A stretch of DNA of 64,000 bases. It comes from a virus. The stretch lies in the IMG/VR virus record IMGVR_UViG_3300005529_000004, positions 25,260 through 89,259 of that record. One strand, 5' to 3'. This document shows, in pieces, positions 1-64,000 of the stretch (position 1 is the first letter of the stretch; each line of letters starts with the position of its first letter). The notes under the pieces are model-generated. The model saw nothing but the letters and a program-made list of their open reading frames with translations, ran no database searches and was not told where the DNA came from. The translations under genes were made by a program, and so were the position numbers.

Positions 1-392
1 CCGCGACAGCATCCGTCGCAGCCGTGGACGCCTTCGCCCTCGCGCCCGATCGAGGCGAGGTATTCCTGGTCATCCGGGTCTGGGTGACCGACGCCGTGCT
101 TGCAGATGCGCTCCACGATCCGCCGATCGCCGCGCCAGTGGGTCGGCCAGTCCTTCATGTGGTGGTCGCTCGGGTGGTGGACGACGCATCCGCGTCCCTC
201 GCACAGCTCAGGGTCGTGGACGTTCGTGATGACCTCGCCGGTGCCGGTCACCCAGACGCCAGCGAGCACCTCGTTGATCAGCGTCTCGACGTCGGACCGC
301 CGGATGTAGGAGTACCAGCCGCTCCTCCCGTAGCCATCCTCGTCCGCCTTCGCCAGCTCCGCGCGCAGCCGGAGCGCCGCCTGGATGCTCAT
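1..392 (-). CDS. Cys/His-rich phage hypothetical protein (runs off window edge)
   Basis: ATG at 392 overlaps upstream stop; reads MSIQAALRL...CVVHHPSDHHMKDWPTHWRGDRRIVERICKHGVGHPDPD, a motif I recognise from actinophage hypotheticals. Confidence 0.65.
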   Translation of the reverse strand, partial: MSIQAALRLRAELAKADEDGYGRSGWYSYIRRSDVETLINEVLAGVWVTGTGEVITNVHDPELCEGRGCVVHHPSDHHMKDWPTHWRGDRRIVERICKHGVGHPDPDDQEYLASIGREGEGVHGCDGCCR

Positions 393-718
393 GGCGTCTC
401 CTTCCGCAGGACTTCGATCATCACCGAGTCGGGCATTGCCATCACCGCGCAGTCCTTCGCATGTCCGGTCATCGCGAGCGCGCGCCCGAACGACTCCAGG
501 GCGTGTCGGATGTCCTCTTCGTCCAGATGCGCCTCCGAGAACTTGGCGATGACGATGTCGCCCGGCTGCAGCCGGAGAATCTCGACGCTCGGAAACTCGT
601 CCGGCACGATGCTGATGCGGACGTCCTCCGGGTTGAGGACCGCGCGGAACTCCGGGCAGCCGGAGTCGTGCCCGTCCAGGTCCGTGTTGCGGAAGTCCGA
701 ACAGGTGCAGTCGGTCAT
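389..718 (-). CDS. Hypothetical protein
   Basis: ATG at 718 coupled to the polA stop, with GGAGG RBS; MTDCTCSDF... Confidence 0.6.
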   Translation of the reverse strand: MTDCTCSDFRNTDLDGHDSGCPEFRAVLNPEDVRISIVPDEFPSVEILRLQPGDIVIAKFSEAHLDEEDIRHALESFGRALAMTGHAKDCAVMAMPDSVMIEVLRKETP

Positions 719-2586
719 GCCGCCTCCTTCTCCAGCCACGGCGCCGGGGCCGTGGGAATATATGCCGGGTAGTCGTCCCGGTAGTGCTCGCCCCAGCGCG
801 AGACGATGTCGCTGTCGATCTCCAGGGTCACGCCGGGCCAGTCGTCGCGGTCGGGCATGATCCGCTCCACGATGTCGCGGGCCGCAGCCGCGTGCTCGTT
901 CGGCACCTCGAAGATCAGCTCGTCGTGGACCGAGAGCCGGAAGAACTCGCCCAGCTCGCCGCAGAGCTGGACCATCTTCTTCTTCATCGTCACGGCGCAA
1001 CCGCCCTGGATGCGGTAGTTGACGCCGACGTACGCCTTCTGCAGCTCGACCGGCAGGCGCCTTCCGTCCTGGAGCCTAATCCAGCCCCACTTCCCATCGC
1101 CCGCACGATCGCGCACCTGCTGCGTGACGGCCTGCATGAACGTGGCGACGCCGGGATAGAGCTGGTCGTAGCTGGTCAGGAACTGCTGCGCCGCCTCGAC
1201 CGTGATCTTGGCGGTGGCCGCGAACTTCTCCAGCCCGGCGCCGTAGATCTTCGCGAAGCCTGCGTTCTTGCAGACGGTGCGCTGCGGCTTCGTGAAGCCC
1301 TCGCCGTAGAGCGCGAGCGCGGTGGCATCGTGAATGTCGCCGCCGCTGTTGAAGACGTCCAGCATCCGCTGCTCACGCGCCAGGCTTGCCAGCGCGCGCA
1401 TCTCCATCCCGCTGAAGTCCGCCATCACGAAGCAGTGGTCATCGTGCGGGATGATCGCGTCCCGGACGACCCGGCCGCGCGGGAGCTGCTGGAGCGGTGG
1501 ATTAGCGACGCTCATGCGCCCCGTGCGCGCCTCCACGGGCCTCGTGCTGGCGTGGATGATCCCGTGGACGGCTGCGCCCCGCCCGGCCTGCTCGCCGAAG
1601 CCGTAGGGGTTCACAGGGCCGAGCTTGTAGAGGTAGTTGTCGAGCAGCCGCCGCGCGGTGCGCCAGCGGCGGACGATGCCCGCGACCGGGTAGCCGTGCT
1701 CGGCCAGCATGTCGAGCACGTCCTTGTCCACCGACAGGTTGCCCTTCTCGGTGAAGACCGCCCAGACCGCTCCCTGGGCGTGAAGCATGTCGATGATCTG
1801 GCGGTCGCTCGCCGGATTCTCGGCGGGAATCTGCGCGCGCAGCACGGCCGCGTCCTGCTCCAGTTTCTCGATGCACTGCTGACGGTAGGTCTCGTCAATA
1901 AGCAGGCCCGCGATCTCGGCCTCGCGCAGGCAGTGGATGACGGCCATCTCCAGCTCGTAGGCTTCGCGGTAGGACGAGTGGACGGTGCCGAACACCTTGT
2001 CGGCCAGCATCGACGTCAGGCAGGTGTCGAGCGCGGAGTATGTCCAGTAGGCCGGGACGTCGGTCGGGACCGTCGCCCAGGTCCAGCCGTGCTGCTGCAT
2101 CGTCTGCCGGAGCAGGCCCTGCCCGATCTGCGCGCGACGGTCTACGTACATCGTGGCGAGGCCCTTCAGGTCCATCCGCGCGCTCGGGTCGAGCAAGTGG
2201 CCCATGACCATCGTGTCGTGTGCCAGGCGCTGCGGGATGTCGATTCCGTCCTGCTTCAGCATCCGCGAGTCGAAGAGGAGGTTGTGCGCGACCATCGGGC
2301 GGTCGTAGCCTTCGATTACTTCCTTGACGACGCCGCGCCAGTCCTTGTAGTCGATCGCCCAGCCGTGACGCGAATCGCCGAACTGCACCAGCCGGATGTA
2401 GTCGTGGCCGACGTTGAGGCCGGTGGTTTCAATGTCCACTGCGAGAAAGTCGCGCCGTTCGCCGAGCCACTGCTTGAGCGCATCGATGTCCTCCGATCGG
2501 TCGAGTCGGTGGAGCTGCAGGTCGCCCAGCCCGCCGCCTGCTGCGGGCCGGACGTCCTGCGCGTTGAGCTGCTGAGAGTCGTCCAC
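715..2586 (-). CDS. polA: DNA polymerase I (family A) with 3'-5' exonuclease
   Basis: Exo motifs AVDIETTG and HNLLFD; motif A DFSGMEMR, motif B RTVCKNAGFAKIYG (Phe at the 762-equivalent), motif C VHDELIFE; probable GTG start at 2586. Confidence 0.95.
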   Translation of the reverse strand: MDDSQQLNAQDVRPAAGGGLGDLQLHRLDRSEDIDALKQWLGERRDFLAVDIETTGLNVGHDYIRLVQFGDSRHGWAIDYKDWRGVVKEVIEGYDRPMVAHNLLFDSRMLKQDGIDIPQRLAHDTMVMGHLLDPSARMDLKGLATMYVDRRAQIGQGLLRQTMQQHGWTWATVPTDVPAYWTYSALDTCLTSMLADKVFGTVHSSYREAYELEMAVIHCLREAEIAGLLIDETYRQQCIEKLEQDAAVLRAQIPAENPASDRQIIDMLHAQGAVWAVFTEKGNLSVDKDVLDMLAEHGYPVAGIVRRWRTARRLLDNYLYKLGPVNPYGFGEQAGRGAAVHGIIHASTRPVEARTGRMSVANPPLQQLPRGRVVRDAIIPHDDHCFVMADFSGMEMRALASLAREQRMLDVFNSGGDIHDATALALYGEGFTKPQRTVCKNAGFAKIYGAGLEKFAATAKITVEAAQQFLTSYDQLYPGVATFMQAVTQQVRDRAGDGKWGWIRLQDGRRLPVELQKAYVGVNYRIQGGCAVTMKKKMVQLCGELGEFFRLSVHDELIFEVPNEHAAAARDIVERIMPDRDDWPGVTLEIDSDIVSRWGEHYRDDYPAYIPTAPAPWLEKEAA

Positions 2587-3326
2587 TACGAGGGCAGGTC
2601 GTGGCCCTTCAGCTTGAACATGACCCGGTGCCCACGGAAGTCGAACAGGTACGGGTCGGTCCGAGCGATGACTCCCTCGGGCACGGCGTTGCCGGTGCCC
2701 TCGGCGGCCGAGACGTCGCTGGTCAGCATCGACCGCACCAGCTCCTCCACCTCGGCGGTGGACGCATCGACCGCGAGCACGGGCGCCGTGTCGATGTCGA
2801 GCTGCGCCGCGACGGTCACGACGTCGTCCCAGGTCCTCCACAGAGGCTTGGAGTACTCGTCCCCGTTCGTGACCCGGAAGGTCGCGACGTCGAACGCGCG
2901 GAAGCTCTTGTGGCTGGCGTAGTCGCCTCCGCCCTTCTGGATGCCAGGTCCGTAGCCCTCGCCGAACACGATCATGGCCAGCTCGCCGATGCCCGATCCG
3001 TCTCCGTCGCCGGTGATGTCCGACAGACCGGAGGCGAGCTTGTTGGCCAGGCTGTCCTGCGACCAGTACGGGCTGCCGTCGTCTCCGAACGCGGAGTCCG
3101 CGAAGTCGCCCGGCAGGTTGGCCTTGTCGGTGCGGCCGCGAATGTCCACGTGCGGGTAGCCGTTGTCCCAGGTCAGGATCAGCCGGATGTTCATGCCGTC
3201 GATCTTCTCGGTCACGTGCCAGCGATCGACCTGCAGGAAGTCGGGCCGCTTCGCGACACCGACGACCAGCTTGTGCGTCTCGTCGTCGCGGACGTAGAGG
3301 TTCTCGATCGACGGGTAGCTGAGCAT
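2586..3326 (-). CDS. RNA ligase, Rnl2-like nucleotidyltransferase
   Basis: Motif I TEKIDGMN, then FGEGYGPGIQKGG, FRAFDV, EGVIAR, FKLK. Confidence 0.8.
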   Translation of the reverse strand: MLSYPSIENLYVRDDETHKLVVGVAKRPDFLQVDRWHVTEKIDGMNIRLILTWDNGYPHVDIRGRTDKANLPGDFADSAFGDDGSPYWSQDSLANKLASGLSDITGDGDGSGIGELAMIVFGEGYGPGIQKGGGDYASHKSFRAFDVATFRVTNGDEYSKPLWRTWDDVVTVAAQLDIDTAPVLAVDASTAEVEELVRSMLTSDVSAAEGTGNAVPEGVIARTDPYLFDFRGHRVMFKLKGHDLPS

Positions 3327-3445
3327 CAGCCCGCCTCCACCAGGATCGACACCACGCACGCCACGATGCCGAGGATGACTCCGGCGTTGCCGAAGCCGGT
3401 GAACGCGGCAACCGTGAACGGCACGAGGAAGATTGCAAACAGCAT
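3326..3445 (-). CDS. Small hydrophobic membrane protein
   Basis: MLFAIFLVPFTVAAFTGFGNAGVILGIVACVVSILVEAG; GGAGG RBS; coupled to the ligase start. Confidence 0.55.
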   Translation of the reverse strand: MLFAIFLVPFTVAAFTGFGNAGVILGIVACVVSILVEAG

Positions 3446-3514
3446 GTCCCACCTCCCCAACCTAGACTTTGAACTACCTCCCGCGCCGAACATTACCACG
3501 AGGGCAGGAAGAGC

Positions 3515-3538
3515 GGAAGCCCGCCGGAGCGGGCTTCC
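3515..3538 (-). terminator. Intrinsic terminator-like hairpin
   Basis: GGAAGCCCGC-cgga-GCGGGCTTCC perfect 10-bp stem downstream of the 3570 gene. Confidence 0.65.
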
Positions 3539-3569
3539 TTCGCCGATGGAGACCAGGCCACCGGAGAAT

Positions 3570-4715
3570 CTAGGTGAGGCCCATCTCCCGCTCGTAGCGG
3601 TCGAAGGCCATGTCGTCGGCGGTGGGCGCCTCGGCTGCGACCAGCCAGGCATTCTCCGCCTCGATCTCGCTGCGCTGCTGCTCTTCGGCGGCGCGGCAGT
3701 TCTCCTCGCCGTGGATCGGGCAGTCGAGCGCCTCGGCCGCAAACTGGTGCTCGGCCTGGTCGCAGGTGCAGCCGGTGCCGACCGGCGCGTCCAGCAGGTG
3801 CGCGTTGGTCGGACGGCTGAAGAATCCGAAGTGCTGGTCGTCGCGGCTGCGCTCGACCTTCGCGGTCATCGTGACCCGCTCGCCCCGGAATCCGTTGAGG
3901 CCGTCGCTGTTGCCCTTCGCCGCGAGCTGGCTCCAGAGTGCCTGCGCGATCGTGCCGTAGACCTTGTTGCCGTCGTCCTCGCGAACCAGCATCTTGAAGG
4001 TCTCGCCGTAGGTGCCGTGCGTCACCTTCGTGCTGACGATCTCGCCGGTGATCTCGCGGCGTCCCTCGGGGAGGGCCGGGGCGGTGGCGAGTGCAGCCTG
4101 CTCAGCGGCTCGGCGGGCGTCCCGCTCGGCCTGGCGCTGGATCGAGCGCCGGGCTGCGGCGACCTGGGCCTCGCTCAGCTCGCCCTTGCTCGCGAGCTGC
4201 TGCTTGAGGCTGGTCAGGAAGTCGGCCTCGCCGTAGCCGTTGTAGCGATCCTCGACCGCTTCGAGGAAGGCGACGACGTCCTCGTTAGCTGCGCGGAAGG
4301 CGTCGCGCCGGAGCTGCTTCTCCAGGGCCGCTGCCTCGCGAGCCGCGCGGTCCTTGATGAACTTGGCGCGGAAGGCGTCGCGGCCGTTCAGGTCGCAGCG
4401 CTCAGCGCAAATCTCGCCGAAGGCGAGGAAGTCGCCGGAAGGGATGTACTTGACGACCGCCACCCAGCGGATGCCGGGATGCCCGCAGTGGTTGCACTGG
4501 TGGATCGAGCGGTGATCGTCGGCGCCGGTGCGCCAGTTCGGGAAGTACTGCCAGACCCGATCCTCCCAGCGCTGAACCGCTTGCCGGTATAGCTCGGCGG
4601 CTTGTGCGGAGAGCGCGAAGGTCGGCGGCTCGGGGCGGCGGTTGTCGATGTAGTCAACGACCTCGTAGTCGGCCGGATCGAAGTCGGCCGGGCGATGAAC
4701 GTCGGTGCGGGGCAT
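3570..4715 (-). CDS. Phage protein with Zn-binding CxxC motifs and possible C-terminal OB-like domain
   Basis: AGGAGG RBS before ATG 4715; CNHCGH...ICAERC; beta-rich ITGEIVSTK...KMLVREDDGNKVYGT...FGFFSRP. Confidence 0.65.
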   Translation of the reverse strand: MPRTDVHRPADFDPADYEVVDYIDNRRPEPPTFALSAQAAELYRQAVQRWEDRVWQYFPNWRTGADDHRSIHQCNHCGHPGIRWVAVVKYIPSGDFLAFGEICAERCDLNGRDAFRAKFIKDRAAREAAALEKQLRRDAFRAANEDVVAFLEAVEDRYNGYGEADFLTSLKQQLASKGELSEAQVAAARRSIQRQAERDARRAAEQAALATAPALPEGRREITGEIVSTKVTHGTYGETFKMLVREDDGNKVYGTIAQALWSQLAAKGNSDGLNGFRGERVTMTAKVERSRDDQHFGFFSRPTNAHLLDAPVGTGCTCDQAEHQFAAEALDCPIHGEENCRAAEEQQRSEIEAENAWLVAAEAPTADDMAFDRYEREMGLT

Positions 4716-4719
4716 TCTG

Positions 4720-4805
4720 GCCTCCTGGTGGGTGGTGGTCTCCATACCCGGATTATCGCCGAAGGGGAGGACGGACCGCATCCCTCGAACGGGTAGTTCT
4801 TGAAC
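4720..4805 (-). promoter_or_regulatory. Conserved palindrome+promoter cassette, copy 1
   Basis: Reverse complement CAAGAACTACCCGTTCGAGGGATGCGG-N18-GATAAT...AGGAGG; 67 bp identical to 31100-31166. Confidence 0.85.
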
Positions 4806-4909
4806 TACGATCTGAGCGGAGGGACGGCGCCCGTTGCGGGCCGGAAGGAGGAGGTTGTCCGCACCGCTCGAAGCCGAAGCTCGTTGCGGGCGACGTCCTC
4901 GCTCCGCTC

Positions 4910-5707
4910 TCAAGTCTCGGACGAGCTTAGCAGCTCCCGGAGACGGCGCAATGCTTCCCGCTGCCACGCCTGCACGGTGGTCGTGCTCTTGCCCACGTGC
5001 GCGGCGATCTCGCCCAGGCTCAGCGGCGGCTGGCCGTCGAATCCGAAGCGCAGCCGGACGATCTCGCCCAGCTCCGGTGGAAGGTCGAGCAGGGCCGCGC
5101 GAAGATGCGTCGCGTCCCAGTGTCCCTCGCTCGGGTCGTCGGCGTGCGGGTCGGCGACCGTGTCCAGCAGGCTCTGGGAGTAGTCGTCATCGAGGTAGAC
5201 CTCGCGGTTGAGGCTCGTCACGACCTCGGCTGCTTCGAGCGCGCGCCGAATCTCCTCCGGCTCGGCGTCCAGGTCCTTCGCGAGCTGCTCGATCGTCTTG
5301 TGCGGCTCGGCTGCGAGCGCGCCGCGCGCCTTCGCGCGATGCTCGGCGACCTGGGGAGGCAGACGGATCGTGGCCGCGTTCGCCGACAGGCCGGTGAGAA
5401 TGTACTTGCGGACCCAGAGCGTGGCGTAGGTCGTGAAGCGGAAGCCCAGCTCCGGGTCAAACTTGCGCGTGGCGTGGTCGAGACCCAGCACGCCGTCCTG
5501 GACGATGTCCTCGTAGTCGCCGCGATGCCTGTAGCCGCGAGCGATGCTGAGCACGAGGCGCATATTGCACCGGATCAGCTCATGGCGCGCGCTCTCGTCT
5601 CCCCGCCCTGCTCGCCGCGCCAGGTCGCGCTCCTCCTTCGCGGTTAGCAGGCGGTGGTTGGCGGCGGAATCGAGGAACCGCTGGTGGCCCTCGTCCGTCG
5701 TTCTCAT
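4910..5707 (-). CDS. RNA polymerase sigma-70 family factor (regions 1.2, 2, 3, 4)
   Basis: LLTAKEERDLA; ELIRCNMRLVLSIARGY; DIVQDGVLGLDHATRKFDPELGFRFTTYATLWVR; region 4 IVRLRFGFDGQPPLSLGEIA. Confidence 0.93.
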   Translation of the reverse strand: MRTTDEGHQRFLDSAANHRLLTAKEERDLARRAGRGDESARHELIRCNMRLVLSIARGYRHRGDYEDIVQDGVLGLDHATRKFDPELGFRFTTYATLWVRKYILTGLSANAATIRLPPQVAEHRAKARGALAAEPHKTIEQLAKDLDAEPEEIRRALEAAEVVTSLNREVYLDDDYSQSLLDTVADPHADDPSEGHWDATHLRAALLDLPPELGEIVRLRFGFDGQPPLSLGEIAAHVGKSTTTVQAWQREALRRLRELLSSSET

Positions 5708-5731
5708 GTTAGGCGACAGGGTAGCACGAGA

Positions 5732-5754
5732 GAGGCCCGCTCATCGCGGGCCTC
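5732..5754 (-). terminator. Hairpin between HTH gene and sigma gene
   Basis: GAGGCCCGC-tcatc-GCGGGCCTC. Confidence 0.5.
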
Positions 5755-5781
5755 GCTCGGGGAATAACCGCCTTGTGCGGC

Positions 5782-6384
5782 TTAGCGCAGCTTGGCACGC
5801 TCCTCGGCGGTCAGCAACTCCAGCGCATCCTCGCGCCAGTCGTCCGTCTTCGGCACCGGCGGCAGCTCGCCCTCGCGCCGGAGCCGCTCGATCGCCCCGC
5901 AGACGCCGTGGTAGGTCCGCCCGAGCGCCTTCGCGATGATCTCAGCCGTGTGGCCCTCCTCGACCATCGTGACGATGAAGGTCAGGTCGTACTCGTCGTA
6001 GCGCTCGCCGCGATGCCGGGCGCGGGGAAGAGTCGCTGCCTGGGCCTTCTGCTCGAACTCGATCATCGCCCGCCGCTCAGCCTCGGTCGTGTAGCGGTGC
6101 CGGTACTCGTCGCGCCGCTGCGACATCGTGAGGCTGCAGTAGCGGTAGGCGTCCGCGACCGAGCAGTGGCGGTGACTGGCCAGGACGCCGGGCGAGCGGA
6201 CGATCCCGTGCGCCGCCCAGCGGTTGACCGTGTCGCGGTTGACCCCGAAGAGCTGCGCGAGCTGGACGCTCGGCAGGTAGGTGATCAACTCGCCCGTCTC
6301 CGGGTCGGGGATGCGGCGGATGACCATGCCGTGCTTGCGCCGGGCATCGTTCATCCGGCCGACCCGCTCGGCGACGGCGCTCAC
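5782..6384 (-). CDS. Double helix-turn-helix DNA-binding protein
   Basis: QLAQLFGVNRDTVNRWA (MerR/excisionase-like HTH) and TAEIIAKALGRTYHGV. Confidence 0.75.
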   Translation of the reverse strand: MSAVAERVGRMNDARRKHGMVIRRIPDPETGELITYLPSVQLAQLFGVNRDTVNRWAAHGIVRSPGVLASHRHCSVADAYRYCSLTMSQRRDEYRHRYTTEAERRAMIEFEQKAQAATLPRARHRGERYDEYDLTFIVTMVEEGHTAEIIAKALGRTYHGVCGAIERLRREGELPPVPKTDDWREDALELLTAEERAKLR

Positions 6385-6563
6385 TGGAGCTTCCCGAGCA
6401 GGTCGCTGTACTCCTCCTGCTCCTGCCGGGCCGCGCGACGCTCGGCGGCGGGCAAGTCCGCGTTCCGAAGCTCGGCGCCGGTGATGGCGATGGCGCGCTT
6501 GAGGCCCCGCACCAGAACCGTCTGGTCTGAGGCGCTCATCTTGACGTTGACGGATACGTCCAT
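6381..6563 (-). CDS. Small hypothetical protein
   Basis: AGGAGGAG RBS; coupled to the HTH gene. Confidence 0.6.
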   Translation of the reverse strand: MDVSVNVKMSASDQTVLVRGLKRAIAITGAELRNADLPAAERRAARQEQEEYSDLLGKLQ

Positions 6564-6613
6564 CTTCTCCTCCTGCTAGCCCGGTTCGTCCGGGTCGCGC
6601 TCACCGTACCACA

Positions 6614-6645
6614 AAATGACGCCTTTTGGCTCTTCTGCGTCATTT
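6614..6645. promoter_or_regulatory. Inverted repeat between divergent -10 boxes
   Basis: AAATGACGC-N14-GCGTCATTT flanked by TGgTACGGT (minus) and TAGAAT 6650-6655 (plus). Confidence 0.5.
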
Positions 6646-6780
6646 CGGCTAGAATCGGAGCAACGGCGGCGCTCAGTCGTCGGCCGCGATCCCGGTGGAA
6701 GGCCGTGGACGACTAGTCGAACGAGGGCCGCTGGGCCTGGAGGTGGGCATGCCGCCTCGCCACCCGGCGGCTCTCGCGGT

Positions 6781-7002
6781 TCACGGGAGCCAGCCTCCGT
6801 CCTCGGGATCGTTGCGGTGCGGAGCGGTGGCGATGAGCGCCCGATGTCTGCGGCGCGCGTCACGTCGCAGGTAGCGACGGGTCTCCAGGGCATTCCGCGC
6901 GTTTCTCCCTGCACGCCAGAGCCAACGTCGCACGAACCAGGCGGTGTCGATCAGCACGACGATCGCTGCGACATCCCAGAGGAGATGCTCGTAGGGCTGC
7001 AC
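6781..7002 (-). CDS. Small membrane protein
   Basis: One TM segment (LLWDVAAIVVLIDTAWFV); coupled to the primase stop. Confidence 0.55.
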   Translation of the reverse strand: MQPYEHLLWDVAAIVVLIDTAWFVRRWLWRAGRNARNALETRRYLRRDARRRHRALIATAPHRNDPEDGGWLP

Positions 7003-9578
7003 TAGATCGGCAGGTCGGGGTTGACGACGGCGTCGGCCTCGCCGGGAAGGTCGAGGCCCTCAATCAGGTGCGCGCGAACGGCCGTCGTGCTCATCGGCGG
7101 GCGGACCGGGTCGCCGCCGGAGACGACGAACCGCTCGCGGAAGTAGTCAAGCAGCGCGATCGAGCGTCCCGGCAGCTCGATGTCGGTCGAGCGCTCCGCC
7201 GCGCTGACGAGCGCGCGAGCGCGGACCCACGTGCCCTTGCCCTCGGTGTCGCGCCAGACCAGCGGGCGGTGGTTTGCGTCGGTCAGGGACAGACCCTCGA
7301 TCAGGGTGACGAGGTAGATGTTCTCCTCCGGCGCCGCGTCCTCGTCCGCGTCGAAGCAGGACAAGTCGCAGACCTCGGGGATATGCGGCGGCTTCTGCCC
7401 GTGAGCCACGAGGTCGCCGATGAACGCGCGCAGCGTCTCCCAGCCCGCTTCGAGGATCATGCGGTTGTATTCGGGGCGGCTTGCGGCCGTGAGGCGCATC
7501 GTCGGCAGCCCGTCCGGGTTGGTCGCCAGCCAGGAGTGGATGGCCGCGCCGATCTTCTGCAGCGGGACGTACTGGATCGAGGCGAGCGCCACCGGATTCT
7601 GCTCTCCGCGCGTCGGGTGGACCTGTACGATCCGCTCCCGTTCGCGGTCGAGCGCGAAGGTGTCCTCGCCTGCGACCATCGTCGGCGCGGTCAGCTCGTA
7701 GCGCACGGAGCTGAGGTCACTCTGGCCTCGCTCAGCAGTGCCGCGCGAGTAGAGCACCGGCACGAACCCCTGGAAGGCCTCGCGCGTGTCCTTGCGCGAG
7801 TGCCGCGTCCACTCGTCCACGAACACCGGCAGGCTGCGGGAGCTGGACAGGGCGCGGAGCAGCACGAACGGAGTCACCGTGCCCAGGTCCACTTCGATGC
7901 GCGATCCCGCTAGACGTGCGGTCATCCGGGCAAGCGTGCTCTTCCCCACGCCGGACGAGCCGCCGATGAACAGCATCGGGAAGTCGCGTGCCTCCGGGCG
8001 CCGCATCGCCGCCACGACCCAGGCCAGGAGCGGGTGGGTCACGCGGCTGGAGCTGAGCTGCAGGAATGTCTCCAGCCAGCCCCAGTCCGGGTTAGGCTCG
8101 GCGGGCAGGTAGACCTGGCCGGTCACGTCCGAGGTGTGCTGCGTCGGGGCGTAGCGCCAGGGAAGATCGCCGTCGTAGTGACGATTCGGGTAGACGATCG
8201 TCGGCCCGGCGTAGGAATACTCCTTCGGCGGCTCGTGCATCCCGACGCGCGTGGTCTGGAAGATCTCGGGCGTCACGTGGCCGCGCGCCTTGACCCACTC
8301 CGCGAGCAGCCGCCGGTCGAAGTCCGTGCCCGTGAAGAGAAGACGCTGTCCGTTGGCCCAGCGGTTAAGGGCCGCGACGGATGCCATGTCCGAGAGCCGC
8401 AGCACCGCATCGGTGACGACTCCGGCGTGCTCAAGGGTCACGTCGTAGCCGGGGTCGTCGCCTCCCGCGAGCTGCGCGACCGGCTCGACCGTCCAGTTCG
8501 TCACCTGCTCGGCATCGCCAGACTTGCGCGTGATCGCGTAGCCGTTCCGTTCCTTCGACACCAGCACCGGGTAGGGAAGCGGCCGGACGGCCGAACGCAG
8601 CAGGCGCGAGATGTCCGCGCGGGCTGAGCGCAGGTCCTTGCCGAGCGGCAGGATGCAGACGCGCACGTCCCAGGAGCTACCCGCCTGGCTGAAGAACTCC
8701 TCGATCCACCGCCGGGTCGCCTTCACGCCTTCCTCATCCGGGTCGAGGCCCAGGTAGATGTAGCGCGCGCCCCGGATGAAGTGAACCCAGCTCGCGTCGA
8801 TCGCCTGCTGTGCGCCAGACGGCAGACCATAGACGTCGATCGGCTCGTTCTGCTGCGCGGCCATGTACGCCGCGTACGCCGTGTCGGTCTCGCCCTCGGC
8901 GATGAAGATGCGCTGGGTCTGACGCGGTCGCCAGCTCCCGTAGAGGTTCGGGAAGGAGCTGCCGGAGATGGCGCCCTTCGTTCCATCCGCGTGTCGCTTG
9001 TGCGCGCCGGTCAACGTTCCGTCCGGTCCCCAGTGAGGAACGACGACGGTGCCGACCGGGTCGATGCCCCAGCCCCAGTTGTGGATCAGGTACTGGCCCC
9101 AGGCGGTGAGCACGCGCGGGTCGTCGCCGGGCGAGCCAAACCCGCCACGGACGGCCAGCACGATCGGAGCGCCGGGGTCCTCGCGGGCGCGCTGCTGGGC
9201 AATCGCCACCTCGCCCGCCAGGTCCTCGGGACGGGCGCGAACACGTCCCTGCACGGTCGGCTGGACGTAATCGGGCGGAAGCTCCAGCAGGAAGCGCCGA
9301 AGCGTGTCGAGGGCCTGACCGAAGTCCTGGTGCAGCTTCTCGCGGACGAGGCCGATGATGTCGAAGTCCTTGTCGCACGGCTTGCAGCCGATGCGCTGGC
9401 CGTCGTCTCCTTCCCAGACCTCCAGGCTCGGGCTGTGGTCGTCATGCCACGGGCAGAGCGCCCGCCCTCGATCGTCCAGCACGATCCCGAGCCGCGCGCA
9501 GACGTAGGCCATGCTGAGCGCCCGCTTCAGCTCCTGCGGTGTCGCCTCAAGGCCAGGAAAGGTCCCGCTCACTCCCAC
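7002..9578 (-). CDS. DNA primase-helicase (Zn finger + TOPRIM + P-loop ATPase)
   Basis: CPWHDDHSPS...CKPC; IFIAEGETD and DPDEEG; Walker A GSSGVGKS, Walker B VFVDEW. Confidence 0.88.
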   Translation of the reverse strand: MGVSGTFPGLEATPQELKRALSMAYVCARLGIVLDDRGRALCPWHDDHSPSLEVWEGDDGQRIGCKPCDKDFDIIGLVREKLHQDFGQALDTLRRFLLELPPDYVQPTVQGRVRARPEDLAGEVAIAQQRAREDPGAPIVLAVRGGFGSPGDDPRVLTAWGQYLIHNWGWGIDPVGTVVVPHWGPDGTLTGAHKRHADGTKGAISGSSFPNLYGSWRPRQTQRIFIAEGETDTAYAAYMAAQQNEPIDVYGLPSGAQQAIDASWVHFIRGARYIYLGLDPDEEGVKATRRWIEEFFSQAGSSWDVRVCILPLGKDLRSARADISRLLRSAVRPLPYPVLVSKERNGYAITRKSGDAEQVTNWTVEPVAQLAGGDDPGYDVTLEHAGVVTDAVLRLSDMASVAALNRWANGQRLLFTGTDFDRRLLAEWVKARGHVTPEIFQTTRVGMHEPPKEYSYAGPTIVYPNRHYDGDLPWRYAPTQHTSDVTGQVYLPAEPNPDWGWLETFLQLSSSRVTHPLLAWVVAAMRRPEARDFPMLFIGGSSGVGKSTLARMTARLAGSRIEVDLGTVTPFVLLRALSSSRSLPVFVDEWTRHSRKDTREAFQGFVPVLYSRGTAERGQSDLSSVRYELTAPTMVAGEDTFALDRERERIVQVHPTRGEQNPVALASIQYVPLQKIGAAIHSWLATNPDGLPTMRLTAASRPEYNRMILEAGWETLRAFIGDLVAHGQKPPHIPEVCDLSCFDADEDAAPEENIYLVTLIEGLSLTDANHRPLVWRDTEGKGTWVRARALVSAAERSTDIELPGRSIALLDYFRERFVVSGGDPVRPPMSTTAVRAHLIEGLDLPGEADAVVNPDLPI

Positions 9579-9583
9579 CTCCC

Positions 9584-9857
9584 GAATGATGCCGGTTCGT
9601 CGTTCCGCGCGGGCCTCCTACTCGCGCCCACGCAGCTTACCTCGTCATTCCACGGGCCGCTCATCGTTCCACGTCATTCCGTACAGCGGAATGATGAGGC
9701 CTCAAACCCGCATCGCTCCGCCACATTCTCCCCTTACTCGTCATTCCATCACTTCAGAGTAGAAGTAGGTACGTGTACGAGGCGCGGAGTGAAACGGGCG
9801 GAGACCCACGATTCTGTCAGGGGAGTGGGTCTCCACCGTTCGAATGACGGAATGACG
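9584..9857. repeat. Iteron-like repeats, putative replication origin
   Basis: CGTCATTCC at 9643, 9672, 9739; inverted GGAATGA(C/T)G at 9688 and 9849, GAATGACG 9842, GAATGATG 9584; hairpin GGAGACCCAC/GTGGGTCTCC 9800-9834; non-coding, next to the primase-helicase. Confidence 0.65.
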
Positions 9858-9865
9858 ATTCCGGG

Positions 9866-11284
9866 TCACTCGCCGAGCGGTCCAGGGCTGAAGTCGTGGC
9901 CCTCCTCGGGCTGCGCCTCGGCCTGCTCGCCGTAGCCCGCCTGCTCCCGCTCCGCCCGGTAGCGCGGGTAGCGCTGGCGGATGACGTCGGCGTAGCGCGG
10001 GTCCAGCTCGACCACGAACGCGCGCCGATCGGTCAGGTCGGCCGCGATCAGGGTGGAGCCGCTGCCCGCGAACGGGTCGAAGACCACGTCGCCTGGCACC
10101 GAGCTGTTCTCGATCGCCTGCGTGATCAGCTCGACGGGCTTCATGGTCGGATGCTCGCGGCTCGCACTTGGCGCGTCCACCTCGATGACCGAGGTGCAGT
10201 TGTCCGGGCCGAACCACCGCGTCGGAACCTCGCCGGAACGGTTTGCCGCGCTGTTCTCCATCTGGCTGATGCGGCCGGTCCGACGTCCAGGCGTGTAACC
10301 GTAGTAGACCGCTTCATGCCGCAGGTGGTAGTCCGAGTGCCCGAGGATCATCCGCTGCTTGACCCAGACGAGCATCTGGAAGTAGCGCCACGGCGTCTCC
10401 AGGTTCTCGAACGAGGTAATGAAGACGCCGCCGTTGCGATCGGTCGGGCCTGCGACGTAGAACGGCGCCGACTCCTGCATGATCGTCGCGCAGGCAGTCC
10501 AGGCATCGCGCAGCAAGGCACGCAGGCCAGCCTGGTCGCGGGCGTCGTTCTGGATCGTCATCGCGTTGCCCTCGACCTTGCCGACGTAGTCCACGCCGTA
10601 GGGCGGGTCGGTCCACATCATCGTGGCCTTGCCGCCTTCACCGAGCATCGCCTCGATGCCGGTCTTCAGCGCGTCGGCGTTCGTGGCATCGCCGCAGAAC
10701 AGCAGGTGCCGCATCGGGTCCTCGGCCGGGCCGATCCAGTGGAACGAGTTGGGCGGAGTCTCGGGCGTCTCCGGCAGCTCGGGCGCGTCGTTCGTGCCGG
10801 GGATGCTGGACTCGATCCGCGACTCCATGTCCTGGAGCGACCAGCCATGCTCGGCTGCCTGGCCCAGCCAGTACTCCGCCTTCTCCGCTCCGTAGCGTCG
10901 GACACGGCTGAAGTGCGAGAAGCTGACGCCGGGATGTCCTTCGAACCGCGTCATGTGCCGAGCGCGCTGCTCGTGCGGGAAGAACGCCGACACCGCCGCG
11001 TAGACCTTGACCGTCTTCTGGTCGAGGCCACCGATCGGGCTGGGCCGGTCGATCCACTCCCGGTACTCGCGCGGGAAGTGCGCCTTGTAGAAGTTCGCGA
11101 TGTCGCCGATCGCGAAGCACGTCGCGTCGGTGATGGCGCCGAGACCTTCCGCGAGGCTCAGCAGCTCCTGCTCGGATGCACCGGGCGCGAGCTGCAGACC
11201 AACCGTCGTCATGCGGGCGTGCTCGGAGAGCGCGACTCCCTGCCCGCCGAAGACGGCAATCTCAGTGCTGCTCAAGTATCCCAC
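9866..11284 (-). CDS. DNA amino-methyltransferase (N6-A/N4-C, beta-type order) with N-terminal accessory domain
   Basis: WTDPPYG precedes HPTMKP and FDPFAGSGSTLIAA. Confidence 0.9.
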   Translation of the reverse strand: MGYLSSTEIAVFGGQGVALSEHARMTTVGLQLAPGASEQELLSLAEGLGAITDATCFAIGDIANFYKAHFPREYREWIDRPSPIGGLDQKTVKVYAAVSAFFPHEQRARHMTRFEGHPGVSFSHFSRVRRYGAEKAEYWLGQAAEHGWSLQDMESRIESSIPGTNDAPELPETPETPPNSFHWIGPAEDPMRHLLFCGDATNADALKTGIEAMLGEGGKATMMWTDPPYGVDYVGKVEGNAMTIQNDARDQAGLRALLRDAWTACATIMQESAPFYVAGPTDRNGGVFITSFENLETPWRYFQMLVWVKQRMILGHSDYHLRHEAVYYGYTPGRRTGRISQMENSAANRSGEVPTRWFGPDNCTSVIEVDAPSASREHPTMKPVELITQAIENSSVPGDVVFDPFAGSGSTLIAADLTDRRAFVVELDPRYADVIRQRYPRYRAEREQAGYGEQAEAQPEEGHDFSPGPLGE

Positions 11285-11370
11285 CTCCTTCTATGACTCC
11301 CGCATTGTACGCGAACCGCGCCGTCTCCGCGAGCGGGGCTGCGCGTTCTCTGGCCGGTAGACTCGAACCC

Positions 11371-12837
11371 ATGAAGCCAGACGATCTCTCCGGCGTCTAC
11401 CTCGTGGAGGACGGCGACGCTGCCGCTTTCTCGTGGGGACCGGACGGCGCGCGGCACTCGTTCCGTGGCGTCGAGGACGGCGAGCGCGCACTCCGCAAGG
11501 CTGTCGCGCACGGGCTGGCGGTCGAGGAGATCGCGAAGATGTCCGAGTTCGAGCGCGCGGTAGCCCGTGAGCTGTCGGTCGGCGTCGGCGTCCGCAAGGA
11601 CACCTCGGGCGCCGTGATCATCGGCTACTTCCCCTTCGACGGCAACGGCGACGAGGACGATGCCTTCGCCAGCCAGCTCTCGCAGCTCGGCTCCGGCTCC
11701 GTCGCCGCGACCGACATCCACCTGACCCTGCTCTACCTCGGCGAGCCGGACCCCGCCTGGGACCTGGACCTGATCGCCGCGTGCGTCAAGATCGCTTGCT
11801 GCACCGCGATGCCGATCAAGGGCTGCGTCTCCGGCCTCGGCCGCTTCGTCGGTCCCGAGGATCAGGACGTCATCGTCGCGCTCGTGGACGTCCCCGAGCT
11901 GGGACGGCTGCGTCACCAGATCAAGGACCAGCTCCTCTGCTACGGCGCGCTGCCCTACACAGCGCAGTGCTTTCAGGAGGAGCACGGTTACCTGCCTCAC
12001 TTCACGATCGCGTACGTCTCCAAGAGTGCAGCATCGCCGTCGCCGCTGACCGAGGTCGTGCCCTTCACGCTCGATTCCCTGGCGCTGGCTGCCGGGCCGA
12101 AGCGTGTGCAGTTCGACTTCTCCGGCGGCTACGACGTCGCGACGAGCGATCCTGCACCGTACTACGCCGCGCGCCTGCAGAAGGAAGGGCGCGTGCTGCG
12201 CCAGGAGCACCTGGAGTGGATGGAGGACTCGATCGCGCGCATGCAGGAGATCGTGGACAGGGAGCGCCGTCGCAAGAAGCCCGGCAACCCCGAGTCGAAG
12301 GAAGACGACTCCACCGGCGACGCCGCAGCGACGGGTGGCAGCGCCGCCCAGATGTCGCGCGACGCCGATGGCACCGAGGACCTGGCCTACACCGTCACGA
12401 AGGCGCTGGAGGAGGAGCGGTTCACGCTCGGCCCGCTCTATGCGCCGGAGCGCAAGGACGCGCATGGCGAGTGGACCGACGCCGCGACGCTGCAGAAGGC
12501 TGTCTGGTCCTTCGTGGAAGAAAGTGCTGCAAATGGGCGACTTCTGAACCTGCAGCACGGCGATCACGGCACGCAGACGGTCGGCGAGTGGGTCGAGGTC
12601 ATGGCCTGGCCCTACGAGCACACGATCAAGGTCGCCACGGCTGGCGGCGAGGAGCGCGAGCTGGAGATGCCTGCGGGCACCGTCTACCTCGGCGCCAAGT
12701 GGTCGCCGGAGGCGTGGAAGCTCGTCAAGGCCGGGAAGCTCAACGGCTGGTCGCTCGGCGGCTCGGCTGTCCGTGTTGCCACCGAGGGCGACCTGCCGAT
12801 GATGGGCGATGCCAAGATTCCGGCGGCGGTACGCTAA
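11371..12837 (+). CDS. Fusion of 2H phosphoesterase and XkdF-like prohead serine protease
   Basis: HxT motifs IHLTLLYLG and PHFTIAY; C-terminal FTLGPLYAPERKDAHGEW...LNLQH...WKLVKAGKLNGWSLGG; leaderless ATG 7 nt after TAGACT. Confidence 0.8.
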   Translation: MKPDDLSGVYLVEDGDAAAFSWGPDGARHSFRGVEDGERALRKAVAHGLAVEEIAKMSEFERAVARELSVGVGVRKDTSGAVIIGYFPFDGNGDEDDAFASQLSQLGSGSVAATDIHLTLLYLGEPDPAWDLDLIAACVKIACCTAMPIKGCVSGLGRFVGPEDQDVIVALVDVPELGRLRHQIKDQLLCYGALPYTAQCFQEEHGYLPHFTIAYVSKSAASPSPLTEVVPFTLDSLALAAGPKRVQFDFSGGYDVATSDPAPYYAARLQKEGRVLRQEHLEWMEDSIARMQEIVDRERRRKKPGNPESKEDDSTGDAAATGGSAAQMSRDADGTEDLAYTVTKALEEERFTLGPLYAPERKDAHGEWTDAATLQKAVWSFVEESAANGRLLNLQHGDHGTQTVGEWVEVMAWPYEHTIKVATAGGEERELEMPAGTVYLGAKWSPEAWKLVKAGKLNGWSLGGSAVRVATEGDLPMMGDAKIPAAVR

Positions 12838-12842
12838 GCACC

Positions 12843-13691
12843 ATGAGCGATCTCACCGAGGCAACGCGCAAGGCGTACCAGCTCCGTGACCCGCAGGAGG
12901 CGATGGAGATCGTCCACCGCACGGGTCCCGTGAGCGGCTTCGGGCTGCACGCCGACCTGACCGACACGGTCAGGGCGCAGGCGGAGCTGCACCGCATCTT
13001 CGGTACCGGCGGAGCGCTGCAGAAGGGAGTCTCGGACATCCGGGCGCTCTGGCTGTCTTCGCTCGCCTCGTCTTACTCGCTCCTGAACGACGCGCAGGCT
13101 GGCGCGATCGTCAGTGCCTGGAAGCAGGCATTCGGCGAGGACCTGGACGCGCTGCCGCCTGATCAGGTCTACAAGGGCAACGGGCGCAACGTCGGCGACT
13201 CCGCGTCGCTGCTCGGCGTCCTGATGGAGGTCGTGACGAAGGCGTCTGACTCCTCGAAGCCCTACGGCAACGTCACCTACGCCGACCCCGGCTGGCAGAA
13301 GGACGGGAAGGCGCGCTACCCGCTCGACAGCGAGCAGCACATCCGCGCCGCCTGGAGCTACATCAACCAGGCGAAGAACGCCGCGCTCTACACCGCCGCG
13401 CAGCTCGGCAAGATCAAGGCGAAGATCAAGGCAGCCATGCAGAAGATCGGCGCCGACGTCGCTGGCAAGTCCGGCGCTGGCGACGACGGCACGGCGCAGA
13501 CCTCGGCATCCGGCAAGCCGGACGATCCGAAGGACCCGAAGCTCAAGACTCCGGCTGCAGTCGGGCTGCTCGCGAAGGCGAAGGCGAAGGGCGAGCCGCA
13601 CGAGTACGACGGCGGCAAGGACGGAACCGGCCCTTGCACCTCCTGCGGCATGTCCAAGAGCGACGGCAACCACCTCCCCGAACCGAGTTAG
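12843..13691 (+). CDS. Head-associated protein with DUF6582-like domain
   Basis: PYGNVTYADPGWQKDGKARYPLDSEQHIRAAWSYINQAKN motif, seen in phage head-morphogenesis proteins. Confidence 0.65.
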   Translation: MSDLTEATRKAYQLRDPQEAMEIVHRTGPVSGFGLHADLTDTVRAQAELHRIFGTGGALQKGVSDIRALWLSSLASSYSLLNDAQAGAIVSAWKQAFGEDLDALPPDQVYKGNGRNVGDSASLLGVLMEVVTKASDSSKPYGNVTYADPGWQKDGKARYPLDSEQHIRAAWSYINQAKNAALYTAAQLGKIKAKIKAAMQKIGADVAGKSGAGDDGTAQTSASGKPDDPKDPKLKTPAAVGLLAKAKAKGEPHEYDGGKDGTGPCTSCGMSKSDGNHLPEPS

Positions 13692-13694
13692 CCC

Positions 13695-14057
13695 GTGGCG
13701 ACCACGCCCGGCAACGGCAGCGGCGACCGCGTCGAGCTGACGCGCGTCTCGATGTCGGTGGAGGTACTTCGCCAGGAGGTGCGCGCGGCCAACGCCGAGA
13801 CGCGCGATGAGCTGAAGACCTACATCGACACGAAGCTGCAGCCGATCCTCGACAAGCAGGCGGCGGTGGATCGTGGCGACTTCACGATGGCGGCGACTCG
13901 CGCGATCAAGGCGCTGATCGCCAAGAGCTTCTCGCAGCGCGCCGCTGCAGGCTTCTCCGCCCGCGAGCGCAAGATCGCGCTGCTCGGGCTGTGCGCGGCG
14001 ATGATCTCGATGGGCGCAGCCGTGTACGTCTCGATCCACGCAGCGCTGGGAGGGTGA
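13695..14057 (+). CDS. Coiled-coil protein with C-terminal TM
   Basis: C-terminal IALLGLCAAMISMGAAVYVSI. Confidence 0.6.
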   Translation: MATTPGNGSGDRVELTRVSMSVEVLRQEVRAANAETRDELKTYIDTKLQPILDKQAAVDRGDFTMAATRAIKALIAKSFSQRAAAGFSARERKIALLGLCAAMISMGAAVYVSIHAALGG

Positions 14058-14494
14058 GCACGATGAAGACACCGGAGCACTTCGAGGACGTCACCGACAC
14101 CTTCCTCGGCATGACGAAGGTGAAGCTCGTCGGAGTCGTCGCCTTCCTCTCGATCGTCACCGCCGCGATCTCCACCGTCTCGCTCGGCTACGCCGTCAGC
14201 GCCAACCACCGCGCGGTCGAGTCGCAGAAGGCAGCGGTCGTGGAGGGCCACAAGGTCATCTGCGTGCTGATCCGCTCATCGCTGCAGACGTCGAAGAACC
14301 GCGTCTCGGCAGCGCAGTCCGCGAAGGACCTGAACGCGCTCGCCGACCAGCTCCCGAAGGGCAGCGTCGCTCAGCGCGCGGTGTACGACGTCGCGTCGCA
14401 GTTCGCAGTCTCGGGCAAGGGCGCCAAGAGCGGCGAGGCTGCGTTCTTCGCCGAGCTGCACAAGATCGGCTGCAACGTCAAGCCTCCCGCATGA
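14054..14494 (+). CDS. Membrane-anchored protein
   Basis: TM LVGVVAFLSIVTAAISTVSLGYAV followed by a helical domain with 2 Cys. Confidence 0.6.
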   Translation: MSTMKTPEHFEDVTDTFLGMTKVKLVGVVAFLSIVTAAISTVSLGYAVSANHRAVESQKAAVVEGHKVICVLIRSSLQTSKNRVSAAQSAKDLNALADQLPKGSVAQRAVYDVASQFAVSGKGAKSGEAAFFAELHKIGCNVKPPA

Positions 14495-14916
14495 CCGTCG
14501 AGGATCGCGAGCAGGCGATCTTCGGGTCGTTCGATGGTCTCACGACTGGCATCGGCATCATCGCGGCGCTAATCCTCGCTGGGCACAGCAAGGCGGTGGT
14601 CGTCGGCGTCATGGGCGCGGCGGTCGCAGCGGCTGTCGGCATGGGCGCGGGCAAGTGGCTGTCCACACCCGATCGCAACTACGGCACGGCTGGCGTCATG
14701 TTCATCGCCACGCTGATCGGCGGCGCAGCGCCGGGCATCCCGTTCACGTTCCTGCCGCTGCACTGGGCAGTCGCGGCTACGAGCCTCATCGCGGTCGGCG
14801 TCGCGCTGCAGATCGGCTGGTTCCGTGGCGCAGGGATTCGCGGCTACGTCGAGACGGCCGTCGTGCTCGTGCTGGTCACCGTGCTGACGGTGGCCACCGG
14901 CGCTGGCCTCGGCTAG
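14491..14916 (+). CDS. VIT1/CCC1-family membrane protein (minimal)
   Basis: IFGSFDGLTTGIGII and AAAVGMGAGKWLS match VIT1 TM1 (DG) and TM2 (M..G.YLS) motifs; 5 hydrophobic segments. Confidence 0.7.
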   Translation: MTVEDREQAIFGSFDGLTTGIGIIAALILAGHSKAVVVGVMGAAVAAAVGMGAGKWLSTPDRNYGTAGVMFIATLIGGAAPGIPFTFLPLHWAVAATSLIAVGVALQIGWFRGAGIRGYVETAVVLVLVTVLTVATGAGLG

Positions 14917-15070
14917 AATCCGGCCATGCGCTGTGAGTAGGCGGGTGGGCACCGCCGAGGGGCAGCGAGCAATGCGGTGGGTAGATTCTGCGACCGGGCT
15001 GCAGCCCGCCACCCGGCGGGACGAGGGAGCTGCCAAGCTCCGCATCTCGTCGGGTGAGGCCCGGAGACAA

Positions 15071-15142
15071 GGGCCGGTAGCTCAGGCGGTAGAGCTGCCG
15101 GGTGAAATCCGGCGCGCGCAGGTTCGATCCCTGCCCGGCCCA
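15071..15142 (+). tRNA. trnF: tRNA-Phe(GAA)
   Basis: GGGCCGG/CCGGCCC acceptor, GCTC/GAGC D stem, GCCGG-GTGAAAT-CCGGC anticodon arm, GCAGG-TTCGATC-CCTGC T arm; no CCA. Confidence 0.85.
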
Positions 15143-15214
15143 TCGGCTGTAGCTCAGCGGAAGAGCACCGGGCGGCGAACCCGGAGGCCGCAGGTTCGAG
15201 TCCTGCCAGCCGAA
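15143..15214 (+). tRNA. trnR: tRNA-Arg(GCG) with non-canonical G33
   Basis: TCGGCTG/CAGCCGA acceptor, CCGGG-CGGCGAA-CCCGG anticodon arm, GCAGG-TTCGAGT-CCTGC T arm, A20 in the D loop. Confidence 0.75.
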
Positions 15215-15238
15215 TCGAGGACAGTAGACTTTGCCGGG

Positions 15239-15490
15239 ATGGACTGGTCCTTCCTCCCGCACCTCATCCACCCGCTGTCCGGCGACGGCTACCAGTTCTG
15301 GTCGGGCATCGGCTCGGACTTCGGTGAGGCGTCGATCCTGACGGCGATCATCGTCGGCTTCCGGCACCGCAACTGCCACGTCCGTGGCTGCTGGCACCTC
15401 GGGCACGCCGATCCCGAGCACGGCTTCCCCGCTTGCAAGCGCCACCACTCGAAGCGGCACCTGCACGGGCTTGACCCGAACGCCGACTGA
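15239..15490 (+). CDS. Small membrane protein with Cys/His metal-binding tail
   Basis: GYQFWSGIGSD, TM, NCHVRGCW...CKRHH; leaderless after TAGACT. Confidence 0.65.
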   Translation: MDWSFLPHLIHPLSGDGYQFWSGIGSDFGEASILTAIIVGFRHRNCHVRGCWHLGHADPEHGFPACKRHHSKRHLHGLDPNAD

Positions 15491-15531
15491 CGCGCTATAT
15501 TCTGAACTGTCAACGATCGAGGGAGGACCCT

Positions 15532-15876
15532 TTGAGCACCATGTCTTCGTCGCTCCGGCGACGCAACCCACTCGACTTTCTGCTGTGGCCGATCGCCAAG
15601 CGCGACTGGAACGGTCGCCTGGTGCTGCGGGACGGCATCGCGGCGATGATCGTCGTCGGCGCCATCGTCGGCGCGGTGGTCGGGATCGTCTACGGCTGCA
15701 TGCAGTGGGACATGTCGAACACCCGCGCCTACTGCTCGTCGCTGAACGGGCGCAGCGGGATGCCGACCGAGTTCATCCAGACCAGCGCCTTCGACTGGGA
15801 CTGCTACGCGAAGACGCCGGGCGGGAAGCTCGTGCCCACCAGCCAGATCACCTACTTCGTCGGGAGGTCGAAGTGA
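15532..15876 (+). CDS. Membrane protein
   Basis: Central TM GIAAMIVVGAIVGAVVGIVYG. Confidence 0.55.
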   Translation: MSTMSSSLRRRNPLDFLLWPIAKRDWNGRLVLRDGIAAMIVVGAIVGAVVGIVYGCMQWDMSNTRAYCSSLNGRSGMPTEFIQTSAFDWDCYAKTPGGKLVPTSQITYFVGRSK

Positions 15877-16181
15877 ACTTCGTCAAGGGGACGCTCGGCC
15901 TCTTCATCGCAGTCGCGCTGCCGATCGCCCTGGCCCTGGTCTTCACCGGGCTGGGCCTCGGCTACGACCACCAGCACGTCAACGACCTGACGCTGATCAG
16001 CTCTGTCACTCCGGCTGGCGGCGGCGAGATCGACAGGTACGCGCCGCACTCCTTCTACCACAGCACGGGCGAGATCGTCGCGGTCTCCGGCGCCATCGCC
16101 CTCGGCTGGGTGGTCGTCTCGGCCCTCTGCATCTGGCTCGGGCTGACGATGTTCGTCAAGCGGAACGTTCGCTGGGACTAG
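15873..16181 (+). CDS. Two-TM membrane protein
   Basis: GTG coupled start; two hydrophobic segments. Confidence 0.55.
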   Translation: MNFVKGTLGLFIAVALPIALALVFTGLGLGYDHQHVNDLTLISSVTPAGGGEIDRYAPHSFYHSTGEIVAVSGAIALGWVVVSALCIWLGLTMFVKRNVRWD

Positions 16182-16303
16182 GACGCGTAGCAGGCGGCAG
16201 GCGAGGCGCCGGGCGACCGGCGCTTCGTCGTTGTATAATCCAGGCAACGCGTAAACCCCTGCCATCAACCTCTATAGCAGGGCGCGGTAATCAAGGAGGA
16301 CAG

Positions 16304-17290
16304 GTGAAGCGCAAGCTCATCTTCCTGTCGGTGGCGATGGCGATGGCGGCGAGTGTCGCCTTCTCGTTCGCTCCGGCGGCATCGGCCTATGCAACGTGTA
16401 CCGGCGTCGCGGTGGTTCCGCGCTGGCACGCAGGCCAGAACCAGCAGACGAACCCGAACGGCTCGCTGACGCCGTACATCGACGGCTCCTGTAGCCAGGA
16501 CGGGTTGAACGCAAACGTCTGCATCCAGTACAAGCTGGAGCCGTCGAACGGCTACAAGCTCGACCAGAACGGCAACCCGGTCCCGGACAACAACCCGTGG
16601 ACGACCTACGTCTGCGGTGGGCAGCTCGGCAGCGGCGGCTACCCGAATCCGCCGAACGGCACCGAGTTCGCAGGGCCGCAGCTCAACTGCGACAGCCTCT
16701 CATCGACGTATGCCGGTGCGACCTGGCGGACCTACGCCACCATCACCTCGACCGATGGAGGAGGCACCGGCTACCTGACGTCGCCGCTCATCCAGGGCAA
16801 CGGCGTCGGCTGCGCCGCACCGACCGGATCGTCGTGCAACGGGTCGGGCATCTGCATCCCGGACACCCAGGCCAACATCTTCGACACGTACTCCGGCCTT
16901 GCGCCGACCGAAGGTGGAGACGGCTACGAGCACTGCGGCGCCACGTACTACGGCTTCGACCCGCTCGGGGAGTTCGGCCAGAACCTGATCTTCGTCTACC
17001 CGGTCGCGTACGAGTGCGATGGGAACAGCCCGTACAACCAGGTCTGGATCAGCAACGCGCTTACGCGCGTCGGCTCGAACGGCGGTGCCTACAACGTCTG
17101 GAGCGCATCGGCTACCGAGAGCGGAGGCGCCGACCTGTCGGGCTTCCTGATCGGCGGCATTCACACCTGCGGCTGGTCGTCGGTCGCCAACCTGTTCTAC
17201 AACACGGTCGATCTCACCCTTTCGTCGGTCTACGGCACGACGGAGGACTCCACCGTGGACGACGTTCAGTACGTCCCGAACTGCTCGTAG
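16304..17290 (+). CDS. Secreted Cys-rich protein
   Basis: Sec signal peptide MKRKLIFLSVAMAMAASVAFSFAPAASA; about 12 Cys; own TATAAT promoter (16234), AAGGAGG RBS and terminator. Confidence 0.75.
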   Translation: MKRKLIFLSVAMAMAASVAFSFAPAASAYATCTGVAVVPRWHAGQNQQTNPNGSLTPYIDGSCSQDGLNANVCIQYKLEPSNGYKLDQNGNPVPDNNPWTTYVCGGQLGSGGYPNPPNGTEFAGPQLNCDSLSSTYAGATWRTYATITSTDGGGTGYLTSPLIQGNGVGCAAPTGSSCNGSGICIPDTQANIFDTYSGLAPTEGGDGYEHCGATYYGFDPLGEFGQNLIFVYPVAYECDGNSPYNQVWISNALTRVGSNGGAYNVWSASATESGGADLSGFLIGGIHTCGWSSVANLFYNTVDLTLSSVYGTTEDSTVDDVQYVPNCS

Positions 17291-17306
17291 CTGAGCCGGG
17301 ATGCTG

Positions 17307-17334
17307 CGGAGGGCCGGTTTCGACCGGCCCTCCG
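17307..17334 (+). terminator. Intrinsic terminator
   Basis: CGGAGGGCCGGT-ttcg-ACCGGCCCTCCG. Confidence 0.7.
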
Positions 17335-17370
17335 TCGTTCAGGTAGACTAGGCCAGGAAAGGGAGGTGGC

Positions 17371-17901
17371 ATGACGCTCACCGAAGAGGAGCTGCTCGAC
17401 AAGATGCGAGCGGCGGAAGTGCCGGACGGCCTCGGGACGTTCCGGCTCACGAAGGTGCAGGAGGACGGCGAGGGCCGGAAGGTCAAGCTCTCGCGGGTGT
17501 TCGAAATGCAGGAGGTCGAGGCCCGGCTGAAGGACGGCTGGGAGCCGGACGCTCCCGACGAGGCACCTGGCTCGGACGCGCACGTTCCGGCCTCGGGCTT
17601 CGCGGACGGCGACTATCGGCTGACGCGGGTCGTCACCGACAAGGAGGGCCGCGACGTTCCGATCACGAACGTGGTCGGGCTGGCCGACGTCCCTGCTCGG
17701 CTGGAGGCGGGCTGGAAGCCTGCCGACGCACGCACGACCGATGCGCTGGTGGAGCGGGGCCTGATCGACGCCGACGCGGAGGACGCCGAGGTTCGGACGG
17801 AGGTCACGAAGCCGAAGACGCCACGGCGCACGAAGCCGAAGGCGAAGGAAGCGACACCTCCGGCGCCGAAGGTCGAGCCGAAGGCCGACAAGGACGAGTA
17901 A
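17371..17901 (+). CDS. Protein with two tandem ~36-aa repeats and basic tail
   Basis: FRLTKVQEDGEGR...ARLKDGWEP and YRLTRVVTDKEGR...ARLEAGWKP. Confidence 0.7.
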   Translation: MTLTEEELLDKMRAAEVPDGLGTFRLTKVQEDGEGRKVKLSRVFEMQEVEARLKDGWEPDAPDEAPGSDAHVPASGFADGDYRLTRVVTDKEGRDVPITNVVGLADVPARLEAGWKPADARTTDALVERGLIDADAEDAEVRTEVTKPKTPRRTKPKAKEATPPAPKVEPKADKDE

Positions 17902-18341
17902 TGCGGGTCCGGCGGGCACCGGCAGCGACGGCCTCCGATCGGGAGGCTCTCGCTGCCGTTGCTCGGATCGAGGAGGCGCTGGCGCTCGTCGTCGCGGCGC
18001 TGGAGTCGGTGGCCCGTCGACTGACCGTCATCGAGGAGCAGACCAAGCCGAAGCCACGCGCACCGCGCAAGCCTCGCGCCAAGCCTGCACCGAAGCCCGA
18101 GCCGGAGACGCTGCCAGCGAGCCTGGCCGTTGAGGATGAAGAGCCGGGTCCCTCGTCCGAGGAAGAGGACGTCCTCGCTGAGTTCACGCGGCGCTTCGAG
18201 GAGCTGGCGGACGGCGACGACGTTCCGTCAATCGAGGTCGAGGAGCAGCTTGCCCGTGAGTTCGCTGGGCGGCTGCCGCAGTTTCCTGCCGAGGAAGATT
18301 CCCGCGAGACGCGTCGTCGGCGCGCTGGCCGGGTATCCTGA
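17901..18341 (+). CDS. Hypothetical protein
   Basis: Coupled TAATG start. Confidence 0.55.
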   Translation: MRVRRAPAATASDREALAAVARIEEALALVVAALESVARRLTVIEEQTKPKPRAPRKPRAKPAPKPEPETLPASLAVEDEEPGPSSEEEDVLAEFTRRFEELADGDDVPSIEVEEQLAREFAGRLPQFPAEEDSRETRRRRAGRVS

Positions 18342-18361
18342 ACAACGAGAAGGGAGGGAGA

Positions 18362-18574
18362 ATGGCCCAGAAGACGATCGAGGAGAAGGTCCTGGCCGCG
18401 ACTGGATCGGCGAAGTCGAAGACGACGCTCGCCGAGAAGTTCGACGTCAGCTACACCTACGTCTCGCGCACCGTCAACGCGCTGGTGAAGAAGGGCAAGC
18501 TCATCGCCATCACCGGCAAGCAGAAGAAGGGCGCGATCGGCAGGCCCGCGACGCTCTACAAGCGGGCGGCGTAG
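18362..18574 (+). CDS. Small winged-HTH DNA-binding protein
   Basis: TLAEKFDVSYTYVSRTVNALVKKGKL...GRPATLY. Confidence 0.75.
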   Translation: MAQKTIEEKVLAATGSAKSKTTLAEKFDVSYTYVSRTVNALVKKGKLIAITGKQKKGAIGRPATLYKRAA

Positions 18575-18578
18575 GACG

Positions 18579-18776
18579 ATGGCGGAGAGCGAGCGCAGCT
18601 ACGACCACACCGAGCGCATCCGCAAGCTGCGGAAGATGGTCGAGCGCGAGGAGAAGGCCGGGTCCGAGGACGAGGACCGGCTGGCGCCCGCGCAGACGTT
18701 CATCCACAAGCACGGCGATGGCGGTGTTGCCTCCACGCCAGGCGGAGGGCGCGAGCGCACGACGCGTCCTGGATGA
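18579..18776 (+). CDS. Hypothetical protein
   Basis: ORF with AGGA RBS. Confidence 0.5.
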   Translation: MAESERSYDHTERIRKLRKMVEREEKAGSEDEDRLAPAQTFIHKHGDGGVASTPGGGRERTTRPG

Positions 18777-18829
18777 GCTAGACTCGGGCTTCATAGCGGC
18801 ACCAAGCTGCCGCGCTGAGCTACCGGGGA

Positions 18830-18860
18830 GGGAGCCGCCGCAAGGCGGCTTCCTCGTTCT
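18830..18860 (+). terminator. Intrinsic terminator
   Basis: GGGAGCCGCC-gcaa-GGCGGCTTCC followed by TCGTTCTT. Confidence 0.7.
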
Positions 18861-18884
18861 TGAACCCTGCGCTATAGTCCGCGC

Positions 18885-19979
18885 ATGGACATCTTCGACC
18901 TGATCGACCCGTTTGAGCTGGAGGAGATGATCGAGGCGGGATACGTCTCCGCGCAGCAGCATCCACTGCTGCCGCTCACGATCCTCAACTACACCCACCG
19001 CTGCCAGTATGATCGCGCCTGGAACGCGACTACGATGAAGTGCCGTGGCATCATCTACGGCACGCAGGACGGCGTCATCTATGCGCGGCCGTGGGCTAAG
19101 TTCTTCAACTACGGCGAGCCGACGCCGGAGGGCCTCGTGCTCGACCCGGATGCGCTCGTGGAGGTCACCGACAAGCTGGATGGCTCGCTGGGCATCGGCT
19201 ACTTCGACCCGACCTGGGGCGGGTTGTCGATCGCCACGCGCGGCTCCTTCACCTCCGACCAGGCTCTGCACGCATCGAAGCTCTACCAGCGCCGGTACGC
19301 GCACTGGATGCCCGAGGAGGGCTGGACGCCGCTGTTCGAGATCATCTACCCGGAGAACCGGATCGTCGTGGACTATGGCGGCGAGGACGACCTGCACATG
19401 ATCGGCCAGGTCAAGATCGAGACCGGCGAGCTGCGAGGCCCGTCGCTCGAATGGCCCGGACCGATGGCGGCGCTGCAGCAGGCGCTGACCTTCCGCGATG
19501 CGGTGGCGCTGCCCGAGCGACCCGGCAAGGAAGGCGTCGTCGTTCGGCTGCTGGAGACCGACGCGCTGGTCAAGATCAAGCAGGCCGACTACGTCGAGCT
19601 GCACCGGATCGTCACCCACCTGAATGAGCGCACGGTCTGGGAGGCGATCGTCGCCGACCGCTTCGAGGAGCTGATCGAGACGCTGCCCGACGAGTTCATG
19701 GTCTGGGCAGAGAACGTCCGACGCAACCTGCAGGCCGAGGCCGACTACATCGAGGCGCGCATCCGCGAGAAGTACGCGTCCGCGACGTCCTGGATGCAGG
19801 ACCGGCACGGCTCCGACTGGTCGCGCAAGCAGTTCGCGGAGCTGGTCACCCGGCAGCCGGAATGGGCGCCGTACATGTTCCTGCTGCTGGACGGCAAGAA
19901 CGTCCACGAGAAGATTTGGGCGTCGATCAGGCCGGAGGCGGCAAAGCCGCTGATGGACCGAGGAGAGGAGATCGCATGA
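18885..19979 (+). CDS. RNA ligase 1 (T4 Rnl1 family)
   Basis: KCRGII, KFFNYGE, VTDKLDGSLG, ATRGSFTSDQA, FEIIYPENRIVVDY, EGVVV, VKIKQADYVELHR. Confidence 0.92.
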   Translation: MDIFDLIDPFELEEMIEAGYVSAQQHPLLPLTILNYTHRCQYDRAWNATTMKCRGIIYGTQDGVIYARPWAKFFNYGEPTPEGLVLDPDALVEVTDKLDGSLGIGYFDPTWGGLSIATRGSFTSDQALHASKLYQRRYAHWMPEEGWTPLFEIIYPENRIVVDYGGEDDLHMIGQVKIETGELRGPSLEWPGPMAALQQALTFRDAVALPERPGKEGVVVRLLETDALVKIKQADYVELHRIVTHLNERTVWEAIVADRFEELIETLPDEFMVWAENVRRNLQAEADYIEARIREKYASATSWMQDRHGSDWSRKQFAELVTRQPEWAPYMFLLLDGKNVHEKIWASIRPEAAKPLMDRGEEIA

Positions 19980-20182
19980 GCGATAGCGACATCGTCGTGG
20001 AGGCCCTCAAGCAGAAGCTCGGCGACGTCCAGCGTCAGAAGGAGAACGCGATTACCGAACGCTCCAGCGCACTCGGAGATGTCGAGCTGTGGACGCGGGA
20101 GCAGGGCAAGTTTCAAGAGCAGGAGACGGCACTCATCAACGCGCTCGACGTCATGGCGCCGGGCTGGGAGGAGTCGGCATGA
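19976..20182 (+). CDS. Coiled-coil hypothetical protein
   Basis: Coupled ATGA start. Confidence 0.55.
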   Translation: MSDSDIVVEALKQKLGDVQRQKENAITERSSALGDVELWTREQGKFQEQETALINALDVMAPGWEESA

Positions 20183-20307
20183 CCGGCAAGAAGAAGGACT
20201 ACGTGTTGGCGAAGGTCATCGGCGCCGGGATCGGCCGCGCGCTGATCGGCGTCGAGTACGGGATGGGCGCCTGGATCGTGCTGCACCTGCTGGGGAGGCC
20301 GTGGTGA
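20179..20307 (+). CDS. Small membrane protein
   Basis: Coupled start; hydrophobic C-terminal half. Confidence 0.45.
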   Translation: MTGKKKDYVLAKVIGAGIGRALIGVEYGMGAWIVLHLLGRPW

Positions 20308-20693
20308 CCGTCGAGGAGCTGACCGACCTGATCTACGTCCCGTTCGACCGCACGCCGGGTGAGGGGTCGTGGACGAGCGGCGGCTTCAATACCGTGGACG
20401 AGTCGAAGGTCGGCCCGTTCGGAAAGGAAGACGTTGCCGAGGTGCTCTACGGCGGTTCGTCGGGCGACGGGTGGGACGGCTGGGAGGCTGCCGTGATTCG
20501 CCTGAAGGACGGGCGGCTGGTGGCCTGGGCGTCGTTCTACGGGCCGACCGGCGATGGCTTCCACGAAGACGCCTATGGCGGCGACGCCGAGGTCTGGTTC
20601 TCTGGGCCGGACAACCTCTCGCTGCTGGTCAAGCAGGCGCTCGGCGACTGGCAGCGTCGCGGGCTGCGGATTCCCGAGGAGCTGTGGTCATGA
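20304..20693 (+). CDS. Hypothetical protein
   Basis: GTGA coupled start; GDGWDGWEAAVIRLKDGR. Confidence 0.55.
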   Translation: MTVEELTDLIYVPFDRTPGEGSWTSGGFNTVDESKVGPFGKEDVAEVLYGGSSGDGWDGWEAAVIRLKDGRLVAWASFYGPTGDGFHEDAYGGDAEVWFSGPDNLSLLVKQALGDWQRRGLRIPEELWS

Positions 20694-20770
20694 GCCGCTT
20701 GAAGGTGGCGCTCGCCATCGTCGCCTGCCTGGGCCTCGCGGCCTACGGCGCGCGGGAGATGCTCTCATGA
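20690..20770 (+). CDS. Micro-protein, single TM
   Basis: MSRLKVALAIVACLGLAAYGAREMLS, coupled on both sides. Confidence 0.45.
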   Translation: MSRLKVALAIVACLGLAAYGAREMLS

Positions 20771-21030
20771 GGGGCGCCGACTACATGGAGCCGCCGAGCG
20801 AGAGGCCGGTCGATCACAAGGCGGCGCTCAAGGCGGCGCAGCTCGACCACGACATCGCCGAGAAGAAGTCGCGGCTGCAGCGCAAGGCCGACCGTCGCGC
20901 TCGGCGCCGCTGCTTCTGGACGCGGCCGCGCGGCCACAACTGGGTCGGCTCGGCGCCGAGCGAGGCGAGCGACTTCCACTGTGCCAACTGCCCGGCGACC
21001 AAGACCGTGTCGGTGGACTATGGCTGGTAG
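20767..21030 (+). CDS. Small Zn-finger-like protein
   Basis: CFWTRPRGHNW...CANC. Confidence 0.55.
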   Translation: MRGADYMEPPSERPVDHKAALKAAQLDHDIAEKKSRLQRKADRRARRRCFWTRPRGHNWVGSAPSEASDFHCANCPATKTVSVDYGW

Positions 21031-21049
21031 TTCAGGTAGGGTGAGCGCA

Positions 21050-21979
21050 TTGACTCCTGAACTGATCGTCACTCGCGGCATCCCCGGCTCAGGCAAGACG
21101 ACCTGGGCGAAGGCGTGGGTCGCCGATGACCCGGTCAACCGGGCACGCATCAACCGCGACGACCTGCGGCTGATGCTCTACAACCGGGGCTACCCGCTCG
21201 ACCCAGACCCGAAGATCGCCCACCGGCTGGAGACCAACCTCTCCGCCGCGCAGCAGGAGGCGGTGCGCGGGTTGCTGGAGGCGAAGCGCTCGGTGGTCGT
21301 GGACGACACGAACATCTCCTCGCGCTACCTGCGGGCTTGGCGGGAGCTGGCGCAGGACGCCGGTGCCGACTTCTCGGTCAACGACGACTTCTGCTCCGTG
21401 CCGCTCGACCTGTGCATCGAGCGCGACCGCCACTACACGCGTGGGACAATGGTCGGCGAGGTCGCGATCCGGCAGATGCACGCGCGGCTGCAGAATGCGC
21501 TCGGCAACGAGTCGCGCGGCACCGTCTTCTACGAGGACGGCGGCTACCGCTACCAGCCCGACTTCCGCCTGCCCTCCGCCTTCCTGCTCGACCTGGACGG
21601 CACGGCGGCGCTGCACGTAGACCGCTCGCCCTACGACTACTCGCGGGTCAACACCGACGAGCCGAACCAGCCGGTCATCGACCTGGCGAAGCAGCTCGTC
21701 TCAGCGGGCTGGGTCTGCATCTGCCTCTCGGGTCGCCCGGATTCGTGCCGGGACGCGACCGAGGAGTGGCTGCGCTGGTCGGGCGTCCCCTGGCACTCGC
21801 TCTACATGCGTGAGGAGGGCGACACGCGCAAGGACGAGATCGTGAAGCTGGAGATCTTCCAGCAGATGATCGCCGACTACTGGCACGTTCGGCTGGCGCT
21901 CGATGACCGGAACCGGGTCGTCCGCATGTGGCGCCGGATCGGTCTGCTCTGCGCGCAGGTCGCGCCGGGAGCGTTCTAG
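21050..21979 (+). CDS. pseT: Polynucleotide kinase/3'-phosphatase (T4 PseT-like)
   Basis: RGIPGSGKTT, NRDDLR, VDDTN; HAD DLDGT, LSGR, DDRNRVV. Confidence 0.92.
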   Translation: MTPELIVTRGIPGSGKTTWAKAWVADDPVNRARINRDDLRLMLYNRGYPLDPDPKIAHRLETNLSAAQQEAVRGLLEAKRSVVVDDTNISSRYLRAWRELAQDAGADFSVNDDFCSVPLDLCIERDRHYTRGTMVGEVAIRQMHARLQNALGNESRGTVFYEDGGYRYQPDFRLPSAFLLDLDGTAALHVDRSPYDYSRVNTDEPNQPVIDLAKQLVSAGWVCICLSGRPDSCRDATEEWLRWSGVPWHSLYMREEGDTRKDEIVKLEIFQQMIADYWHVRLALDDRNRVVRMWRRIGLLCAQVAPGAF

Positions 21980-22057
21980 GCGGGCAACGGCCCGCCGGAG
22001 AATCTCCGTCCAGAGAACCTTGCTGGCGGCTGGTAGACTGGTTCTGAAAGGAGGGCT

Positions 22058-22555
22058 ATGGACGAGGAGTTCGAGATCGAGGTCGAGTTGGACTGGAGCG
22101 GCCAGGAGACGGTGCGCTCATTGCTCCGGCGGATCGACCGCAAGCTCGACAAGGTCCTCAAGCTCCTGCAGCACGCCGGGTCGGGACGTCCGGCGAGCGG
22201 CAGCTTCTTCTTCACGTCCCATGACGGAAAGGTGAGCATGGCCGACTTCACTCTGAAGGACACGGACCCGGCAGGCGTCGGAGCCGTCTCCTACGTGGAT
22301 GCGGACGGCGCTCCGGCTGCGGCTGGTGCGGCGCCCGTGTGGTCGGTGGACGACCCGACGATCCTGGCGGTCACTCCCGCTGCGGATGGCCTGTCGGCGT
22401 CGATCGCACCGGCCCAGCCGCCGAAGCTCGGCACGGCCACCGTCACGGTCACCCTGACCAACCCGGACGGCTCCGTCGTCACGGTGTCGGCACAGGGCGC
22501 GGTCGTCGGCGGCGAGCCTGCCAGCGGCACGTTCGCGTTCACGCCGGGCGCGTAG
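22058..22555 (+). CDS. Ig-like domain protein (possible internal start at 22238)
   Basis: WSVDDPTILAVTP...GTATVTVT Big-like signature. Confidence 0.7.
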   Translation: MDEEFEIEVELDWSGQETVRSLLRRIDRKLDKVLKLLQHAGSGRPASGSFFFTSHDGKVSMADFTLKDTDPAGVGAVSYVDADGAPAAAGAAPVWSVDDPTILAVTPAADGLSASIAPAQPPKLGTATVTVTLTNPDGSVVTVSAQGAVVGGEPASGTFAFTPGA

Positions 22556-22630
22556 CTCGGCAAGGCCTCCCGGTTCGAATCCGGGTCGCGCTACGGCGCG
22601 GGAACCAGGTGATTCAGGCGCCCTGGCAGC
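22555..22630 (+). ncRNA. Circularly permuted tRNA-like RNA (YrlA/Y-RNA-like candidate)
   Basis: T arm CCCGG-TTCGAAT-CCGGG, then acceptor-like stem closed by a cUACGg loop, then weak D-like hairpin, closed by GCCT/AGGC; terminator follows. Confidence 0.55.
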
Positions 22631-22657
22631 AAGAGCCTCCCTCGGGAGGCTCTGCTG
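22627..22657 (+). terminator. Hairpin terminator
   Basis: CAGCA-a-GAGCCTCCC-tc-GGGAGGCTC-TGCTG. Confidence 0.55.
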
Positions 22658-22677
22658 GTGCTGGGTAGAGTTGGAGT

Positions 22678-23202
22678 GTGGGATACGCGCCGGTCAGCCT
22701 CATCACGATCGGGCCGGAGCCGCCGGGGTCGGGCAGCGGAGAGCTGACCGTCACCGAGGGCGAAGGGCCGAAGTTCTCCGCCGCTCCGTGGAAGGGCCTC
22801 GTCTGGCCGACGAACGACATCCCGCAGCTCGGCGTCAATGCCTGCGAGATCGAGGTCAACAACGTCAACGGAGACGTGCTGTCCTTCGACCGCGACGACC
22901 CGACGATCGACATCCACGCCGGGCTGCAGGTCGCCGAGATTCAGGCCATCCCGCTGCACGGGATCGGTGGCTCGATCACGCTGTCTGCCGTGTTCGCTTC
23001 CGCGAGCGGACCGTACACCGCGCTCCTGCGCTCGCCGTCCGGCTCGCTGTCCTCCCCGGCGGCTGTCGATGGCGGAGCCGGGAGCGCCTGGTACGGCTTC
23101 GCGCCGAACCGCAGCGGCACCTGGGCGTTCCAGTTCGAGGACTCGCTCGGCGACCGCTCTCCCGAGCAGGAGTTCTTCGTGCCCTTCGTAGGCACGGAGT
23201 AG
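22678..23202 (+). CDS. Beta-rich putative virion protein
   Basis: Leaderless GTG; C-terminal YG.F.P...G.W.F.F Ig-like pattern. Confidence 0.55.
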   Translation: MGYAPVSLITIGPEPPGSGSGELTVTEGEGPKFSAAPWKGLVWPTNDIPQLGVNACEIEVNNVNGDVLSFDRDDPTIDIHAGLQVAEIQAIPLHGIGGSITLSAVFASASGPYTALLRSPSGSLSSPAAVDGGAGSAWYGFAPNRSGTWAFQFEDSLGDRSPEQEFFVPFVGTE

Positions 23203-23211
23203 GCTGACAGC

Positions 23212-23592
23212 ATGGGCCGCGTCCAGATTCCTGTCGCCCGCGTCACGCGCTCCGGCATCGGAGGCTCGGCGTTCGTCCAGGGCGACGACCAGAACAAGAT
23301 GTACTTCGCCAACAACGCCGGGAACACCTGGCTTCTGGCGGTCAACGACGACGCGGCCGACGCCTACGTCGGCGCCGAGTTCGCTACGCCGCAGCTCGAC
23401 ACGGTTCCGACGCCGGACCGCCTGGCCACGGTGCCCGCAGGCGGCTCGGCCTGGATCGGGACCTTCCCGCGCATGTGGTACAACCAGGACGACAACAGCG
23501 TCTGGATCAACCCCGGCACCGGCCCGGCCCATCCGACCACGCCGACCTGGGTCAACCTCTGGTTCAAGGCCTTCGACTTCCAGGACATCTAG
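23212..23592 (+). CDS. Putative virion (decoration-type) protein, paralog of 51862
   Basis: Shared GD..N....N.G...N...VPAG...G.FP...YNQ/DD pattern. Confidence 0.6.
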   Translation: MGRVQIPVARVTRSGIGGSAFVQGDDQNKMYFANNAGNTWLLAVNDDAADAYVGAEFATPQLDTVPTPDRLATVPAGGSAWIGTFPRMWYNQDDNSVWINPGTGPAHPTTPTWVNLWFKAFDFQDI

Positions 23593-24008
23593 TGGCAGAC
23601 GAGATCGTCAACGTTCGAGGATGCGCGCGCTGCGGTGGGACGCACGATGGGCTGGCGTTCAAGAGCCTCGATGCGCCGATCGTGGAGTCGGACGGCACGA
23701 TCCTCACCCACTCCGCGCCCTGCCCGAAGACGGGTCGCGCGATCCTGCTCGGGACGGCGCCGGTCGGCAAGGCGAACAGCATCCCGGCGGCGGTCAACTA
23801 TCGCCCGGCCAGCGCGCCTGGCGAGTCGTGTGCGACCTGCGCCTACTTCGACGTCGAGACCGCGCGCTGTGCCATGTTCGACGTCACCGTCTCGCCGAAG
23901 TACGTCTGCGACAAGTGGAGCGACGTCGTGAAGCGCATCGTGCGCGGAGTCGCACAGGCAACCGAGTTCAAGCTGGCGAAGCTCAGAAAGGCGGCGCGCT
24001 GTGGCTAG
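23592..24008 (+). CDS. Cys-rich protein with HiPIP-like motif
   Basis: CARCG...H; NYRPA...SCATCAYF...RCAMFDVTVSPKYVCDKW. Confidence 0.6.
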   Translation: MADEIVNVRGCARCGGTHDGLAFKSLDAPIVESDGTILTHSAPCPKTGRAILLGTAPVGKANSIPAAVNYRPASAPGESCATCAYFDVETARCAMFDVTVSPKYVCDKWSDVVKRIVRGVAQATEFKLAKLRKAARCG

Positions 24009-25044
24009 CCCTGTTCCGCATCCCCTGCCCTCGTGGTGGGACGAGGCGTGCGACTACCGCTACGGCATCCTGCCGAGCAAGCCGCGCCCGAAGGACATCC
24101 CGCACCTCACTCGCCCGCAGTACGACTGGTGCTTCGAGCAGTGGGCCGAGTTCGACGCGTGGAACACCTGGAAGGACAAGGGCGGACCGCGTCCGGCGGT
24201 CTGGCACCTCGTCCCGCTGTGGGCGTGGCGCCTGCGGCACGAGCTGCTGCACGCGCATCCGAAGCCGCCGAAGCCTCCGCCTGCTCACCCGGAGCCGGTC
24301 AGCATCTGGAAGAACCCGCCCTGGAAGGGGCGTGGCATCCACATCGCCTGGGGCTTCGAGTCGGGCGACTGGACACCGGCGCAGATTGCCGCGCGCCTGC
24401 ACAAGGCTGGCTTCTCGTGGGCCGCGCTGGAGGGCAGTCCGGCGCTGCAGAACGAGCAGTTCATGGCCGACTTCGTGGCGGCGCAGCACGAGCTGGGCAT
24501 GAAGGCGATCCTCTGGGAGCGCAGCGACGTGCAGAAGGACTACCCGGAGCCGCGCCTCGACCACGTGACCCGGCTGCTCACGACCTACGGCTTCGACGCG
24601 TATGGCGCCGACATCGAGGAGTTCCCGATCGACACGCCGGACTTCCCTACGGCCTTCGCCAACGCTCACCCGACCTTCCCTCGCGTCACGCTGTGTGCGG
24701 GCATGGCCGACGCGGTCTACTACCAGACCTGGATCGCAGCGGGCTGGGACTGCATGACCGAGGCGTACTCGGGCATGGCCGGTGTCGCGCCGGGCGTCGG
24801 GATCGCAGGCGCGATGGACAGCGACGCCTTCTGGCGCGGCTTCCCTCGCAACGCCGTCCCGAAGCCTGGTCTCTGGGGAGGCAACGGAACGGGGCCGCAC
24901 ACGTGGCCGATCATCGAAGTCAACGCCGAGAAGAACCCTGGTCTCGCTCCGCAGCTCAGCGCCGTCGCTCCCTGGGGCGACAACTACTCCATCTGGGACG
25001 CCGAGCAGATGCAGGACGCGGACTGGGCCGTCTACGGTGCTTGA
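24001..25044 (+). CDS. Putative glycoside-hydrolase-like TIM-barrel protein (possible lysin)
   Basis: Trp-rich N-domain, Pro linker, then beta/alpha repeats GIHIAW, GFSWAAL, GMKAILW, GFDAYGADIEE. Confidence 0.45.
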   Translation: MASPVPHPLPSWWDEACDYRYGILPSKPRPKDIPHLTRPQYDWCFEQWAEFDAWNTWKDKGGPRPAVWHLVPLWAWRLRHELLHAHPKPPKPPPAHPEPVSIWKNPPWKGRGIHIAWGFESGDWTPAQIAARLHKAGFSWAALEGSPALQNEQFMADFVAAQHELGMKAILWERSDVQKDYPEPRLDHVTRLLTTYGFDAYGADIEEFPIDTPDFPTAFANAHPTFPRVTLCAGMADAVYYQTWIAAGWDCMTEAYSGMAGVAPGVGIAGAMDSDAFWRGFPRNAVPKPGLWGGNGTGPHTWPIIEVNAEKNPGLAPQLSAVAPWGDNYSIWDAEQMQDADWAVYGA

Positions 25045-26086
25045 TGCGCGGCTGTTCTCCGTAGGGAAGAACGTCGTCCCGCCACCCGAGTGGCGTCCGA
25101 CCGCCGCGATCGACTTCGACGGCGTGCTGCACCACTACACCGGCGACGGCGCCACGACGCCGGTCGCGGTCGATGATCCGCCCGTCGAGGGCGCGATCGA
25201 GTGGCTGACGGCGATGCGCGAGATCTTCGACGTCGTGGTTTTCAGCTCGCGCGGCCGGGACACCGGGGACGTGCTCACGGTGCAGCGCTGGTTGGAGGCG
25301 CACGGGCACGGCGACATTCCGGTTACCGCGATCAAGCCCATCGCGCACGTCTACGTGGACGATCGGGGCTGGCGCTTCGAGGGGCCTGGTAAGTTCCCCG
25401 ACCCGCAGGTCCTGCTCAGCGCCCGTCCGTGGTGGTCGGAGGCCGACACGGGCGCGGACGCGCTCGCACGGGGCCTCTACCGCGAAGCCGTGCGGCACGA
25501 ACCGGAGACCACCGCGTTTATGGAGCAGGCGGCGCGCGCCACGGGCGGCTATCTCGGCGGGCTGGAGTTCCGCTGGAAGGACCCGACGACGCTCGCGGCC
25601 AAGATCAAGGCGGTCGCCGAGCGCGACGACTCGACCCTGGAGGACGCGGCCGGGCATGTCTACGACGCGCTCCGCTACACGCTGATCTACCCGACGATCG
25701 ACTACACGGACGGCGTTCGAGCGGCGCTCGCGGACCTGCCGCTCACGGTCCAGCGACTCCGCAACTACTGGACAGGCACGCCGGGCAGCCAGCGATTCCT
25801 GCCGGGCACCTACGTCGGAATCAACGCTGTTCTCAGAACCGACGACGGATTCCCGGTTGAGCTGCAGTTCCACACGCCGGAGGGCCGCGCCGCCAACGGC
25901 GCCAACCAGCTCCTCTACCAGATGGTCGATGACGCGTCGCTGACGCCGGAGGACGCTCAGCGAATCGGCGACGAGATGCGGGCGAACGTGGACGCCGTGC
26001 CGAGGCCCGAGGGAGTGCAGAATATAGGCGCGACCGCTAAGCTCGCCGCAGCCCTGCTCAGCGTGCCGGGGCCGACCACGCTCTGA
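25037..26086 (+). CDS. HAD-family phosphatase fused to RelA/SpoT-like nucleotidyltransferase domain
   Basis: AIDFDGVLH, FSSR, KP, YVDDRG; then EFRWKDPTTLAAKI, DALRYT, RNYW, YVGINAV, VELQFHTP. Confidence 0.75.
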   Translation: MLDARLFSVGKNVVPPPEWRPTAAIDFDGVLHHYTGDGATTPVAVDDPPVEGAIEWLTAMREIFDVVVFSSRGRDTGDVLTVQRWLEAHGHGDIPVTAIKPIAHVYVDDRGWRFEGPGKFPDPQVLLSARPWWSEADTGADALARGLYREAVRHEPETTAFMEQAARATGGYLGGLEFRWKDPTTLAAKIKAVAERDDSTLEDAAGHVYDALRYTLIYPTIDYTDGVRAALADLPLTVQRLRNYWTGTPGSQRFLPGTYVGINAVLRTDDGFPVELQFHTPEGRAANGANQLLYQMVDDASLTPEDAQRIGDEMRANVDAVPRPEGVQNIGATAKLAAALLSVPGPTTL

Positions 26087-26143
26087 GGCGCGGACCCGCA
26101 AGGTGTGGTTGGATTCGGCCGCGCGCCCGTGGTACGCTGAGCA

Positions 26144-26259
26144 GTCCTATACCCCGAGCTGGAAGGAGGACCCTCCGAGGCAGCCGCTAGCCGGGAAGAC
26201 CCGGACCCTAGACAGGTCGGACAAGAAACCGAGGCCCGCGCAAGCGGGCCTCCCTTCTT
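26144..26259 (+). ncRNA. Candidate small RNA with own promoter and terminator
   Basis: TTGGAT-N18-TACGCT with extended TG; GTCC/GGAC closing stem with two internal hairpins; GAGGCCCGC-gcaa-GCGGGCCTC terminator. Confidence 0.5.
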
Positions 26260-26291
26260 CCGGCACGGATGGCGCCGGTAGACTTCCTCCC

Positions 26292-26558
26292 GTGAGCATC
26301 ACGATCAACAAGGTCAACCGGGCGGACGGCACGTACGACGTGTCGGCAACCGGCGCGGACGACACGGCCCTGGCAGCGCTCAACGGCGAGGCCACCGGAC
26401 CCGGCGATGCCGGGCGCAACGACGGCGAGTTCTGCGAGCTGATCGGCACCAGCCGGTACCTCGTGACCGCCGGAGTGCTTCGGGCGCAGGGCGTCTCGGG
26501 CTTCGCCGCCCCGCAGTACACCGGCGACGCTTCGGCCTACTCCTTCAAGGGAGTCTAG
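26292..26558 (+). CDS. Small protein, paralog family A
   Basis: ITINKVNRADGTYDVSATGA...RYLVTA; leaderless after TAGACT. Confidence 0.65.
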   Translation: MSITINKVNRADGTYDVSATGADDTALAALNGEATGPGDAGRNDGEFCELIGTSRYLVTAGVLRAQGVSGFAAPQYTGDASAYSFKGV

Positions 26559-26562
26559 GCTC

Positions 26563-26766
26563 ATGCCGCAGGTGGACTACCCGGTCCTCGCGGGGTCCGC
26601 AGCCGACACCGCGCTCCAGGCGAAGACGCCGACGACCGGCGGCTTCAAGGTGCAGGTCACGAAGTCCGCGCATGCGGACGGCCTCGACACCTTCAACGAG
26701 CAGCTCATCATGAGCTACGAGCGCGCCCGCAAGCACCTCCAGGCTGGCACCGGCGAGCTGCTCTAG
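26563..26766 (+). CDS. Small hypothetical protein
   Basis: Tandem small ORF in the same operon. Confidence 0.6.
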   Translation: MPQVDYPVLAGSAADTALQAKTPTTGGFKVQVTKSAHADGLDTFNEQLIMSYERARKHLQAGTGELL

Positions 26767-26775
26767 GGACCTGGC

Positions 26776-27024
26776 ATGACGCCGTCCCTGGTCAAGTTCA
26801 ACCGGGCCGACAACACGGCTCTCGTCACCGGCGCCTACGGGGACTTCTCGGGCTACAAGCACTCGACCGACTACCCGGCGGCGCAGTACGTCTCAGCGTT
26901 CTGGGCGGACGAGGTGGACGGCGAGGCGGTCATCGAGGACGTGGACGGCTCGGTGCTGCCGGGCACGAATCCTGCCTGGGTCATCAGCCGGGCGCTCGCG
27001 GTCAACCTCGGCCTGACCAACTAG
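26776..27024 (+). CDS. Small protein, paralog family A
   Basis: PSLVKFNRADNTALVTGA...WVISRALA. Confidence 0.6.
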   Translation: MTPSLVKFNRADNTALVTGAYGDFSGYKHSTDYPAAQYVSAFWADEVDGEAVIEDVDGSVLPGTNPAWVISRALAVNLGLTN

Positions 27025-27033
27025 GCGGCGGGC

Positions 27034-27285
27034 GTGCCGATCACGCTGGTGCGGATCGACCGCACCTACAACGCGTACTGGGTCACGGCGTCGGGCGCAG
27101 AGGAGGCGCAGCTCCAGGCGATGGACGGCTACGTCGATTCGACGGCTGCGTCTGGCTCGGAGGGCATCGCGGACGGATCGAAGCAGTGGGTGGACCAGGG
27201 CAGCAACCGCTCGCTGGGATCGCAGTACCGGATCAGCCGCGCAGCGGCCGAGGCGATGGGCGTCATCGCCCCAGGCACGCCGTAG
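27034..27285 (+). CDS. Small protein, paralog family A
   Basis: ITLVRIDRTYNAYWVTASGA...YRISRAAA. Confidence 0.6.
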   Translation: MPITLVRIDRTYNAYWVTASGAEEAQLQAMDGYVDSTAASGSEGIADGSKQWVDQGSNRSLGSQYRISRAAAEAMGVIAPGTP

Positions 27286-27309
27286 CAGCGAGCCGGTAGA
27301 CTCTCAGCC

Positions 27310-28071
27310 GTGCAGCTCTGGCGGACGATCAAGCTCGGGACGACCGGCGCCGACGCGAAGGCGGCGAAGCGTGCGCTCGCGCGTGCAGGCTACGGTCCCG
27401 GCAAGCTTGCGGGCCTGACGCCGGTGTTCGGGCCATTCTCCGTGCGCTGGCTGAACCAGTGGAAGAAGACGGTCAGCCTGCCGCAGAACGGCCAGATTCA
27501 GCAGCCCGCGCTCGATGCGCTGTGGCCCTGGTTCGACGCCTACGCGCGCAAGCTCTACGCCAGCTACAAGCCTCCGGCGGTGTACGTCAACCCGTTCGCA
27601 CACTCGAAGGGCCTCGTACCCGAGCGCACCGACGACGGCGTGGACTACGGCGGCAACGCCGGGTCGCCGATCGGAGCGCTGGGGCGTTCGAAGATCATCG
27701 AGGCGACGACCGATTCGCACTGGCCGGGACCCTACGGCAACCCGTCCGGCTTCAACGGACACGGCGGGCTGATCCACGGCGTCTTCCTCGACGGCCCGAA
27801 CGCTGGTGAGGAGTGGTACCTGGCGGAGTACATCCACGTGGACTGCGGTGTGGGTGACGTCGTCCTGCCGGGCCAGCAGATTGCTCGGTTCTACCACGAC
27901 GCGAACACGGGCGTCGGTATCGAGTACGGCTTCGGGATCGGCGGCGACCACCAGTCCGCCACCGAAGCAGGTAAGGCGTGGGCGCGGCTGCTGCTCTCCA
28001 CCGGCGCTCCGGTCCGCGACGATCCGGGTCCTGGGTCGTCTCTGTCCCCGTTCGGAAAGGTGGTTCAGTAA
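27310..28071 (+). CDS. Endolysin-like: peptidoglycan-binding domain + M23-like peptidase
   Basis: IKLGTTGADAKAAKRAL...FGP PG-binding pattern; DDGVDYG...GSPIGAL...VGDVVLPGQQIA. Confidence 0.7.
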   Translation: MQLWRTIKLGTTGADAKAAKRALARAGYGPGKLAGLTPVFGPFSVRWLNQWKKTVSLPQNGQIQQPALDALWPWFDAYARKLYASYKPPAVYVNPFAHSKGLVPERTDDGVDYGGNAGSPIGALGRSKIIEATTDSHWPGPYGNPSGFNGHGGLIHGVFLDGPNAGEEWYLAEYIHVDCGVGDVVLPGQQIARFYHDANTGVGIEYGFGIGGDHQSATEAGKAWARLLLSTGAPVRDDPGPGSSLSPFGKVVQ

Positions 28072-28160
28072 TGCTCGCCGACATCACCATCTCGTTCTGG
28101 CAGCTCATCCTGGGCATCCTCGCGGTGCTGGCGATCATCTGGTTTGTGAGGCACCTCTAG
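28071..28160 (+). CDS. Single-TM micro-protein (holin-like)
   Basis: MLADITISFWQLILGILAVLAIIWFVRHL between two lysin genes. Confidence 0.5.
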   Translation: MLADITISFWQLILGILAVLAIIWFVRHL

Positions 28161-28846
28161 TGCCGTTCGCCGGGCCGCAGCTCATGCCGCGCGTCTTCGC
28201 CAAGTACGCGGCGAAGCACTGGGGAGGCATCGGCCTGATCAAGGCCGTGGCCACGGCGCACTCCGAGTCGCAGCTCTACGTCGGCGCATGGCACGACAAT
28301 CTCGACGCGAACGGCAAGGTCGTCTCGCGCGACTGCGGCATCTTCCAGATCAACATCCCGGCCTCCCAGATCGGCACGCCTGCCGAGGCAGCGCTGCGGA
28401 CCGAGAGCACCGACCCAGCCATCTGGGTCCCGGTGGTCGAGAACAGCGTCGAGGCAGCGCTGAAGCTCTACGACCAGCCCTGGACGCGCGACGGCAAGCC
28501 CGACCTCCGCAAGTGGGAGCCGTGGTACGGCTACACGCTCGGCTACGCGACCTGGGCGGAGTGGTGGGTCTTCCACCAGGAGCCTGCGCCACCGCACTGG
28601 TTCTACACCGGGAGGCACGTCCAGAAGGCCATCCCCGGCGTCGCCAACTACCACCTCCTGATCGCGGCCGACTGGTCCGGCGAGGAGGCGCTCGCCTTCG
28701 CGAAGAAGATGCAGGGTGTCTTCAGGATCGAGGGCACGCTGAAGCTGACGGACAAGGGCGTAACCTGGGGCAGCTTCCCTGCCGAGCCGACTGCACCACC
28801 GGCAGACGGTGTCGGCCCGAAGCCGACGCCGAACGACGGCGCCTAG
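28160..28846 (+). CDS. Lysozyme-like / lytic transglycosylase
   Basis: AVATAHSES catalytic Glu motif and DCGIFQIN. Confidence 0.75.
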   Translation: MPFAGPQLMPRVFAKYAAKHWGGIGLIKAVATAHSESQLYVGAWHDNLDANGKVVSRDCGIFQINIPASQIGTPAEAALRTESTDPAIWVPVVENSVEAALKLYDQPWTRDGKPDLRKWEPWYGYTLGYATWAEWWVFHQEPAPPHWFYTGRHVQKAIPGVANYHLLIAADWSGEEALAFAKKMQGVFRIEGTLKLTDKGVTWGSFPAEPTAPPADGVGPKPTPNDGA

Positions 28847-29175
28847 TTCTGCCAGACTGGGTACAGCTCGACAGCCCAGTCGTCTTCGTCGTACTCGCGA
28901 CCCCAGAGCCTGCAGCACTGCCGCAGGCGTGACTCGATCGTCTGCAGGGCGAGGTTCCGGGTCGGCGCAACGAGGGCGCCAAACTCCAGCCGCGTCGGGA
29001 CGAACGTCCCGAAGGCCGGAGGGCCGGTGACGTCCGCACGCCAGTGCGGGCAGGCGATGGAGATGATCGCGCAGAGCTGGTCGTAGTCCATCAGCAGCCG
29101 AGGCGTACCATCCCACTCGGAGATCGGCGCTTCGGTCCGCTCCGGGTTGAAGAAGCTGTCGGGCCAGTCGCTCAT
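28843..29175 (-). CDS. Hypothetical protein
   Basis: Converges on the lysin; coupled to the 29172 ORF. Confidence 0.55.
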   Translation of the reverse strand: MSDWPDSFFNPERTEAPISEWDGTPRLLMDYDQLCAIISIACPHWRADVTGPPAFGTFVPTRLEFGALVAPTRNLALQTIESRLRQCCRLWGREYDEDDWAVELYPVWQN

Positions 29176-29300
29176 CGCTTCGGTCGCTTCCGCTTCTTGC
29201 GCGGGTCTGCGCTGCTGAGCGGCTGGACGTTGCCCGACTGGTCGATCGACACGTTGGGCAGGTCCTGCACGCTGAAGACGGATGCGGGCGCGTCGGCCAT
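29172..29300 (-). CDS. Small basic protein
   Basis: Leaderless ATG 7 nt after minus-strand TAGACT (29313-29308). Confidence 0.5.
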   Translation of the reverse strand: MADAPASVFSVQDLPNVSIDQSGNVQPLSSADPRKKRKRPKR

Positions 29301-29355
29301 CACTCGGAGTCTACCGGCGCTGGCGTGTTCCGCCAGTTCAGGTATGATTCGGTGC

Positions 29356-29502
29356 ATGAAGCGAAAGGACGGAGCCGAGTTGGGATTCTGCGAGCGCTGC
29401 TTCCGTATGCGCTGGCTGCGCGCGTCCTCGGTCACGAAGCGAGTCGGCGACGTGCCGTATGGCACCTGCACCGGCTGCGAATCGGAAGGGAGCGCTCCAT
29501 GA
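29356..29502 (+). CDS. Small Zn-finger protein
   Basis: CERC...CTGC; leaderless after TATGAT 29343. Confidence 0.55.
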   Translation: MKRKDGAELGFCERCFRMRWLRASSVTKRVGDVPYGTCTGCESEGSAP

Positions 29503-29765
29503 GAGCCGACGACTACCCGATGCGCTGCACCGGCTGCGACCGCTACGTCTACGAGGATGCGGATTCGCCGCCCTGCCCTAACTGCTTCCCTGGTTTGGCG
29601 ATGACCCGACGCGAGGCGGAGGATGCTGGCCTGTCGGAGGAGAAGATCGCCGAGGAGTTCGGGCAGGTCGCTGCCCGTAGGCGGGCGCCCGCAGCAGATG
29701 ACCCAGACGAGTCCCGAGGGACGGAGGGCGCTGCGGGCACTCGCACTTCTGGAAGGGCCGCATGA
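29499..29765 (+). CDS. Small Zn-finger protein
   Basis: CTGC...CPNC. Confidence 0.5.
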   Translation: MRADDYPMRCTGCDRYVYEDADSPPCPNCFPGLAMTRREAEDAGLSEEKIAEEFGQVAARRRAPAADDPDESRGTEGAAGTRTSGRAA

Positions 29766-29932
29766 GCTTCGGCAAGCGCTGCGAGGACTGCGGCGGCATC
29801 GCCGCCATCCACCGCGTCGCGATCAAGAGGAAGCTGCCCACACACAGCCGCTTCATCCGCGAGGCGATCATCGAGTGCTGGGCCTGGTTCTGCGGCGCGT
29901 GCTACATGCGCCGGGCGCCGTGGCGCTCGTAG
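29762..29932 (+). CDS. Small Zn-finger protein
   Basis: MSFGKRCEDCG...FCGACY; coupled start. Confidence 0.5.
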   Translation: MSFGKRCEDCGGIAAIHRVAIKRKLPTHSRFIREAIIECWAWFCGACYMRRAPWRS

Positions 29933-31095
29933 AGTTCATCGGCGGTCCATTCGACGGCCAGACCGAGCTGGTCCACCCACCTGTGCCCGGTGGGGAGATG
30001 CCGGAGCAGCTCGCCTACGTCTACCGGCAGCCGACGATCGCGGTGCTGCTTCCCGTCGATCGTGAGGAGCCGATCGCGATTCCGGCGAACGCGCTCTTCT
30101 ACACGCGCATCGAGGCGACCGACCGCGCGTCGGACGGCGCCGAGATTACCTACTACGCCGCGCTGCACGAGCTGGACTGGGATGAGGAGCCGCTCCAGGT
30201 TCACGACGAGCTGATCTTCGAGACGGGATCGCGTGACATGACGATGGAGGAGTATGCGGCCGTGCTCGACATCGGGCGGGACCTCGGCCGAAGCTACACC
30301 GAGATGAGCGCGCTCGTCGGCGACTCGATCCGTGAGATGGGCGAGGCGGTTGCCGAGTCCGCTCGCGCGATGCGGCCGATGCAGTTCGCCACCGACATCT
30401 TCGGCAACCGGCACCGGGTCGAGAACGACCGGCCGCTGGCGGGCACGGTGCCTCCTCCCGGCTCGACGCACCTGCCGCCGGAGTCGAGCGACCGGCGCTA
30501 CTTCGGGTTCGACGTCGCGTCCGCCATCGACAATACGGTGCCTCCCTACACCGCCGAGCTGCGTGGGCCGGACGGCAACGTCATCGGGACAATCTCGAAC
30601 ATCGAGATGACCACCCGGCTGGGCGAGGCGGTCGAATGCACTTTCACGCTGCGACCCGATCAGGCTGCTGTTCTCAGTCCTGGCGACCTGCGCGGCTACT
30701 CGATCGCCACGCGTCGAGGCGCCGACGAGCCACGTCGCGAGATCGACAACCTACACCTCCAGTCGATTCGAGCCGAGCCGCCGGTGGTTCAGGCGGTTGA
30801 CCTCGTGGGCGGGCCATACCTGGCAACGGTTCCCGGCCCGACCGAGTTCCGGGTCACGGCGCAGCAGGCACCTCCACCGCGCCCGGTCGTCCGCGACGTC
30901 TGGCGCGACCCGCGTGCAGGCAACTGGACGGTGCGCTATGCGGACGGATCGCTGCGGTACGTGAACGACGAGGTGATCGAAGAGCCGAACCGCGAGCTGC
31001 TCGACCGCACGCTGGCGGAGATCGGGCTGCGCGTCGGCTACACCGCTGAAGGCTTCGAGACGATCGAGGGCATCGAAGAGGACCCCGGATTCTAG
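29920..31095 (+). CDS. Multi-domain hypothetical protein
   Basis: Starts VEFIGGPFDG; long ORF with typical codon usage. Confidence 0.6.
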   Translation: MALVEFIGGPFDGQTELVHPPVPGGEMPEQLAYVYRQPTIAVLLPVDREEPIAIPANALFYTRIEATDRASDGAEITYYAALHELDWDEEPLQVHDELIFETGSRDMTMEEYAAVLDIGRDLGRSYTEMSALVGDSIREMGEAVAESARAMRPMQFATDIFGNRHRVENDRPLAGTVPPPGSTHLPPESSDRRYFGFDVASAIDNTVPPYTAELRGPDGNVIGTISNIEMTTRLGEAVECTFTLRPDQAAVLSPGDLRGYSIATRRGADEPRREIDNLHLQSIRAEPPVVQAVDLVGGPYLATVPGPTEFRVTAQQAPPPRPVVRDVWRDPRAGNWTVRYADGSLRYVNDEVIEEPNRELLDRTLAEIGLRVGYTAEGFETIEGIEEDPGF

Positions 31096-31176
31096 AGTGC
31101 AAGAACTACCCGTTCGAGGGATGCGGTCCGTCCTCCCCTTCGGCGATAATCCGGGTATGGAGACCAACAAGGAGGC
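31092..31176 (+). promoter_or_regulatory. Conserved palindrome+promoter cassette, copy 2
   Basis: 31100-31166 is the exact reverse complement of 4736-4802. Confidence 0.85.
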
Positions 31177-31180
31177 CACG

Positions 31181-31492
31181 ATGAACGCACTAAGCGCACC
31201 GCTGCCCAGCGCGATCGACCCGAGCTTCCCCGCGAAGAAGAACGCGCGGCTAGCCGCACGGCTCGCCTACGCGCGGGAACAAGGCCAGGGCTACCTGACC
31301 TGCTCGATCGGCCACGGCAACGCCGTCCACGCCGCGATCAAGACCACGCGCGGCTGGGGCGGGCACGACCATCCCCGCGCACTCTGCCAGCCGCACTCGC
31401 CGCGCTTCTTCGCGGTCGAGCACGACCCGGTCGGCGACGACCGCGCGGTCACCTGCCAGCGCTGCTTGGCGGGTCTGGAGAAGCGGTCATGA
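31181..31492 (+). CDS. Zn-binding hypothetical protein
   Basis: VHA...ALC...VTCQRC; AAGGAGG RBS. Confidence 0.6.
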   Translation: MNALSAPLPSAIDPSFPAKKNARLAARLAYAREQGQGYLTCSIGHGNAVHAAIKTTRGWGGHDHPRALCQPHSPRFFAVEHDPVGDDRAVTCQRCLAGLEKRS

Positions 31493-32019
31493 CGCGCCAC
31501 CTCTACTTCGCCTTCGGGATGAACATGGACCCGGAGACGATGGACTACCTGCCCGGACCGCCGATCCCGCTCGGCCGCGCCTGCCTGCCCGACTGGGGCT
31601 TGCGGATGCGGGCCTTCGCGGACATCGAGGAGGCGCCGGGCGAGGTCGTCTACGGCGTCCTTTGGGAGCTGACCCCGGAGGCTCTGCTGCGGCTGGATCA
31701 GCGCGAGGGCTACCAGCCCGGAGGCTTCGGCATGTACGACCGCCGCGAGGTCACCGTGCTCGATCGCGACGGCCAGCCCGAGAAGGCGATCGTCTACTTC
31801 ATGACGGATCGCTCGCGCGAATGGACGCAGCGACCGGCATCGGAGCACTACCTCGGCATGCTCCGCCAGGGCTACGCGCACTTCGGCCACGGGCCGGAGG
31901 CGGTCGCCTCGATGGAGAAGGCGCAGGCCGATGCCACTCCGCCCCGGACATTCTGGGACGACTTTCACGACCACTACCCGGATGGCCTTGCGCGCCACCC
32001 GGACGCAGAGGAGGACTGA
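31489..32019 (+). CDS. Gamma-glutamylcyclotransferase (AIG2-like)
   Basis: LYFAFGMNM, VYGVLWEL...LDQREG, PASEHYL...GY. Confidence 0.88.
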   Translation: MTRHLYFAFGMNMDPETMDYLPGPPIPLGRACLPDWGLRMRAFADIEEAPGEVVYGVLWELTPEALLRLDQREGYQPGGFGMYDRREVTVLDRDGQPEKAIVYFMTDRSREWTQRPASEHYLGMLRQGYAHFGHGPEAVASMEKAQADATPPRTFWDDFHDHYPDGLARHPDAEED

Positions 32020-32255
32020 TGAGCAAGATCGTAGACCTGGCCCAGCGGCGCTTGAAGCGCAAACTGCTGAGCGACGACACGCGGCGCCTGCGCCGTCTGA
32101 TCGCCGCGCTGAAGGAGGCGGGCGACCGCGCGCACCACGTCGCCCGTCGCGCCGAGGCGCAAGGCGCCACCGAAGGCGCTCGCTACGAGCGGGAGCTGGC
32201 GGATGACCTGTTCGCCATCGCCTCGATGCTCGAAGAGGAGCTGGTGGGCCGATGA
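32019..32255 (+). CDS. Helical hypothetical protein
   Basis: Coupled TGATG start. Confidence 0.55.
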   Translation: MSKIVDLAQRRLKRKLLSDDTRRLRRLIAALKEAGDRAHHVARRAEAQGATEGARYERELADDLFAIASMLEEELVGR

Positions 32256-32446
32256 AGGCGTACCAACGGACCATCCGGCGGATCGCCGCCGAGCTAGGCT
32301 TCACCGTCGAGGAGGGCAAGAAGCACCTCCGCATCATGGACGGAGAGGAGCTGGTTGCAGTCGCGCCGCGATCCTGGACCGAGCGGGGTCGCGGCCACAA
32401 GAATCTGGTGGCGGCGCTGCGACGCGCCGCCGAGAGGAGGTCGTGA
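32252..32446 (+). CDS. HicA-like small protein
   Basis: LGFTVEEGKKHLRI...VAVAPRS...NLVAALRR. Confidence 0.55.
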   Translation: MKAYQRTIRRIAAELGFTVEEGKKHLRIMDGEELVAVAPRSWTERGRGHKNLVAALRRAAERRS

Positions 32447-32589
32447 TGGTCTGCCCGGTCTGCGGGAAGGAAGTCCGGCTCACGAAGGCGGGCAAGGTCG
32501 GCGCTCACAAGCGGTTCCGGCCGTGGGGCAGGTCCGGCAGCGGGATGCCGTCGCGCAGCCGCTGCGAGGGCACCGGGAGGAAGCCGTGA
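32446..32589 (+). CDS. Small Zn-finger protein
   Basis: CPVCGK...H...CEGTG. Confidence 0.55.
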   Translation: MVCPVCGKEVRLTKAGKVGAHKRFRPWGRSGSGMPSRSRCEGTGRKP

Positions 32590-33050
32590 AGGACACGCTT
32601 GGAGTCGAGGTCGGCAGCCGCTGGATCATCTGGCGTGGCGTTCGCCGCGTCGAGGAGTTCGCCGAGCTGCCGCACAAGGGACCGGGCCTGTACGTCCGGG
32701 CCGTGCGAGAAGGCAACCACCCGGAGACCGGCAAGCCCCACAAGCCGCACTGGACGGACTGGTTCCCCTTGCGGGCACTCGTCTCGCACGGTGAGCCGCT
32801 GGCCGAGGGCGCCGAGGCGCCGAAGGAGCCGGTGCGCTCGTCGCTGGCCGACGCGATCAAGGCCGAGATGCCGAAGGTCAGCAAGAGGCCGATGACGCCG
32901 AAGCGCCGCGCGCAGAACCGCGTCACGTCCCTGCGCTACAAGATCAAGCATCCCGAGAAGCACGGACGCTCGAAGTGGTCGAAGGCCGAGGTGCAGGAGC
33001 TGGCGAACGACCTGGCGGAGGCCGAGGCCGAGCTGGAGGCGCTGCGCTGA
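32586..33050 (+). CDS. Hypothetical protein
   Basis: Coupled GTGA start. Confidence 0.55.
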   Translation: MKDTLGVEVGSRWIIWRGVRRVEEFAELPHKGPGLYVRAVREGNHPETGKPHKPHWTDWFPLRALVSHGEPLAEGAEAPKEPVRSSLADAIKAEMPKVSKRPMTPKRRAQNRVTSLRYKIKHPEKHGRSKWSKAEVQELANDLAEAEAELEALR

Positions 33051-33316
33051 TGCCACGCCCGGCCGGGACGATGCTGGTCGTGCTGGAAGGCGGGCCTCCC
33101 GAGTGGGATGGCAAGCACACCGCGATCTCGAAGACCGGCGGCGGCGAGATGGAGCGCTGGTGCCACACGGCCGACGCCGCCTACGTCTGGCGCCGGACCG
33201 AGCGCACGCGCGAGGTCGAGGTTGAACATGAGCGCCGTTCAGGTATTGTGCGACTCATGGAGGAAGCGACCATCTACGAGGCAGTCGGCTACCGGGAGGA
33301 TCATCCCCGTGCCTAG
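33050..33316 (+). CDS. Hypothetical protein (GGP-DG motif)
   Basis: VVLEGGPPEWDG. Confidence 0.5.
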   Translation: MPRPAGTMLVVLEGGPPEWDGKHTAISKTGGGEMERWCHTADAAYVWRRTERTREVEVEHERRSGIVRLMEEATIYEAVGYREDHPRA

Positions 33317-33707
33317 ACCGCGCCAGGCACGCCGGGCGACCTTCGTCAACGCGGGCAAGCCGCGCCGAGAGCGCACGCGCCTGGGCACGCAGCTCAAGCC
33401 GCAGCGCAAGCTGCCGGGCGGGATCACCCGGAAGTGGACACGCTACGACCTGCTCACGAACCAGGGCCGCTGGTGGGTTGATCGCCACGGCGTTTGGCAC
33501 GACGTCACGAAGATCGACCGCGACTATCAGGAAGCGCTCCTGCACTACTTCCGGGTCAACGCTTCTCGGCTGCAGCTCGGCTGGCTCTTCAACCGGCCCA
33601 TCTACCCGTACCGCGACGATTTCGAGGAGATGGAGTACGCCGATCCGCAGGAGTGGATCATGGCGCAGCCGCTCGTCAAGGCGCTCGTGGAGGCCCTCGG
33701 TGCTTAG
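33309..33707 (+). CDS. Hypothetical protein
   Basis: LLTNQGRWWVDRHG...PQEWIMAQPLVKAL. Confidence 0.55.
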   Translation: MPRPRQARRATFVNAGKPRRERTRLGTQLKPQRKLPGGITRKWTRYDLLTNQGRWWVDRHGVWHDVTKIDRDYQEALLHYFRVNASRLQLGWLFNRPIYPYRDDFEEMEYADPQEWIMAQPLVKALVEALGA

Positions 33708-33840
33708 ATGGCTCGCCGTGACCCTTGCCGCCTACGCGGTCGGCGGGCTGTGGCTCGGGACGCAGATGCGCCCGGCCGTTGCCCGCTACGAGAACATGAT
33801 CGTGCAGAATATCTCCGGCGTCACGTCGGCGCTGCGATGA
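33700..33840 (+). CDS. Small single-TM protein
   Basis: WLAVTLAAYAVGGLWLG; overlapping neighbours. Confidence 0.45.
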   Translation: MLRWLAVTLAAYAVGGLWLGTQMRPAVARYENMIVQNISGVTSALR

Positions 33841-34328
33841 GTGTGGTCAAGCACGCCGAGGATTGCTCCTGTCGCGACTGCGTGGCACAGCGGAACGAGC
33901 CGGTCACTGAGTCTTGCTCCGCCTGTCGCAAGCGCCGGAAGTGCAAGATCGACGTGGCGATGTCTCGCGATCCGCTCACCGGCAAGGTGCCATCCTGGGC
34001 GCCGCGCTTCTGCTCGGAGTGTCTGCCGCTCTCCGTCGAAGAGCGCAGGGCGAAGACCGCCGAGGCGAAGACGAAGCGCCGCGAGGAAGAGCCGCCGCTG
34101 GCCTGGCCGTGCATCGGAGGTCCGCTTGACGGCAAGTACGCTGTTCCTCTCGACTTCTACGATTCGCACTGGGCCGATCGAAAGCGCGGTCGCTATGCCG
34201 AACACCAGGGCGAGTACGAGATGTACAACGGAGCGAGCGGCGGCTACAAGCGCATCGGCCACCGTCCGACGATGGTCTTCATCCACCGCTCCCTGCTCAA
34301 GCCGATGATCCGGGGACGTGACCGTTGA
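33837..34328 (+). CDS. Cys-rich hypothetical protein
   Basis: HAEDCSCRDC, CSAC, CSEC, CIGGPLDG. Confidence 0.55.
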   Translation: MSVVKHAEDCSCRDCVAQRNEPVTESCSACRKRRKCKIDVAMSRDPLTGKVPSWAPRFCSECLPLSVEERRAKTAEAKTKRREEEPPLAWPCIGGPLDGKYAVPLDFYDSHWADRKRGRYAEHQGEYEMYNGASGGYKRIGHRPTMVFIHRSLLKPMIRGRDR

Positions 34329-34921
34329 CCGCGCAGCAGTTCGAGAAGCGCTGGTGGGGCGATGCCTGCTGGACGTACGGCGAGGAGACGAAGCAGCTCA
34401 CCTACGCGCGGCTCATGGGACTGCGGTGGTACGAGGATCAGGGGCGCTGGCCGGTCTACGACTTGGCGGGCAGCCGCGTGCTCGACATCGGCGGCGGGCC
34501 GGTCTCGATGCTACTCAAGACCACCGGCGGGCGCGAGAAGCGAGTGGTTGATCCGCTGCCGATCCCGACATGGTGCAAGGCGCGCTACCGGGCGCACGGC
34601 ATCGTCTACGACCGCGCGCCCGCCGAGGGCTACCGCGCTGAGGGCACGCCGAGACGGTTCGATGAGGCGTGGATTTACAACTGCCTCCAGCATGTCCGCG
34701 ACCCGGAGGCGGTCATCGCTACGGCGAGACGTCACGCCCCGATCCTGCGCCTGTTCGAGTGGATCGACATCCCGGCGCACGAGGGACACCCGCATGAGTT
34801 GTCCGAGCGGCAGCTCGCCATGTGGCTCGGCGGAGACCGCCGCGCCGGAGGAAGGTCGGAGTGGCTGAACGAGAACGGCTGCGTCGGCCACGCCTACTTC
34901 GGCGTCTTCCGCCTGGACTGA
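34325..34921 (+). CDS. Class I SAM-dependent methyltransferase
   Basis: VLDIGGGP motif I, VVDPL, FDEAWIYNCLQHVRDP. Confidence 0.8.
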   Translation: MTAQQFEKRWWGDACWTYGEETKQLTYARLMGLRWYEDQGRWPVYDLAGSRVLDIGGGPVSMLLKTTGGREKRVVDPLPIPTWCKARYRAHGIVYDRAPAEGYRAEGTPRRFDEAWIYNCLQHVRDPEAVIATARRHAPILRLFEWIDIPAHEGHPHELSERQLAMWLGGDRRAGGRSEWLNENGCVGHAYFGVFRLD

Positions 34922-35013
34922 TTCGCGCGGTAGTCTAAGCCCTGCCCGCACCTGGGGCGGTCTCGGCGTGCCTACTTAAGGCGGGACTGACCAGCGGGGT
35001 AGTGTCGTCTGAG

Positions 35014-35961
35014 ATGGCGACGCTCTCGAAGTTGGAGAAGCTGCTGATCGGTGAGGTCTCCGGTGTGGACTTCGGAGCCAACCTGATCGACGGCTGGATG
35101 ATCGCGAAGTCGCGTGACGGCGCCGATGCCGACGCGCTCTCCTTCGTGGTCGGTCCCGAGCAGCCCTGGGTAGTCGGAGAGGCGGAGGCCCGCGTGCGGG
35201 CAGCCACCGGCGCCGAGGACGGGCCATCGCCGAAGTACGCCGCCTGCTTTCTCTGGCAGGATGGCGAGGCCGAGCTGACCGAGGACGGTGTCCCGGCTAG
35301 CTACGGCGCGTACAAGTTCCTGGTGGCGGACGTGATCGACGGCCAGCTCGCGGTCATGCCGAAGGCACTGGAGGCGGTCAAGGACCGGCTCGAAACCTCG
35401 TCCCTGACGGACGAGGCGAAGGCCGATGTCGCGAAGACCGTGTCCGCGCTGGAGGTCGTGACGAAGAGCGCGTCGCAGAGCGCTGGTCAGCAGGACGCTC
35501 CCTCGATTCTGGACCGGCTCCGCAAGGTGCTGGACGGAAAGGACGAGATCGAAATGACGCAGGACGAGCTGAACGCCGCCCTCGACGCCCGCATGGGCGC
35601 GCTGGGCGACGAGCTGGTCGAGAAGCTGCGGAAGTCGGTCGAGGCTCCCTCCGCCGAGGGCGCTCCGGCTGTCGAAGCAGCTCCTGCGGTCGAGCCTGCA
35701 GCCACGCCGGAGACCCCGGCCGAGCCGCAGCTCTCGATCGAGGACGTCACGAAGGCCATCGAGGAGGGCATGAAGCCCTACCACGACATCTTCGAGGCGG
35801 TCATCGACCGCGTGGGCAACATCGAGACTGCCCTGGGCATCGCCGCCCGCAAGAGTCTCGACGGTCAGGAAGGCGAGGCACGCGGCGAGGAGCCGCAGGC
35901 CCCGACGACCCAGACCGCCATCGCGAAGGCCCTGCAGGGCCACCGGGTGACGCTGCGCTAG
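35014..35961 (+). CDS. Capsid scaffolding protein
   Basis: Immediately upstream of the capsid gene; IGEVSGVDFGAN (XkdF-type EVS.VD..AN), YKFLVADVIDGQL, acidic Ala/Pro/Glu coiled region. Confidence 0.7.
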   Translation: MATLSKLEKLLIGEVSGVDFGANLIDGWMIAKSRDGADADALSFVVGPEQPWVVGEAEARVRAATGAEDGPSPKYAACFLWQDGEAELTEDGVPASYGAYKFLVADVIDGQLAVMPKALEAVKDRLETSSLTDEAKADVAKTVSALEVVTKSASQSAGQQDAPSILDRLRKVLDGKDEIEMTQDELNAALDARMGALGDELVEKLRKSVEAPSAEGAPAVEAAPAVEPAATPETPAEPQLSIEDVTKAIEEGMKPYHDIFEAVIDRVGNIETALGIAARKSLDGQEGEARGEEPQAPTTQTAIAKALQGHRVTLR

Positions 35962-35998
35962 CGCGCTGCGGACCGGGCAAGGAAAGGAAGGGAACGAA

Positions 35999-36991
35999 GT
36001 GCTGAGCACGGAAGAGCTGCTCCGCAAGGCCGTTCTCTCCGATTCCGACGGGACCGCCGGTGCCTTCGCAGGTTCCGGTGGCGACTTCGGCGGAGCGGGC
36101 CAGGCGCCGATCAGCATCGAGCAGGTCACTCAGTTCATCGAGCTGATGGCCGCATCCCAGGTCTTCCTGGGCGATGTTCGAACGGTCACCTCGGCCTCGG
36201 CCAAGTGGCAGGAGAGCATCATCAACTTCGCCTCGCGCATCGCGCGCCCCGGCGTCGAGGCCACGCGCCTCGGCACCACGGACCGCGTGAAGCCGAGTAC
36301 CGGCATCGTGGAGATCTCCACCGCGCTGATCCGTGGTGAGATCCCCGTGTCGGACGAGGTCTTCGAGGACAACGTCGCGGGTCAGAACCTGACCCAGTCG
36401 CTGGAGCGGACGATCGCCGACCGCTTCGGCTTCGACATCGAGGACCTGATGGTCAACGGCGACAAGGCCTCGGGCGACACGTACCTCGCGCTGCTCGACG
36501 GCTGGGTGAAGCAGGTCAAGACGTCCGGCAACGCCGTGGACGCCACGACCTACGCGCAGGACTACCAGGAGATCTTCCGGGTCGTTCTCGCCAACATGCC
36601 CAAGAGGTTCCTGCGGAACCTCGTCCAGAACGGGCGCTACTACGTCCCCGTGACCCTGGAGCAGAAGTACCGCGACATCCTCGCCTCGCGCGGGACGCCG
36701 CTCGGTGACCTGATGCTCACGGGCACGAACGAGCTGCGCTACCAGGGCATCCTGATCAAGGGCTGCCCGTCGCTGGACGCGGGCATCGTCAGCGGTTCGC
36801 CGGACACGTCCAGCGTCCTGCTCACGAACCAGAACAACCTCTACGCGGGCTACCACCGCGCGATGAAGTTCGAGACCTGGCGCGATCCGCGCGAGGGAGC
36901 AACGTCCTTCATCGTGACGGCCAGGGTGGACGCGAAGGTCGCCGTTCCGAGCGCGGCCGTCGTCGCCTACAACGTCAACGTCGAGGTCTAG
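35999..36991 (+). CDS. Major capsid protein (HK97 fold, XkdG-like)
   Basis: 330 aa; EQVTQFIE, IPVSDEVFEDNV, FGFDIEDLMVNGD, LLDGWVK, LLTNQNNL, ARVDAKV. Confidence 0.9.
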   Translation: MLSTEELLRKAVLSDSDGTAGAFAGSGGDFGGAGQAPISIEQVTQFIELMAASQVFLGDVRTVTSASAKWQESIINFASRIARPGVEATRLGTTDRVKPSTGIVEISTALIRGEIPVSDEVFEDNVAGQNLTQSLERTIADRFGFDIEDLMVNGDKASGDTYLALLDGWVKQVKTSGNAVDATTYAQDYQEIFRVVLANMPKRFLRNLVQNGRYYVPVTLEQKYRDILASRGTPLGDLMLTGTNELRYQGILIKGCPSLDAGIVSGSPDTSSVLLTNQNNLYAGYHRAMKFETWRDPREGATSFIVTARVDAKVAVPSAAVVAYNVNVEV

Positions 36992-37003
36992 GAGGGCGGC
37001 GCA

Positions 37004-37243
37004 ATGACGTACTCGAACCTGACCCAGGAGGCTCAGATCGCGGCGTTCTGCTACCTGATCGCAACGCTGGATTCAGGTGTGCAGACGTTCCTCGACGGCC
37101 TCCCGCTCCCCGACTTCTCGCAGGTCGAGGAGACGAAGGCTCTCTGGAGCACGCGGGCACGGGTCGAGGGCGGAACCACTCCCGGCTCCGCATACGTCGT
37201 CAGCGCCGAGGCGTACAAGTACGTGAAGGCGCACCGCTACTAG
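37004..37243 (+). CDS. Small protein downstream of capsid gene
   Basis: GGAGG RBS; C-terminal GSAYVVSAEA resembles paralog family A. Confidence 0.6.
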   Translation: MTYSNLTQEAQIAAFCYLIATLDSGVQTFLDGLPLPDFSQVEETKALWSTRARVEGGTTPGSAYVVSAEAYKYVKAHRY

Positions 37244-37273
37244 CGGCGACGCCCTCCTCGATCGGCCCTCCCT

Positions 37274-37304
37274 GAAGACCCGGCGCAAGCCGGGTCTTCT
37301 CGTT
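37274..37304 (+). terminator. Intrinsic terminator of capsid operon
   Basis: GAAGACCCGGC-gcaa-GCCGGGTCTTC followed by TCGTT. Confidence 0.75.
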
Positions 37305-37328
37305 GCCCGATTTGCTAACCTGCCGTCC

Positions 37329-37403
37329 AGCGGAGTAGAGCAGTCTGGCCAGCTCGCAAGGCTCATAACCTTGAGGTCGCGGGTTCGAATCCCGCCTCCG
37401 CTA
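37329..37403 (+). tRNA. trnM: tRNA-Met(CAT), initiator-like D arm
   Basis: AGCGGAG/CTCCGCT acceptor, GAGC-AGTCTGGCCA-GCTC, CAAGG-CTCATAA-CCTTG, GCGGG-TTCGAAT-CCCGC. Confidence 0.9.
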
Positions 37404-37425
37404 TCACAACCCAGGGAGGGTAGGC

Positions 37426-38792
37426 GTGCATCAACAGGAAGGGGCGACTCCACCGTCGATCGAGCCAGGGCCAGCTCCGATCGAGAGCGATCGAGAGCTG
37501 AGGCCCGGAGTCGAGTCGGTCGAGGACGTCCCGCAGGCCGATGTGCTGGCAGCCCGCCCCGAGGACTCGTTCTTGGAGAACGACGATCGCACGCCGATCA
37601 TGTGGCACTCGAACGCGCCGTGGGTCGGCTCCGGCTATGGCACGCAGACCGGCCTGTTCGGTCCGCTGCTCGACACGCAGCTCGGCTATGACGTCGCCTT
37701 CAGCGCGTTCTTCGGGTTGCAGGGCGCGCGCCAGGGCTGGGTCGCGCCGAACGGCCGTCCCTACGTCGTGTACCCAAGCGGCCGCGACGGGCACGGCAAC
37801 GACGTCCTGGGCGCACACACGAAGCACTGGTTCCGAGGGCGCGGTGGCTACTGCATCCTGCTGACGGACCCGTGGGTCATGCAGCCGAAGATCATTCAGC
37901 GGCTGCCCTGCCTGGCCTGGGTCCCGGTGGACCACGACCCGATCATGCCGCGCACACACCACTGGTTCAACGAGTCCGGTGCTATCGCCGTGGCCATGAG
38001 CCGCTTCGGGCAGCGCATCCTGGAGGAGGCCGGGCACGAGGACGTCCAGTACGTCCCGCACGGGTTCAACCCACGTACCTTCCGGCCGATCGACCGTGGC
38101 GAGGCGAGGAAGGCGCTCGGGCTGCCGCAGGACGCTTTCGTGGTCGGGATGGTCGCGGCCAACCTCGGCTTCCCGTCACGCAAGAGCTTCTCGCAGGCAT
38201 TCCAGGCATTCGCCCGGCTGCAGGAGAACCACAACGACTGCATCCTCTACCTGCACACCTGGATGGAGAATCCTGACGGCGAGCCGCTCTCTGACATGTG
38301 CGACGGCCTCAAGATCAGGCCGTGGGTCGCGGACCAGTACGGACTGACGCTCGGCATCCCCGACAAGGTCGTCGCGGCCACGCTCAACGCCTTCGACGTG
38401 CTGCTCAACCCGAGCACGGGCGAGGGCTTCGGCGTCCCGCTGCTGGAGGCGCAGGCGTGCGGCACGCCCTGCATCACGACCAACTTCTCCTCGATGCCGG
38501 AGGTCGCGCCGGTCGAAGCAGGCAACTGGTGCGTTGGAGGCCAGCCGGTGTACACGCCGTTTGAGAGCTGGCAGCTCACGCCGAGCGTCGAGGAGCTGGT
38601 CGAGTGCCTGGAGGAAGCCTACGCCGACGACGAACAGCAGCGCCTCCGGCGCCGCGCTTCTACTTGCGCGTGGGCCTCGCAGGAGTACCTCGCGGACGAG
38701 ATCGTGGAGAAGCACTGGAAGCCGGTGCTGGACTGGGCCGCGCAGGAGTTCGTCTGGCGTTCGCGGCGGATGGTCCGCTACTCGGTCGGCGG

Positions 38793-38796
<4 letters not shown>
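37426..38796 (+). CDS. Glycosyltransferase family 4 (GT-B)
   Basis: WHSNAPWVGSGYGTQ; VGMVAAN...RK; FDVLLNPSTGEGFGVPLLEAQACGTP (E-X7-E). Confidence 0.92.
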
Positions 38797-39904
<1,108 letters not shown>

Positions 39905-39908
<4 letters not shown>

Positions 39909-40000
39909 GGTGGGAGTACATCAAGCTGGCGCTGGCGCTCACGGCTGTGGTCGCTGCCGAGATGCTGCTCTACGCGATCTTCAGGTCGTCCTGGCGATGA
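39905..40000 (+). CDS. Single-TM micro-protein
   Basis: VRWEYIKLALALTAVVAAEMLLYAIFRSSWR, coupled on both sides. Confidence 0.5.
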
Positions 40001-40986
40001 GGTCAGCGCTCCTCCAGCTCCCCGGCAACCCGTTCATCCTTCGGTACTGGCTCCGCAACTACGAGGCCGTCTGGAAGGGCGAAGTGGACGAGCTGAGGGT
40101 CTTCGTGAACGGCAACCCGCGCGCCGATCAGGTGCAGGCGATGCGGCGGCTCGTGCAGGACACGGGAGGCATCTTCACCGCACAGGAAGGACGCCTGGTT
40201 CACGGCCAGGCAACGCGTATCCTCATCGGCGAGACTGAAGCCACCGACGTTCTGCTGATCGAGGACGACGCCTTCGTCCGTCAGCCCGGCGCGATCGACC
40301 GCGCCTTCGTGGATGCGGAGTGTGGGGCCGTGGTCGGCTCGCCGCGAGGTGGGATGGACCCGGCGATCGAGCAGGCAGCGCGCGATAAGTGGGGACCCGA
40401 TCCCGAAGGGCCAGACGGATCGTCGGGCTACGGGCTGTGGCCATGCTTCATGTTCGGCCCGCGCCACGTTCTGGACGAGGTCAAGGACGGGTTCTCATCG
40501 CAGAGCTGGCCCGCCGGTCAGGTGATTCCCGGCCTGGGATGCTGGTTCGGGTTCGAGACGCATACCGACACGACGACCAGCTCGGCCTTCCGGCTCCGCG
40601 AAGCAGGCATCCCGCTCGTCTACGAGGGCCAGTGGAAGGAGCTGTGGATGAAGGACCTGTCCGCGATGCAGGAGAAGGCGGGCTACGACCCTCCCTGGTT
40701 CCACAGCGGCGGGCTGTCGAACGAGAACCTCTACCTCGTCACCGAGGTGCCCGAGGGCGCCTTCGGCGTGCGTCCGAACATCGGAGGCACGCTGGAGGGC
40801 ACCGACTGGGCGCACCGCATCTGGTGGTGGCGGCGCTGCATCGAGACCGCGCCGGACGACTTCTTCCCCGAGGTCGGCGGGCATATCCTCAACCAGCTCC
40901 TGACGCTGGAGAACTACTGCAACGTCTTCGAGGACGTGGATCGCTGGGAGCAGATGCTTCCGGCCTGGATCACCTGGGAGGAGTAA
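39997..40986 (+). CDS. Putative GT-A glycosyltransferase
   Basis: HGQA...VLLIEDDAFV (DxD-like), LWPCFMF; paralog of 41492. Confidence 0.7.
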   Translation: MRSALLQLPGNPFILRYWLRNYEAVWKGEVDELRVFVNGNPRADQVQAMRRLVQDTGGIFTAQEGRLVHGQATRILIGETEATDVLLIEDDAFVRQPGAIDRAFVDAECGAVVGSPRGGMDPAIEQAARDKWGPDPEGPDGSSGYGLWPCFMFGPRHVLDEVKDGFSSQSWPAGQVIPGLGCWFGFETHTDTTTSSAFRLREAGIPLVYEGQWKELWMKDLSAMQEKAGYDPPWFHSGGLSNENLYLVTEVPEGAFGVRPNIGGTLEGTDWAHRIWWWRRCIETAPDDFFPEVGGHILNQLLTLENYCNVFEDVDRWEQMLPAWITWEE

Positions 40987-41495
40987 TGGCCGCACGCGGC
41001 TGGGAGCTGGAGCAGATTCTCGACGTCGTCCGTCCGGTCGTCCCGAGCGGCGAAGGGCGAGTGCTGGAGATCGGCACGCATCAGGGACAGAGCCTCCGGT
41101 CCTGGCGCACGCATCTTGACCCGGCGCTGCTGCTCGGCATCCAGGACACGGACGAGACCGCGCCTGCGACGGCCGCTGAGCTGCGCGCTGACGTGTTCCG
41201 GGGTCTCTCGCAGTCGATCGAGGCGTATCGGTGGGTTCGCGGAATGCTCGGCGAGAGCAAGCTCGACTTCCTCTACATCGATGGCGACCACCTCTTCGAC
41301 CCGGCCTACGTGGACTGGCAGATGTACAGCCCGCTCGTCCGCAGCGGTGGTGTTGTCGCGCTTGACGACGCGGTCATTCGCAACAACCCGACCGTCGAGA
41401 TCTACCGGCTCTGGCCGATCGTCTCCGAGGGGCTGCAGTCGAAGGTCATCTACCACCCGGACGGCACCGGCGTCGGAATGGTCTGGATGCCATGA
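40986..41495 (+). CDS. Class I SAM methyltransferase (Methyltransf_24-like)
   Basis: VLEIGTHQGQS, LDFLYIDGDH, LVRSGGVVALDD. Confidence 0.85.
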   Translation: MAARGWELEQILDVVRPVVPSGEGRVLEIGTHQGQSLRSWRTHLDPALLLGIQDTDETAPATAAELRADVFRGLSQSIEAYRWVRGMLGESKLDFLYIDGDHLFDPAYVDWQMYSPLVRSGGVVALDDAVIRNNPTVEIYRLWPIVSEGLQSKVIYHPDGTGVGMVWMP

Positions 41496-42499
41496 AGACC
41501 GCCGCGCTGCTACCGACGCCAGGCGACCCGTTCCTCGTCAAGCACTGGCTCAACAACTGCCGCGAGGTGTGGCGCGACGAAGTGGACGAGGTCCACGTGC
41601 TCGTCGGAGGGCAGCCGGTCACGGAGGCGCGCGACTACATTCGAGAAGCCTGCGCGCTGGCGGGCGCGACCTACCACGAGCGGCTGACCGGCGGGCTGGT
41701 TCCGCACGGCGTGGCGCTGAACATCCTCATCTCCGACTGCGACGCGGACGCGGTTGTTCTCTTGGAGGACGACGTCCGCGTCCGGCACTCGCGGGCGATC
41801 GAAGAGATGTTCGCGAAGATCGAGCGCGACGAGTACGACGTCTGCGCCAGCCCGCGCGTCTCGATGACGCCAAACCTGGAGCAGGCGGCGAAGGCGCGCT
41901 GGGGCGGCGGCATCCTGCAGGACTACGCGGAGGGCCACGGCATGTGGCCTGCCTTCGTGTTCGCCAAGCGGGAGGCTCTGCGGGCGACCGACCGCGATTT
42001 CGGCGAGCGCTCCTGGGGCGAGAAGATGGTCGTGCCGGGCCTGCGCTACCGGGTCCCCGAGGGCGAGGTCGCAGTCTGCGACTGCTTCGGCGGCACCGCC
42101 TTCCAGCTTCGCGACCGGTGCCGCGTGCTCGACATCCCGCAGTGGAAGGGACCGCACCTCTGGAAGAGCCAGCTTGCCGCACAGGATGCGGACATGCACT
42201 GGTTCCACTGCGGCTCGCTGAGCAGCAGCTCGAACCTCTGCGCCGACTGGGACGGGCCGGGCGGGTTCGAGTTCATGGAGGGCCGCACGCTCACCGACCC
42301 GGACGAGATCGCGGAGTGGTCGCACCGGCTCAACTGGTGGCGACGCTGCGCGACCACGCACGCACACGAGTTGCCGGAGTTGTCGAACGTCTACGGCACC
42401 AACTGGCACCGGCTGCGCGAGCGGATGGGCGTGCCGGTCTCGGAGATCAACCGTTGGACGCCGGTCATCAACGACCTGATCACCTGGAGGGAGCGATGA
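41492..42499 (+). CDS. Putative GT-A glycosyltransferase
   Basis: HGVALN...VVLLEDDVRV, MWPAFVF, WFHCGSLS. Confidence 0.7.
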   Translation: MKTAALLPTPGDPFLVKHWLNNCREVWRDEVDEVHVLVGGQPVTEARDYIREACALAGATYHERLTGGLVPHGVALNILISDCDADAVVLLEDDVRVRHSRAIEEMFAKIERDEYDVCASPRVSMTPNLEQAAKARWGGGILQDYAEGHGMWPAFVFAKREALRATDRDFGERSWGEKMVVPGLRYRVPEGEVAVCDCFGGTAFQLRDRCRVLDIPQWKGPHLWKSQLAAQDADMHWFHCGSLSSSSNLCADWDGPGGFEFMEGRTLTDPDEIAEWSHRLNWWRRCATTHAHELPELSNVYGTNWHRLRERMGVPVSEINRWTPVINDLITWRER

Positions 42500-43215
42500 G
42501 GGTAGACCTGCTCGTCCCCTGGCCGCGCAACAACGACTACCCACTCTGGCGCGCATGGCTGCGACGCGAGAGGTCCCGATTCGGGATGGTCATCGTCGCG
42601 TTCACGCCGATCGACGGTCACGACTACCGAGACTTCGTGGTCGAGCGCATGGCGCCAGACGACGTGACCTTCCTCTCGCACGATCCCTGCGAAACGGACT
42701 GGCGCCAGGTTGCCACGCTCGCGATGCTCGGCAAGGCGACGGCGCCGTGGGTCTGGTTCACGGAGCAGGACTTCTTCCCCGAGCCGTGCCTGTGGCCGGT
42801 AGTCGAGGCGCTCTACGAGTACGGCGCCGAGATGATCGGCACGCGGCAGGACCAGCGCTGGCATCCGTGTTGCCTGTTCACCCGACGCGACTGGATCAGC
42901 CACCAGACCGAGGAGTACTTCGGACCGCTGCCGGTGGACCATTTCTACAAGTTCGGCCTCCAGCTCGAAGAGGCGACGTGGTGCTGCGGCAACCAGCAGG
43001 GACCCGCCGAGCTGTCGCCGGAGCTGTTCACGCACCTCGCCGGGACGTCGAGCAACATGGACCTGATCGAGCGCGAGCGCTTCGCCGAGGTCTACAAGCC
43101 CGACCAGATGGCCGCGTACTTGATCGAGAGCCTGCGAGACCCGGTCGAGCCACACGCGCGCTGGCGCCTCTACGCGCAGAAGTTCCTCGACTGGTATGCT
43201 TCCGGCCGTGGCTAG
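42496..43215 (+). CDS. Putative GT-A glycosyltransferase (divergent)
   Basis: RVDLLVPWP, WVWFTEQDFF, HPCCLF, FTHLAG. Confidence 0.55.
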   Translation: MRVDLLVPWPRNNDYPLWRAWLRRERSRFGMVIVAFTPIDGHDYRDFVVERMAPDDVTFLSHDPCETDWRQVATLAMLGKATAPWVWFTEQDFFPEPCLWPVVEALYEYGAEMIGTRQDQRWHPCCLFTRRDWISHQTEEYFGPLPVDHFYKFGLQLEEATWCCGNQQGPAELSPELFTHLAGTSSNMDLIERERFAEVYKPDQMAAYLIESLRDPVEPHARWRLYAQKFLDWYASGRG

Positions 43216-44278
43216 GCCGTCCGACCCACTCCCGATTCGTCCGGCAGGCAAGCGCATCTTGCTCTGCCTGTCGCACTCGATCGAGGAGCATGACCAGCTC
43301 AAGCTCCTCTCGGGACTCGGCTACGACGTCGCGTCGATCGGTGGCTACATCAACCCGCACGCGCCACACGACCCGAAGCGCCCGGCGCTGCCGGAGGTGC
43401 CGTACTTCCCCGAGGTGCAGGGCGCCGTGGACGCGCAGGAGGTGCCGGACAACCTCGGCGCGGCGCAGGCGCATATCCCCGACGCGATCCTCGACTGGCT
43501 TGGCAAGGACGGCGTCATCATCTACCACCACTACCTGCAGCGGCTCTTCGGCCAGTGGGACCATCTGGCCGACTGGCGCGCGGGCGGTGGGCGCGTCATC
43601 TGGAGAACGGTCGGCCAGAGCGTCGAGGCGAACGAACGCGAGGCGCTGCCCTATCGCGAGGATGGCCTGGAGGTCATCCGCTACTCGCCGCACGAGAAGT
43701 TCATCCCCGGCTTCATCGGAGCCGATGCGCTGATCCGGTTCTACAAGGACGAGGACGAGTGGTCCGGCTGGACGGGCGAGCAGGCGATCGTCACGAACGT
43801 GACCCAGGAGATGGTCAAGCGCGCCGTCTGGACGAACGCCGCCTTCTGGTGGCACGCCACGAAGGACCTGCCAGCGGCGCCCGCCGGTCCCGACAGCGAG
43901 GCTCTGGAGGGCGGGCTGGGGATGCTGGAGGTCGAGACGATGCAGGCGCTCCTCCGGGAGGCGCGCTGCTATGTCTACACCGGCACGCAGCCCGCGAGCT
44001 ACACGCTCGGGTTGATCGAGGCGATGATGACCGGCATCCCGGTGTTCTCGATCGGGCCGGAGCTGATGACCATGTTTCCGTATGGGCCGCAGCTCTTCGA
44101 GGGCCACCGGCTCGCCGGGCAGTGGTCGAACAACCCGGAGGACGCTCGCGCCTGGTGCCAGAAGATGCTCGACCACTGGGACGCCGCGCACGAGATCTCG
44201 AAGGCCACCCGGATGCTCGCCAAGCTGACGTTCGGCCGCATGGTCGTCGGTGAGGCGTGGAAGGCGTACCTCGGTTGA
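43196..44278 (+). CDS. Putative GT-B glycosyltransferase
   Basis: ARCYVYTGTQPASYTLGLIEAMMTGIPV. Confidence 0.75.
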   Translation: MLPAVARPSDPLPIRPAGKRILLCLSHSIEEHDQLKLLSGLGYDVASIGGYINPHAPHDPKRPALPEVPYFPEVQGAVDAQEVPDNLGAAQAHIPDAILDWLGKDGVIIYHHYLQRLFGQWDHLADWRAGGGRVIWRTVGQSVEANEREALPYREDGLEVIRYSPHEKFIPGFIGADALIRFYKDEDEWSGWTGEQAIVTNVTQEMVKRAVWTNAAFWWHATKDLPAAPAGPDSEALEGGLGMLEVETMQALLREARCYVYTGTQPASYTLGLIEAMMTGIPVFSIGPELMTMFPYGPQLFEGHRLAGQWSNNPEDARAWCQKMLDHWDAAHEISKATRMLAKLTFGRMVVGEAWKAYLG

Positions 44279-44358
44279 GCCGCGAGCGGAAGGCGTGGTG
44301 GGCGCTCTTCGTGCTGGCTCTCGCTGACGCGGTGCTGGTGCTCAAGGACTCGCTGTGA
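44275..44358 (+). CDS. Single-TM micro-protein
   Basis: LSRERKAWWALFVLALADAVLVLKDSL, coupled on both sides. Confidence 0.45.
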   Translation: MSRERKAWWALFVLALADAVLVLKDSL

Positions 44359-44942
44359 AGGCGTTAGTCCTCGTTGCCCACCCAGACGACGAGGTCCTCT
44401 TCCTCGGCTCCACGATCCTGGCGCATCCCGACTGGGAGTGGGACATCGTCAGCTTCACGCACGACTGGGAGGACTGGCGCGGCCGCGAGTTCGCGGAGGC
44501 GCACAAGGCGCTGCACTACTTCGGCGGTTCGGTGACGTCGGCGATGCTCGGCCTGGCGGACGAGGACGTCCCCGAGAGCGAGTTCTCCGTCTGGGAGGAC
44601 CGCTTCCTTGAGTGGCTGGCGCAGGGCTATGAGGGCTGGGACCGCGTCTACACGCACAACCGCGTCGGCGAGTACGGCCACCCGCACCACATCGCGGTCA
44701 ACGTCATCGCCCGGCGGCACTTCTGCTTCGACGCGCCCGTCTTCGAGTTCTACTACCCGCCGGTCGTCCCTGGCACGCCGCCGCTGTGGTGGGGAGACGC
44801 CGAGTTCGACTTCGCCTGCGACCCACGCAAGAGCGAGGTCTTCCACCGGGCATACGGCGGGCACTACTCCACGCTCAAGGCGCACCAGCCTGCGCTGATC
44901 AACTTCCTGCTCGGCGCGAACGTGGACATGGTCACCCGATGA
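44355..44942 (+). CDS. PIG-L/LmbE family de-N-acetylase
   Basis: VAHPDDE and YTHNRVGEYGHPHH. Confidence 0.88.
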   Translation: MKALVLVAHPDDEVLFLGSTILAHPDWEWDIVSFTHDWEDWRGREFAEAHKALHYFGGSVTSAMLGLADEDVPESEFSVWEDRFLEWLAQGYEGWDRVYTHNRVGEYGHPHHIAVNVIARRHFCFDAPVFEFYYPPVVPGTPPLWWGDAEFDFACDPRKSEVFHRAYGGHYSTLKAHQPALINFLLGANVDMVTR

Positions 44943-45994
44943 GGCGGCTCCGCATCCTGGTCGATCGGCATCACGCCGACCTGCTCTATGCGCTGCAGCG
45001 GCTGTTCGAAGACCGGCTCGGATTCGATCTCTACATCCCGGTCGGGCACGAGTGGTGGGATGAGGGCTTCTGGCAGTTCGGCGCCGTCTTCGGTGACGAT
45101 CGGCTGGCGCAGCAGTACCTCGTCACGAACGACAGCTACCACGAGGTCGGTCCCGGCACCTACGTCTGGCGCGACCCGGCTCACCCGCACCGGCCCGTCA
45201 ACTGCCTGACGCTCGATGCCTTCCGCGCGCTCGGCGACTTTGACTTCGTGCTCGCCTCGGTGCAGGAGAACGCACCGGGCTTCCTCCGGCTGGCCTACGA
45301 GGTCGGCGCACAGCTCCTCTACCACGTCGGCAACACCGGGCAGTTCATCGACTGGGCCTGGGATGCGCTGGTCATCTCGACGTCCGAGATGCCGTACCCG
45401 GAGGGCCGAGGCGTGACGATCCACCAGGAGATCGACTCGGGTCCTGGCGACACGTTCGACTTCTGGCCGCTGGAGAGCGGGCACGTCGTCCGTAACTTCG
45501 TCAACGCCTTCGACCGGCTGCCCGGCTACAACCTTTTTCTCGACGCCGAGGAACGGATGCGCGACCTGGACGTCTGGGAGTTCACCGTCCACGGTCACGA
45601 CGGCCGGGACGGAGACATCCAGCCGATCAGCGCCGTAGCGAAGCTCATGCGGACCGCCGGATTCGGCTGGCACGACAAGCCGGTCGGCGACGGGTTCGGG
45701 CACGTCATCCACGCCTGGGCCGCGATCGGCCGACCGCTGATCGGGCACGCCAGCTACTACACGGGCGAGGGCCACTCGCGCCCACCGAAGATGGCCGCTC
45801 CCTTCTGGCGCGACGGCGAGACCTGCATCGACCTGGATCGGCACGGCCCGGAGGAGACGGTTGCGCTGATGCTGGAGATCGCATCCGACCGCGCCCGGCA
45901 CGAGGCGATGGGCCGCGCGCTCCGCGCGACGTTCGACAGCCTCGTGGACTACCGGGCCGAGGCCGAGGCCGTCGCCCGGCTTCTTGGTATCTAG
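44939..45994 (+). CDS. Putative GT-B glycosyltransferase
   Basis: LRILVDRHH; WHDKPVGDGFGHVIHAWAAIGRPLI acceptor-side motif. Confidence 0.65.
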   Translation: MRRLRILVDRHHADLLYALQRLFEDRLGFDLYIPVGHEWWDEGFWQFGAVFGDDRLAQQYLVTNDSYHEVGPGTYVWRDPAHPHRPVNCLTLDAFRALGDFDFVLASVQENAPGFLRLAYEVGAQLLYHVGNTGQFIDWAWDALVISTSEMPYPEGRGVTIHQEIDSGPGDTFDFWPLESGHVVRNFVNAFDRLPGYNLFLDAEERMRDLDVWEFTVHGHDGRDGDIQPISAVAKLMRTAGFGWHDKPVGDGFGHVIHAWAAIGRPLIGHASYYTGEGHSRPPKMAAPFWRDGETCIDLDRHGPEETVALMLEIASDRARHEAMGRALRATFDSLVDYRAEAEAVARLLGI

Positions 45995-46006
45995 GCTCCT
46001 GAACCG

Positions 46007-46070
46007 CTAGAGTGCAAGATCCCTCGTTCGAGGGATGCGCTCACGGCCCACGTACCCGATAATCCAGGTA
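46007..46070 (+). promoter_or_regulatory. Conserved palindrome+promoter cassette, copy 3
   Basis: Perfect ATCCCTCG-TT-CGAGGGAT 46019-46036; ATGCGC-N17-GATAAT. Confidence 0.8.
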
Positions 46071-46096
46071 CCAGGCCACGAGATCAAGGAGACAAA

Positions 46097-47062
46097 ATGC
46101 CCTACAACGCCGAAGGAATCTACACCCGCAACACCCAGGAGCAAACCTGCACGGGCTGCGGACGCACCGATTCGAACCACCGGCTGATCCGCCCCGCGAA
46201 CGGCGATCCCTACTACCTCACCCTTTGCCGCACCTGCGAGAGCGAGCGGAACGCCGCGCGCCGCGCCCGGCGGAACCGCTCGGGCGACAGGGTCCCCGGC
46301 ATCACCTCCCCGCGCCTCGGCGACCGCCGCAGGTTCGGGGTCGAGATCGAGTGCAACATCCCCGGCGGCTACGACGGGCACCGCGCCCGGATCGTCCGCG
46401 ACGCCCTCCCGAGCGGCTGGCGCATGAAGCACGACGGCAGCCTCGGGATGAACGGCATCGAGGTCGTCAGCCCGGCCCTCCAGGGCCAGGCCGGACTCGA
46501 CTCCCTCCGCACGGTCTACCAGCTCCTCCTCGACAACGAGGCTTCGGTTGACCGGCGCTGCGGCGGGCACGTCCACCACGAGGCTCGCGACCTGGGCGCC
46601 CAGGGCCTGATCCGGTTCGCTCGCAGCTACGCCGCGAACCAGGACCTGATCGACTGGCTGGTCAGCCCGAGCCGCAGGCGCAACGGCAGCACCTACTGCC
46701 ACCGGCTCACCGAGACCGAGCTTTCGGGCCTCCGGGTCTACGGCGATGGCATCAGCGGAATCCCGAGCCGCTACAAGACGGTCAACCTCCACTCCTTCGC
46801 CCGCTACGGCACGGTGGAGATCAGGCAGCACCAGGGCACGCTGAGCTTCCGCAAGATGGAGGCCTGGATCAAGCTGGGCCAGGGCCTCCTGGATGCGGTC
46901 GCCGGTCGCGGACAGGCCTTCAGCGGATTCACCAGCCTCCGCGAGTTCCTCAACACCACCGGCATCGATGAGGACGCCGGAGCCTTCCTCCTGGGCCGCG
47001 CGGTGCAGTTCAACGCACCGAGCGCGATCCTGGCGCAGGGCAACGTGGCGGTGGCGGCATGA
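46097..47062 (+). CDS. Putative amidoligase (COOH-NH2 ligase type 2)
   Basis: FGVEIE, WRMKHDGSL, IEVVSP, CGGHVH, RYKTVNL, GTVEIRQHQGT. Confidence 0.9.
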   Translation: MPYNAEGIYTRNTQEQTCTGCGRTDSNHRLIRPANGDPYYLTLCRTCESERNAARRARRNRSGDRVPGITSPRLGDRRRFGVEIECNIPGGYDGHRARIVRDALPSGWRMKHDGSLGMNGIEVVSPALQGQAGLDSLRTVYQLLLDNEASVDRRCGGHVHHEARDLGAQGLIRFARSYAANQDLIDWLVSPSRRRNGSTYCHRLTETELSGLRVYGDGISGIPSRYKTVNLHSFARYGTVEIRQHQGTLSFRKMEAWIKLGQGLLDAVAGRGQAFSGFTSLREFLNTTGIDEDAGAFLLGRAVQFNAPSAILAQGNVAVAA

Positions 47063-47325
47063 CCACCGAGCTGACAATCACCTTCCCCGATGGGACGAGC
47101 CTGGCGGCTCCCTCCGCCAGGCACCTCCTCCGGGCCTGGGCAGCGGGGCAGTGGCACGATGCCTCCGACGACCAGGGCTGGCGGGACGAGCTGGCGAAGC
47201 GGGCCTACATCTGGTCCGGCCGGATCGTCAACACCGAGGCGCCGCCGCTCCGATTCCTCTTCGAGCTTGAGGCATCGGGCCTCATCAAGATCATCGACAA
47301 GCCGACGAACGGAAGGAGCCACTGA
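47059..47325 (+). CDS. Small protein of the amidoligase operon
   Basis: Coupled between amidoligase and GATase; FLFELEASGLI. Confidence 0.65.
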   Translation: MTTELTITFPDGTSLAAPSARHLLRAWAAGQWHDASDDQGWRDELAKRAYIWSGRIVNTEAPPLRFLFELEASGLIKIIDKPTNGRSH

Positions 47326-48431
47326 TGTGCGGGCAAGCTGGAATCCACCGCCGCACCGATAAGGCGATCCCCAAGCTGGACAAGCTGAGCAACGAGCTAC
47401 TCCTGGCGATCGAGAGCCGGGGCCGCGACGCCACCGGGTTCCTGACCCTGATGGACAACGGCAAGGTGCAGCTCGCGAAGCAGACGGTCACCGCCAGCCG
47501 CTTCGTCGCGAAGCGCGGGAGGATGCACCGGAACGCCCGGACGGTTCTCCTGCACACCCGCTTCGCGACGGTCGGCGACAAAGGAGACCCGCGCAACGCC
47601 CACCCGGTTGCCTCCGGCAAGGTCGCGGCCGTCCACAACGGCACGATTCGCAACGCCGACGAGGTCTTCCAGACCTTCAACCTGCCACGAGTCGGCACGG
47701 TCGATTCCGAGGTCATCCCCGCGCTGATCGACCGCGAGGGATGGGATAACGTCGCCACCTGCCTGGAGCTGCTGCAGGGCGGCGCGGCCACGGCGATCGT
47801 CCACACCGACCACCCGAACGAGGTCATCCTCGCCCGGCTGCGGATGTACCCGATGGTCTACGGAGTCACCCGCGACGTCGTCATCTGGGCCTCGACCGCC
47901 GAGGCGATCGAGCGCGCCTGGTGGCGGACCTACGGTAAGCGCTTCTCCGGCAAGCTGGTGAGTCTGGCCGAGGGCAGCTACGTTCATATCAACGGGAAGG
48001 TCATCCCCGGCACGCTCAAGGTCGCCGAGCCGCCGAGGATCGTGACGACCTACCAGGCGTACCGGCCGTCCACGACCCACCCGCTTCGGCCGAGCTACCC
48101 GAAGATGAGCAAGAGTCAGCGCAAGCGCGCCCGGCGCAACGGCGCCCGCCCGATCCAGGGGCAGACCACGATCGAGCGGGTGGTCGATGAGGAGCTGGAG
48201 CGCAAGCGGTCCTGCTGGGAAGAGGCGCTCGCGGCCGAGTCTCCCTACTTCAACTACCCGCGCGAGACAGATGAGGAGTGGGACTACACGGACGAGGAGG
48301 CGATCACGAGCCTCATGCGCCAGGGTTGCTCCCGCGCCGTCGCCGAGTCGATCATCTACGACGAGGACGACGAGGACGACATCTGGTGCACCGCGTCTCC
48401 CGCGACGCGCGCCCTCTACGCGCTCGACTAG
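47325..48431 (+). CDS. Class II (Ntn) glutamine amidotransferase
   Basis: N-terminal MCG, RGRDATG, LLHTRFAT, NAHP, VHNGTI, VDSE. Confidence 0.92.
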   Translation: MCGQAGIHRRTDKAIPKLDKLSNELLLAIESRGRDATGFLTLMDNGKVQLAKQTVTASRFVAKRGRMHRNARTVLLHTRFATVGDKGDPRNAHPVASGKVAAVHNGTIRNADEVFQTFNLPRVGTVDSEVIPALIDREGWDNVATCLELLQGGAATAIVHTDHPNEVILARLRMYPMVYGVTRDVVIWASTAEAIERAWWRTYGKRFSGKLVSLAEGSYVHINGKVIPGTLKVAEPPRIVTTYQAYRPSTTHPLRPSYPKMSKSQRKRARRNGARPIQGQTTIERVVDEELERKRSCWEEALAAESPYFNYPRETDEEWDYTDEEAITSLMRQGCSRAVAESIIYDEDDEDDIWCTASPATRALYALD

Positions 48432-48435
48432 GCCG

Positions 48436-48520
48436 GTTCAAGAACTACCCGTTCGAGGGATGCCGAACGGCGTCCCTCGGGCGATAATAGTGGCATGGAG
48501 ACCACCACCTACCAGGAGGC
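48436..48520 (+). promoter_or_regulatory. Conserved palindrome+promoter cassette, copy 4
   Basis: GTTCAAGAACTACCCGTTCGAGGGATGC, then GATAAT, then ATGGAGACCACCACC...AGGAGG. Confidence 0.85.
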
Positions 48521-48524
48521 AACA

Positions 48525-49838
48525 ATGCCGAGCAACACGCAAACCGGGCGCGGACCCACCGGGCGCCTTCGCAACTTCCGCGCGATGAGCGCGGGCAAGC
48601 TTCAGGCCACCTACCTCGCGGTCGCGGCCGAGGGCAACGACCCCGAGGCCCTCGACGCACTGACCGCCGAGCTGGACTCGCGCGGGATGGGCGCAAGCGC
48701 CGAGGCCGAGGCAGCCGCCAACTGGCGCGAGACGATCGCGCAGCCGCACATGGGCCAGATCGTTGACGCCCACCTCGCCGAGAACGACTGGAGCGCGGTG
48801 GACGCCGAGATCGCGGCCGAGGACGCCGAGGTGCAGGAGCTGGCCGAAGCGATCGAGGCGCAGGGCGGGATCACCGACCCGGCGCCCGAGACGGACACCC
48901 GGACGCGCACGCAGCTTCGCGGGTTCGAAGACGCGAGCAAGCTGGCGATGAACAGCAAGAGCGCCAACACGGTCGAGGAAGCCTGCCAGGGACGCCCGGC
49001 GATCCTGGAGCCGAAGTTCGACGGGATCAGGCTCCTGGCCAACCGCAGCGAGAACGGCGTCCGGCTCTGGACGCGCAGCGGCAAGAGCGCCACGGGCAAG
49101 CTGCCGAGGATCGAGCAGCTCCTCGCCGACCACCTACCGGTCGGCACCTGGCTCGACTGCGAAGCGGTCGCCTTCAACCCGAACGGCACGCAGGACTGGG
49201 GCGGCGCGCAGAGCGTCCTCGGCTCCGACGCCAGCCGGGTTATGGACCGGGGCCGGATCAAGCTGGTGGTCTTCGACTGCCTCGCCTGGGCGGGCGGCGA
49301 CATTCGCAACCAGCCCTTCAGCCTCCGGCGCACGACGATCGACCGGGTCTTCGAAGGCGACGCGAACCAGGCTCGCTGGGAAGGCCGGATCATCGCCAGC
49401 CCGAAGATGGACGCCACCGACGAGATGCACCAGATCAACCTCGACTTCGGATTCGAGGGCAGCATGGTCAAGCTGCTGGACGGCACCTACCAGTCCGGCA
49501 AGCGCTCGAACGTCTCGATGAAGCTGAAGGCCACCGACACGGTGGACGCGATCATCACCGGATTCTCCCCTTCGGAGCCTGGTAGCTGGATCGACCAGGC
49601 CGGGCTGATCGGCGCCATCGAGTTCACGCACTACCAGGACGGCCAGCCGATCGAGGGCAAGTGCAGCGGGATGACGGTTGCCGAGCGCGAGCGGGTCACC
49701 GCCGAGGCCGAGGCCCTGATCGGAACGGTCATCGAGGTCAGCTACATGACCCGGATGCCCGGCTCCGGCAAGCTGCGCCACCCGCAGTTCAAGCGGCTCC
49801 GCACCGACAAGACCGCCGACGAGGTGAGGAACGGCTGA
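48525..49838 (+). CDS. ATP-dependent DNA ligase with N-terminal extension
   Basis: LEPKFDGIR, WTRSGK, LDCE, VFDCL, EGSMVK, KLK, LRHPQFKRLRTDK. Confidence 0.9.
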   Translation: MPSNTQTGRGPTGRLRNFRAMSAGKLQATYLAVAAEGNDPEALDALTAELDSRGMGASAEAEAAANWRETIAQPHMGQIVDAHLAENDWSAVDAEIAAEDAEVQELAEAIEAQGGITDPAPETDTRTRTQLRGFEDASKLAMNSKSANTVEEACQGRPAILEPKFDGIRLLANRSENGVRLWTRSGKSATGKLPRIEQLLADHLPVGTWLDCEAVAFNPNGTQDWGGAQSVLGSDASRVMDRGRIKLVVFDCLAWAGGDIRNQPFSLRRTTIDRVFEGDANQARWEGRIIASPKMDATDEMHQINLDFGFEGSMVKLLDGTYQSGKRSNVSMKLKATDTVDAIITGFSPSEPGSWIDQAGLIGAIEFTHYQDGQPIEGKCSGMTVAERERVTAEAEALIGTVIEVSYMTRMPGSGKLRHPQFKRLRTDKTADEVRNG

Positions 49839-49859
49839 TCCCCGAACGAGGGATCAGCC
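49833..49859 (+). other. 10-bp hairpin carrying an operator half-site
   Basis: GGCTGATCCC-cgaacga-GGGATCAGCC; contains CGAGGGAT. Confidence 0.45.
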
Positions 49860-49889
49860 TCCAAGCGATCGACGCCGATTCACGAAGCC

Positions 49890-50360
49890 ATGACCAACAC
49901 CGACATCTACCAGGACCTGAAAGCCGAGATCGAGCGCCTGCGCGAGCTGGCCTACACCGACCGGCTTACCGGCATCGCCAACCGCGCCGCCTTCGAAGAG
50001 AAGCTCGCCGAGGTCGTCGCCGATCGGCGCACCTACACGCTGATCTACATCGACCTGGACGGGTTCAAGGCGGTCAACGATGGCCACGGGCATGAGGCCG
50101 GAGACGCGGTCCTGCAGAACGTCGCGGAGGTGCTTCGGGACAGCCTGCGCGAGGGCGACTTCCTCGCCCGGCTCGGCGGCGACGAGTTCGCGATCCTGAC
50201 TCGCGCGAAGGATGCGCCGGGTCTGGCCGAGCGGCTCGCCACGCCGGGGCTGCCCGAGGTCGGGCTGAGCGTCGGAGTCGCACGCGGGCGCGGGCGCAAG
50301 GTCCTGCGCGAGGCCGACCACCGGATGTACGAGCAGAAGGCAGCGCGCGTCGCCTGCTAA
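49890..50360 (+). CDS. Stand-alone GGDEF diguanylate cyclase
   Basis: TDRLTGIANR, IDLDGFKAVNDGHGHEAGD, I-site REGD, RLGGDEF, ADHRMYEQK. Confidence 0.92.
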   Translation: MTNTDIYQDLKAEIERLRELAYTDRLTGIANRAAFEEKLAEVVADRRTYTLIYIDLDGFKAVNDGHGHEAGDAVLQNVAEVLRDSLREGDFLARLGGDEFAILTRAKDAPGLAERLATPGLPEVGLSVGVARGRGRKVLREADHRMYEQKAARVAC

Positions 50361-50481
50361 ACTCGCGCCAGCAGGCTGGCGCTCAAGATGACGGAGCCGC
50401 ACGGAGGAGGCGGCTTCCGTCGTTCTGGACGCAGTTTGTCCGAAGTGCGACGTCGGCCGTGCCGGGTAGACTGGTCACGAC

Positions 50482-50718
50482 GTGTCGATCCACACCCGAA
50501 TCGCACAGCTCGACGGCAACGGCACCGGCGGCATCGAGGCTCCGACCGCCTGGTACTGCGGCTGCATCGACGCCGGGTCCGCCATCGCGCTGACGAACCA
50601 GAGCTTCGGGCTGTCGCGCGGGCCGCAGAAGCGCTCCGACGCCGTCCCGGTCGCCGGGTCGATCCACATCACCGGCGGTGCGCCGAACCAGGCCGTCCCG
50701 GTCTTCTTCGACTTCTAG
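50482..50718 (+). CDS. Small putative virion protein
   Basis: GTG after TAGACT; start of the neck operon. Confidence 0.55.
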   Translation: MSIHTRIAQLDGNGTGGIEAPTAWYCGCIDAGSAIALTNQSFGLSRGPQKRSDAVPVAGSIHITGGAPNQAVPVFFDF

Positions 50719-51200
50719 TGCCTTACCTCACTGTCACCGGCGAGTCCTCCTGGACCTGCCGGGGCAAGCGGTACAACCCCGGCACACACAAGGTACCGAA
50801 GGCCGTCGCACAGGCAGCGATGGACGCGGGCATCCCGCGCCTGATCGTCACGGGCCGCTCGCCGTCGATCCGCAAGCCGCGCAACACGGGACCGCTCCAG
50901 CGCGACGAGGTGTTCACGACCGGGACGCCGAGCGGCGTCCAGATCGGGCCGGAGCCGCGCGAGCCTGTCGTGCCCGAGCCGGTCATCAAGACGGCCGAGG
51001 ACCTGTACGACGTCCCGCTCGACCACGAATGCCCGTGGTGCCCGGATCAGGCCTTCCCGAGCGCCGGGGCGCTGGGGCGCCACAAGGAAGCGCACCATGC
51101 CGGGATGATGGACCGGCCGCATGAAGCGCTCGCAGAGCCACACGGCCCGGACAGTGGCGCCGGACCGCTCCCCTGGCGGGACGCCGCAGTAGACTCCTAG
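50718..51200 (+). CDS. Protein with C2H2 zinc finger
   Basis: HECPWCPDQAFPSAGALGRHKEAHH. Confidence 0.6.
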   Translation: MPYLTVTGESSWTCRGKRYNPGTHKVPKAVAQAAMDAGIPRLIVTGRSPSIRKPRNTGPLQRDEVFTTGTPSGVQIGPEPREPVVPEPVIKTAEDLYDVPLDHECPWCPDQAFPSAGALGRHKEAHHAGMMDRPHEALAEPHGPDSGAGPLPWRDAAVDS

Positions 51201-51202
51201 AC

Positions 51203-51862
51203 ATGGCCGAGCAGCCTCTCCATCTGGCGTCCGTGGACGACGTGAAGCGCATCCTCCGCATCGAGGCGAGCACCGACCTGACGATCGAGGCGCGTCTGCG
51301 GGCTGCGCTCGAAGCTGTCGAGTCGATGATGATGCAGCGGCTGTGGAACATGACCGGCTCCGGCGCCCAGCTCGAAGTCTTCTGGGACGTCCCCGAGGAC
51401 GCCACGCTGCGGATGCCTGCGCCGGACGTCACAGTCACGGCGGTCAAGGCGTTCGAGTACCCGTCGAGCGCTGGCGTGCCGCTGTCGCCGATCGAGCTGG
51501 GCCTCGGGCACGGCTACGACCTGACCGACAACGGCGACCTGATCCTGCGGCCGACGCTGTTCGTCTCCCCGTTCGAAGGCGCGAGCGCCCAGCGGCGCCT
51601 GCGGCAGTATGCGCGCGTCGAAGTTCACTACATGGGCACCGGCGTCGTGCCCGAGGCTGTGCAGGAAGGTATCGCCTTCCTCGCTGCGGGCTGGTACCAG
51701 GACGGGCCTCGCGCGCTCTCCGGCCTCACGGACGAGAAGATCGGCGACTACTCGTACACGATCAACCCGACTCCCGACGAGGACGGCATGCCAAGCTTCT
51801 ACGCTCGCGGGATGATGATGCTGGCGCCGTTCCTGCGCCGGTCGAGGGTGGCGGTCATCTGA
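51203..51862 (+). CDS. Head-to-tail adaptor
   Basis: LASVDDVKRIL; VEVHYMG...VPEAVQEG; EKIGDYSYT; L.PF. Confidence 0.8.
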   Translation: MAEQPLHLASVDDVKRILRIEASTDLTIEARLRAALEAVESMMMQRLWNMTGSGAQLEVFWDVPEDATLRMPAPDVTVTAVKAFEYPSSAGVPLSPIELGLGHGYDLTDNGDLILRPTLFVSPFEGASAQRRLRQYARVEVHYMGTGVVPEAVQEGIAFLAAGWYQDGPRALSGLTDEKIGDYSYTINPTPDEDGMPSFYARGMMMLAPFLRRSRVAVI

Positions 51863-52191
51863 TGGCGGACATCCCGATCCTCCAGGTGACCACGGACGGC
51901 GGGCAGCCGCTGGCCTTCATTACTGGCGACGGCACGAACTGGACCGTCGAAGCGAACGACGGCAACCTCACGATCGAGCTGTCCAACCCGACTGGCGGGT
52001 CGCTCAACGCGACGTTCATCCCGCAGTCCACCGGCCCGGCTGGTCTGACGTTCGCCAACAAGGTCATCGCGGTCCCGGCAGGTGAGACGATCATCTGCGG
52101 GCCGTGGCCTCCGGTGGTCTACAACGACGACCAGGACCGGATCGTCGTCACGCTCGATGCTGGGCTGCAGGCACGCGGGAGCAGGATTTGA
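51862..52191 (+). CDS. Putative virion protein, paralog of 23212
   Basis: GDGTNWTVEANDG...VPAGETIICGPWPPVVYNDD. Confidence 0.6.
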   Translation: MADIPILQVTTDGGQPLAFITGDGTNWTVEANDGNLTIELSNPTGGSLNATFIPQSTGPAGLTFANKVIAVPAGETIICGPWPPVVYNDDQDRIVVTLDAGLQARGSRI

Positions 52192-52596
52192 GTGTTCACC
52201 GGACTGCTCTGCCACACCGCTGAGGTCTATCGGCGCCAGACCGACCCGGCAACGGGCCAGCGCTTGAAGGACCGCTTCGGCCAGCAGCTCTCGACCAACC
52301 CGCAGCAGCACACGGTCGGTGGCGAGACGCTCGTCTCCACCTTCCCGTGCCGCCTGACCCGCGAGAGTGGCGGGCTGCAGATGATGGAGCGGTCGGTGGA
52401 CGTCTACGTCGGGCGCCTGAAGCTCTACTGCGACCTGGACGCCGACATCAAGGAGGACGACGCCGTGCGCGTGCTCGATTCGGACGGCACCGAGCTGCTG
52501 CCGCTGTCGAAGATCCTCGTGAAGACCACGGCTTCCGGCTTCGGCGGTGGCCACCACCTGGAGTGCAGCATCTACGTCCAGCGGGGTCCGTCCTAA
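52192..52596 (+). CDS. Head-to-tail stopper
   Basis: DRFGQ, FPCRL, DIKEDD, HHLEC; position. Confidence 0.75.
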   Translation: MFTGLLCHTAEVYRRQTDPATGQRLKDRFGQQLSTNPQQHTVGGETLVSTFPCRLTRESGGLQMMERSVDVYVGRLKLYCDLDADIKEDDAVRVLDSDGTELLPLSKILVKTTASGFGGGHHLECSIYVQRGPS

Positions 52597-53021
52597 TGCC
52601 GATGGCACGCAACTGGCACGGCATCACGCTGGAGCAGAAGATCAACCGCGCCGCCGGACGCGCGATCGTCGGCATCGGGCTGGCGGTCGCGGTCGAGACC
52701 AAGAACGTGACGCACGTGGTCTCGGGCACACTGAAGCGCTCCGTCCACTGCGCCGGGATCGAGTACAACGGCGACGATGACGAGATGATCGCGGGCGGCA
52801 CGAAGGGCGAGGAAGGCGGCGGGCAGGACATGCTCCTCTTCGACGTGCAGCCGACGCCGACGTGGATGGGACCCGTCGTACAGGTCGGCTCCTGGCTGCC
52901 CTACGCCTGCGTCGAGTGGATCGGGCGCGCGCATCCGGGCATCACGCAGGGCATGGAGATCGTGCGCGGGGCGCGCGCCGACCGGATCGTCCTGCAGGCA
53001 TTCCGAGAGGAGGGACTGTGA
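52596..53021 (+). CDS. HK97 gp10-like neck protein
   Basis: THVVSGTLKRSV, VGSWLPYACVE. Confidence 0.7.
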   Translation: MPMARNWHGITLEQKINRAAGRAIVGIGLAVAVETKNVTHVVSGTLKRSVHCAGIEYNGDDDEMIAGGTKGEEGGGQDMLLFDVQPTPTWMGPVVQVGSWLPYACVEWIGRAHPGITQGMEIVRGARADRIVLQAFREEGL

Positions 53022-53446
53022 GCGGCACGCTCGATGAGGTCTCCCCGGCGGAGCTGACGGCAGACGTCCTGAAGCGCCTCTCCCTGACTGGCCTCGACTG
53101 GGACGTGGTCGTCGGTCCGGCGAACAACGAGCAGCAGCAGGCTGGCGTCGTCTCGATCATGGCGGCGGGCCTCCCGGTCATGGAGCGGTACACGCCGACG
53201 CAGTGGATGCGCGCGCAGTGCCGCTGCCTGCACGGATCGCTGGCCGAAGCCGAGAAGATCGGCCAGGCCGTTTACCGCGACCTGAACGCTCGCGGCCGGG
53301 TCGTCGGGCGCATGGCCTCGACGGACCAGCGCTACCTGATCCACCTCATCAACGTCCAGGCGGGTCCCTCGATGCACTTCGACTCGATCGAGACCTGGGA
53401 GGTCCTGGTCTTCGCCGAGCTGTACATCGGCACCGACCCGCTCTAG
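53018..53446 (+). CDS. Tail terminator
   Basis: Size and position directly before the major tail gene. Confidence 0.65.
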   Translation: MSGTLDEVSPAELTADVLKRLSLTGLDWDVVVGPANNEQQQAGVVSIMAAGLPVMERYTPTQWMRAQCRCLHGSLAEAEKIGQAVYRDLNARGRVVGRMASTDQRYLIHLINVQAGPSMHFDSIETWEVLVFAELYIGTDPL

Positions 53447-53491
53447 GCGGGTTGTTCCCGCTCGTGTTGCCTGGGTAGACTTCCTCTCGGA

Positions 53492-54067
53492 ATGGCGAAC
53501 ACCCAGCCTTACGAGATCGTCGCTGGACCCTGCGACGTCTACTTCGCCCCGACCGGCACGCCTTTCCCGGCTGTCGGCACGCCGGGCACGAACGTTCCGA
53601 GCTGGACGCGCATCGGCTACACCGAGGGCGGCGTCAAGGTGGCGTCCCCGCAGACGGTGGTCGAGCTGCGCGCCGATCAGGTGACCGGGCCGATCAAGGC
53701 CGTGCGCTCCGAGGAGTCGCTGGAGATCACCTTCGACATCGCCTCGCTCACGCTGGAGAACTACGCGATGGCGCTGAACCGGGCCATCGCCGGTCCGACC
53801 GGCGGCGCGGGCGACAAGAGCGTGCCGCTCTATCGCGGCGGCTTCCAGGTCGAGACCTTCGCCTTCTTCGCCAAGAACGACCACCTCTCGCCCTACGGCG
53901 ACAAGGTCCTCCAGTTCGAGGTTCCGGTCTGCTTCCAGGCCGACAACCCGGAGGCCACGTTCACGAAGGACAACAAGGCGGTCCTGGCAGTCTCGCTGCA
54001 CGCCCTGGTCGATCCGAACCGCTCCACGGACGACGAGTCCTTCGGCCGGGTCCGCGCGGCGACCTAG
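53492..54067 (+). CDS. Major tail (tube) protein
   Basis: IVAGPCDVYFAP, WTRIGYTEGGV, DQ, TLENYAMAL. Confidence 0.88.
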   Translation: MANTQPYEIVAGPCDVYFAPTGTPFPAVGTPGTNVPSWTRIGYTEGGVKVASPQTVVELRADQVTGPIKAVRSEESLEITFDIASLTLENYAMALNRAIAGPTGGAGDKSVPLYRGGFQVETFAFFAKNDHLSPYGDKVLQFEVPVCFQADNPEATFTKDNKAVLAVSLHALVDPNRSTDDESFGRVRAAT

Positions 54068-54109
54068 ACCAACGCGCGGCGCAGCCGCGAGAAAGGTGGG
54101 CACAGCCTC

Positions 54110-54304
54110 ATGGCACAGCCCGGAACGATCGAGGTACCAGTCACGGTGTTCATCGACTTCGGACCCGCGAGGCTCGCAGTGAAGCGGGCGCGGGAACACC
54201 TCGATGTCGCCAACAGGGAGCTGGCCGCTCTGGAAGAGCAGGTCGAGAAGCTCCAGAACGCGGCGCTCACGGAGCGCGGCATCACAGTGGAGGTGGGAGG
54301 ATGA
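54110..54304 (+). CDS. Small coiled-coil protein
   Basis: Between the tail tube and chaperone genes. Confidence 0.5.
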   Translation: MAQPGTIEVPVTVFIDFGPARLAVKRAREHLDVANRELAALEEQVEKLQNAALTERGITVEVGG

Positions 54305-54726
54305 CGGACCGCATCGCGGTCGAGCTGTCCACGGGCATCGCTCCGGCGAAGCTCATCTCGGTGGACGGCGAGGAGTACAAGCTGTTCGGGCTGGAGCATC
54401 TCAGCCAGGAGCAGGAGGACACGGTGATGGCGCTGTTCTCGCGGCACTCGCTCATCGCCGAGGAGCTGGAGAAGACGGCTCGCGTCGAGAAGGGCAAGGC
54501 CCTGGCCGGGCGCATGCGCGAGTGCCAGAACCGGATCATCGGCATCATGACGACGATCCCGCCGGACGTCGCGGACCGGCTCCCGCAGCATCAGAAGGCC
54601 AAGCTGTTCGAGGCGGTCCAGTACGAGATCGAGGACCCGGAGACGGCGTCGGCAGCGGGCAAGGCAGCATTCGGGACTCCTGGGGAGGAGAAGGGCACTT
54701 CCGCTGGAGACCCCTTCGAAGACTGA
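54301..54726 (+). CDS. Tail assembly chaperone (G-like)
   Basis: Position between MTP and TMP; ISVDGEEYKL. Confidence 0.75.
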   Translation: MTDRIAVELSTGIAPAKLISVDGEEYKLFGLEHLSQEQEDTVMALFSRHSLIAEELEKTARVEKGKALAGRMRECQNRIIGIMTTIPPDVADRLPQHQKAKLFEAVQYEIEDPETASAAGKAAFGTPGEEKGTSAGDPFED

Positions 54727-55054
54727 GCGCGACTACACGAAGATCGCGCACTGGCCGAGGCTGACTCGCTTCTACGGAGTCAGCCCGGTCGAGCTTCAGA
54801 CGTGGCCTGCCCACATCGTGGAGTTCTACTTTCGGGCGATCCCTGGTCTGGAGGCTCACGAGCTGGAGCAGTTCTGCACGGCAGCGGACCACCCGTACAT
54901 GAGCGACCGCCAGCGCGAGCGCCTGCACCGCTCGCTCGACCGCCGCAAGCAGCGCGAGCAGCCGGTCGTGCCGGTGCAGGTCACTAGCGACGAGGGCGCC
55001 GCGATCGTCGGCAGTCTCGGCATCGGCGTCCGCATCGAGAAGCTGGAGAAGTAG
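54712..55054 (+). CDS. Tail assembly chaperone extension (T-like, probably reached by frameshift)
   Basis: Open +1 frame ...HWPRLTRFYGVSPVELQTWPAHIVEFYFRAIPGLEA without a convincing start. Confidence 0.65.
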
Positions 55055-57858
55055 TGCCCGAACTCGGCAAGGCAACCTACTGGCTCGTCCTCAACACGGA
55101 GGAGTACAACCAGGGCTGGAAGCAGGCCCAGGCGACCGCGACAACGGCTACGGACGCGATCGACAAGCAGCTCACCGGGACGGAGGAGCAGCTTCAGCTC
55201 TTCGGCACGACCGCGATGGAGACCGGCGGCAAGGTTTCCGCCGCTGCGGACGAGATGGCCGGGTCGATGGAGGGCGCGGCCGCAAAGGTGGACGAGAGCA
55301 CGGCTGCGATGAGCGGCGGTATGAAGCGCGCGGGCGCTGCCTCGACGCTGGCGGCTGGGGAGAGTGCCGCAGCGTGGCGGAAGAGCACCGCGTCGCTGGC
55401 GGCGGCGGGCAAGCAGAGCATGAAGATGGCGGGCATGGCCGGTCTCGGCCTGGCCTATTTCGTCATCAAGGAGGGCGTGAAGACGCTCAAGGCGAACAAC
55501 CTCGCGCAGCTCCAGCTCAACAACGCGGTCAAGCAGTCCGGCGACATTCAGAACATCAACATCCCGACGATCAGCAGGCTCGCCGACACTTGGATGAAGG
55601 TGGACGGCCAGCAGCGCGCCGTCACGCTGTCGATCGCTGGGATGCTGACCAACTTCCAGCTCATCCGCAACGAGGCCGGGAAGGGCAACGATGTCTTCGA
55701 CCGCTCGGTCAACGTCATCGGTGAGATCTCCGCGAAGATGCAGTCGCTCGGCAAGAACATCAAGACGCCGATGCTCTCCATGATGATCGGCCGCATGCTG
55801 ACCGATCCGGCGAAGGGCATGGCTGCGGCCGGACGCGCCGGAATCAAGTTCTCCGAGACACAGATGGCCGTGGTCAAGCATCTCATCGCGGCCAACAAGG
55901 GCTTCGAGGCGCAGAAGTACATCCTCGGCATCCTGGAGAAGACCTACAAGGGCGCGGGTAAGACGCTCGGCGACTCCTTCACGGGCCAGTGGAACAAGAT
56001 CAAGACGCAGTTCGGCGAGGCCAGCGCGAAGCTCATGACCACGGCGCTGCCGTTCTTCAAGATTCTCGTCGGCTGGCTGGTCAAGGGCGCGACCTGGCTC
56101 TCGAAGCACGTCCAGCTCGTGAAGGCGCTCATCATCGGTTTCGGCGTTCTCTACGGAGTCATCAAGACCCTGGAGATCGCAGCGGCCATCTTCGAGATGA
56201 TCCTGTCGCCCGAGGAGCTGATCGTCGCCGGAATCGCTGCCCTGGTCGCGGTGTTCGTGCTCGCGGTCAAGTACCCGAAGCTGCTTGAGCAGGGACTGGA
56301 AGCAGTAGGCGTCAAGGCGAGTACGGCGAAGAAGATCGTGATGGACCTGCGGAAGGCGTTTGCCTGGGTCCGCATGGAGGCGTTGAAGCTCTGGCCGACG
56401 ATCAAGAAGGCGTTTGAGGCGATCGTCAGCGCGGTCGAGGCAGCGATCGGTCTCATCCGAAAGCACTGGGACGAGATCATGAAGTTCATCAAGATCTACG
56501 TGGACTGGCTGGTGAACTCGATCAAGAACGACCTGCAGATCGTCATCGGCATCTTCCACTTCGTCGGCGACATCCTGCGCGGCAACTGGGGCAACCTCGT
56601 CCACGACCTGGGGCAGATCTTCTGGGGCCTGGTGGACCAGCTCAAGAACGTCGGAAACACCATGATTAAGCTCTTCGAGGCTGTCGGCTCCGCCATCTGG
56701 AACACCATGAAGAGCACGGCGCAGGCCGTCGCCAACGCCTTTATCTCGGCGCTCAACTGGGTCTCGGACATGATCTCGAAGATTCCCATTCCGACGATCC
56801 GCATCCACCACATCCTCGGCATCCCCGTACCCGAGCCGGGCATCACCCACCTCAAGATGGGCCACATCGGGCAGGTCCACTGGGCCGGGCCGTCTGGCCA
56901 CGTGACGACGCATCAGTCGGTGCCCCACGGGATCGGCGCCGGGCATCGCGGTGGCGGCGCGGCGGGGCTGCACGGCGGCAAGAAGGACACCACGAAGATT
57001 CCGGGGTCGAGGTTCGGAGGCGGCGGAATCGGCGGCGTCAATGCAGGCATCGGCAACCTCAAGACCGGCAGCATGACGAAGGCCAAGAAGAAGAAGGGCG
57101 CCAAGCTGGGCGCGGGTGGCATCCTCGGACCCGAGTGGGCAATCCTCTCGATGGGCCTCGACAAGGCCGAGCTGACGAAGGGCCTCGCCGACGACAAGCG
57201 CGCGCTCGACGCCGAGGAGAGGTTCCTCAAGCGCGTGCTCGACAACCACAAGAACAGCCTGAAGATGCGGATGGCGGCGGCGAAGGCTCTGGCCGAGGTC
57301 AACAAGAAGCTCACGTCGCTGCAGGCACAGGTCGTCAAGAACGAGAACCAGACGTTCAACGACCGCATGGCGATCGAACTGGCGAAGGCGTCGCTCCTGG
57401 GCGGAGCGGCAGGCGCCGCGAAGACGGCAGCGGTGCAGGCACAGATTCGCAAGCACGAGCTGGCTATGTACACGGCCGAGGAGGACGCGCTCAAGAAGCG
57501 TCTGAAGGACAAGACGCTCACGCTCCACCAGCAGGCGGAGCTGTGGAAGCAGATCGCGTCCATCGACAAGAAGCGTATCGCGCTGGCGAAGCAGGCGAAC
57601 GCCGATGCCGCTGCCTCGGCGAAGGAGCTGCAGGCAGTCATGGAGCTGCGCGGGTCCTTCTTCTCGGAGTTCGCGGGCAACATCTTTGGCGAGTCTGCAG
57701 GCGGCGGTCTGAGCCTCTCGGTCAACCAGCCTGGCAACGCGCCGTCGAAGACGGTCAAGATCAACCAGAACAACGTCCACCACGAGATTCCGAAGAACCG
57801 GCACTACCACGCTGACCAGGCGCGGCGTCTGTCGCAGGGAGCCTTCGCGGGGATGTAA
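55054..57858 (+). CDS. Tape measure protein
   Basis: 934 aa, Ala-rich helical, LTDPAKGMAA..RAGIKFS, Trp-periodic repeats; follows the chaperones. Confidence 0.9.
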   Translation: MPELGKATYWLVLNTEEYNQGWKQAQATATTATDAIDKQLTGTEEQLQLFGTTAMETGGKVSAAADEMAGSMEGAAAKVDESTAAMSGGMKRAGAASTLAAGESAAAWRKSTASLAAAGKQSMKMAGMAGLGLAYFVIKEGVKTLKANNLAQLQLNNAVKQSGDIQNINIPTISRLADTWMKVDGQQRAVTLSIAGMLTNFQLIRNEAGKGNDVFDRSVNVIGEISAKMQSLGKNIKTPMLSMMIGRMLTDPAKGMAAAGRAGIKFSETQMAVVKHLIAANKGFEAQKYILGILEKTYKGAGKTLGDSFTGQWNKIKTQFGEASAKLMTTALPFFKILVGWLVKGATWLSKHVQLVKALIIGFGVLYGVIKTLEIAAAIFEMILSPEELIVAGIAALVAVFVLAVKYPKLLEQGLEAVGVKASTAKKIVMDLRKAFAWVRMEALKLWPTIKKAFEAIVSAVEAAIGLIRKHWDEIMKFIKIYVDWLVNSIKNDLQIVIGIFHFVGDILRGNWGNLVHDLGQIFWGLVDQLKNVGNTMIKLFEAVGSAIWNTMKSTAQAVANAFISALNWVSDMISKIPIPTIRIHHILGIPVPEPGITHLKMGHIGQVHWAGPSGHVTTHQSVPHGIGAGHRGGGAAGLHGGKKDTTKIPGSRFGGGGIGGVNAGIGNLKTGSMTKAKKKKGAKLGAGGILGPEWAILSMGLDKAELTKGLADDKRALDAEERFLKRVLDNHKNSLKMRMAAAKALAEVNKKLTSLQAQVVKNENQTFNDRMAIELAKASLLGGAAGAAKTAAVQAQIRKHELAMYTAEEDALKKRLKDKTLTLHQQAELWKQIASIDKKRIALAKQANADAAASAKELQAVMELRGSFFSEFAGNIFGESAGGGLSLSVNQPGNAPSKTVKINQNNVHHEIPKNRHYHADQARRLSQGAFAGM

Positions 57859-58364
57859 TGAGCGAGGTCGGCGTTCCTATGACGCTCTCCTCCTCGGCGG
57901 GCACGGTCACCTTCAACGACCTGGATCACGGGGCGGGCCTCGGTCTCCCGGCAGACAACGGCTACCTCGTTCAGTCGGTCATCGGCAACGAGCAGCCGGG
58001 CCTCCGCACGCCGAACGAGAACCGGCCGCACAAGGGTGGTGGCATGATCCACCCGTTCTTTCGGGCCACGAAGCTGATCGTAGTCGAGGGCCTGGTAGTT
58101 GCCACGAAGCCGTGGTGCCGGTCGGTCATGCAGGACCACCTGCAGGCCGTCACCGATCCACTGCTCAAGAACGACGGCACCTTCACCTGGGCGCTCCCTC
58201 CGAAGCCCTACTCCACGACACGGTTCCACACGGTGCGGCTCTACGCGGGCGTCGAGTTCCGGGGCCAGGTCGATTCGCAGCACGGCATGAGCGCCGCGCC
58301 CAAGCTGTTCCACATTGAGATGATCGCCTACAAGCTGGGCGACGATGAAGGGGAGAACTGGTAG
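57858..58364 (+). CDS. Distal tail protein-like (short paralog)
   Basis: Follows TMP; RPHKGGG...KLIVVEG. Confidence 0.65.
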   Translation: MSEVGVPMTLSSSAGTVTFNDLDHGAGLGLPADNGYLVQSVIGNEQPGLRTPNENRPHKGGGMIHPFFRATKLIVVEGLVVATKPWCRSVMQDHLQAVTDPLLKNDGTFTWALPPKPYSTTRFHTVRLYAGVEFRGQVDSQHGMSAAPKLFHIEMIAYKLGDDEGENW

Positions 58365-59314
58365 TGGAAGTCGGCATCCCGACCAGCTTGCTGTCCCAGG
58401 ACTCCGGCGAGATCGTCTTCAACGTCCTCACCGGCGACGCTACCGGACAGGGCCTCTCGGGGCTGGGTGGCTCCGTCTACCCGCAGGGCCTCCCGGATGG
58501 CAACGGCTATCTGCTCACGAACATCGTCGGCGCTGACTCCGCGACGGTTCGCAACCCCTACCACGTCCGGCCGCACTCGCACGGCGGCATCGTCCACCGC
58601 TTCCACCGCGCGTCGAAGATCATCGCGGTCGAAGGAATGATCGTGGCGACGAAGCCAGAGTATCGGCAGCAGATGACCGACTGGCTGCGCCACGTCCTTG
58701 CGGACATGGTCACGGTCGGCGTATTCGGGCAGCCCTCGGACAAGGCAGGCCGCTGGTTCTGGAAGCCTGCGGCGAATCCGGCCGACCTGTCGAACCCGGC
58801 CTATCAGATCCGCTTCCACTCCGTGCATACGCTGACGGGCCTCGACGTCATCGGTCCGGCTGCATCCGAGGGCAGCTCGCCCTCCGGCGTCGCCGGTCCC
58901 AAGACCTTCACGTTCGAGCTGATCGCCGACCGGCCGGAAGCGCTGAGCTACGCGCAGGACTCCACCGACATCGACGGCTTCGGCTCCGGCTTCGTGCCGA
59001 ACGCGGGCAACACGGACACCTGGCCAGTTGTGAAGGTCTACACCGGCGGGCCGTTCACGCTGTTCGGTCCAGGCGGCTATACGCTCATCTGGGGACAGGG
59101 TCCCGACCCCGCTGGCTACTCGATCCTCGGCTCCTACATCGAGGTGGACATGCGCCGCGAGACGATGTTCTGGGACGGCGACGGAGCCAACGCGCTGCGC
59201 TATCTCGACATGGCGAACAGCGACTTCTTCTCGATCCCGCCGGGCGGCGGTGACGTCTCCGCGCTCGGAGCCAGTTCCCTCGGCGTCCTCTCGAACAGCG
59301 CGTGGGTGGGCTAG
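58364..59314 (+). CDS. Distal tail protein
   Basis: RPHSHGG...KIIAVEG; FELIADRP, NAGNTDTWPVV, FFSIPPG. Confidence 0.75.
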   Translation: MEVGIPTSLLSQDSGEIVFNVLTGDATGQGLSGLGGSVYPQGLPDGNGYLLTNIVGADSATVRNPYHVRPHSHGGIVHRFHRASKIIAVEGMIVATKPEYRQQMTDWLRHVLADMVTVGVFGQPSDKAGRWFWKPAANPADLSNPAYQIRFHSVHTLTGLDVIGPAASEGSSPSGVAGPKTFTFELIADRPEALSYAQDSTDIDGFGSGFVPNAGNTDTWPVVKVYTGGPFTLFGPGGYTLIWGQGPDPAGYSILGSYIEVDMRRETMFWDGDGANALRYLDMANSDFFSIPPGGGDVSALGASSLGVLSNSAWVG

Positions 59315-60616
59315 ATGCCGAACAACCCTGTCCAGTGGCGGCTGGTGCTCTGCTCGAACGAGTGGCACGGCGACCACTTCGAGAGTCACTACCTGTCGAT
59401 TCTCGACGGTATCGCGACGGGCATTCAGCTCACGTTCGGGATGAACCGCTCCGCCGAGCTGACGTTCAACGTGCCCTCCGAGGACCCGCGCGTAAACCTG
59501 CAGTACTCCGTGGACGGACTGCCCTACCTGTCCTGCGGGCTGCGCGCGGTCAAGGCATACCGACGCGTCGGCGATGGGCCGGGCGGCTGGGAGCTGAAGT
59601 TCGCCGGGCGCGTCTGGAGCCTGGAGGACCACGGCGACGGCGACACGGTGCAGACGATGGTCACCTGCTACGACCCGCTCAAGATTCTGGAGAAGCGCGC
59701 CGTCCGCGACAAGAACGGTCTCTACTTCCCGAACCCCGGCGCCGGTTCCACGTTCAACCAGATCAAGTTCTGGCGCTCGGTGGATGCGGTGCAGCCGCCG
59801 GACACAGGCGACGGTGGCGTCCATGACATCGGCGACTCGGGAGACTTCGGCGGCTCCTACATCATCAAGAGCCTCATCACGCGCACGATCAAGTATGGCA
59901 ACGGGAACCCCGGTGGTCCGTACGACCCGAAGGCTCAGTGCCACATCGACACCGGCGGCGACTGGGCGGAGACCGCGCCGCTCACGCTGACCTTCGACAC
60001 CGGCGCGACGATCATGGACGCGCTCGCGCAGATTTGCAACACCCTGACCTGCGACCTGAACATGGAGTACCTGGACGTTTTCAACGGAGTCTTCCTCCGA
60101 CTCGGAGCGACGGCTCGGCTCGGCTCCGACAACACGGCGACGATCGTCTACGCGGCTCCTCCCTACTCGGCCTCGGAGTACGACCGTACGATCTCGCTCG
60201 ACGTGATGGCGAACTACGTCCACCTCTTCGGCAAGAAGCAGAAGGGCTACGACGCCGTCGCGAAGGACGAGTCGAAGATGGAGCTGTACAACCTCATGGA
60301 GAACATCGAGAACGTCTCCGACGTCGAGCACGGGAACGTCCTCTCGAAGCTCGCGACCATGAGGCTCGCAATGCAGAAGGACCCGCGCGACCTGATCACG
60401 GTGGTACCGACGCCAGAGGATTCGCCGCTGCCCTGGAACGACTACAACCTCGGCGACACCATCACGATCCAGGCTTCAGCGAACCCGACCTTCCCGCCGA
60501 CCCGCGAGATGGTCAACGGCGTGCAGCGCGTCTATGGCTGGAAGATCACCATCGATGACGACTTCGGCGAGTACGTCTCCGAGCTGGTCGTCTCGCCGCA
60601 GGACGCCACGTCATGA
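59315..60616 (+). CDS. Minor tail / baseplate hub protein
   Basis: Follows Dit; [34 protein letters not shown]. Confidence 0.75.
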
Positions 60617-62118
60617 GCCGGTATATCAACCGGCACGACATCTTCGCGGAGGTCGGGCAGCACAGGCATCGGGTCCACAACACCGAGACGCTCACCGATG
60701 GGCCGTGGATTTACGTCGGCACCTACCCGACCGATCCGGGCACCACTCCCGATTCGCCGGTCTTCGAGAACGGCTGGGGCAACATCGGAACGCTCGACGG
60801 TGGCTCCATTACGCCGATGCGCTTCCGCTGGCGGCTCGACGGCAACATCGACATCGAAGGCGGCGTGGTCGGTGGAGCGCTCGGCACGACGATCTTCACC
60901 CTGCCTCCGGGCTGGCGGCACGACTACGAGATTCGCCTTTCGTGCGTGGACGAGTTCGACAACCACGTCACGATGCAGGTCAAGCCGACCGGGGAGGTCA
61001 TCTGGCATGGCGTCGGTGGTGGCAGCTCGGGAGCTACCGGCGCCACCGGACCGGCGGGTGGCAACACAGGCGCGACCGGCGCAACGGGCGCGACCGGCCC
61101 TGGTGGTGCAACGGGCGCGACGGGTCCGGCCGGGGCGACTGGCGCGACTGGTCCCGCAGGCGCAGACGGATCGCAGGGCGCGACGGGCGCAACGGGACCC
61201 GCCGGGTCGGGCGGCACGGGCGCAACGGGGCCTGCTGGATCGCAGGGAGCAACTGGTGCAACCGGCCCGGCCGGTTCATCGGGAGGCCAGGGCGCAACGG
61301 GCGCGGCTGGGGCTACAGGCGCCACCGGACCGGCTGGTGCCCAGGGCGCCACGGGCGCGGGTACCACGGGCGCTACTGGGCCTCCGGGCACGGACGGCAA
61401 CCCTGGCGCTACGGGCGCTACGGGGCCGCAGGGCGCTACCGGGGCGGGAAGCACCGGCGCAACCGGTCCGAGCGGCACACAGGGCGCTACAGGGGCTACA
61501 GGGCCGAACGGAGCGGCAGGCGCGACCGGCGCTACCGGGCCTGTAGGCGCCCAGGGCGCTACCGGCTCGACCGGCCCGGCCGGTTCGCAGGGAGCGACTG
61601 GCGCTACTGGCCCGCTCGGACTGCCAGGCAGTGATGGCAATCCGGGCGCGACGGGCGCCACCGGCCCGGCTGGGACGACTGGCGGGACTGGCGCCACGGG
61701 TCCCTCGGGAGGCCAGGGCAGCACGGGCGCGACCGGTCCGAGCGGTGGTCAGGGATCGACTGGTGCAACGGGGCCGTCCGGCGGTCAGGGATCGACGGGC
61801 GCAACCGGCCCTGCCGGGACGAACGGCAACACCGGAGCCACCGGCCCGGCTGGGACGAACGGAGCGACCGGCGCGACGGGTCCTCCTGGCACGGACGGGA
61901 ACCCCGGTGCAACGGGCGCGACCGGACCTGCGGGTACGGCAGGCGGAACGGGCGCGACCGGGGCAACGGGACCGGCGGGCACGAACGGCAACACCGGCGC
62001 GACCGGGCCTTCAGGAGGCCAGGGCAACACCGGCGCGACGGGTCCGCAGGGAGCGACGGGAGCCAGCTCCAGCGACAACTCACTCTACAAGCGCGTGTTC
62101 TTGATGATGGGAGGCTAG
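60613..62118 (+). CDS. Collagen-like tail fibre protein
   Basis: About 350 aa of mostly Gly-X-Y repeats dominated by GAT-GAT-GPA; N-domain FENGWGN...IFTLPPGWR. Confidence 0.85.
61030..62064 (+). repeat. Coding Gly-X-Y tandem repeats
   Basis: Degenerate GGCGCGACCGGC-type 9-nt units. Confidence 0.85.
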
Positions 62119-62157
62119 AATCGTGTGCAGTTCAGAGAACAAGGGAGGTGATGAGCG

Positions 62158-62487
62158 ATGCCACTGAAGCCACTCGGACAGTCGAAGCCTGGCGCTGGTG
62201 TGCTGACCGACGTCTACGTCGTGCCGCCGGGGTCGCAGGCTGCGATCTCGTCCGTGATGGTCTGCGAGCAGGCCGGAGGGACGACGTCCTTCCGCATCGG
62301 CGTCGCGCCTGGAGGTGCAGCCGATGACCCGAAGCACTACTTCGCCTTCGACGTGCCGATCACGTCGAACGACGTCGTGGACTTCACGCTCGGGCTGACG
62401 CTGTCCTCGGGCGACGTCCTGCGCTGCTATTCCGCTGCAGGAACGCTGAGCTTCGGCGTTTACGGCGAGGAGCTGTCCTACCCGTAG
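62158..62487 (+). CDS. Fibre-associated beta-sandwich protein
   Basis: KPLGQSKP...DVYVVP...LTLSSGDVL...SFGVYGEE. Confidence 0.65.
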   Translation: MPLKPLGQSKPGAGVLTDVYVVPPGSQAAISSVMVCEQAGGTTSFRIGVAPGGAADDPKHYFAFDVPITSNDVVDFTLGLTLSSGDVLRCYSAAGTLSFGVYGEELSYP

Positions 62488-62490
62488 GCC

Positions 62491-63513
62491 ATGAGCATTA
62501 CCCGTCTCAACCAGCTCGGCGGCGCCCAGGGCGCGACTGGCCCTCCGGGAGCTACGGGTCCCGCTGGATCGTCCCAGGGCGTCGCCGTGGACATTCAGCA
62601 CTACGCGGCTGCCGGAACCTACACCTGGACGAAGCCCTCCGGCGTGACGCTGGTCCGCGTCCTCATGTGGGGAGCTGGCGGCGGCGGAGGCGGAGGTGGA
62701 GGCACGACTGGCACCTCGCGCTCCGGCGGCGGAGGCGGCGGAGGCGGAGCGAAGGTGGACCTGACCTTCGACGCCGGAGATGCCGGATCGACGGTCACTG
62801 TCACGGTCGGCGCAGCAGGTGTCGGAGGCGGACCCGGCAACGCCGGAACGGACGGCACGAACTCGTCCTTCGGGTCACTCGTCATCGCAGGCGCAGGAGG
62901 CGGCGGTGGCGCGGGTGGCAACAGCACGAACCCGAACGGCGGAGGCGGTGGCGGCACCGGCGGTGCTGGCACGAACGGCACGGCTGGCTTCCCCGGCCTG
63001 TCGAATAGCGCGAACCAGTACGCGGGAGCTGGTGCGGGCTGCGGAGGCAACGCTGGCCAGGCTGGTCGGTCGGGTGAGTTCGGCGGCGGTGGCGGCGGCG
63101 CTGGAGCCAACGGCGGGAACGATGGGCGCAAGGCCGGAGGCAGCATTCTCGGCGGTGGCGGTGGCGGCGGTGGCGGCAACTCGTCGGCGGCGAACTCGAA
63201 CCAGGCCGGAGGCGCGGGAGGTGCAGCCGGATCGTTCCTGCCGGTCGGGGCGACCACGTTCAACGTCGGCTCCGAGACTGGTGGCGGTGGCGTCGCGGGA
63301 GGCGGAGACGGAATCGACGGCACTGCTGGCTATGGCGACTACGGCGGCGGAGGCGGTGCTGGCGGTGGCTCGAACGGAACCGGCAACGGTGGTAACGGTG
63401 GCGACGGCGGATTCCCTGGCGGTGGCGGCGGCGGCGGCGGGGCAGGTGCGACGAACCTCGGTGGCAACGGCGGCAACGGTGCCGATGGCAGGGTCACGGT
63501 GTTTTCCTGGTGA
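62491..63513 (+). CDS. Glycine-rich virion fibre protein
   Basis: Short collagen stub, GTYTWTKPSGVTLVRVLMWGAGGGGG, poly-Gly repeats, GADGRVTVFSW. Confidence 0.8.
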   Translation: MSITRLNQLGGAQGATGPPGATGPAGSSQGVAVDIQHYAAAGTYTWTKPSGVTLVRVLMWGAGGGGGGGGGTTGTSRSGGGGGGGGAKVDLTFDAGDAGSTVTVTVGAAGVGGGPGNAGTDGTNSSFGSLVIAGAGGGGGAGGNSTNPNGGGGGGTGGAGTNGTAGFPGLSNSANQYAGAGAGCGGNAGQAGRSGEFGGGGGGAGANGGNDGRKAGGSILGGGGGGGGGNSSAANSNQAGGAGGAAGSFLPVGATTFNVGSETGGGGVAGGGDGIDGTAGYGDYGGGGGAGGGSNGTGNGGNGGDGGFPGGGGGGGGAGATNLGGNGGNGADGRVTVFSW

Positions 63514-64000
63514 GCGTCACTCGGTCCAAGAGCAACTTCGGTGCCCAGGGCGCCACCGGACCGCAGGGTCCACAGGGAGCAACCGGCCCGGCCGGTTCTT
63601 CGAACCCGATCACGAACGTCCAGATCTTCAACGCGACAGGCTACTGGTATCCGCCGACCGGCTGCACGGTGGTCAAGGTCATCCTCTGGGGCGGCGGTGG
63701 CGGTGGTGGCTCCGGCCGCGCATCTGCGGCGTCGGATTCGACGGGTGGATCGGGCGGAGGCGGCGCGGCGAAGGCCGAAGCCACCTTCCGCATCTCGGCG
63801 CTGAGCAACTTCGACTTCATGGGACTGAGCAGTACGGTCTCGGTCCTGAAGCAGGTCAAGGTCACGGTCGGCAAGGGCGGCACCGGAGGCGGGTCGGTCA
63901 TCAACGCGAACGGAGTCGCGGGAGGCGCAGGAGGCACCAGCTCGTTCGGCGCCTACATCTTCGCCTATGGCGGCGGCGGTGGCGGTGGCGGCACGACGTC
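63510..64000 (+). CDS. Glycine-rich virion fibre protein, paralog (truncated by window)
   Basis: GAQGATGPQG...TGYWYPPTGCTVVKVILWGGGGGGG. Confidence 0.75.
   Translation, partial: MSVTRSKSNFGAQGATGPQGPQGATGPAGSSNPITNVQIFNATGYWYPPTGCTVVKVILWGGGGGGGSGRASAASDSTGGSGGGGAAKAEATFRISALSNFDFMGLSSTVSVLKQVKVTVGKGGTGGGSVINANGVAGGAGGTSSFGAYIFAYGGGGGGGGTT

Follow-up and report, generated by a model that had tools for sequence, protein, structure and literature searches.

A viral gene that fuses a cap-less HAD phosphatase domain to a RelA/SpoT-type synthetase domain: a candidate alarmone writer with a built-in eraser or editor

Why would a phage encode, in one polypeptide, both a RelA/SpoT-type pyrophosphokinase and a phosphatase of the HAD family? 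Phage-carried alarmone synthetases are a young topic and, to our knowledge, what is known to counter them, namely HD hydrolases and protein inhibitors, is encoded by separate genes. The question is raised by a gene in the 64,000-nucleotide stretch of viral DNA analyzed here (the window), in which a sequence-only reading had recognized a HAD motif set followed by the motif series of a RelA/SpoT synthetase and had proposed a single-chain writer and eraser of 3' phosphorylation. The coordinates of the gene, its domains, and the neighboring features are collected in Table 1.

Table 1. Positions in the window of the HAD-SYNTH gene, its parts, and associated features
Feature	Position	Strand	Remarks
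HAD-SYNTH gene	25037..26086	+	349 aa, one open frame, GTG start at 25037
Cap-less HAD phosphatase domain	25091..25426	+	residues ~19-130
Interdomain linker R130-P131-W132-W133	25424..25435	+	P131, W132, and W133 invariant in 12/12 (alignment A2)
RelA/SpoT-fold pyrophosphokinase (SYNTH), Apk/EAS type	25454..26041	+	residues ~140-335
Small Cys-motif gene	23598..24008	+	same gene string; no Pfam or PADLOC family
2H (LigT-like) phosphoesterase gene	11134..12837	+	PF13563, E 1.7e-10; PHROG matches
GC-rich hairpin, 9 bp, GCAA loop	26231..26252	+	145 nt 3' of the stop

Both motif sets that had been read from the translation are present. The N-terminal half carries DFDGV (D26-V30), FSSR (F69-R72), K100, and D108-D109, and the C-terminal half carries R179-x-K181...K189, D210-ALRYT, Y259-x-G261-x-N263, and E275-LQFHT, all within one intact open reading frame (ORF). 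An assembly artifact, which had been named as a possible explanation, is ruled out, because the identical ORF occurs on five contigs from three sources (JGI, ENA, and Logan) and 13 further fused homologs exist. A search restricted to proteins of 191 to 611 aa had shown the fusion as an apparent singleton, whereas the exhaustive homolog search found further fused proteins, 11 of which match the HAD and SYNTH halves in one stretch. With a 102-row alignment as input, AlphaFold2 gave a model (mean pLDDT, 88.7; pTM, 0.68) that matches both HAD folds and SYNTH folds; from the single sequence, pLDDT reached only 41.6. No Pfam model matched the 349-aa protein at E <= 10, neither RelA_SpoT nor any HAD model, and an HD hydrolase domain, looked for in the same protein by sequence and fold comparison, was not found. 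At the level of sequence and predicted structure, these data confirm a genuine single-chain fusion in which both sets of catalytic residues are intact.

To place the fusion among its relatives, 179 proteins were scanned with HMMs, which detected both domains in 13; BLASTP added one more (P0144), giving 14 fused sequences. The 13 relatives of the phage protein are cluster representatives, all metagenomic, that are 30-44% identical to it. HAD precedes SYNTH in every one of the 14, and alignment A2, which holds 12 of them at 35-42% identity, contains 40 invariant columns, including all of the catalytic ones; the RPWW linker is absent from P0144. In the tree, the SYNTH domains of the fused proteins form one clade (14 tips; support, 0.998), and the HAD-SYNTH pair is an evolutionary unit with a single origin. 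Ten of the relatives carry the pair inside proteins of 864-2038 aa that also contain 2H, MuF, zeta-kinase, or ART domains. A 2H phosphoesterase is found in 8 of these 10 long proteins, a zeta/P-loop kinase in 3, and MuF in 7 (Pfam E <= 1e-3, mostly under the cut-off), and these companions shift position or drop out while the HAD-SYNTH order stays fixed. The fused proteins showed no ligase domain.

Several effector domains linked to MuF or portal domains are the feature of polyvalent proteins, and the long relatives (P0033-P0043) have it. In the paper on these proteins (Iyer, Burroughs, Anand, de Souza, and Aravind 2017, PMC5512222), RelA/SpoT, 2H, MuF, zeta-kinase, and ART domains are named, as are solo versions in related elements; a word search of that paper found no mention of a HAD or phosphatase domain. 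The ten long fused relatives combine domains of this set. The phage gene is a two-domain solo with no carrier, which we class as a block of polyvalent proteins in its solo form.

Outside this family, megablast of 3 kb against GenBank phages gave no match. A tblastn search with the protein reached 48 phage records, none covering at least 80% of the query; among the 40 matches listed, coverage is restricted to the C half, and SYNTH matches the C-terminal part of head proteins of Streptococcus, Pasteurella, and Aggregatibacter phages. The A2 scans of sequence collections searched with patterns derived from the SYNTH motifs; of 196, 313, and 538 confirmed loci, the best 80 in each case entered the comparison. 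Both domains were found at 1 of the best 80 loci in viral contigs, at 0 of the best 80 in one genome per prokaryote species, and at 1 of the best 80 in JGI metagenomes, the last being the same contig as the viral match.

The synthetase domain is, in sequence comparison and in the predicted fold, closest to SaEAS, the exported alarmone synthetase of Streptomyces albidoflavus (Ahmad et al. 2025, PMC12691689), and then to RelP and Tas1 (Tas1/Apk1). The C half matches the SaEAS entry (PDB code 8VX3) by phmmer (E 2.7e-10), and the model matches it by Foldseek (E 1.4e-12; TM, 0.80) and by structural alignment (Z 20.6; rmsd, 2.7; 191 aligned), placing the C-terminal domain in the SYNTH fold. RelP (Z 13.6), Tas1 (13.2), CapRel (11.2), and FaRel (8.2) follow, with further matches to RelQ, Rel, SpoT, and RelA (including 1vj7, 6yxa, and 7qpr). 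The Rel/SpoT structures match the SYNTH part alone (model residues ~130-335), and the N-terminal domain has a HAD fold rather than an HD fold, as had been proposed. The C half also matches a model of the XopAD C terminus (E 1.3e-21).

D210 pairs with the active-site D121 of SaEAS (A in the crystal), and R213, N263, E275, and Q277 pair with four of the five ATP-binding residues named for SaEAS (R124, K154, N169, E182, and Q184; PMC12691689); all five of these phage residues are invariant in A2. The exception is K154, which corresponds to the invariant Y244, with R240 and R242 close by; this change suggests that the acceptor or donor site may differ from that of known enzymes. Reading the acceptor specificity from the sequence was considered and rejected, since converting the syn2-3-4 motifs leaves nucleotide specificity unchanged, according to the heading of a results section in PMC12226406. 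SaEAS carries a Sec signal peptide and stands without a partner domain, whereas the phage protein has an N-terminal HAD and no signal peptide region in the alignment.

In the HAD domain, motif I reads D26-x-D28-G-V30, and all 12 fused sequences keep D26, D28, and G29; in A2, S70 of motif II is nearly invariant and K100 of motif III and D108 and D109 of motif IV are invariant. PHROG 23773 and PHROG 1238 both match the N half (about 1e-9). Model residues 19-138 align to 2obb (Z 10.2), to the 5'(3')-deoxyribonucleotidase 6g2n (Z 8.9; a second such match is 3bwv, Z 8.5), to the T4 Pnkp phosphatase (5uj0, Z 8.3; further Pnkp/Pnkp1 phosphatase domains, Z 8.2 and 7.8), and to dozens more HADs. With T4 polynucleotide kinase/phosphatase, BT_0820 (2obb), and AfhF of phage HY126 (9iqw, Z 7.4), the domain has in common a minimal cap-less Rossmann-like HAD core, at a sequence identity of only 10-20%, and because the substrates of these enzymes differ among themselves, they do not fix the substrate here. 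HAD chemistry takes off single phosphoryl groups via an aspartyl-phosphate, and not pyrophosphate.

Relatives of the HAD domain match HAD_SAK_2, Hydrolase_6, NT5C (weakly, in P0030), and HAD-IIIA, all below the curated cut-offs. HAD_SAK_2 (PF18143) describes the HAD of "Swiss Army Knife" RNA repair proteins, which Burroughs and Aravind are said to have defined in 2016. Against its cut-off of 27.5 bits, P0003, P0004, P0008, P0022, P0029, and P0030 score 16.7-21.9 bits and P0049 scores 20.7 bits; the 349-aa protein does not match this model. Atlas neighbors of the domain include viral PNK3P and HAD_PNKP clusters, which we take as a lead only. Solo HAD relatives of ~120 aa, with no synthetase, are common in viruses, and some relatives are fused to AEP-TOTE primase-like domains.

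The phage genome contains a tyrosine integrase gene, indicating that the phage is temperate and can be a prophage. The HAD-SYNTH gene lies far from the integrase in a long same-strand block, where it is the last gene of a tightly packed five-gene string; its start shares 8 nt with the end of the upstream gene (stop at 25042-25044). Pieces that are joined in the long relatives are encoded apart here. The C-terminal ~48 aa of the Cys-motif gene correspond to the stretch lying immediately after HAD-SYNTH in the polyvalent relatives (tblastn with segments of P0036, P0037, P0038, P0041, and P0033 leads to window positions 23745-23927, E down to 1e-13). The 2H domain, which those long relatives that carry it have fused beside HAD-SYNTH and which is a separate gene in this phage, gives tblastn matches to the relatives' segments at 11650-12273, and MuF resides in a separate 1391-codon frame and is absent from the 349-aa protein. 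Rnl1-like and Pnkp-like genes lie 3-6 kb upstream of HAD-SYNTH.

In Pfam, PHROG, and PADLOC, the four genes upstream in the operon and the downstream neighbors have no family, apart from PHROG 38030, whose function is unknown, at 23212-23592 and a single weak match to PilO. The location among late genes given in the sequence-only reading therefore finds no support in these neighbors. PADLOC matched neither the HAD-SYNTH protein nor nine neighbors, and phmmer of five neighbors against the PDB gave nothing meaningful. Pfam, PDB, and PADLOC comparisons recognized no Tis1-like or HD (Aph1) gene beside HAD-SYNTH, and the four small downstream ORFs had no match in these three resources; relatives of Tis1 are too divergent for such tests to rule them out.

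Among known systems, Apk2, reportedly the subject of work by Bartoli et al. in 2023 on MuF-fused (p)ppApp synthetase toxins, invites comparison. PMC10083569 and PMC12226406 describe Apk2 proteins as toxins of this kind from temperate phages, with Tis1-like and Aph1 immunity; Aph1, encoded beside MuF-Apk2, hydrolyzes (p)ppApp and protects cells (PMC10083569). The likeness lies in the homologous synthetase branch, the temperate phage, and the presence of relatives on MuF proteins, and the known system includes an enzymatic antidote. The phage protein differs in that it has no MuF and that its hydrolase candidate is a HAD, fused in cis. Long bifunctional Rel/SpoT enzymes likewise have, in one chain, a SYNTH of common fold immediately preceded by a hydrolase-type domain; however, theirs is an HD, whereas the phage protein has an unrelated HAD and lacks TGS, ACT, or ribosome-binding regions. 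Among the papers covered, our literature search found none on a HAD-alarmone synthetase fusion and none pairing haloacid dehalogenase with alarmone synthetase, ppApp, or RelA-SpoT plus phage; such forms might already appear in Burroughs and Aravind 2016 or in the sequence lists that supplement PMC12691689.

The reading that we tentatively prefer, at somewhat under an even chance, is that the protein pyrophosphorylates purine nucleotides at the 3' position and contains its own 3'-phosphatase, by which the product is limited or edited; the chemistry of the two domains and their conserved linkage are the grounds on which it is plausible. The C domain, of the Apk/EAS branch, would be catalytically active as a RelA/SpoT-type 3'-pyrophosphokinase, moving the beta,gamma-pyrophosphate of ATP onto the 3'-OH of a purine nucleotide to give (p)ppApp and/or (p)ppGpp. 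The N domain would be a Mg-dependent cap-less HAD phosphatase that acts on the 3' phosphates of this product and either restores the ordinary nucleotide, as an "eraser" and the counterpart of the separate HD hydrolase Aph1 of MuF-Apk2 toxins, or trims the product to a 3'-monophosphate species. The alarmone burst would thereby be self-limited or edited and could reprogram the host without killing the cell that the phage needs. In related uncultured phages, the pair is found within polyvalent head proteins of the MuF type, which presumably enter the cell together with the phage DNA.

We count Aph1 in favor of this reading as a precedent for an enzymatic antidote, and the fixed HAD-then-SYNTH order, the invariant linker, and the single clade, kept while other domains shuffle, as arguments for coupled domains. 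Several points weigh on the other side. A constitutive eraser fused to a writer would run a futile ATP-consuming cycle unless their rates differ; the 2H and zeta/P-loop kinase companions fit RNA-end chemistry as well; and HAD relatives match, weakly, an RNA-repair model (HAD_SAK_2). The lack of a Pfam match to the 349-aa protein and the replacement of K154 by Y244 may also count against it, and the pTM of the model bears on how the two predicted active sites are placed relative to each other. A bolder version, which we consider doubtful, is that the HAD domain would be the first of its family to specialize in 3'-(pyro)phosphorylated nucleotides and that, with SYNTH, it makes up a minimal non-homologous analog of bifunctional Rel/SpoT, which would time a short alarmone pulse post-entry or make a 3'-monophosphate nucleotide (pppAp/ppGp type). 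If so, such a product might escape host HD and Nudix hydrolases and represent a new phage-made signal or poison.

Other explanations have to be weighed against an eraser or editor in cis. The two domains could be uncoupled effectors, with SYNTH making alarmones and the HAD acting elsewhere, for instance as a 5'/3'-nucleotidase on the nucleotide pool; in one variant, the HAD could remove the AMP by-product and so make the loss of adenylate irreversible. Polyvalent proteins do join functionally unrelated domains (PMC5512222). The proximity of the HAD fold to 5'(3')-deoxyribonucleotidases, the NT5C match, the viral solo HADs, and the AEP-TOTE fusions point the same way, but the constant domain order, the invariant PWW, and the single origin amid shuffling domains make this unlikely. 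We also regard as rather unlikely an RNA 3'-end module, in which the HAD would be a polynucleotide 3'-phosphatase and SYNTH would pyrophosphorylate an RNA 3'-OH, such as that of tRNA CCA, either to attack host translation or to heal ends after a nuclease defense. Cap-less HADs suit macromolecular substrates, and the Pnkp-type fold matches, the HAD_SAK_2 matches among relatives, the 2H and kinase companions, and the upstream Rnl1-like and Pnkp-like genes are consistent with it. So are the toxSAS enzymes known to pyrophosphorylate tRNA (CapRel, 7ztb; FaRel, 8pu1) and a Ro60/TROVE protein encoded on L007, the one related contig with context; TROVE/Ro60 is absent from the phage genome itself. However, SYNTH is much nearer to the nucleotide-acting SaEAS, RelP, and Tas1 than to CapRel and FaRel, so tRNA CCA pyrophosphorylation is less favored, the fused proteins have no detected ligase domain, and the HAD_SAK_2 scores are all under the cut-off, with none for the phage protein.

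Prophage defense by a CapRel-like fused toxin-antitoxin, the HAD restraining SYNTH until another phage triggers it, would suit the tyrosine integrase, the known CapRel-type fused toxSAS defense proteins, and the presence of CapRel among the fold matches. We consider it improbable, as PADLOC found no defense match, the family occurs mostly within MuF head proteins, which are tools of an invader, and the gene sits in its same-strand block at a distance from the integrase; moreover, the invariant catalytic residues of the HAD suggest an enzyme and not a lid. That catalysis has been lost in one domain or in both, or that the fusion is an assembly or frame artifact, could be argued from the missing Pfam match and the unconserved K154 of SaEAS. 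The artifact part is already contradicted by the recurrence of the ORF and its fused homologs, and with the invariant columns and the confident fold model added, this explanation as a whole is highly improbable.

If the conserved pairing of HAD and SYNTH in cis does act as we propose, it would represent a new class of alarmone-processing enzyme or lead to a new nucleotide product, and the compact 349-aa construct would allow the "write" and "erase/edit" steps to be split by point mutations. If the pair acts on RNA ends instead, toxSAS chemistry and the RNA repair of phages would be connected through it. The relatives further show that blocks of polyvalent head proteins can be fixed two-domain units that move between carriers and free genes, a view that helps the reading of many unannotated giant phage proteins.

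The sequence-only reading had also placed a candidate small RNA after the gene. This holds insofar as a well-folding 118-nt stretch ends in a terminator-like hairpin; no Rfam family supports it, since the region 3' of the gene gave two chance-level rows at most (at the gathering threshold and at E <= 1). The hairpin probably terminates the operon transcript or a small RNA. Farther downstream, positions 27310-28846 contain what we take, from the translations and their motifs, to be possible lysis genes.

Frame analysis and the ORF listing identified a single gene for the HAD-synthetase protein P0001 (349 aa), which begins with a GTG codon in an 8-nt overlap with the upstream gene's stop codon and is the last of a string of five closely spaced or overlapping genes. 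The virus record that carries it is 89,259 bp long, has direct terminal repeats, and is rated complete; the window covers bases 25,260 to 89,259 of this record, and GC content is ~68%. A sequence-only reading had described the product as a HAD phosphatase fused to a RelA/SpoT-like synthetase, and all of the motifs it listed are present: D26-F-D28-G-V, F69-S-S-R72, K100, and D108-D109 in the HAD half, and R179-W-K181...K189, D210-ALRYT, Y259-V-G-I-N263, and E275-LQFHT in the synthetase (SYNTH) half. That reading had also allowed that the fusion might be artefactual; the identical ORF was found on five contigs from three sources, so it cannot be the product of one faulty assembly.

Coordinates of the target gene and other features (window positions unless a genome record or contig is named)
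Feature	Location	Strand	Details
Target gene (P0001)	25037-26086	+
Gene string ending in target gene	22678-26086	+
118-nt stretch between target gene and next ORF	26145-26262	+
Strong hairpin	26231-26252
Four tandem small ORFs	26292-27285	+	88, 67, 82, and 83 aa
Small Cys-rich protein gene	23598-24008	+	C-terminal ~48 aa recurs within polyvalent phage proteins
Match to ~48-aa segment	23745-23927
Match to 2H part	11650-12273		within gene 11134-12837; PF13563, E = 1.7e-10
RNA-ligase-like gene	2586-3461	-
T4 Rnl1-like ligase gene	18864-19979	+	phrog_562, E = 4e-71
Polynucleotide kinase/phosphatase-like gene	20771-21979	+	phrog_505, E = 2e-88
GGDEF diguanylate-cyclase gene	49950-50345	+	PF00990, E = 9.7e-31
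1391-codon frame (outside window)	G000:C1:9240-13415	+	weak MuF match; C-terminal ~330-aa HExxH domain
Match to ~330-aa C-terminal domain	genome 12393-13412		E = 1e-36 to 1e-42
Tyrosine integrase (outside window)	G000:C1:15143-15643	-	PF00589, E = 1.6e-37
Ro60 orthologue gene	L007 2166-3755	+	TROVE, E = 6e-40; Ro60 vWA, E = 4e-65
1134-aa protein ending in SYNTH	L002 3211-6615	+

Pfam contained no match to P0001 at E ≤ 10, so evidence for the domains was drawn from other libraries and from structure. Among PHROG families, residues 22 to 120 matched phrog_23773 (E = 9e-10) and phrog_1238 (E = 7.6e-9), and residues 131 to 326 matched the C-terminal ends of two long families, phrog_7625 and phrog_2859, one of which is annotated as "head morphogenesis." A phmmer search of the PDB returned one entry only, 8VX3 (E = 2.7e-10, query residues 147 to 332), which is SaEAS according to the part of PMC12691689 consulted; the C-terminal end of the NCBIfam XopAD model was also matched (E = 1.3e-21). 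We built an AlphaFold2 model from a 102-row alignment (mean pLDDT, 88.7; pTM, 0.68). With residues 134 to 338 of this model, Foldseek placed 8VX3 at the top (E = 1.4e-12; TM score on target = 0.80), followed by Tas1 (6OX6), RelP, RelQ, CapRel, and Rel/SpoT, and a second, Foldseek-independent structure search gave Z scores of 20.6 for 8VX3, 13.6 for RelP, 13.2 for Tas1, 11.2 for CapRel, and 8.2 for FaRel. Residues 19 to 138 matched BT_0820 (2obb), a cap-less HAD of 121 aa (Z = 10.2), human 5'(3')-deoxyribonucleotidase (Z = 8.9), the T4 Pnkp 3'-phosphatase (Z = 8.3), MDP-1 (Z = 8.0), and AfhF of phage HY126 (Z = 7.4). An Atlas look-up with residues 16 to 136 reached small viral clusters; labels of PNK3P, HAD_PNKP, or NIF occur on a few, which we take as a lead only.

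Residues were mapped onto SaEAS from the HMMER alignment with 8VX3, in which chain index plus 35 gives the paper's numbering; the engineered L83M (index 48) and D121A (index 86) bear out this offset. D210 of P0001 aligns with SaEAS D121, the residue inactivated in 8VX3. PMC12691689, in the part consulted, names five ATP-binding residues (R124, K154, N169, E182, and Q184), and four of them have identical counterparts, namely R213, N263, E275, and Q277. The fifth, K154, aligns with Y244, which is invariant in the fused family, as are R240, R242, N243, and W245 around it. An alignment of 12 fused proteins contained 40 invariant columns. In the HAD these include D26, D28, G29, K100, D108, and D109; in the linker, P131-W132-W133; and in SYNTH, D210, R213, N263, E275, and Q277.

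A length-limited homologue search recovered only P0001 itself as a full-length match. When 1.84 billion representatives were searched exhaustively, 4487 matches at E ≤ 1e-3 were obtained; among the 150 of these that were listed, 11 proteins (P0033 to P0038 and P0040 to P0044) align over query residues ~20 to 333 in one stretch, with 37 to 44% identity. When HMMs made from the module alignment were run on 179 fetched proteins, HAD was found in 101, SYNTH in 91, and both in 13, with the query and the fragment P0039 counted among these. BLASTP added a fourteenth fused form, P0144, whose HAD is more divergent and which lacks the RPWW linker. In midpoint-rooted FastTree phylogenies, the 13 fused tips and P0144 formed one clade of the 103-tip SYNTH tree (support, 0.998); in the 99-tip HAD tree, weakly resolved on a short alignment, 12 fused tips fell under a 19-tip node (support, 0.855) together with 7 solo HADs. 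Every fused protein derives from a metagenome assembly (Logan, JGI, or ENA); NCBI has no record of any of them. Collectively, these data indicate that both catalytic domains are intact and under purifying selection and that they fused once and have since been locked in one order by a conserved linker.

The same small HAD also lies at the C terminus of ~360-aa proteins (e.g., P0008, P0011, P0012, and P0016). For nine of the 11 listed, the precomputed annotation is AEP-TOTE primase-like (PF22548), which we confirmed for P0008 only, and one Atlas cluster of this AEP-TOTE/HAD type is placed in Planctomycetota.

Ten long fused relatives (864 to 2038 aa) were scanned with Pfam. A 2H/LigT phosphoesterase was found in eight, Phage_Mu_F at E ≤ 1e-3 in seven (two exceeding the curated cut-off), a Zeta_toxin kinase in three, and an ADP-ribosyltransferase domain and DUF3626 in one each. 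The HAD-SYNTH block is N-terminal in eight and internal in two, and the order of the other domains varies. They are what Iyer et al. 2017 (PMC5512222) call "polyvalent proteins." In the part consulted, that paper lists RelA/SpoT, 2H, MuF, and zeta-kinase among the domains of the phage-type members and proposes their delivery together with DNA; searching its text for whole words brought up neither a HAD nor a phosphatase domain. P0001 is most aptly regarded as a free-standing version of a HAD-SYNTH block of phage polyvalent proteins for which we found no earlier description. L007 (identical to L171), the sole related contig with context, has a single frame for 2H-HAD-SYNTH, with a C-terminal stretch that aligns with the MuF segment of other fused relatives, and carries a Ro60 orthologue gene 3 kb upstream; no Ro60/TROVE gene was found in the window's own genome. 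On another viral contig, L002, the protein ending in a related SYNTH domain lacks a HAD and, by eye, has a P-loop (GxxGxGKS) region and a Cys motif of the kind in the small Cys-rich protein.

We ran the fused relatives by tblastn against the phage's own genome. Their 2H part matched within a gene in which PF13563 confirms the domain. A ~48-aa Cys-rich segment, directly after the block in P0037, P0038, P0041, and P0043, matched the small Cys-rich protein gene, which lies two genes upstream of the target; usually found straight after the block, with two copies in P0033, the segment resembles a small domain of polyvalent proteins that has no name yet. The ~330-aa C-terminal domain of P0038, P0042, and P0043 matched the 1391-codon frame, which also holds proline-rich and coiled-coil linkers, lacks the HAD-SYNTH block, and represents the polyvalent head protein of the phage itself. 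The two ligase-type genes and the polynucleotide kinase/phosphatase-like gene are an RNA-repair set, the integrase marks the phage as temperate, and the GGDEF gene gives it a second nucleotide-messenger synthetase.

SYNTH domains transfer the β,γ-pyrophosphate of ATP to a 3'-OH, HAD phosphatases take off single phosphoryl groups via an aspartyl-phosphate intermediate, and the substrates of cap-less PNKP-type HADs are 3' phosphates on nucleotides or nucleic acids. The HAD of P0001 may act on 3' phosphates installed by the synthetase. A Tis1-like binder counters MuF-Apk2 toxins, and in some loci the HD hydrolase Aph1 does so too (PMC10083569, consulted in part); the fused phosphatase could take Aph1's part in cis, yielding a self-limited pulse, or might instead trim the product to a 3'-monophosphate nucleotide. 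We tentatively favor a synthetase whose in-cis HAD acts on its own product, as limiter or trimmer. The earlier observation of a fusion stands, and its interpretation as a single-chain writer/eraser is partly supported. P0001 resembles a miniature Rel/SpoT, with a hydrolase-type domain and then a synthetase; however, it has no HD domain and is not a member of that family. By analogy it may also be likened to an Apk2 toxin with an enzymatic antidote, but it lacks a MuF carrier and a recognizable immunity gene and is not an Apk2 family member. In the literature searched, which excluded Burroughs & Aravind 2016 and the PMC12691689 supplements (either could contain such a pairing), no paper linked an alarmone synthetase to a HAD.

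That the domains are two uncoupled effectors, or that the HAD is a nucleotidase removing AMP, seems rather unlikely. The 2H and kinase companions in the fused relatives, weak matches of HAD relatives to HAD_SAK_2, the phage's own RNA-repair genes, and the Ro60 gene on L007 would suit an RNA 3'-end module, but the synthetase fits nucleotide-acting enzymes much more closely, and we consider this reading unlikely. A CapRel-like prophage defence protein is very improbable, and inactivity or artefact extremely so.

Downstream of the target gene, the N-terminal halves of the four small ORFs are weakly alike, and no match was found in Pfam (three ORFs), the PDB (two), or PADLOC (four). They occupy the position expected of an immunity gene; no link to Tis1 was found. 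Before them, the 118-nt stretch after the target gene has a multi-branched fold ending in the strong hairpin, which has 9 bp and is made of GC (z-score of the stretch = -3.0; none of 200 shuffles equally stable). No Rfam family matches this stretch, a candidate small RNA or structured, terminator-bearing 3' UTR.
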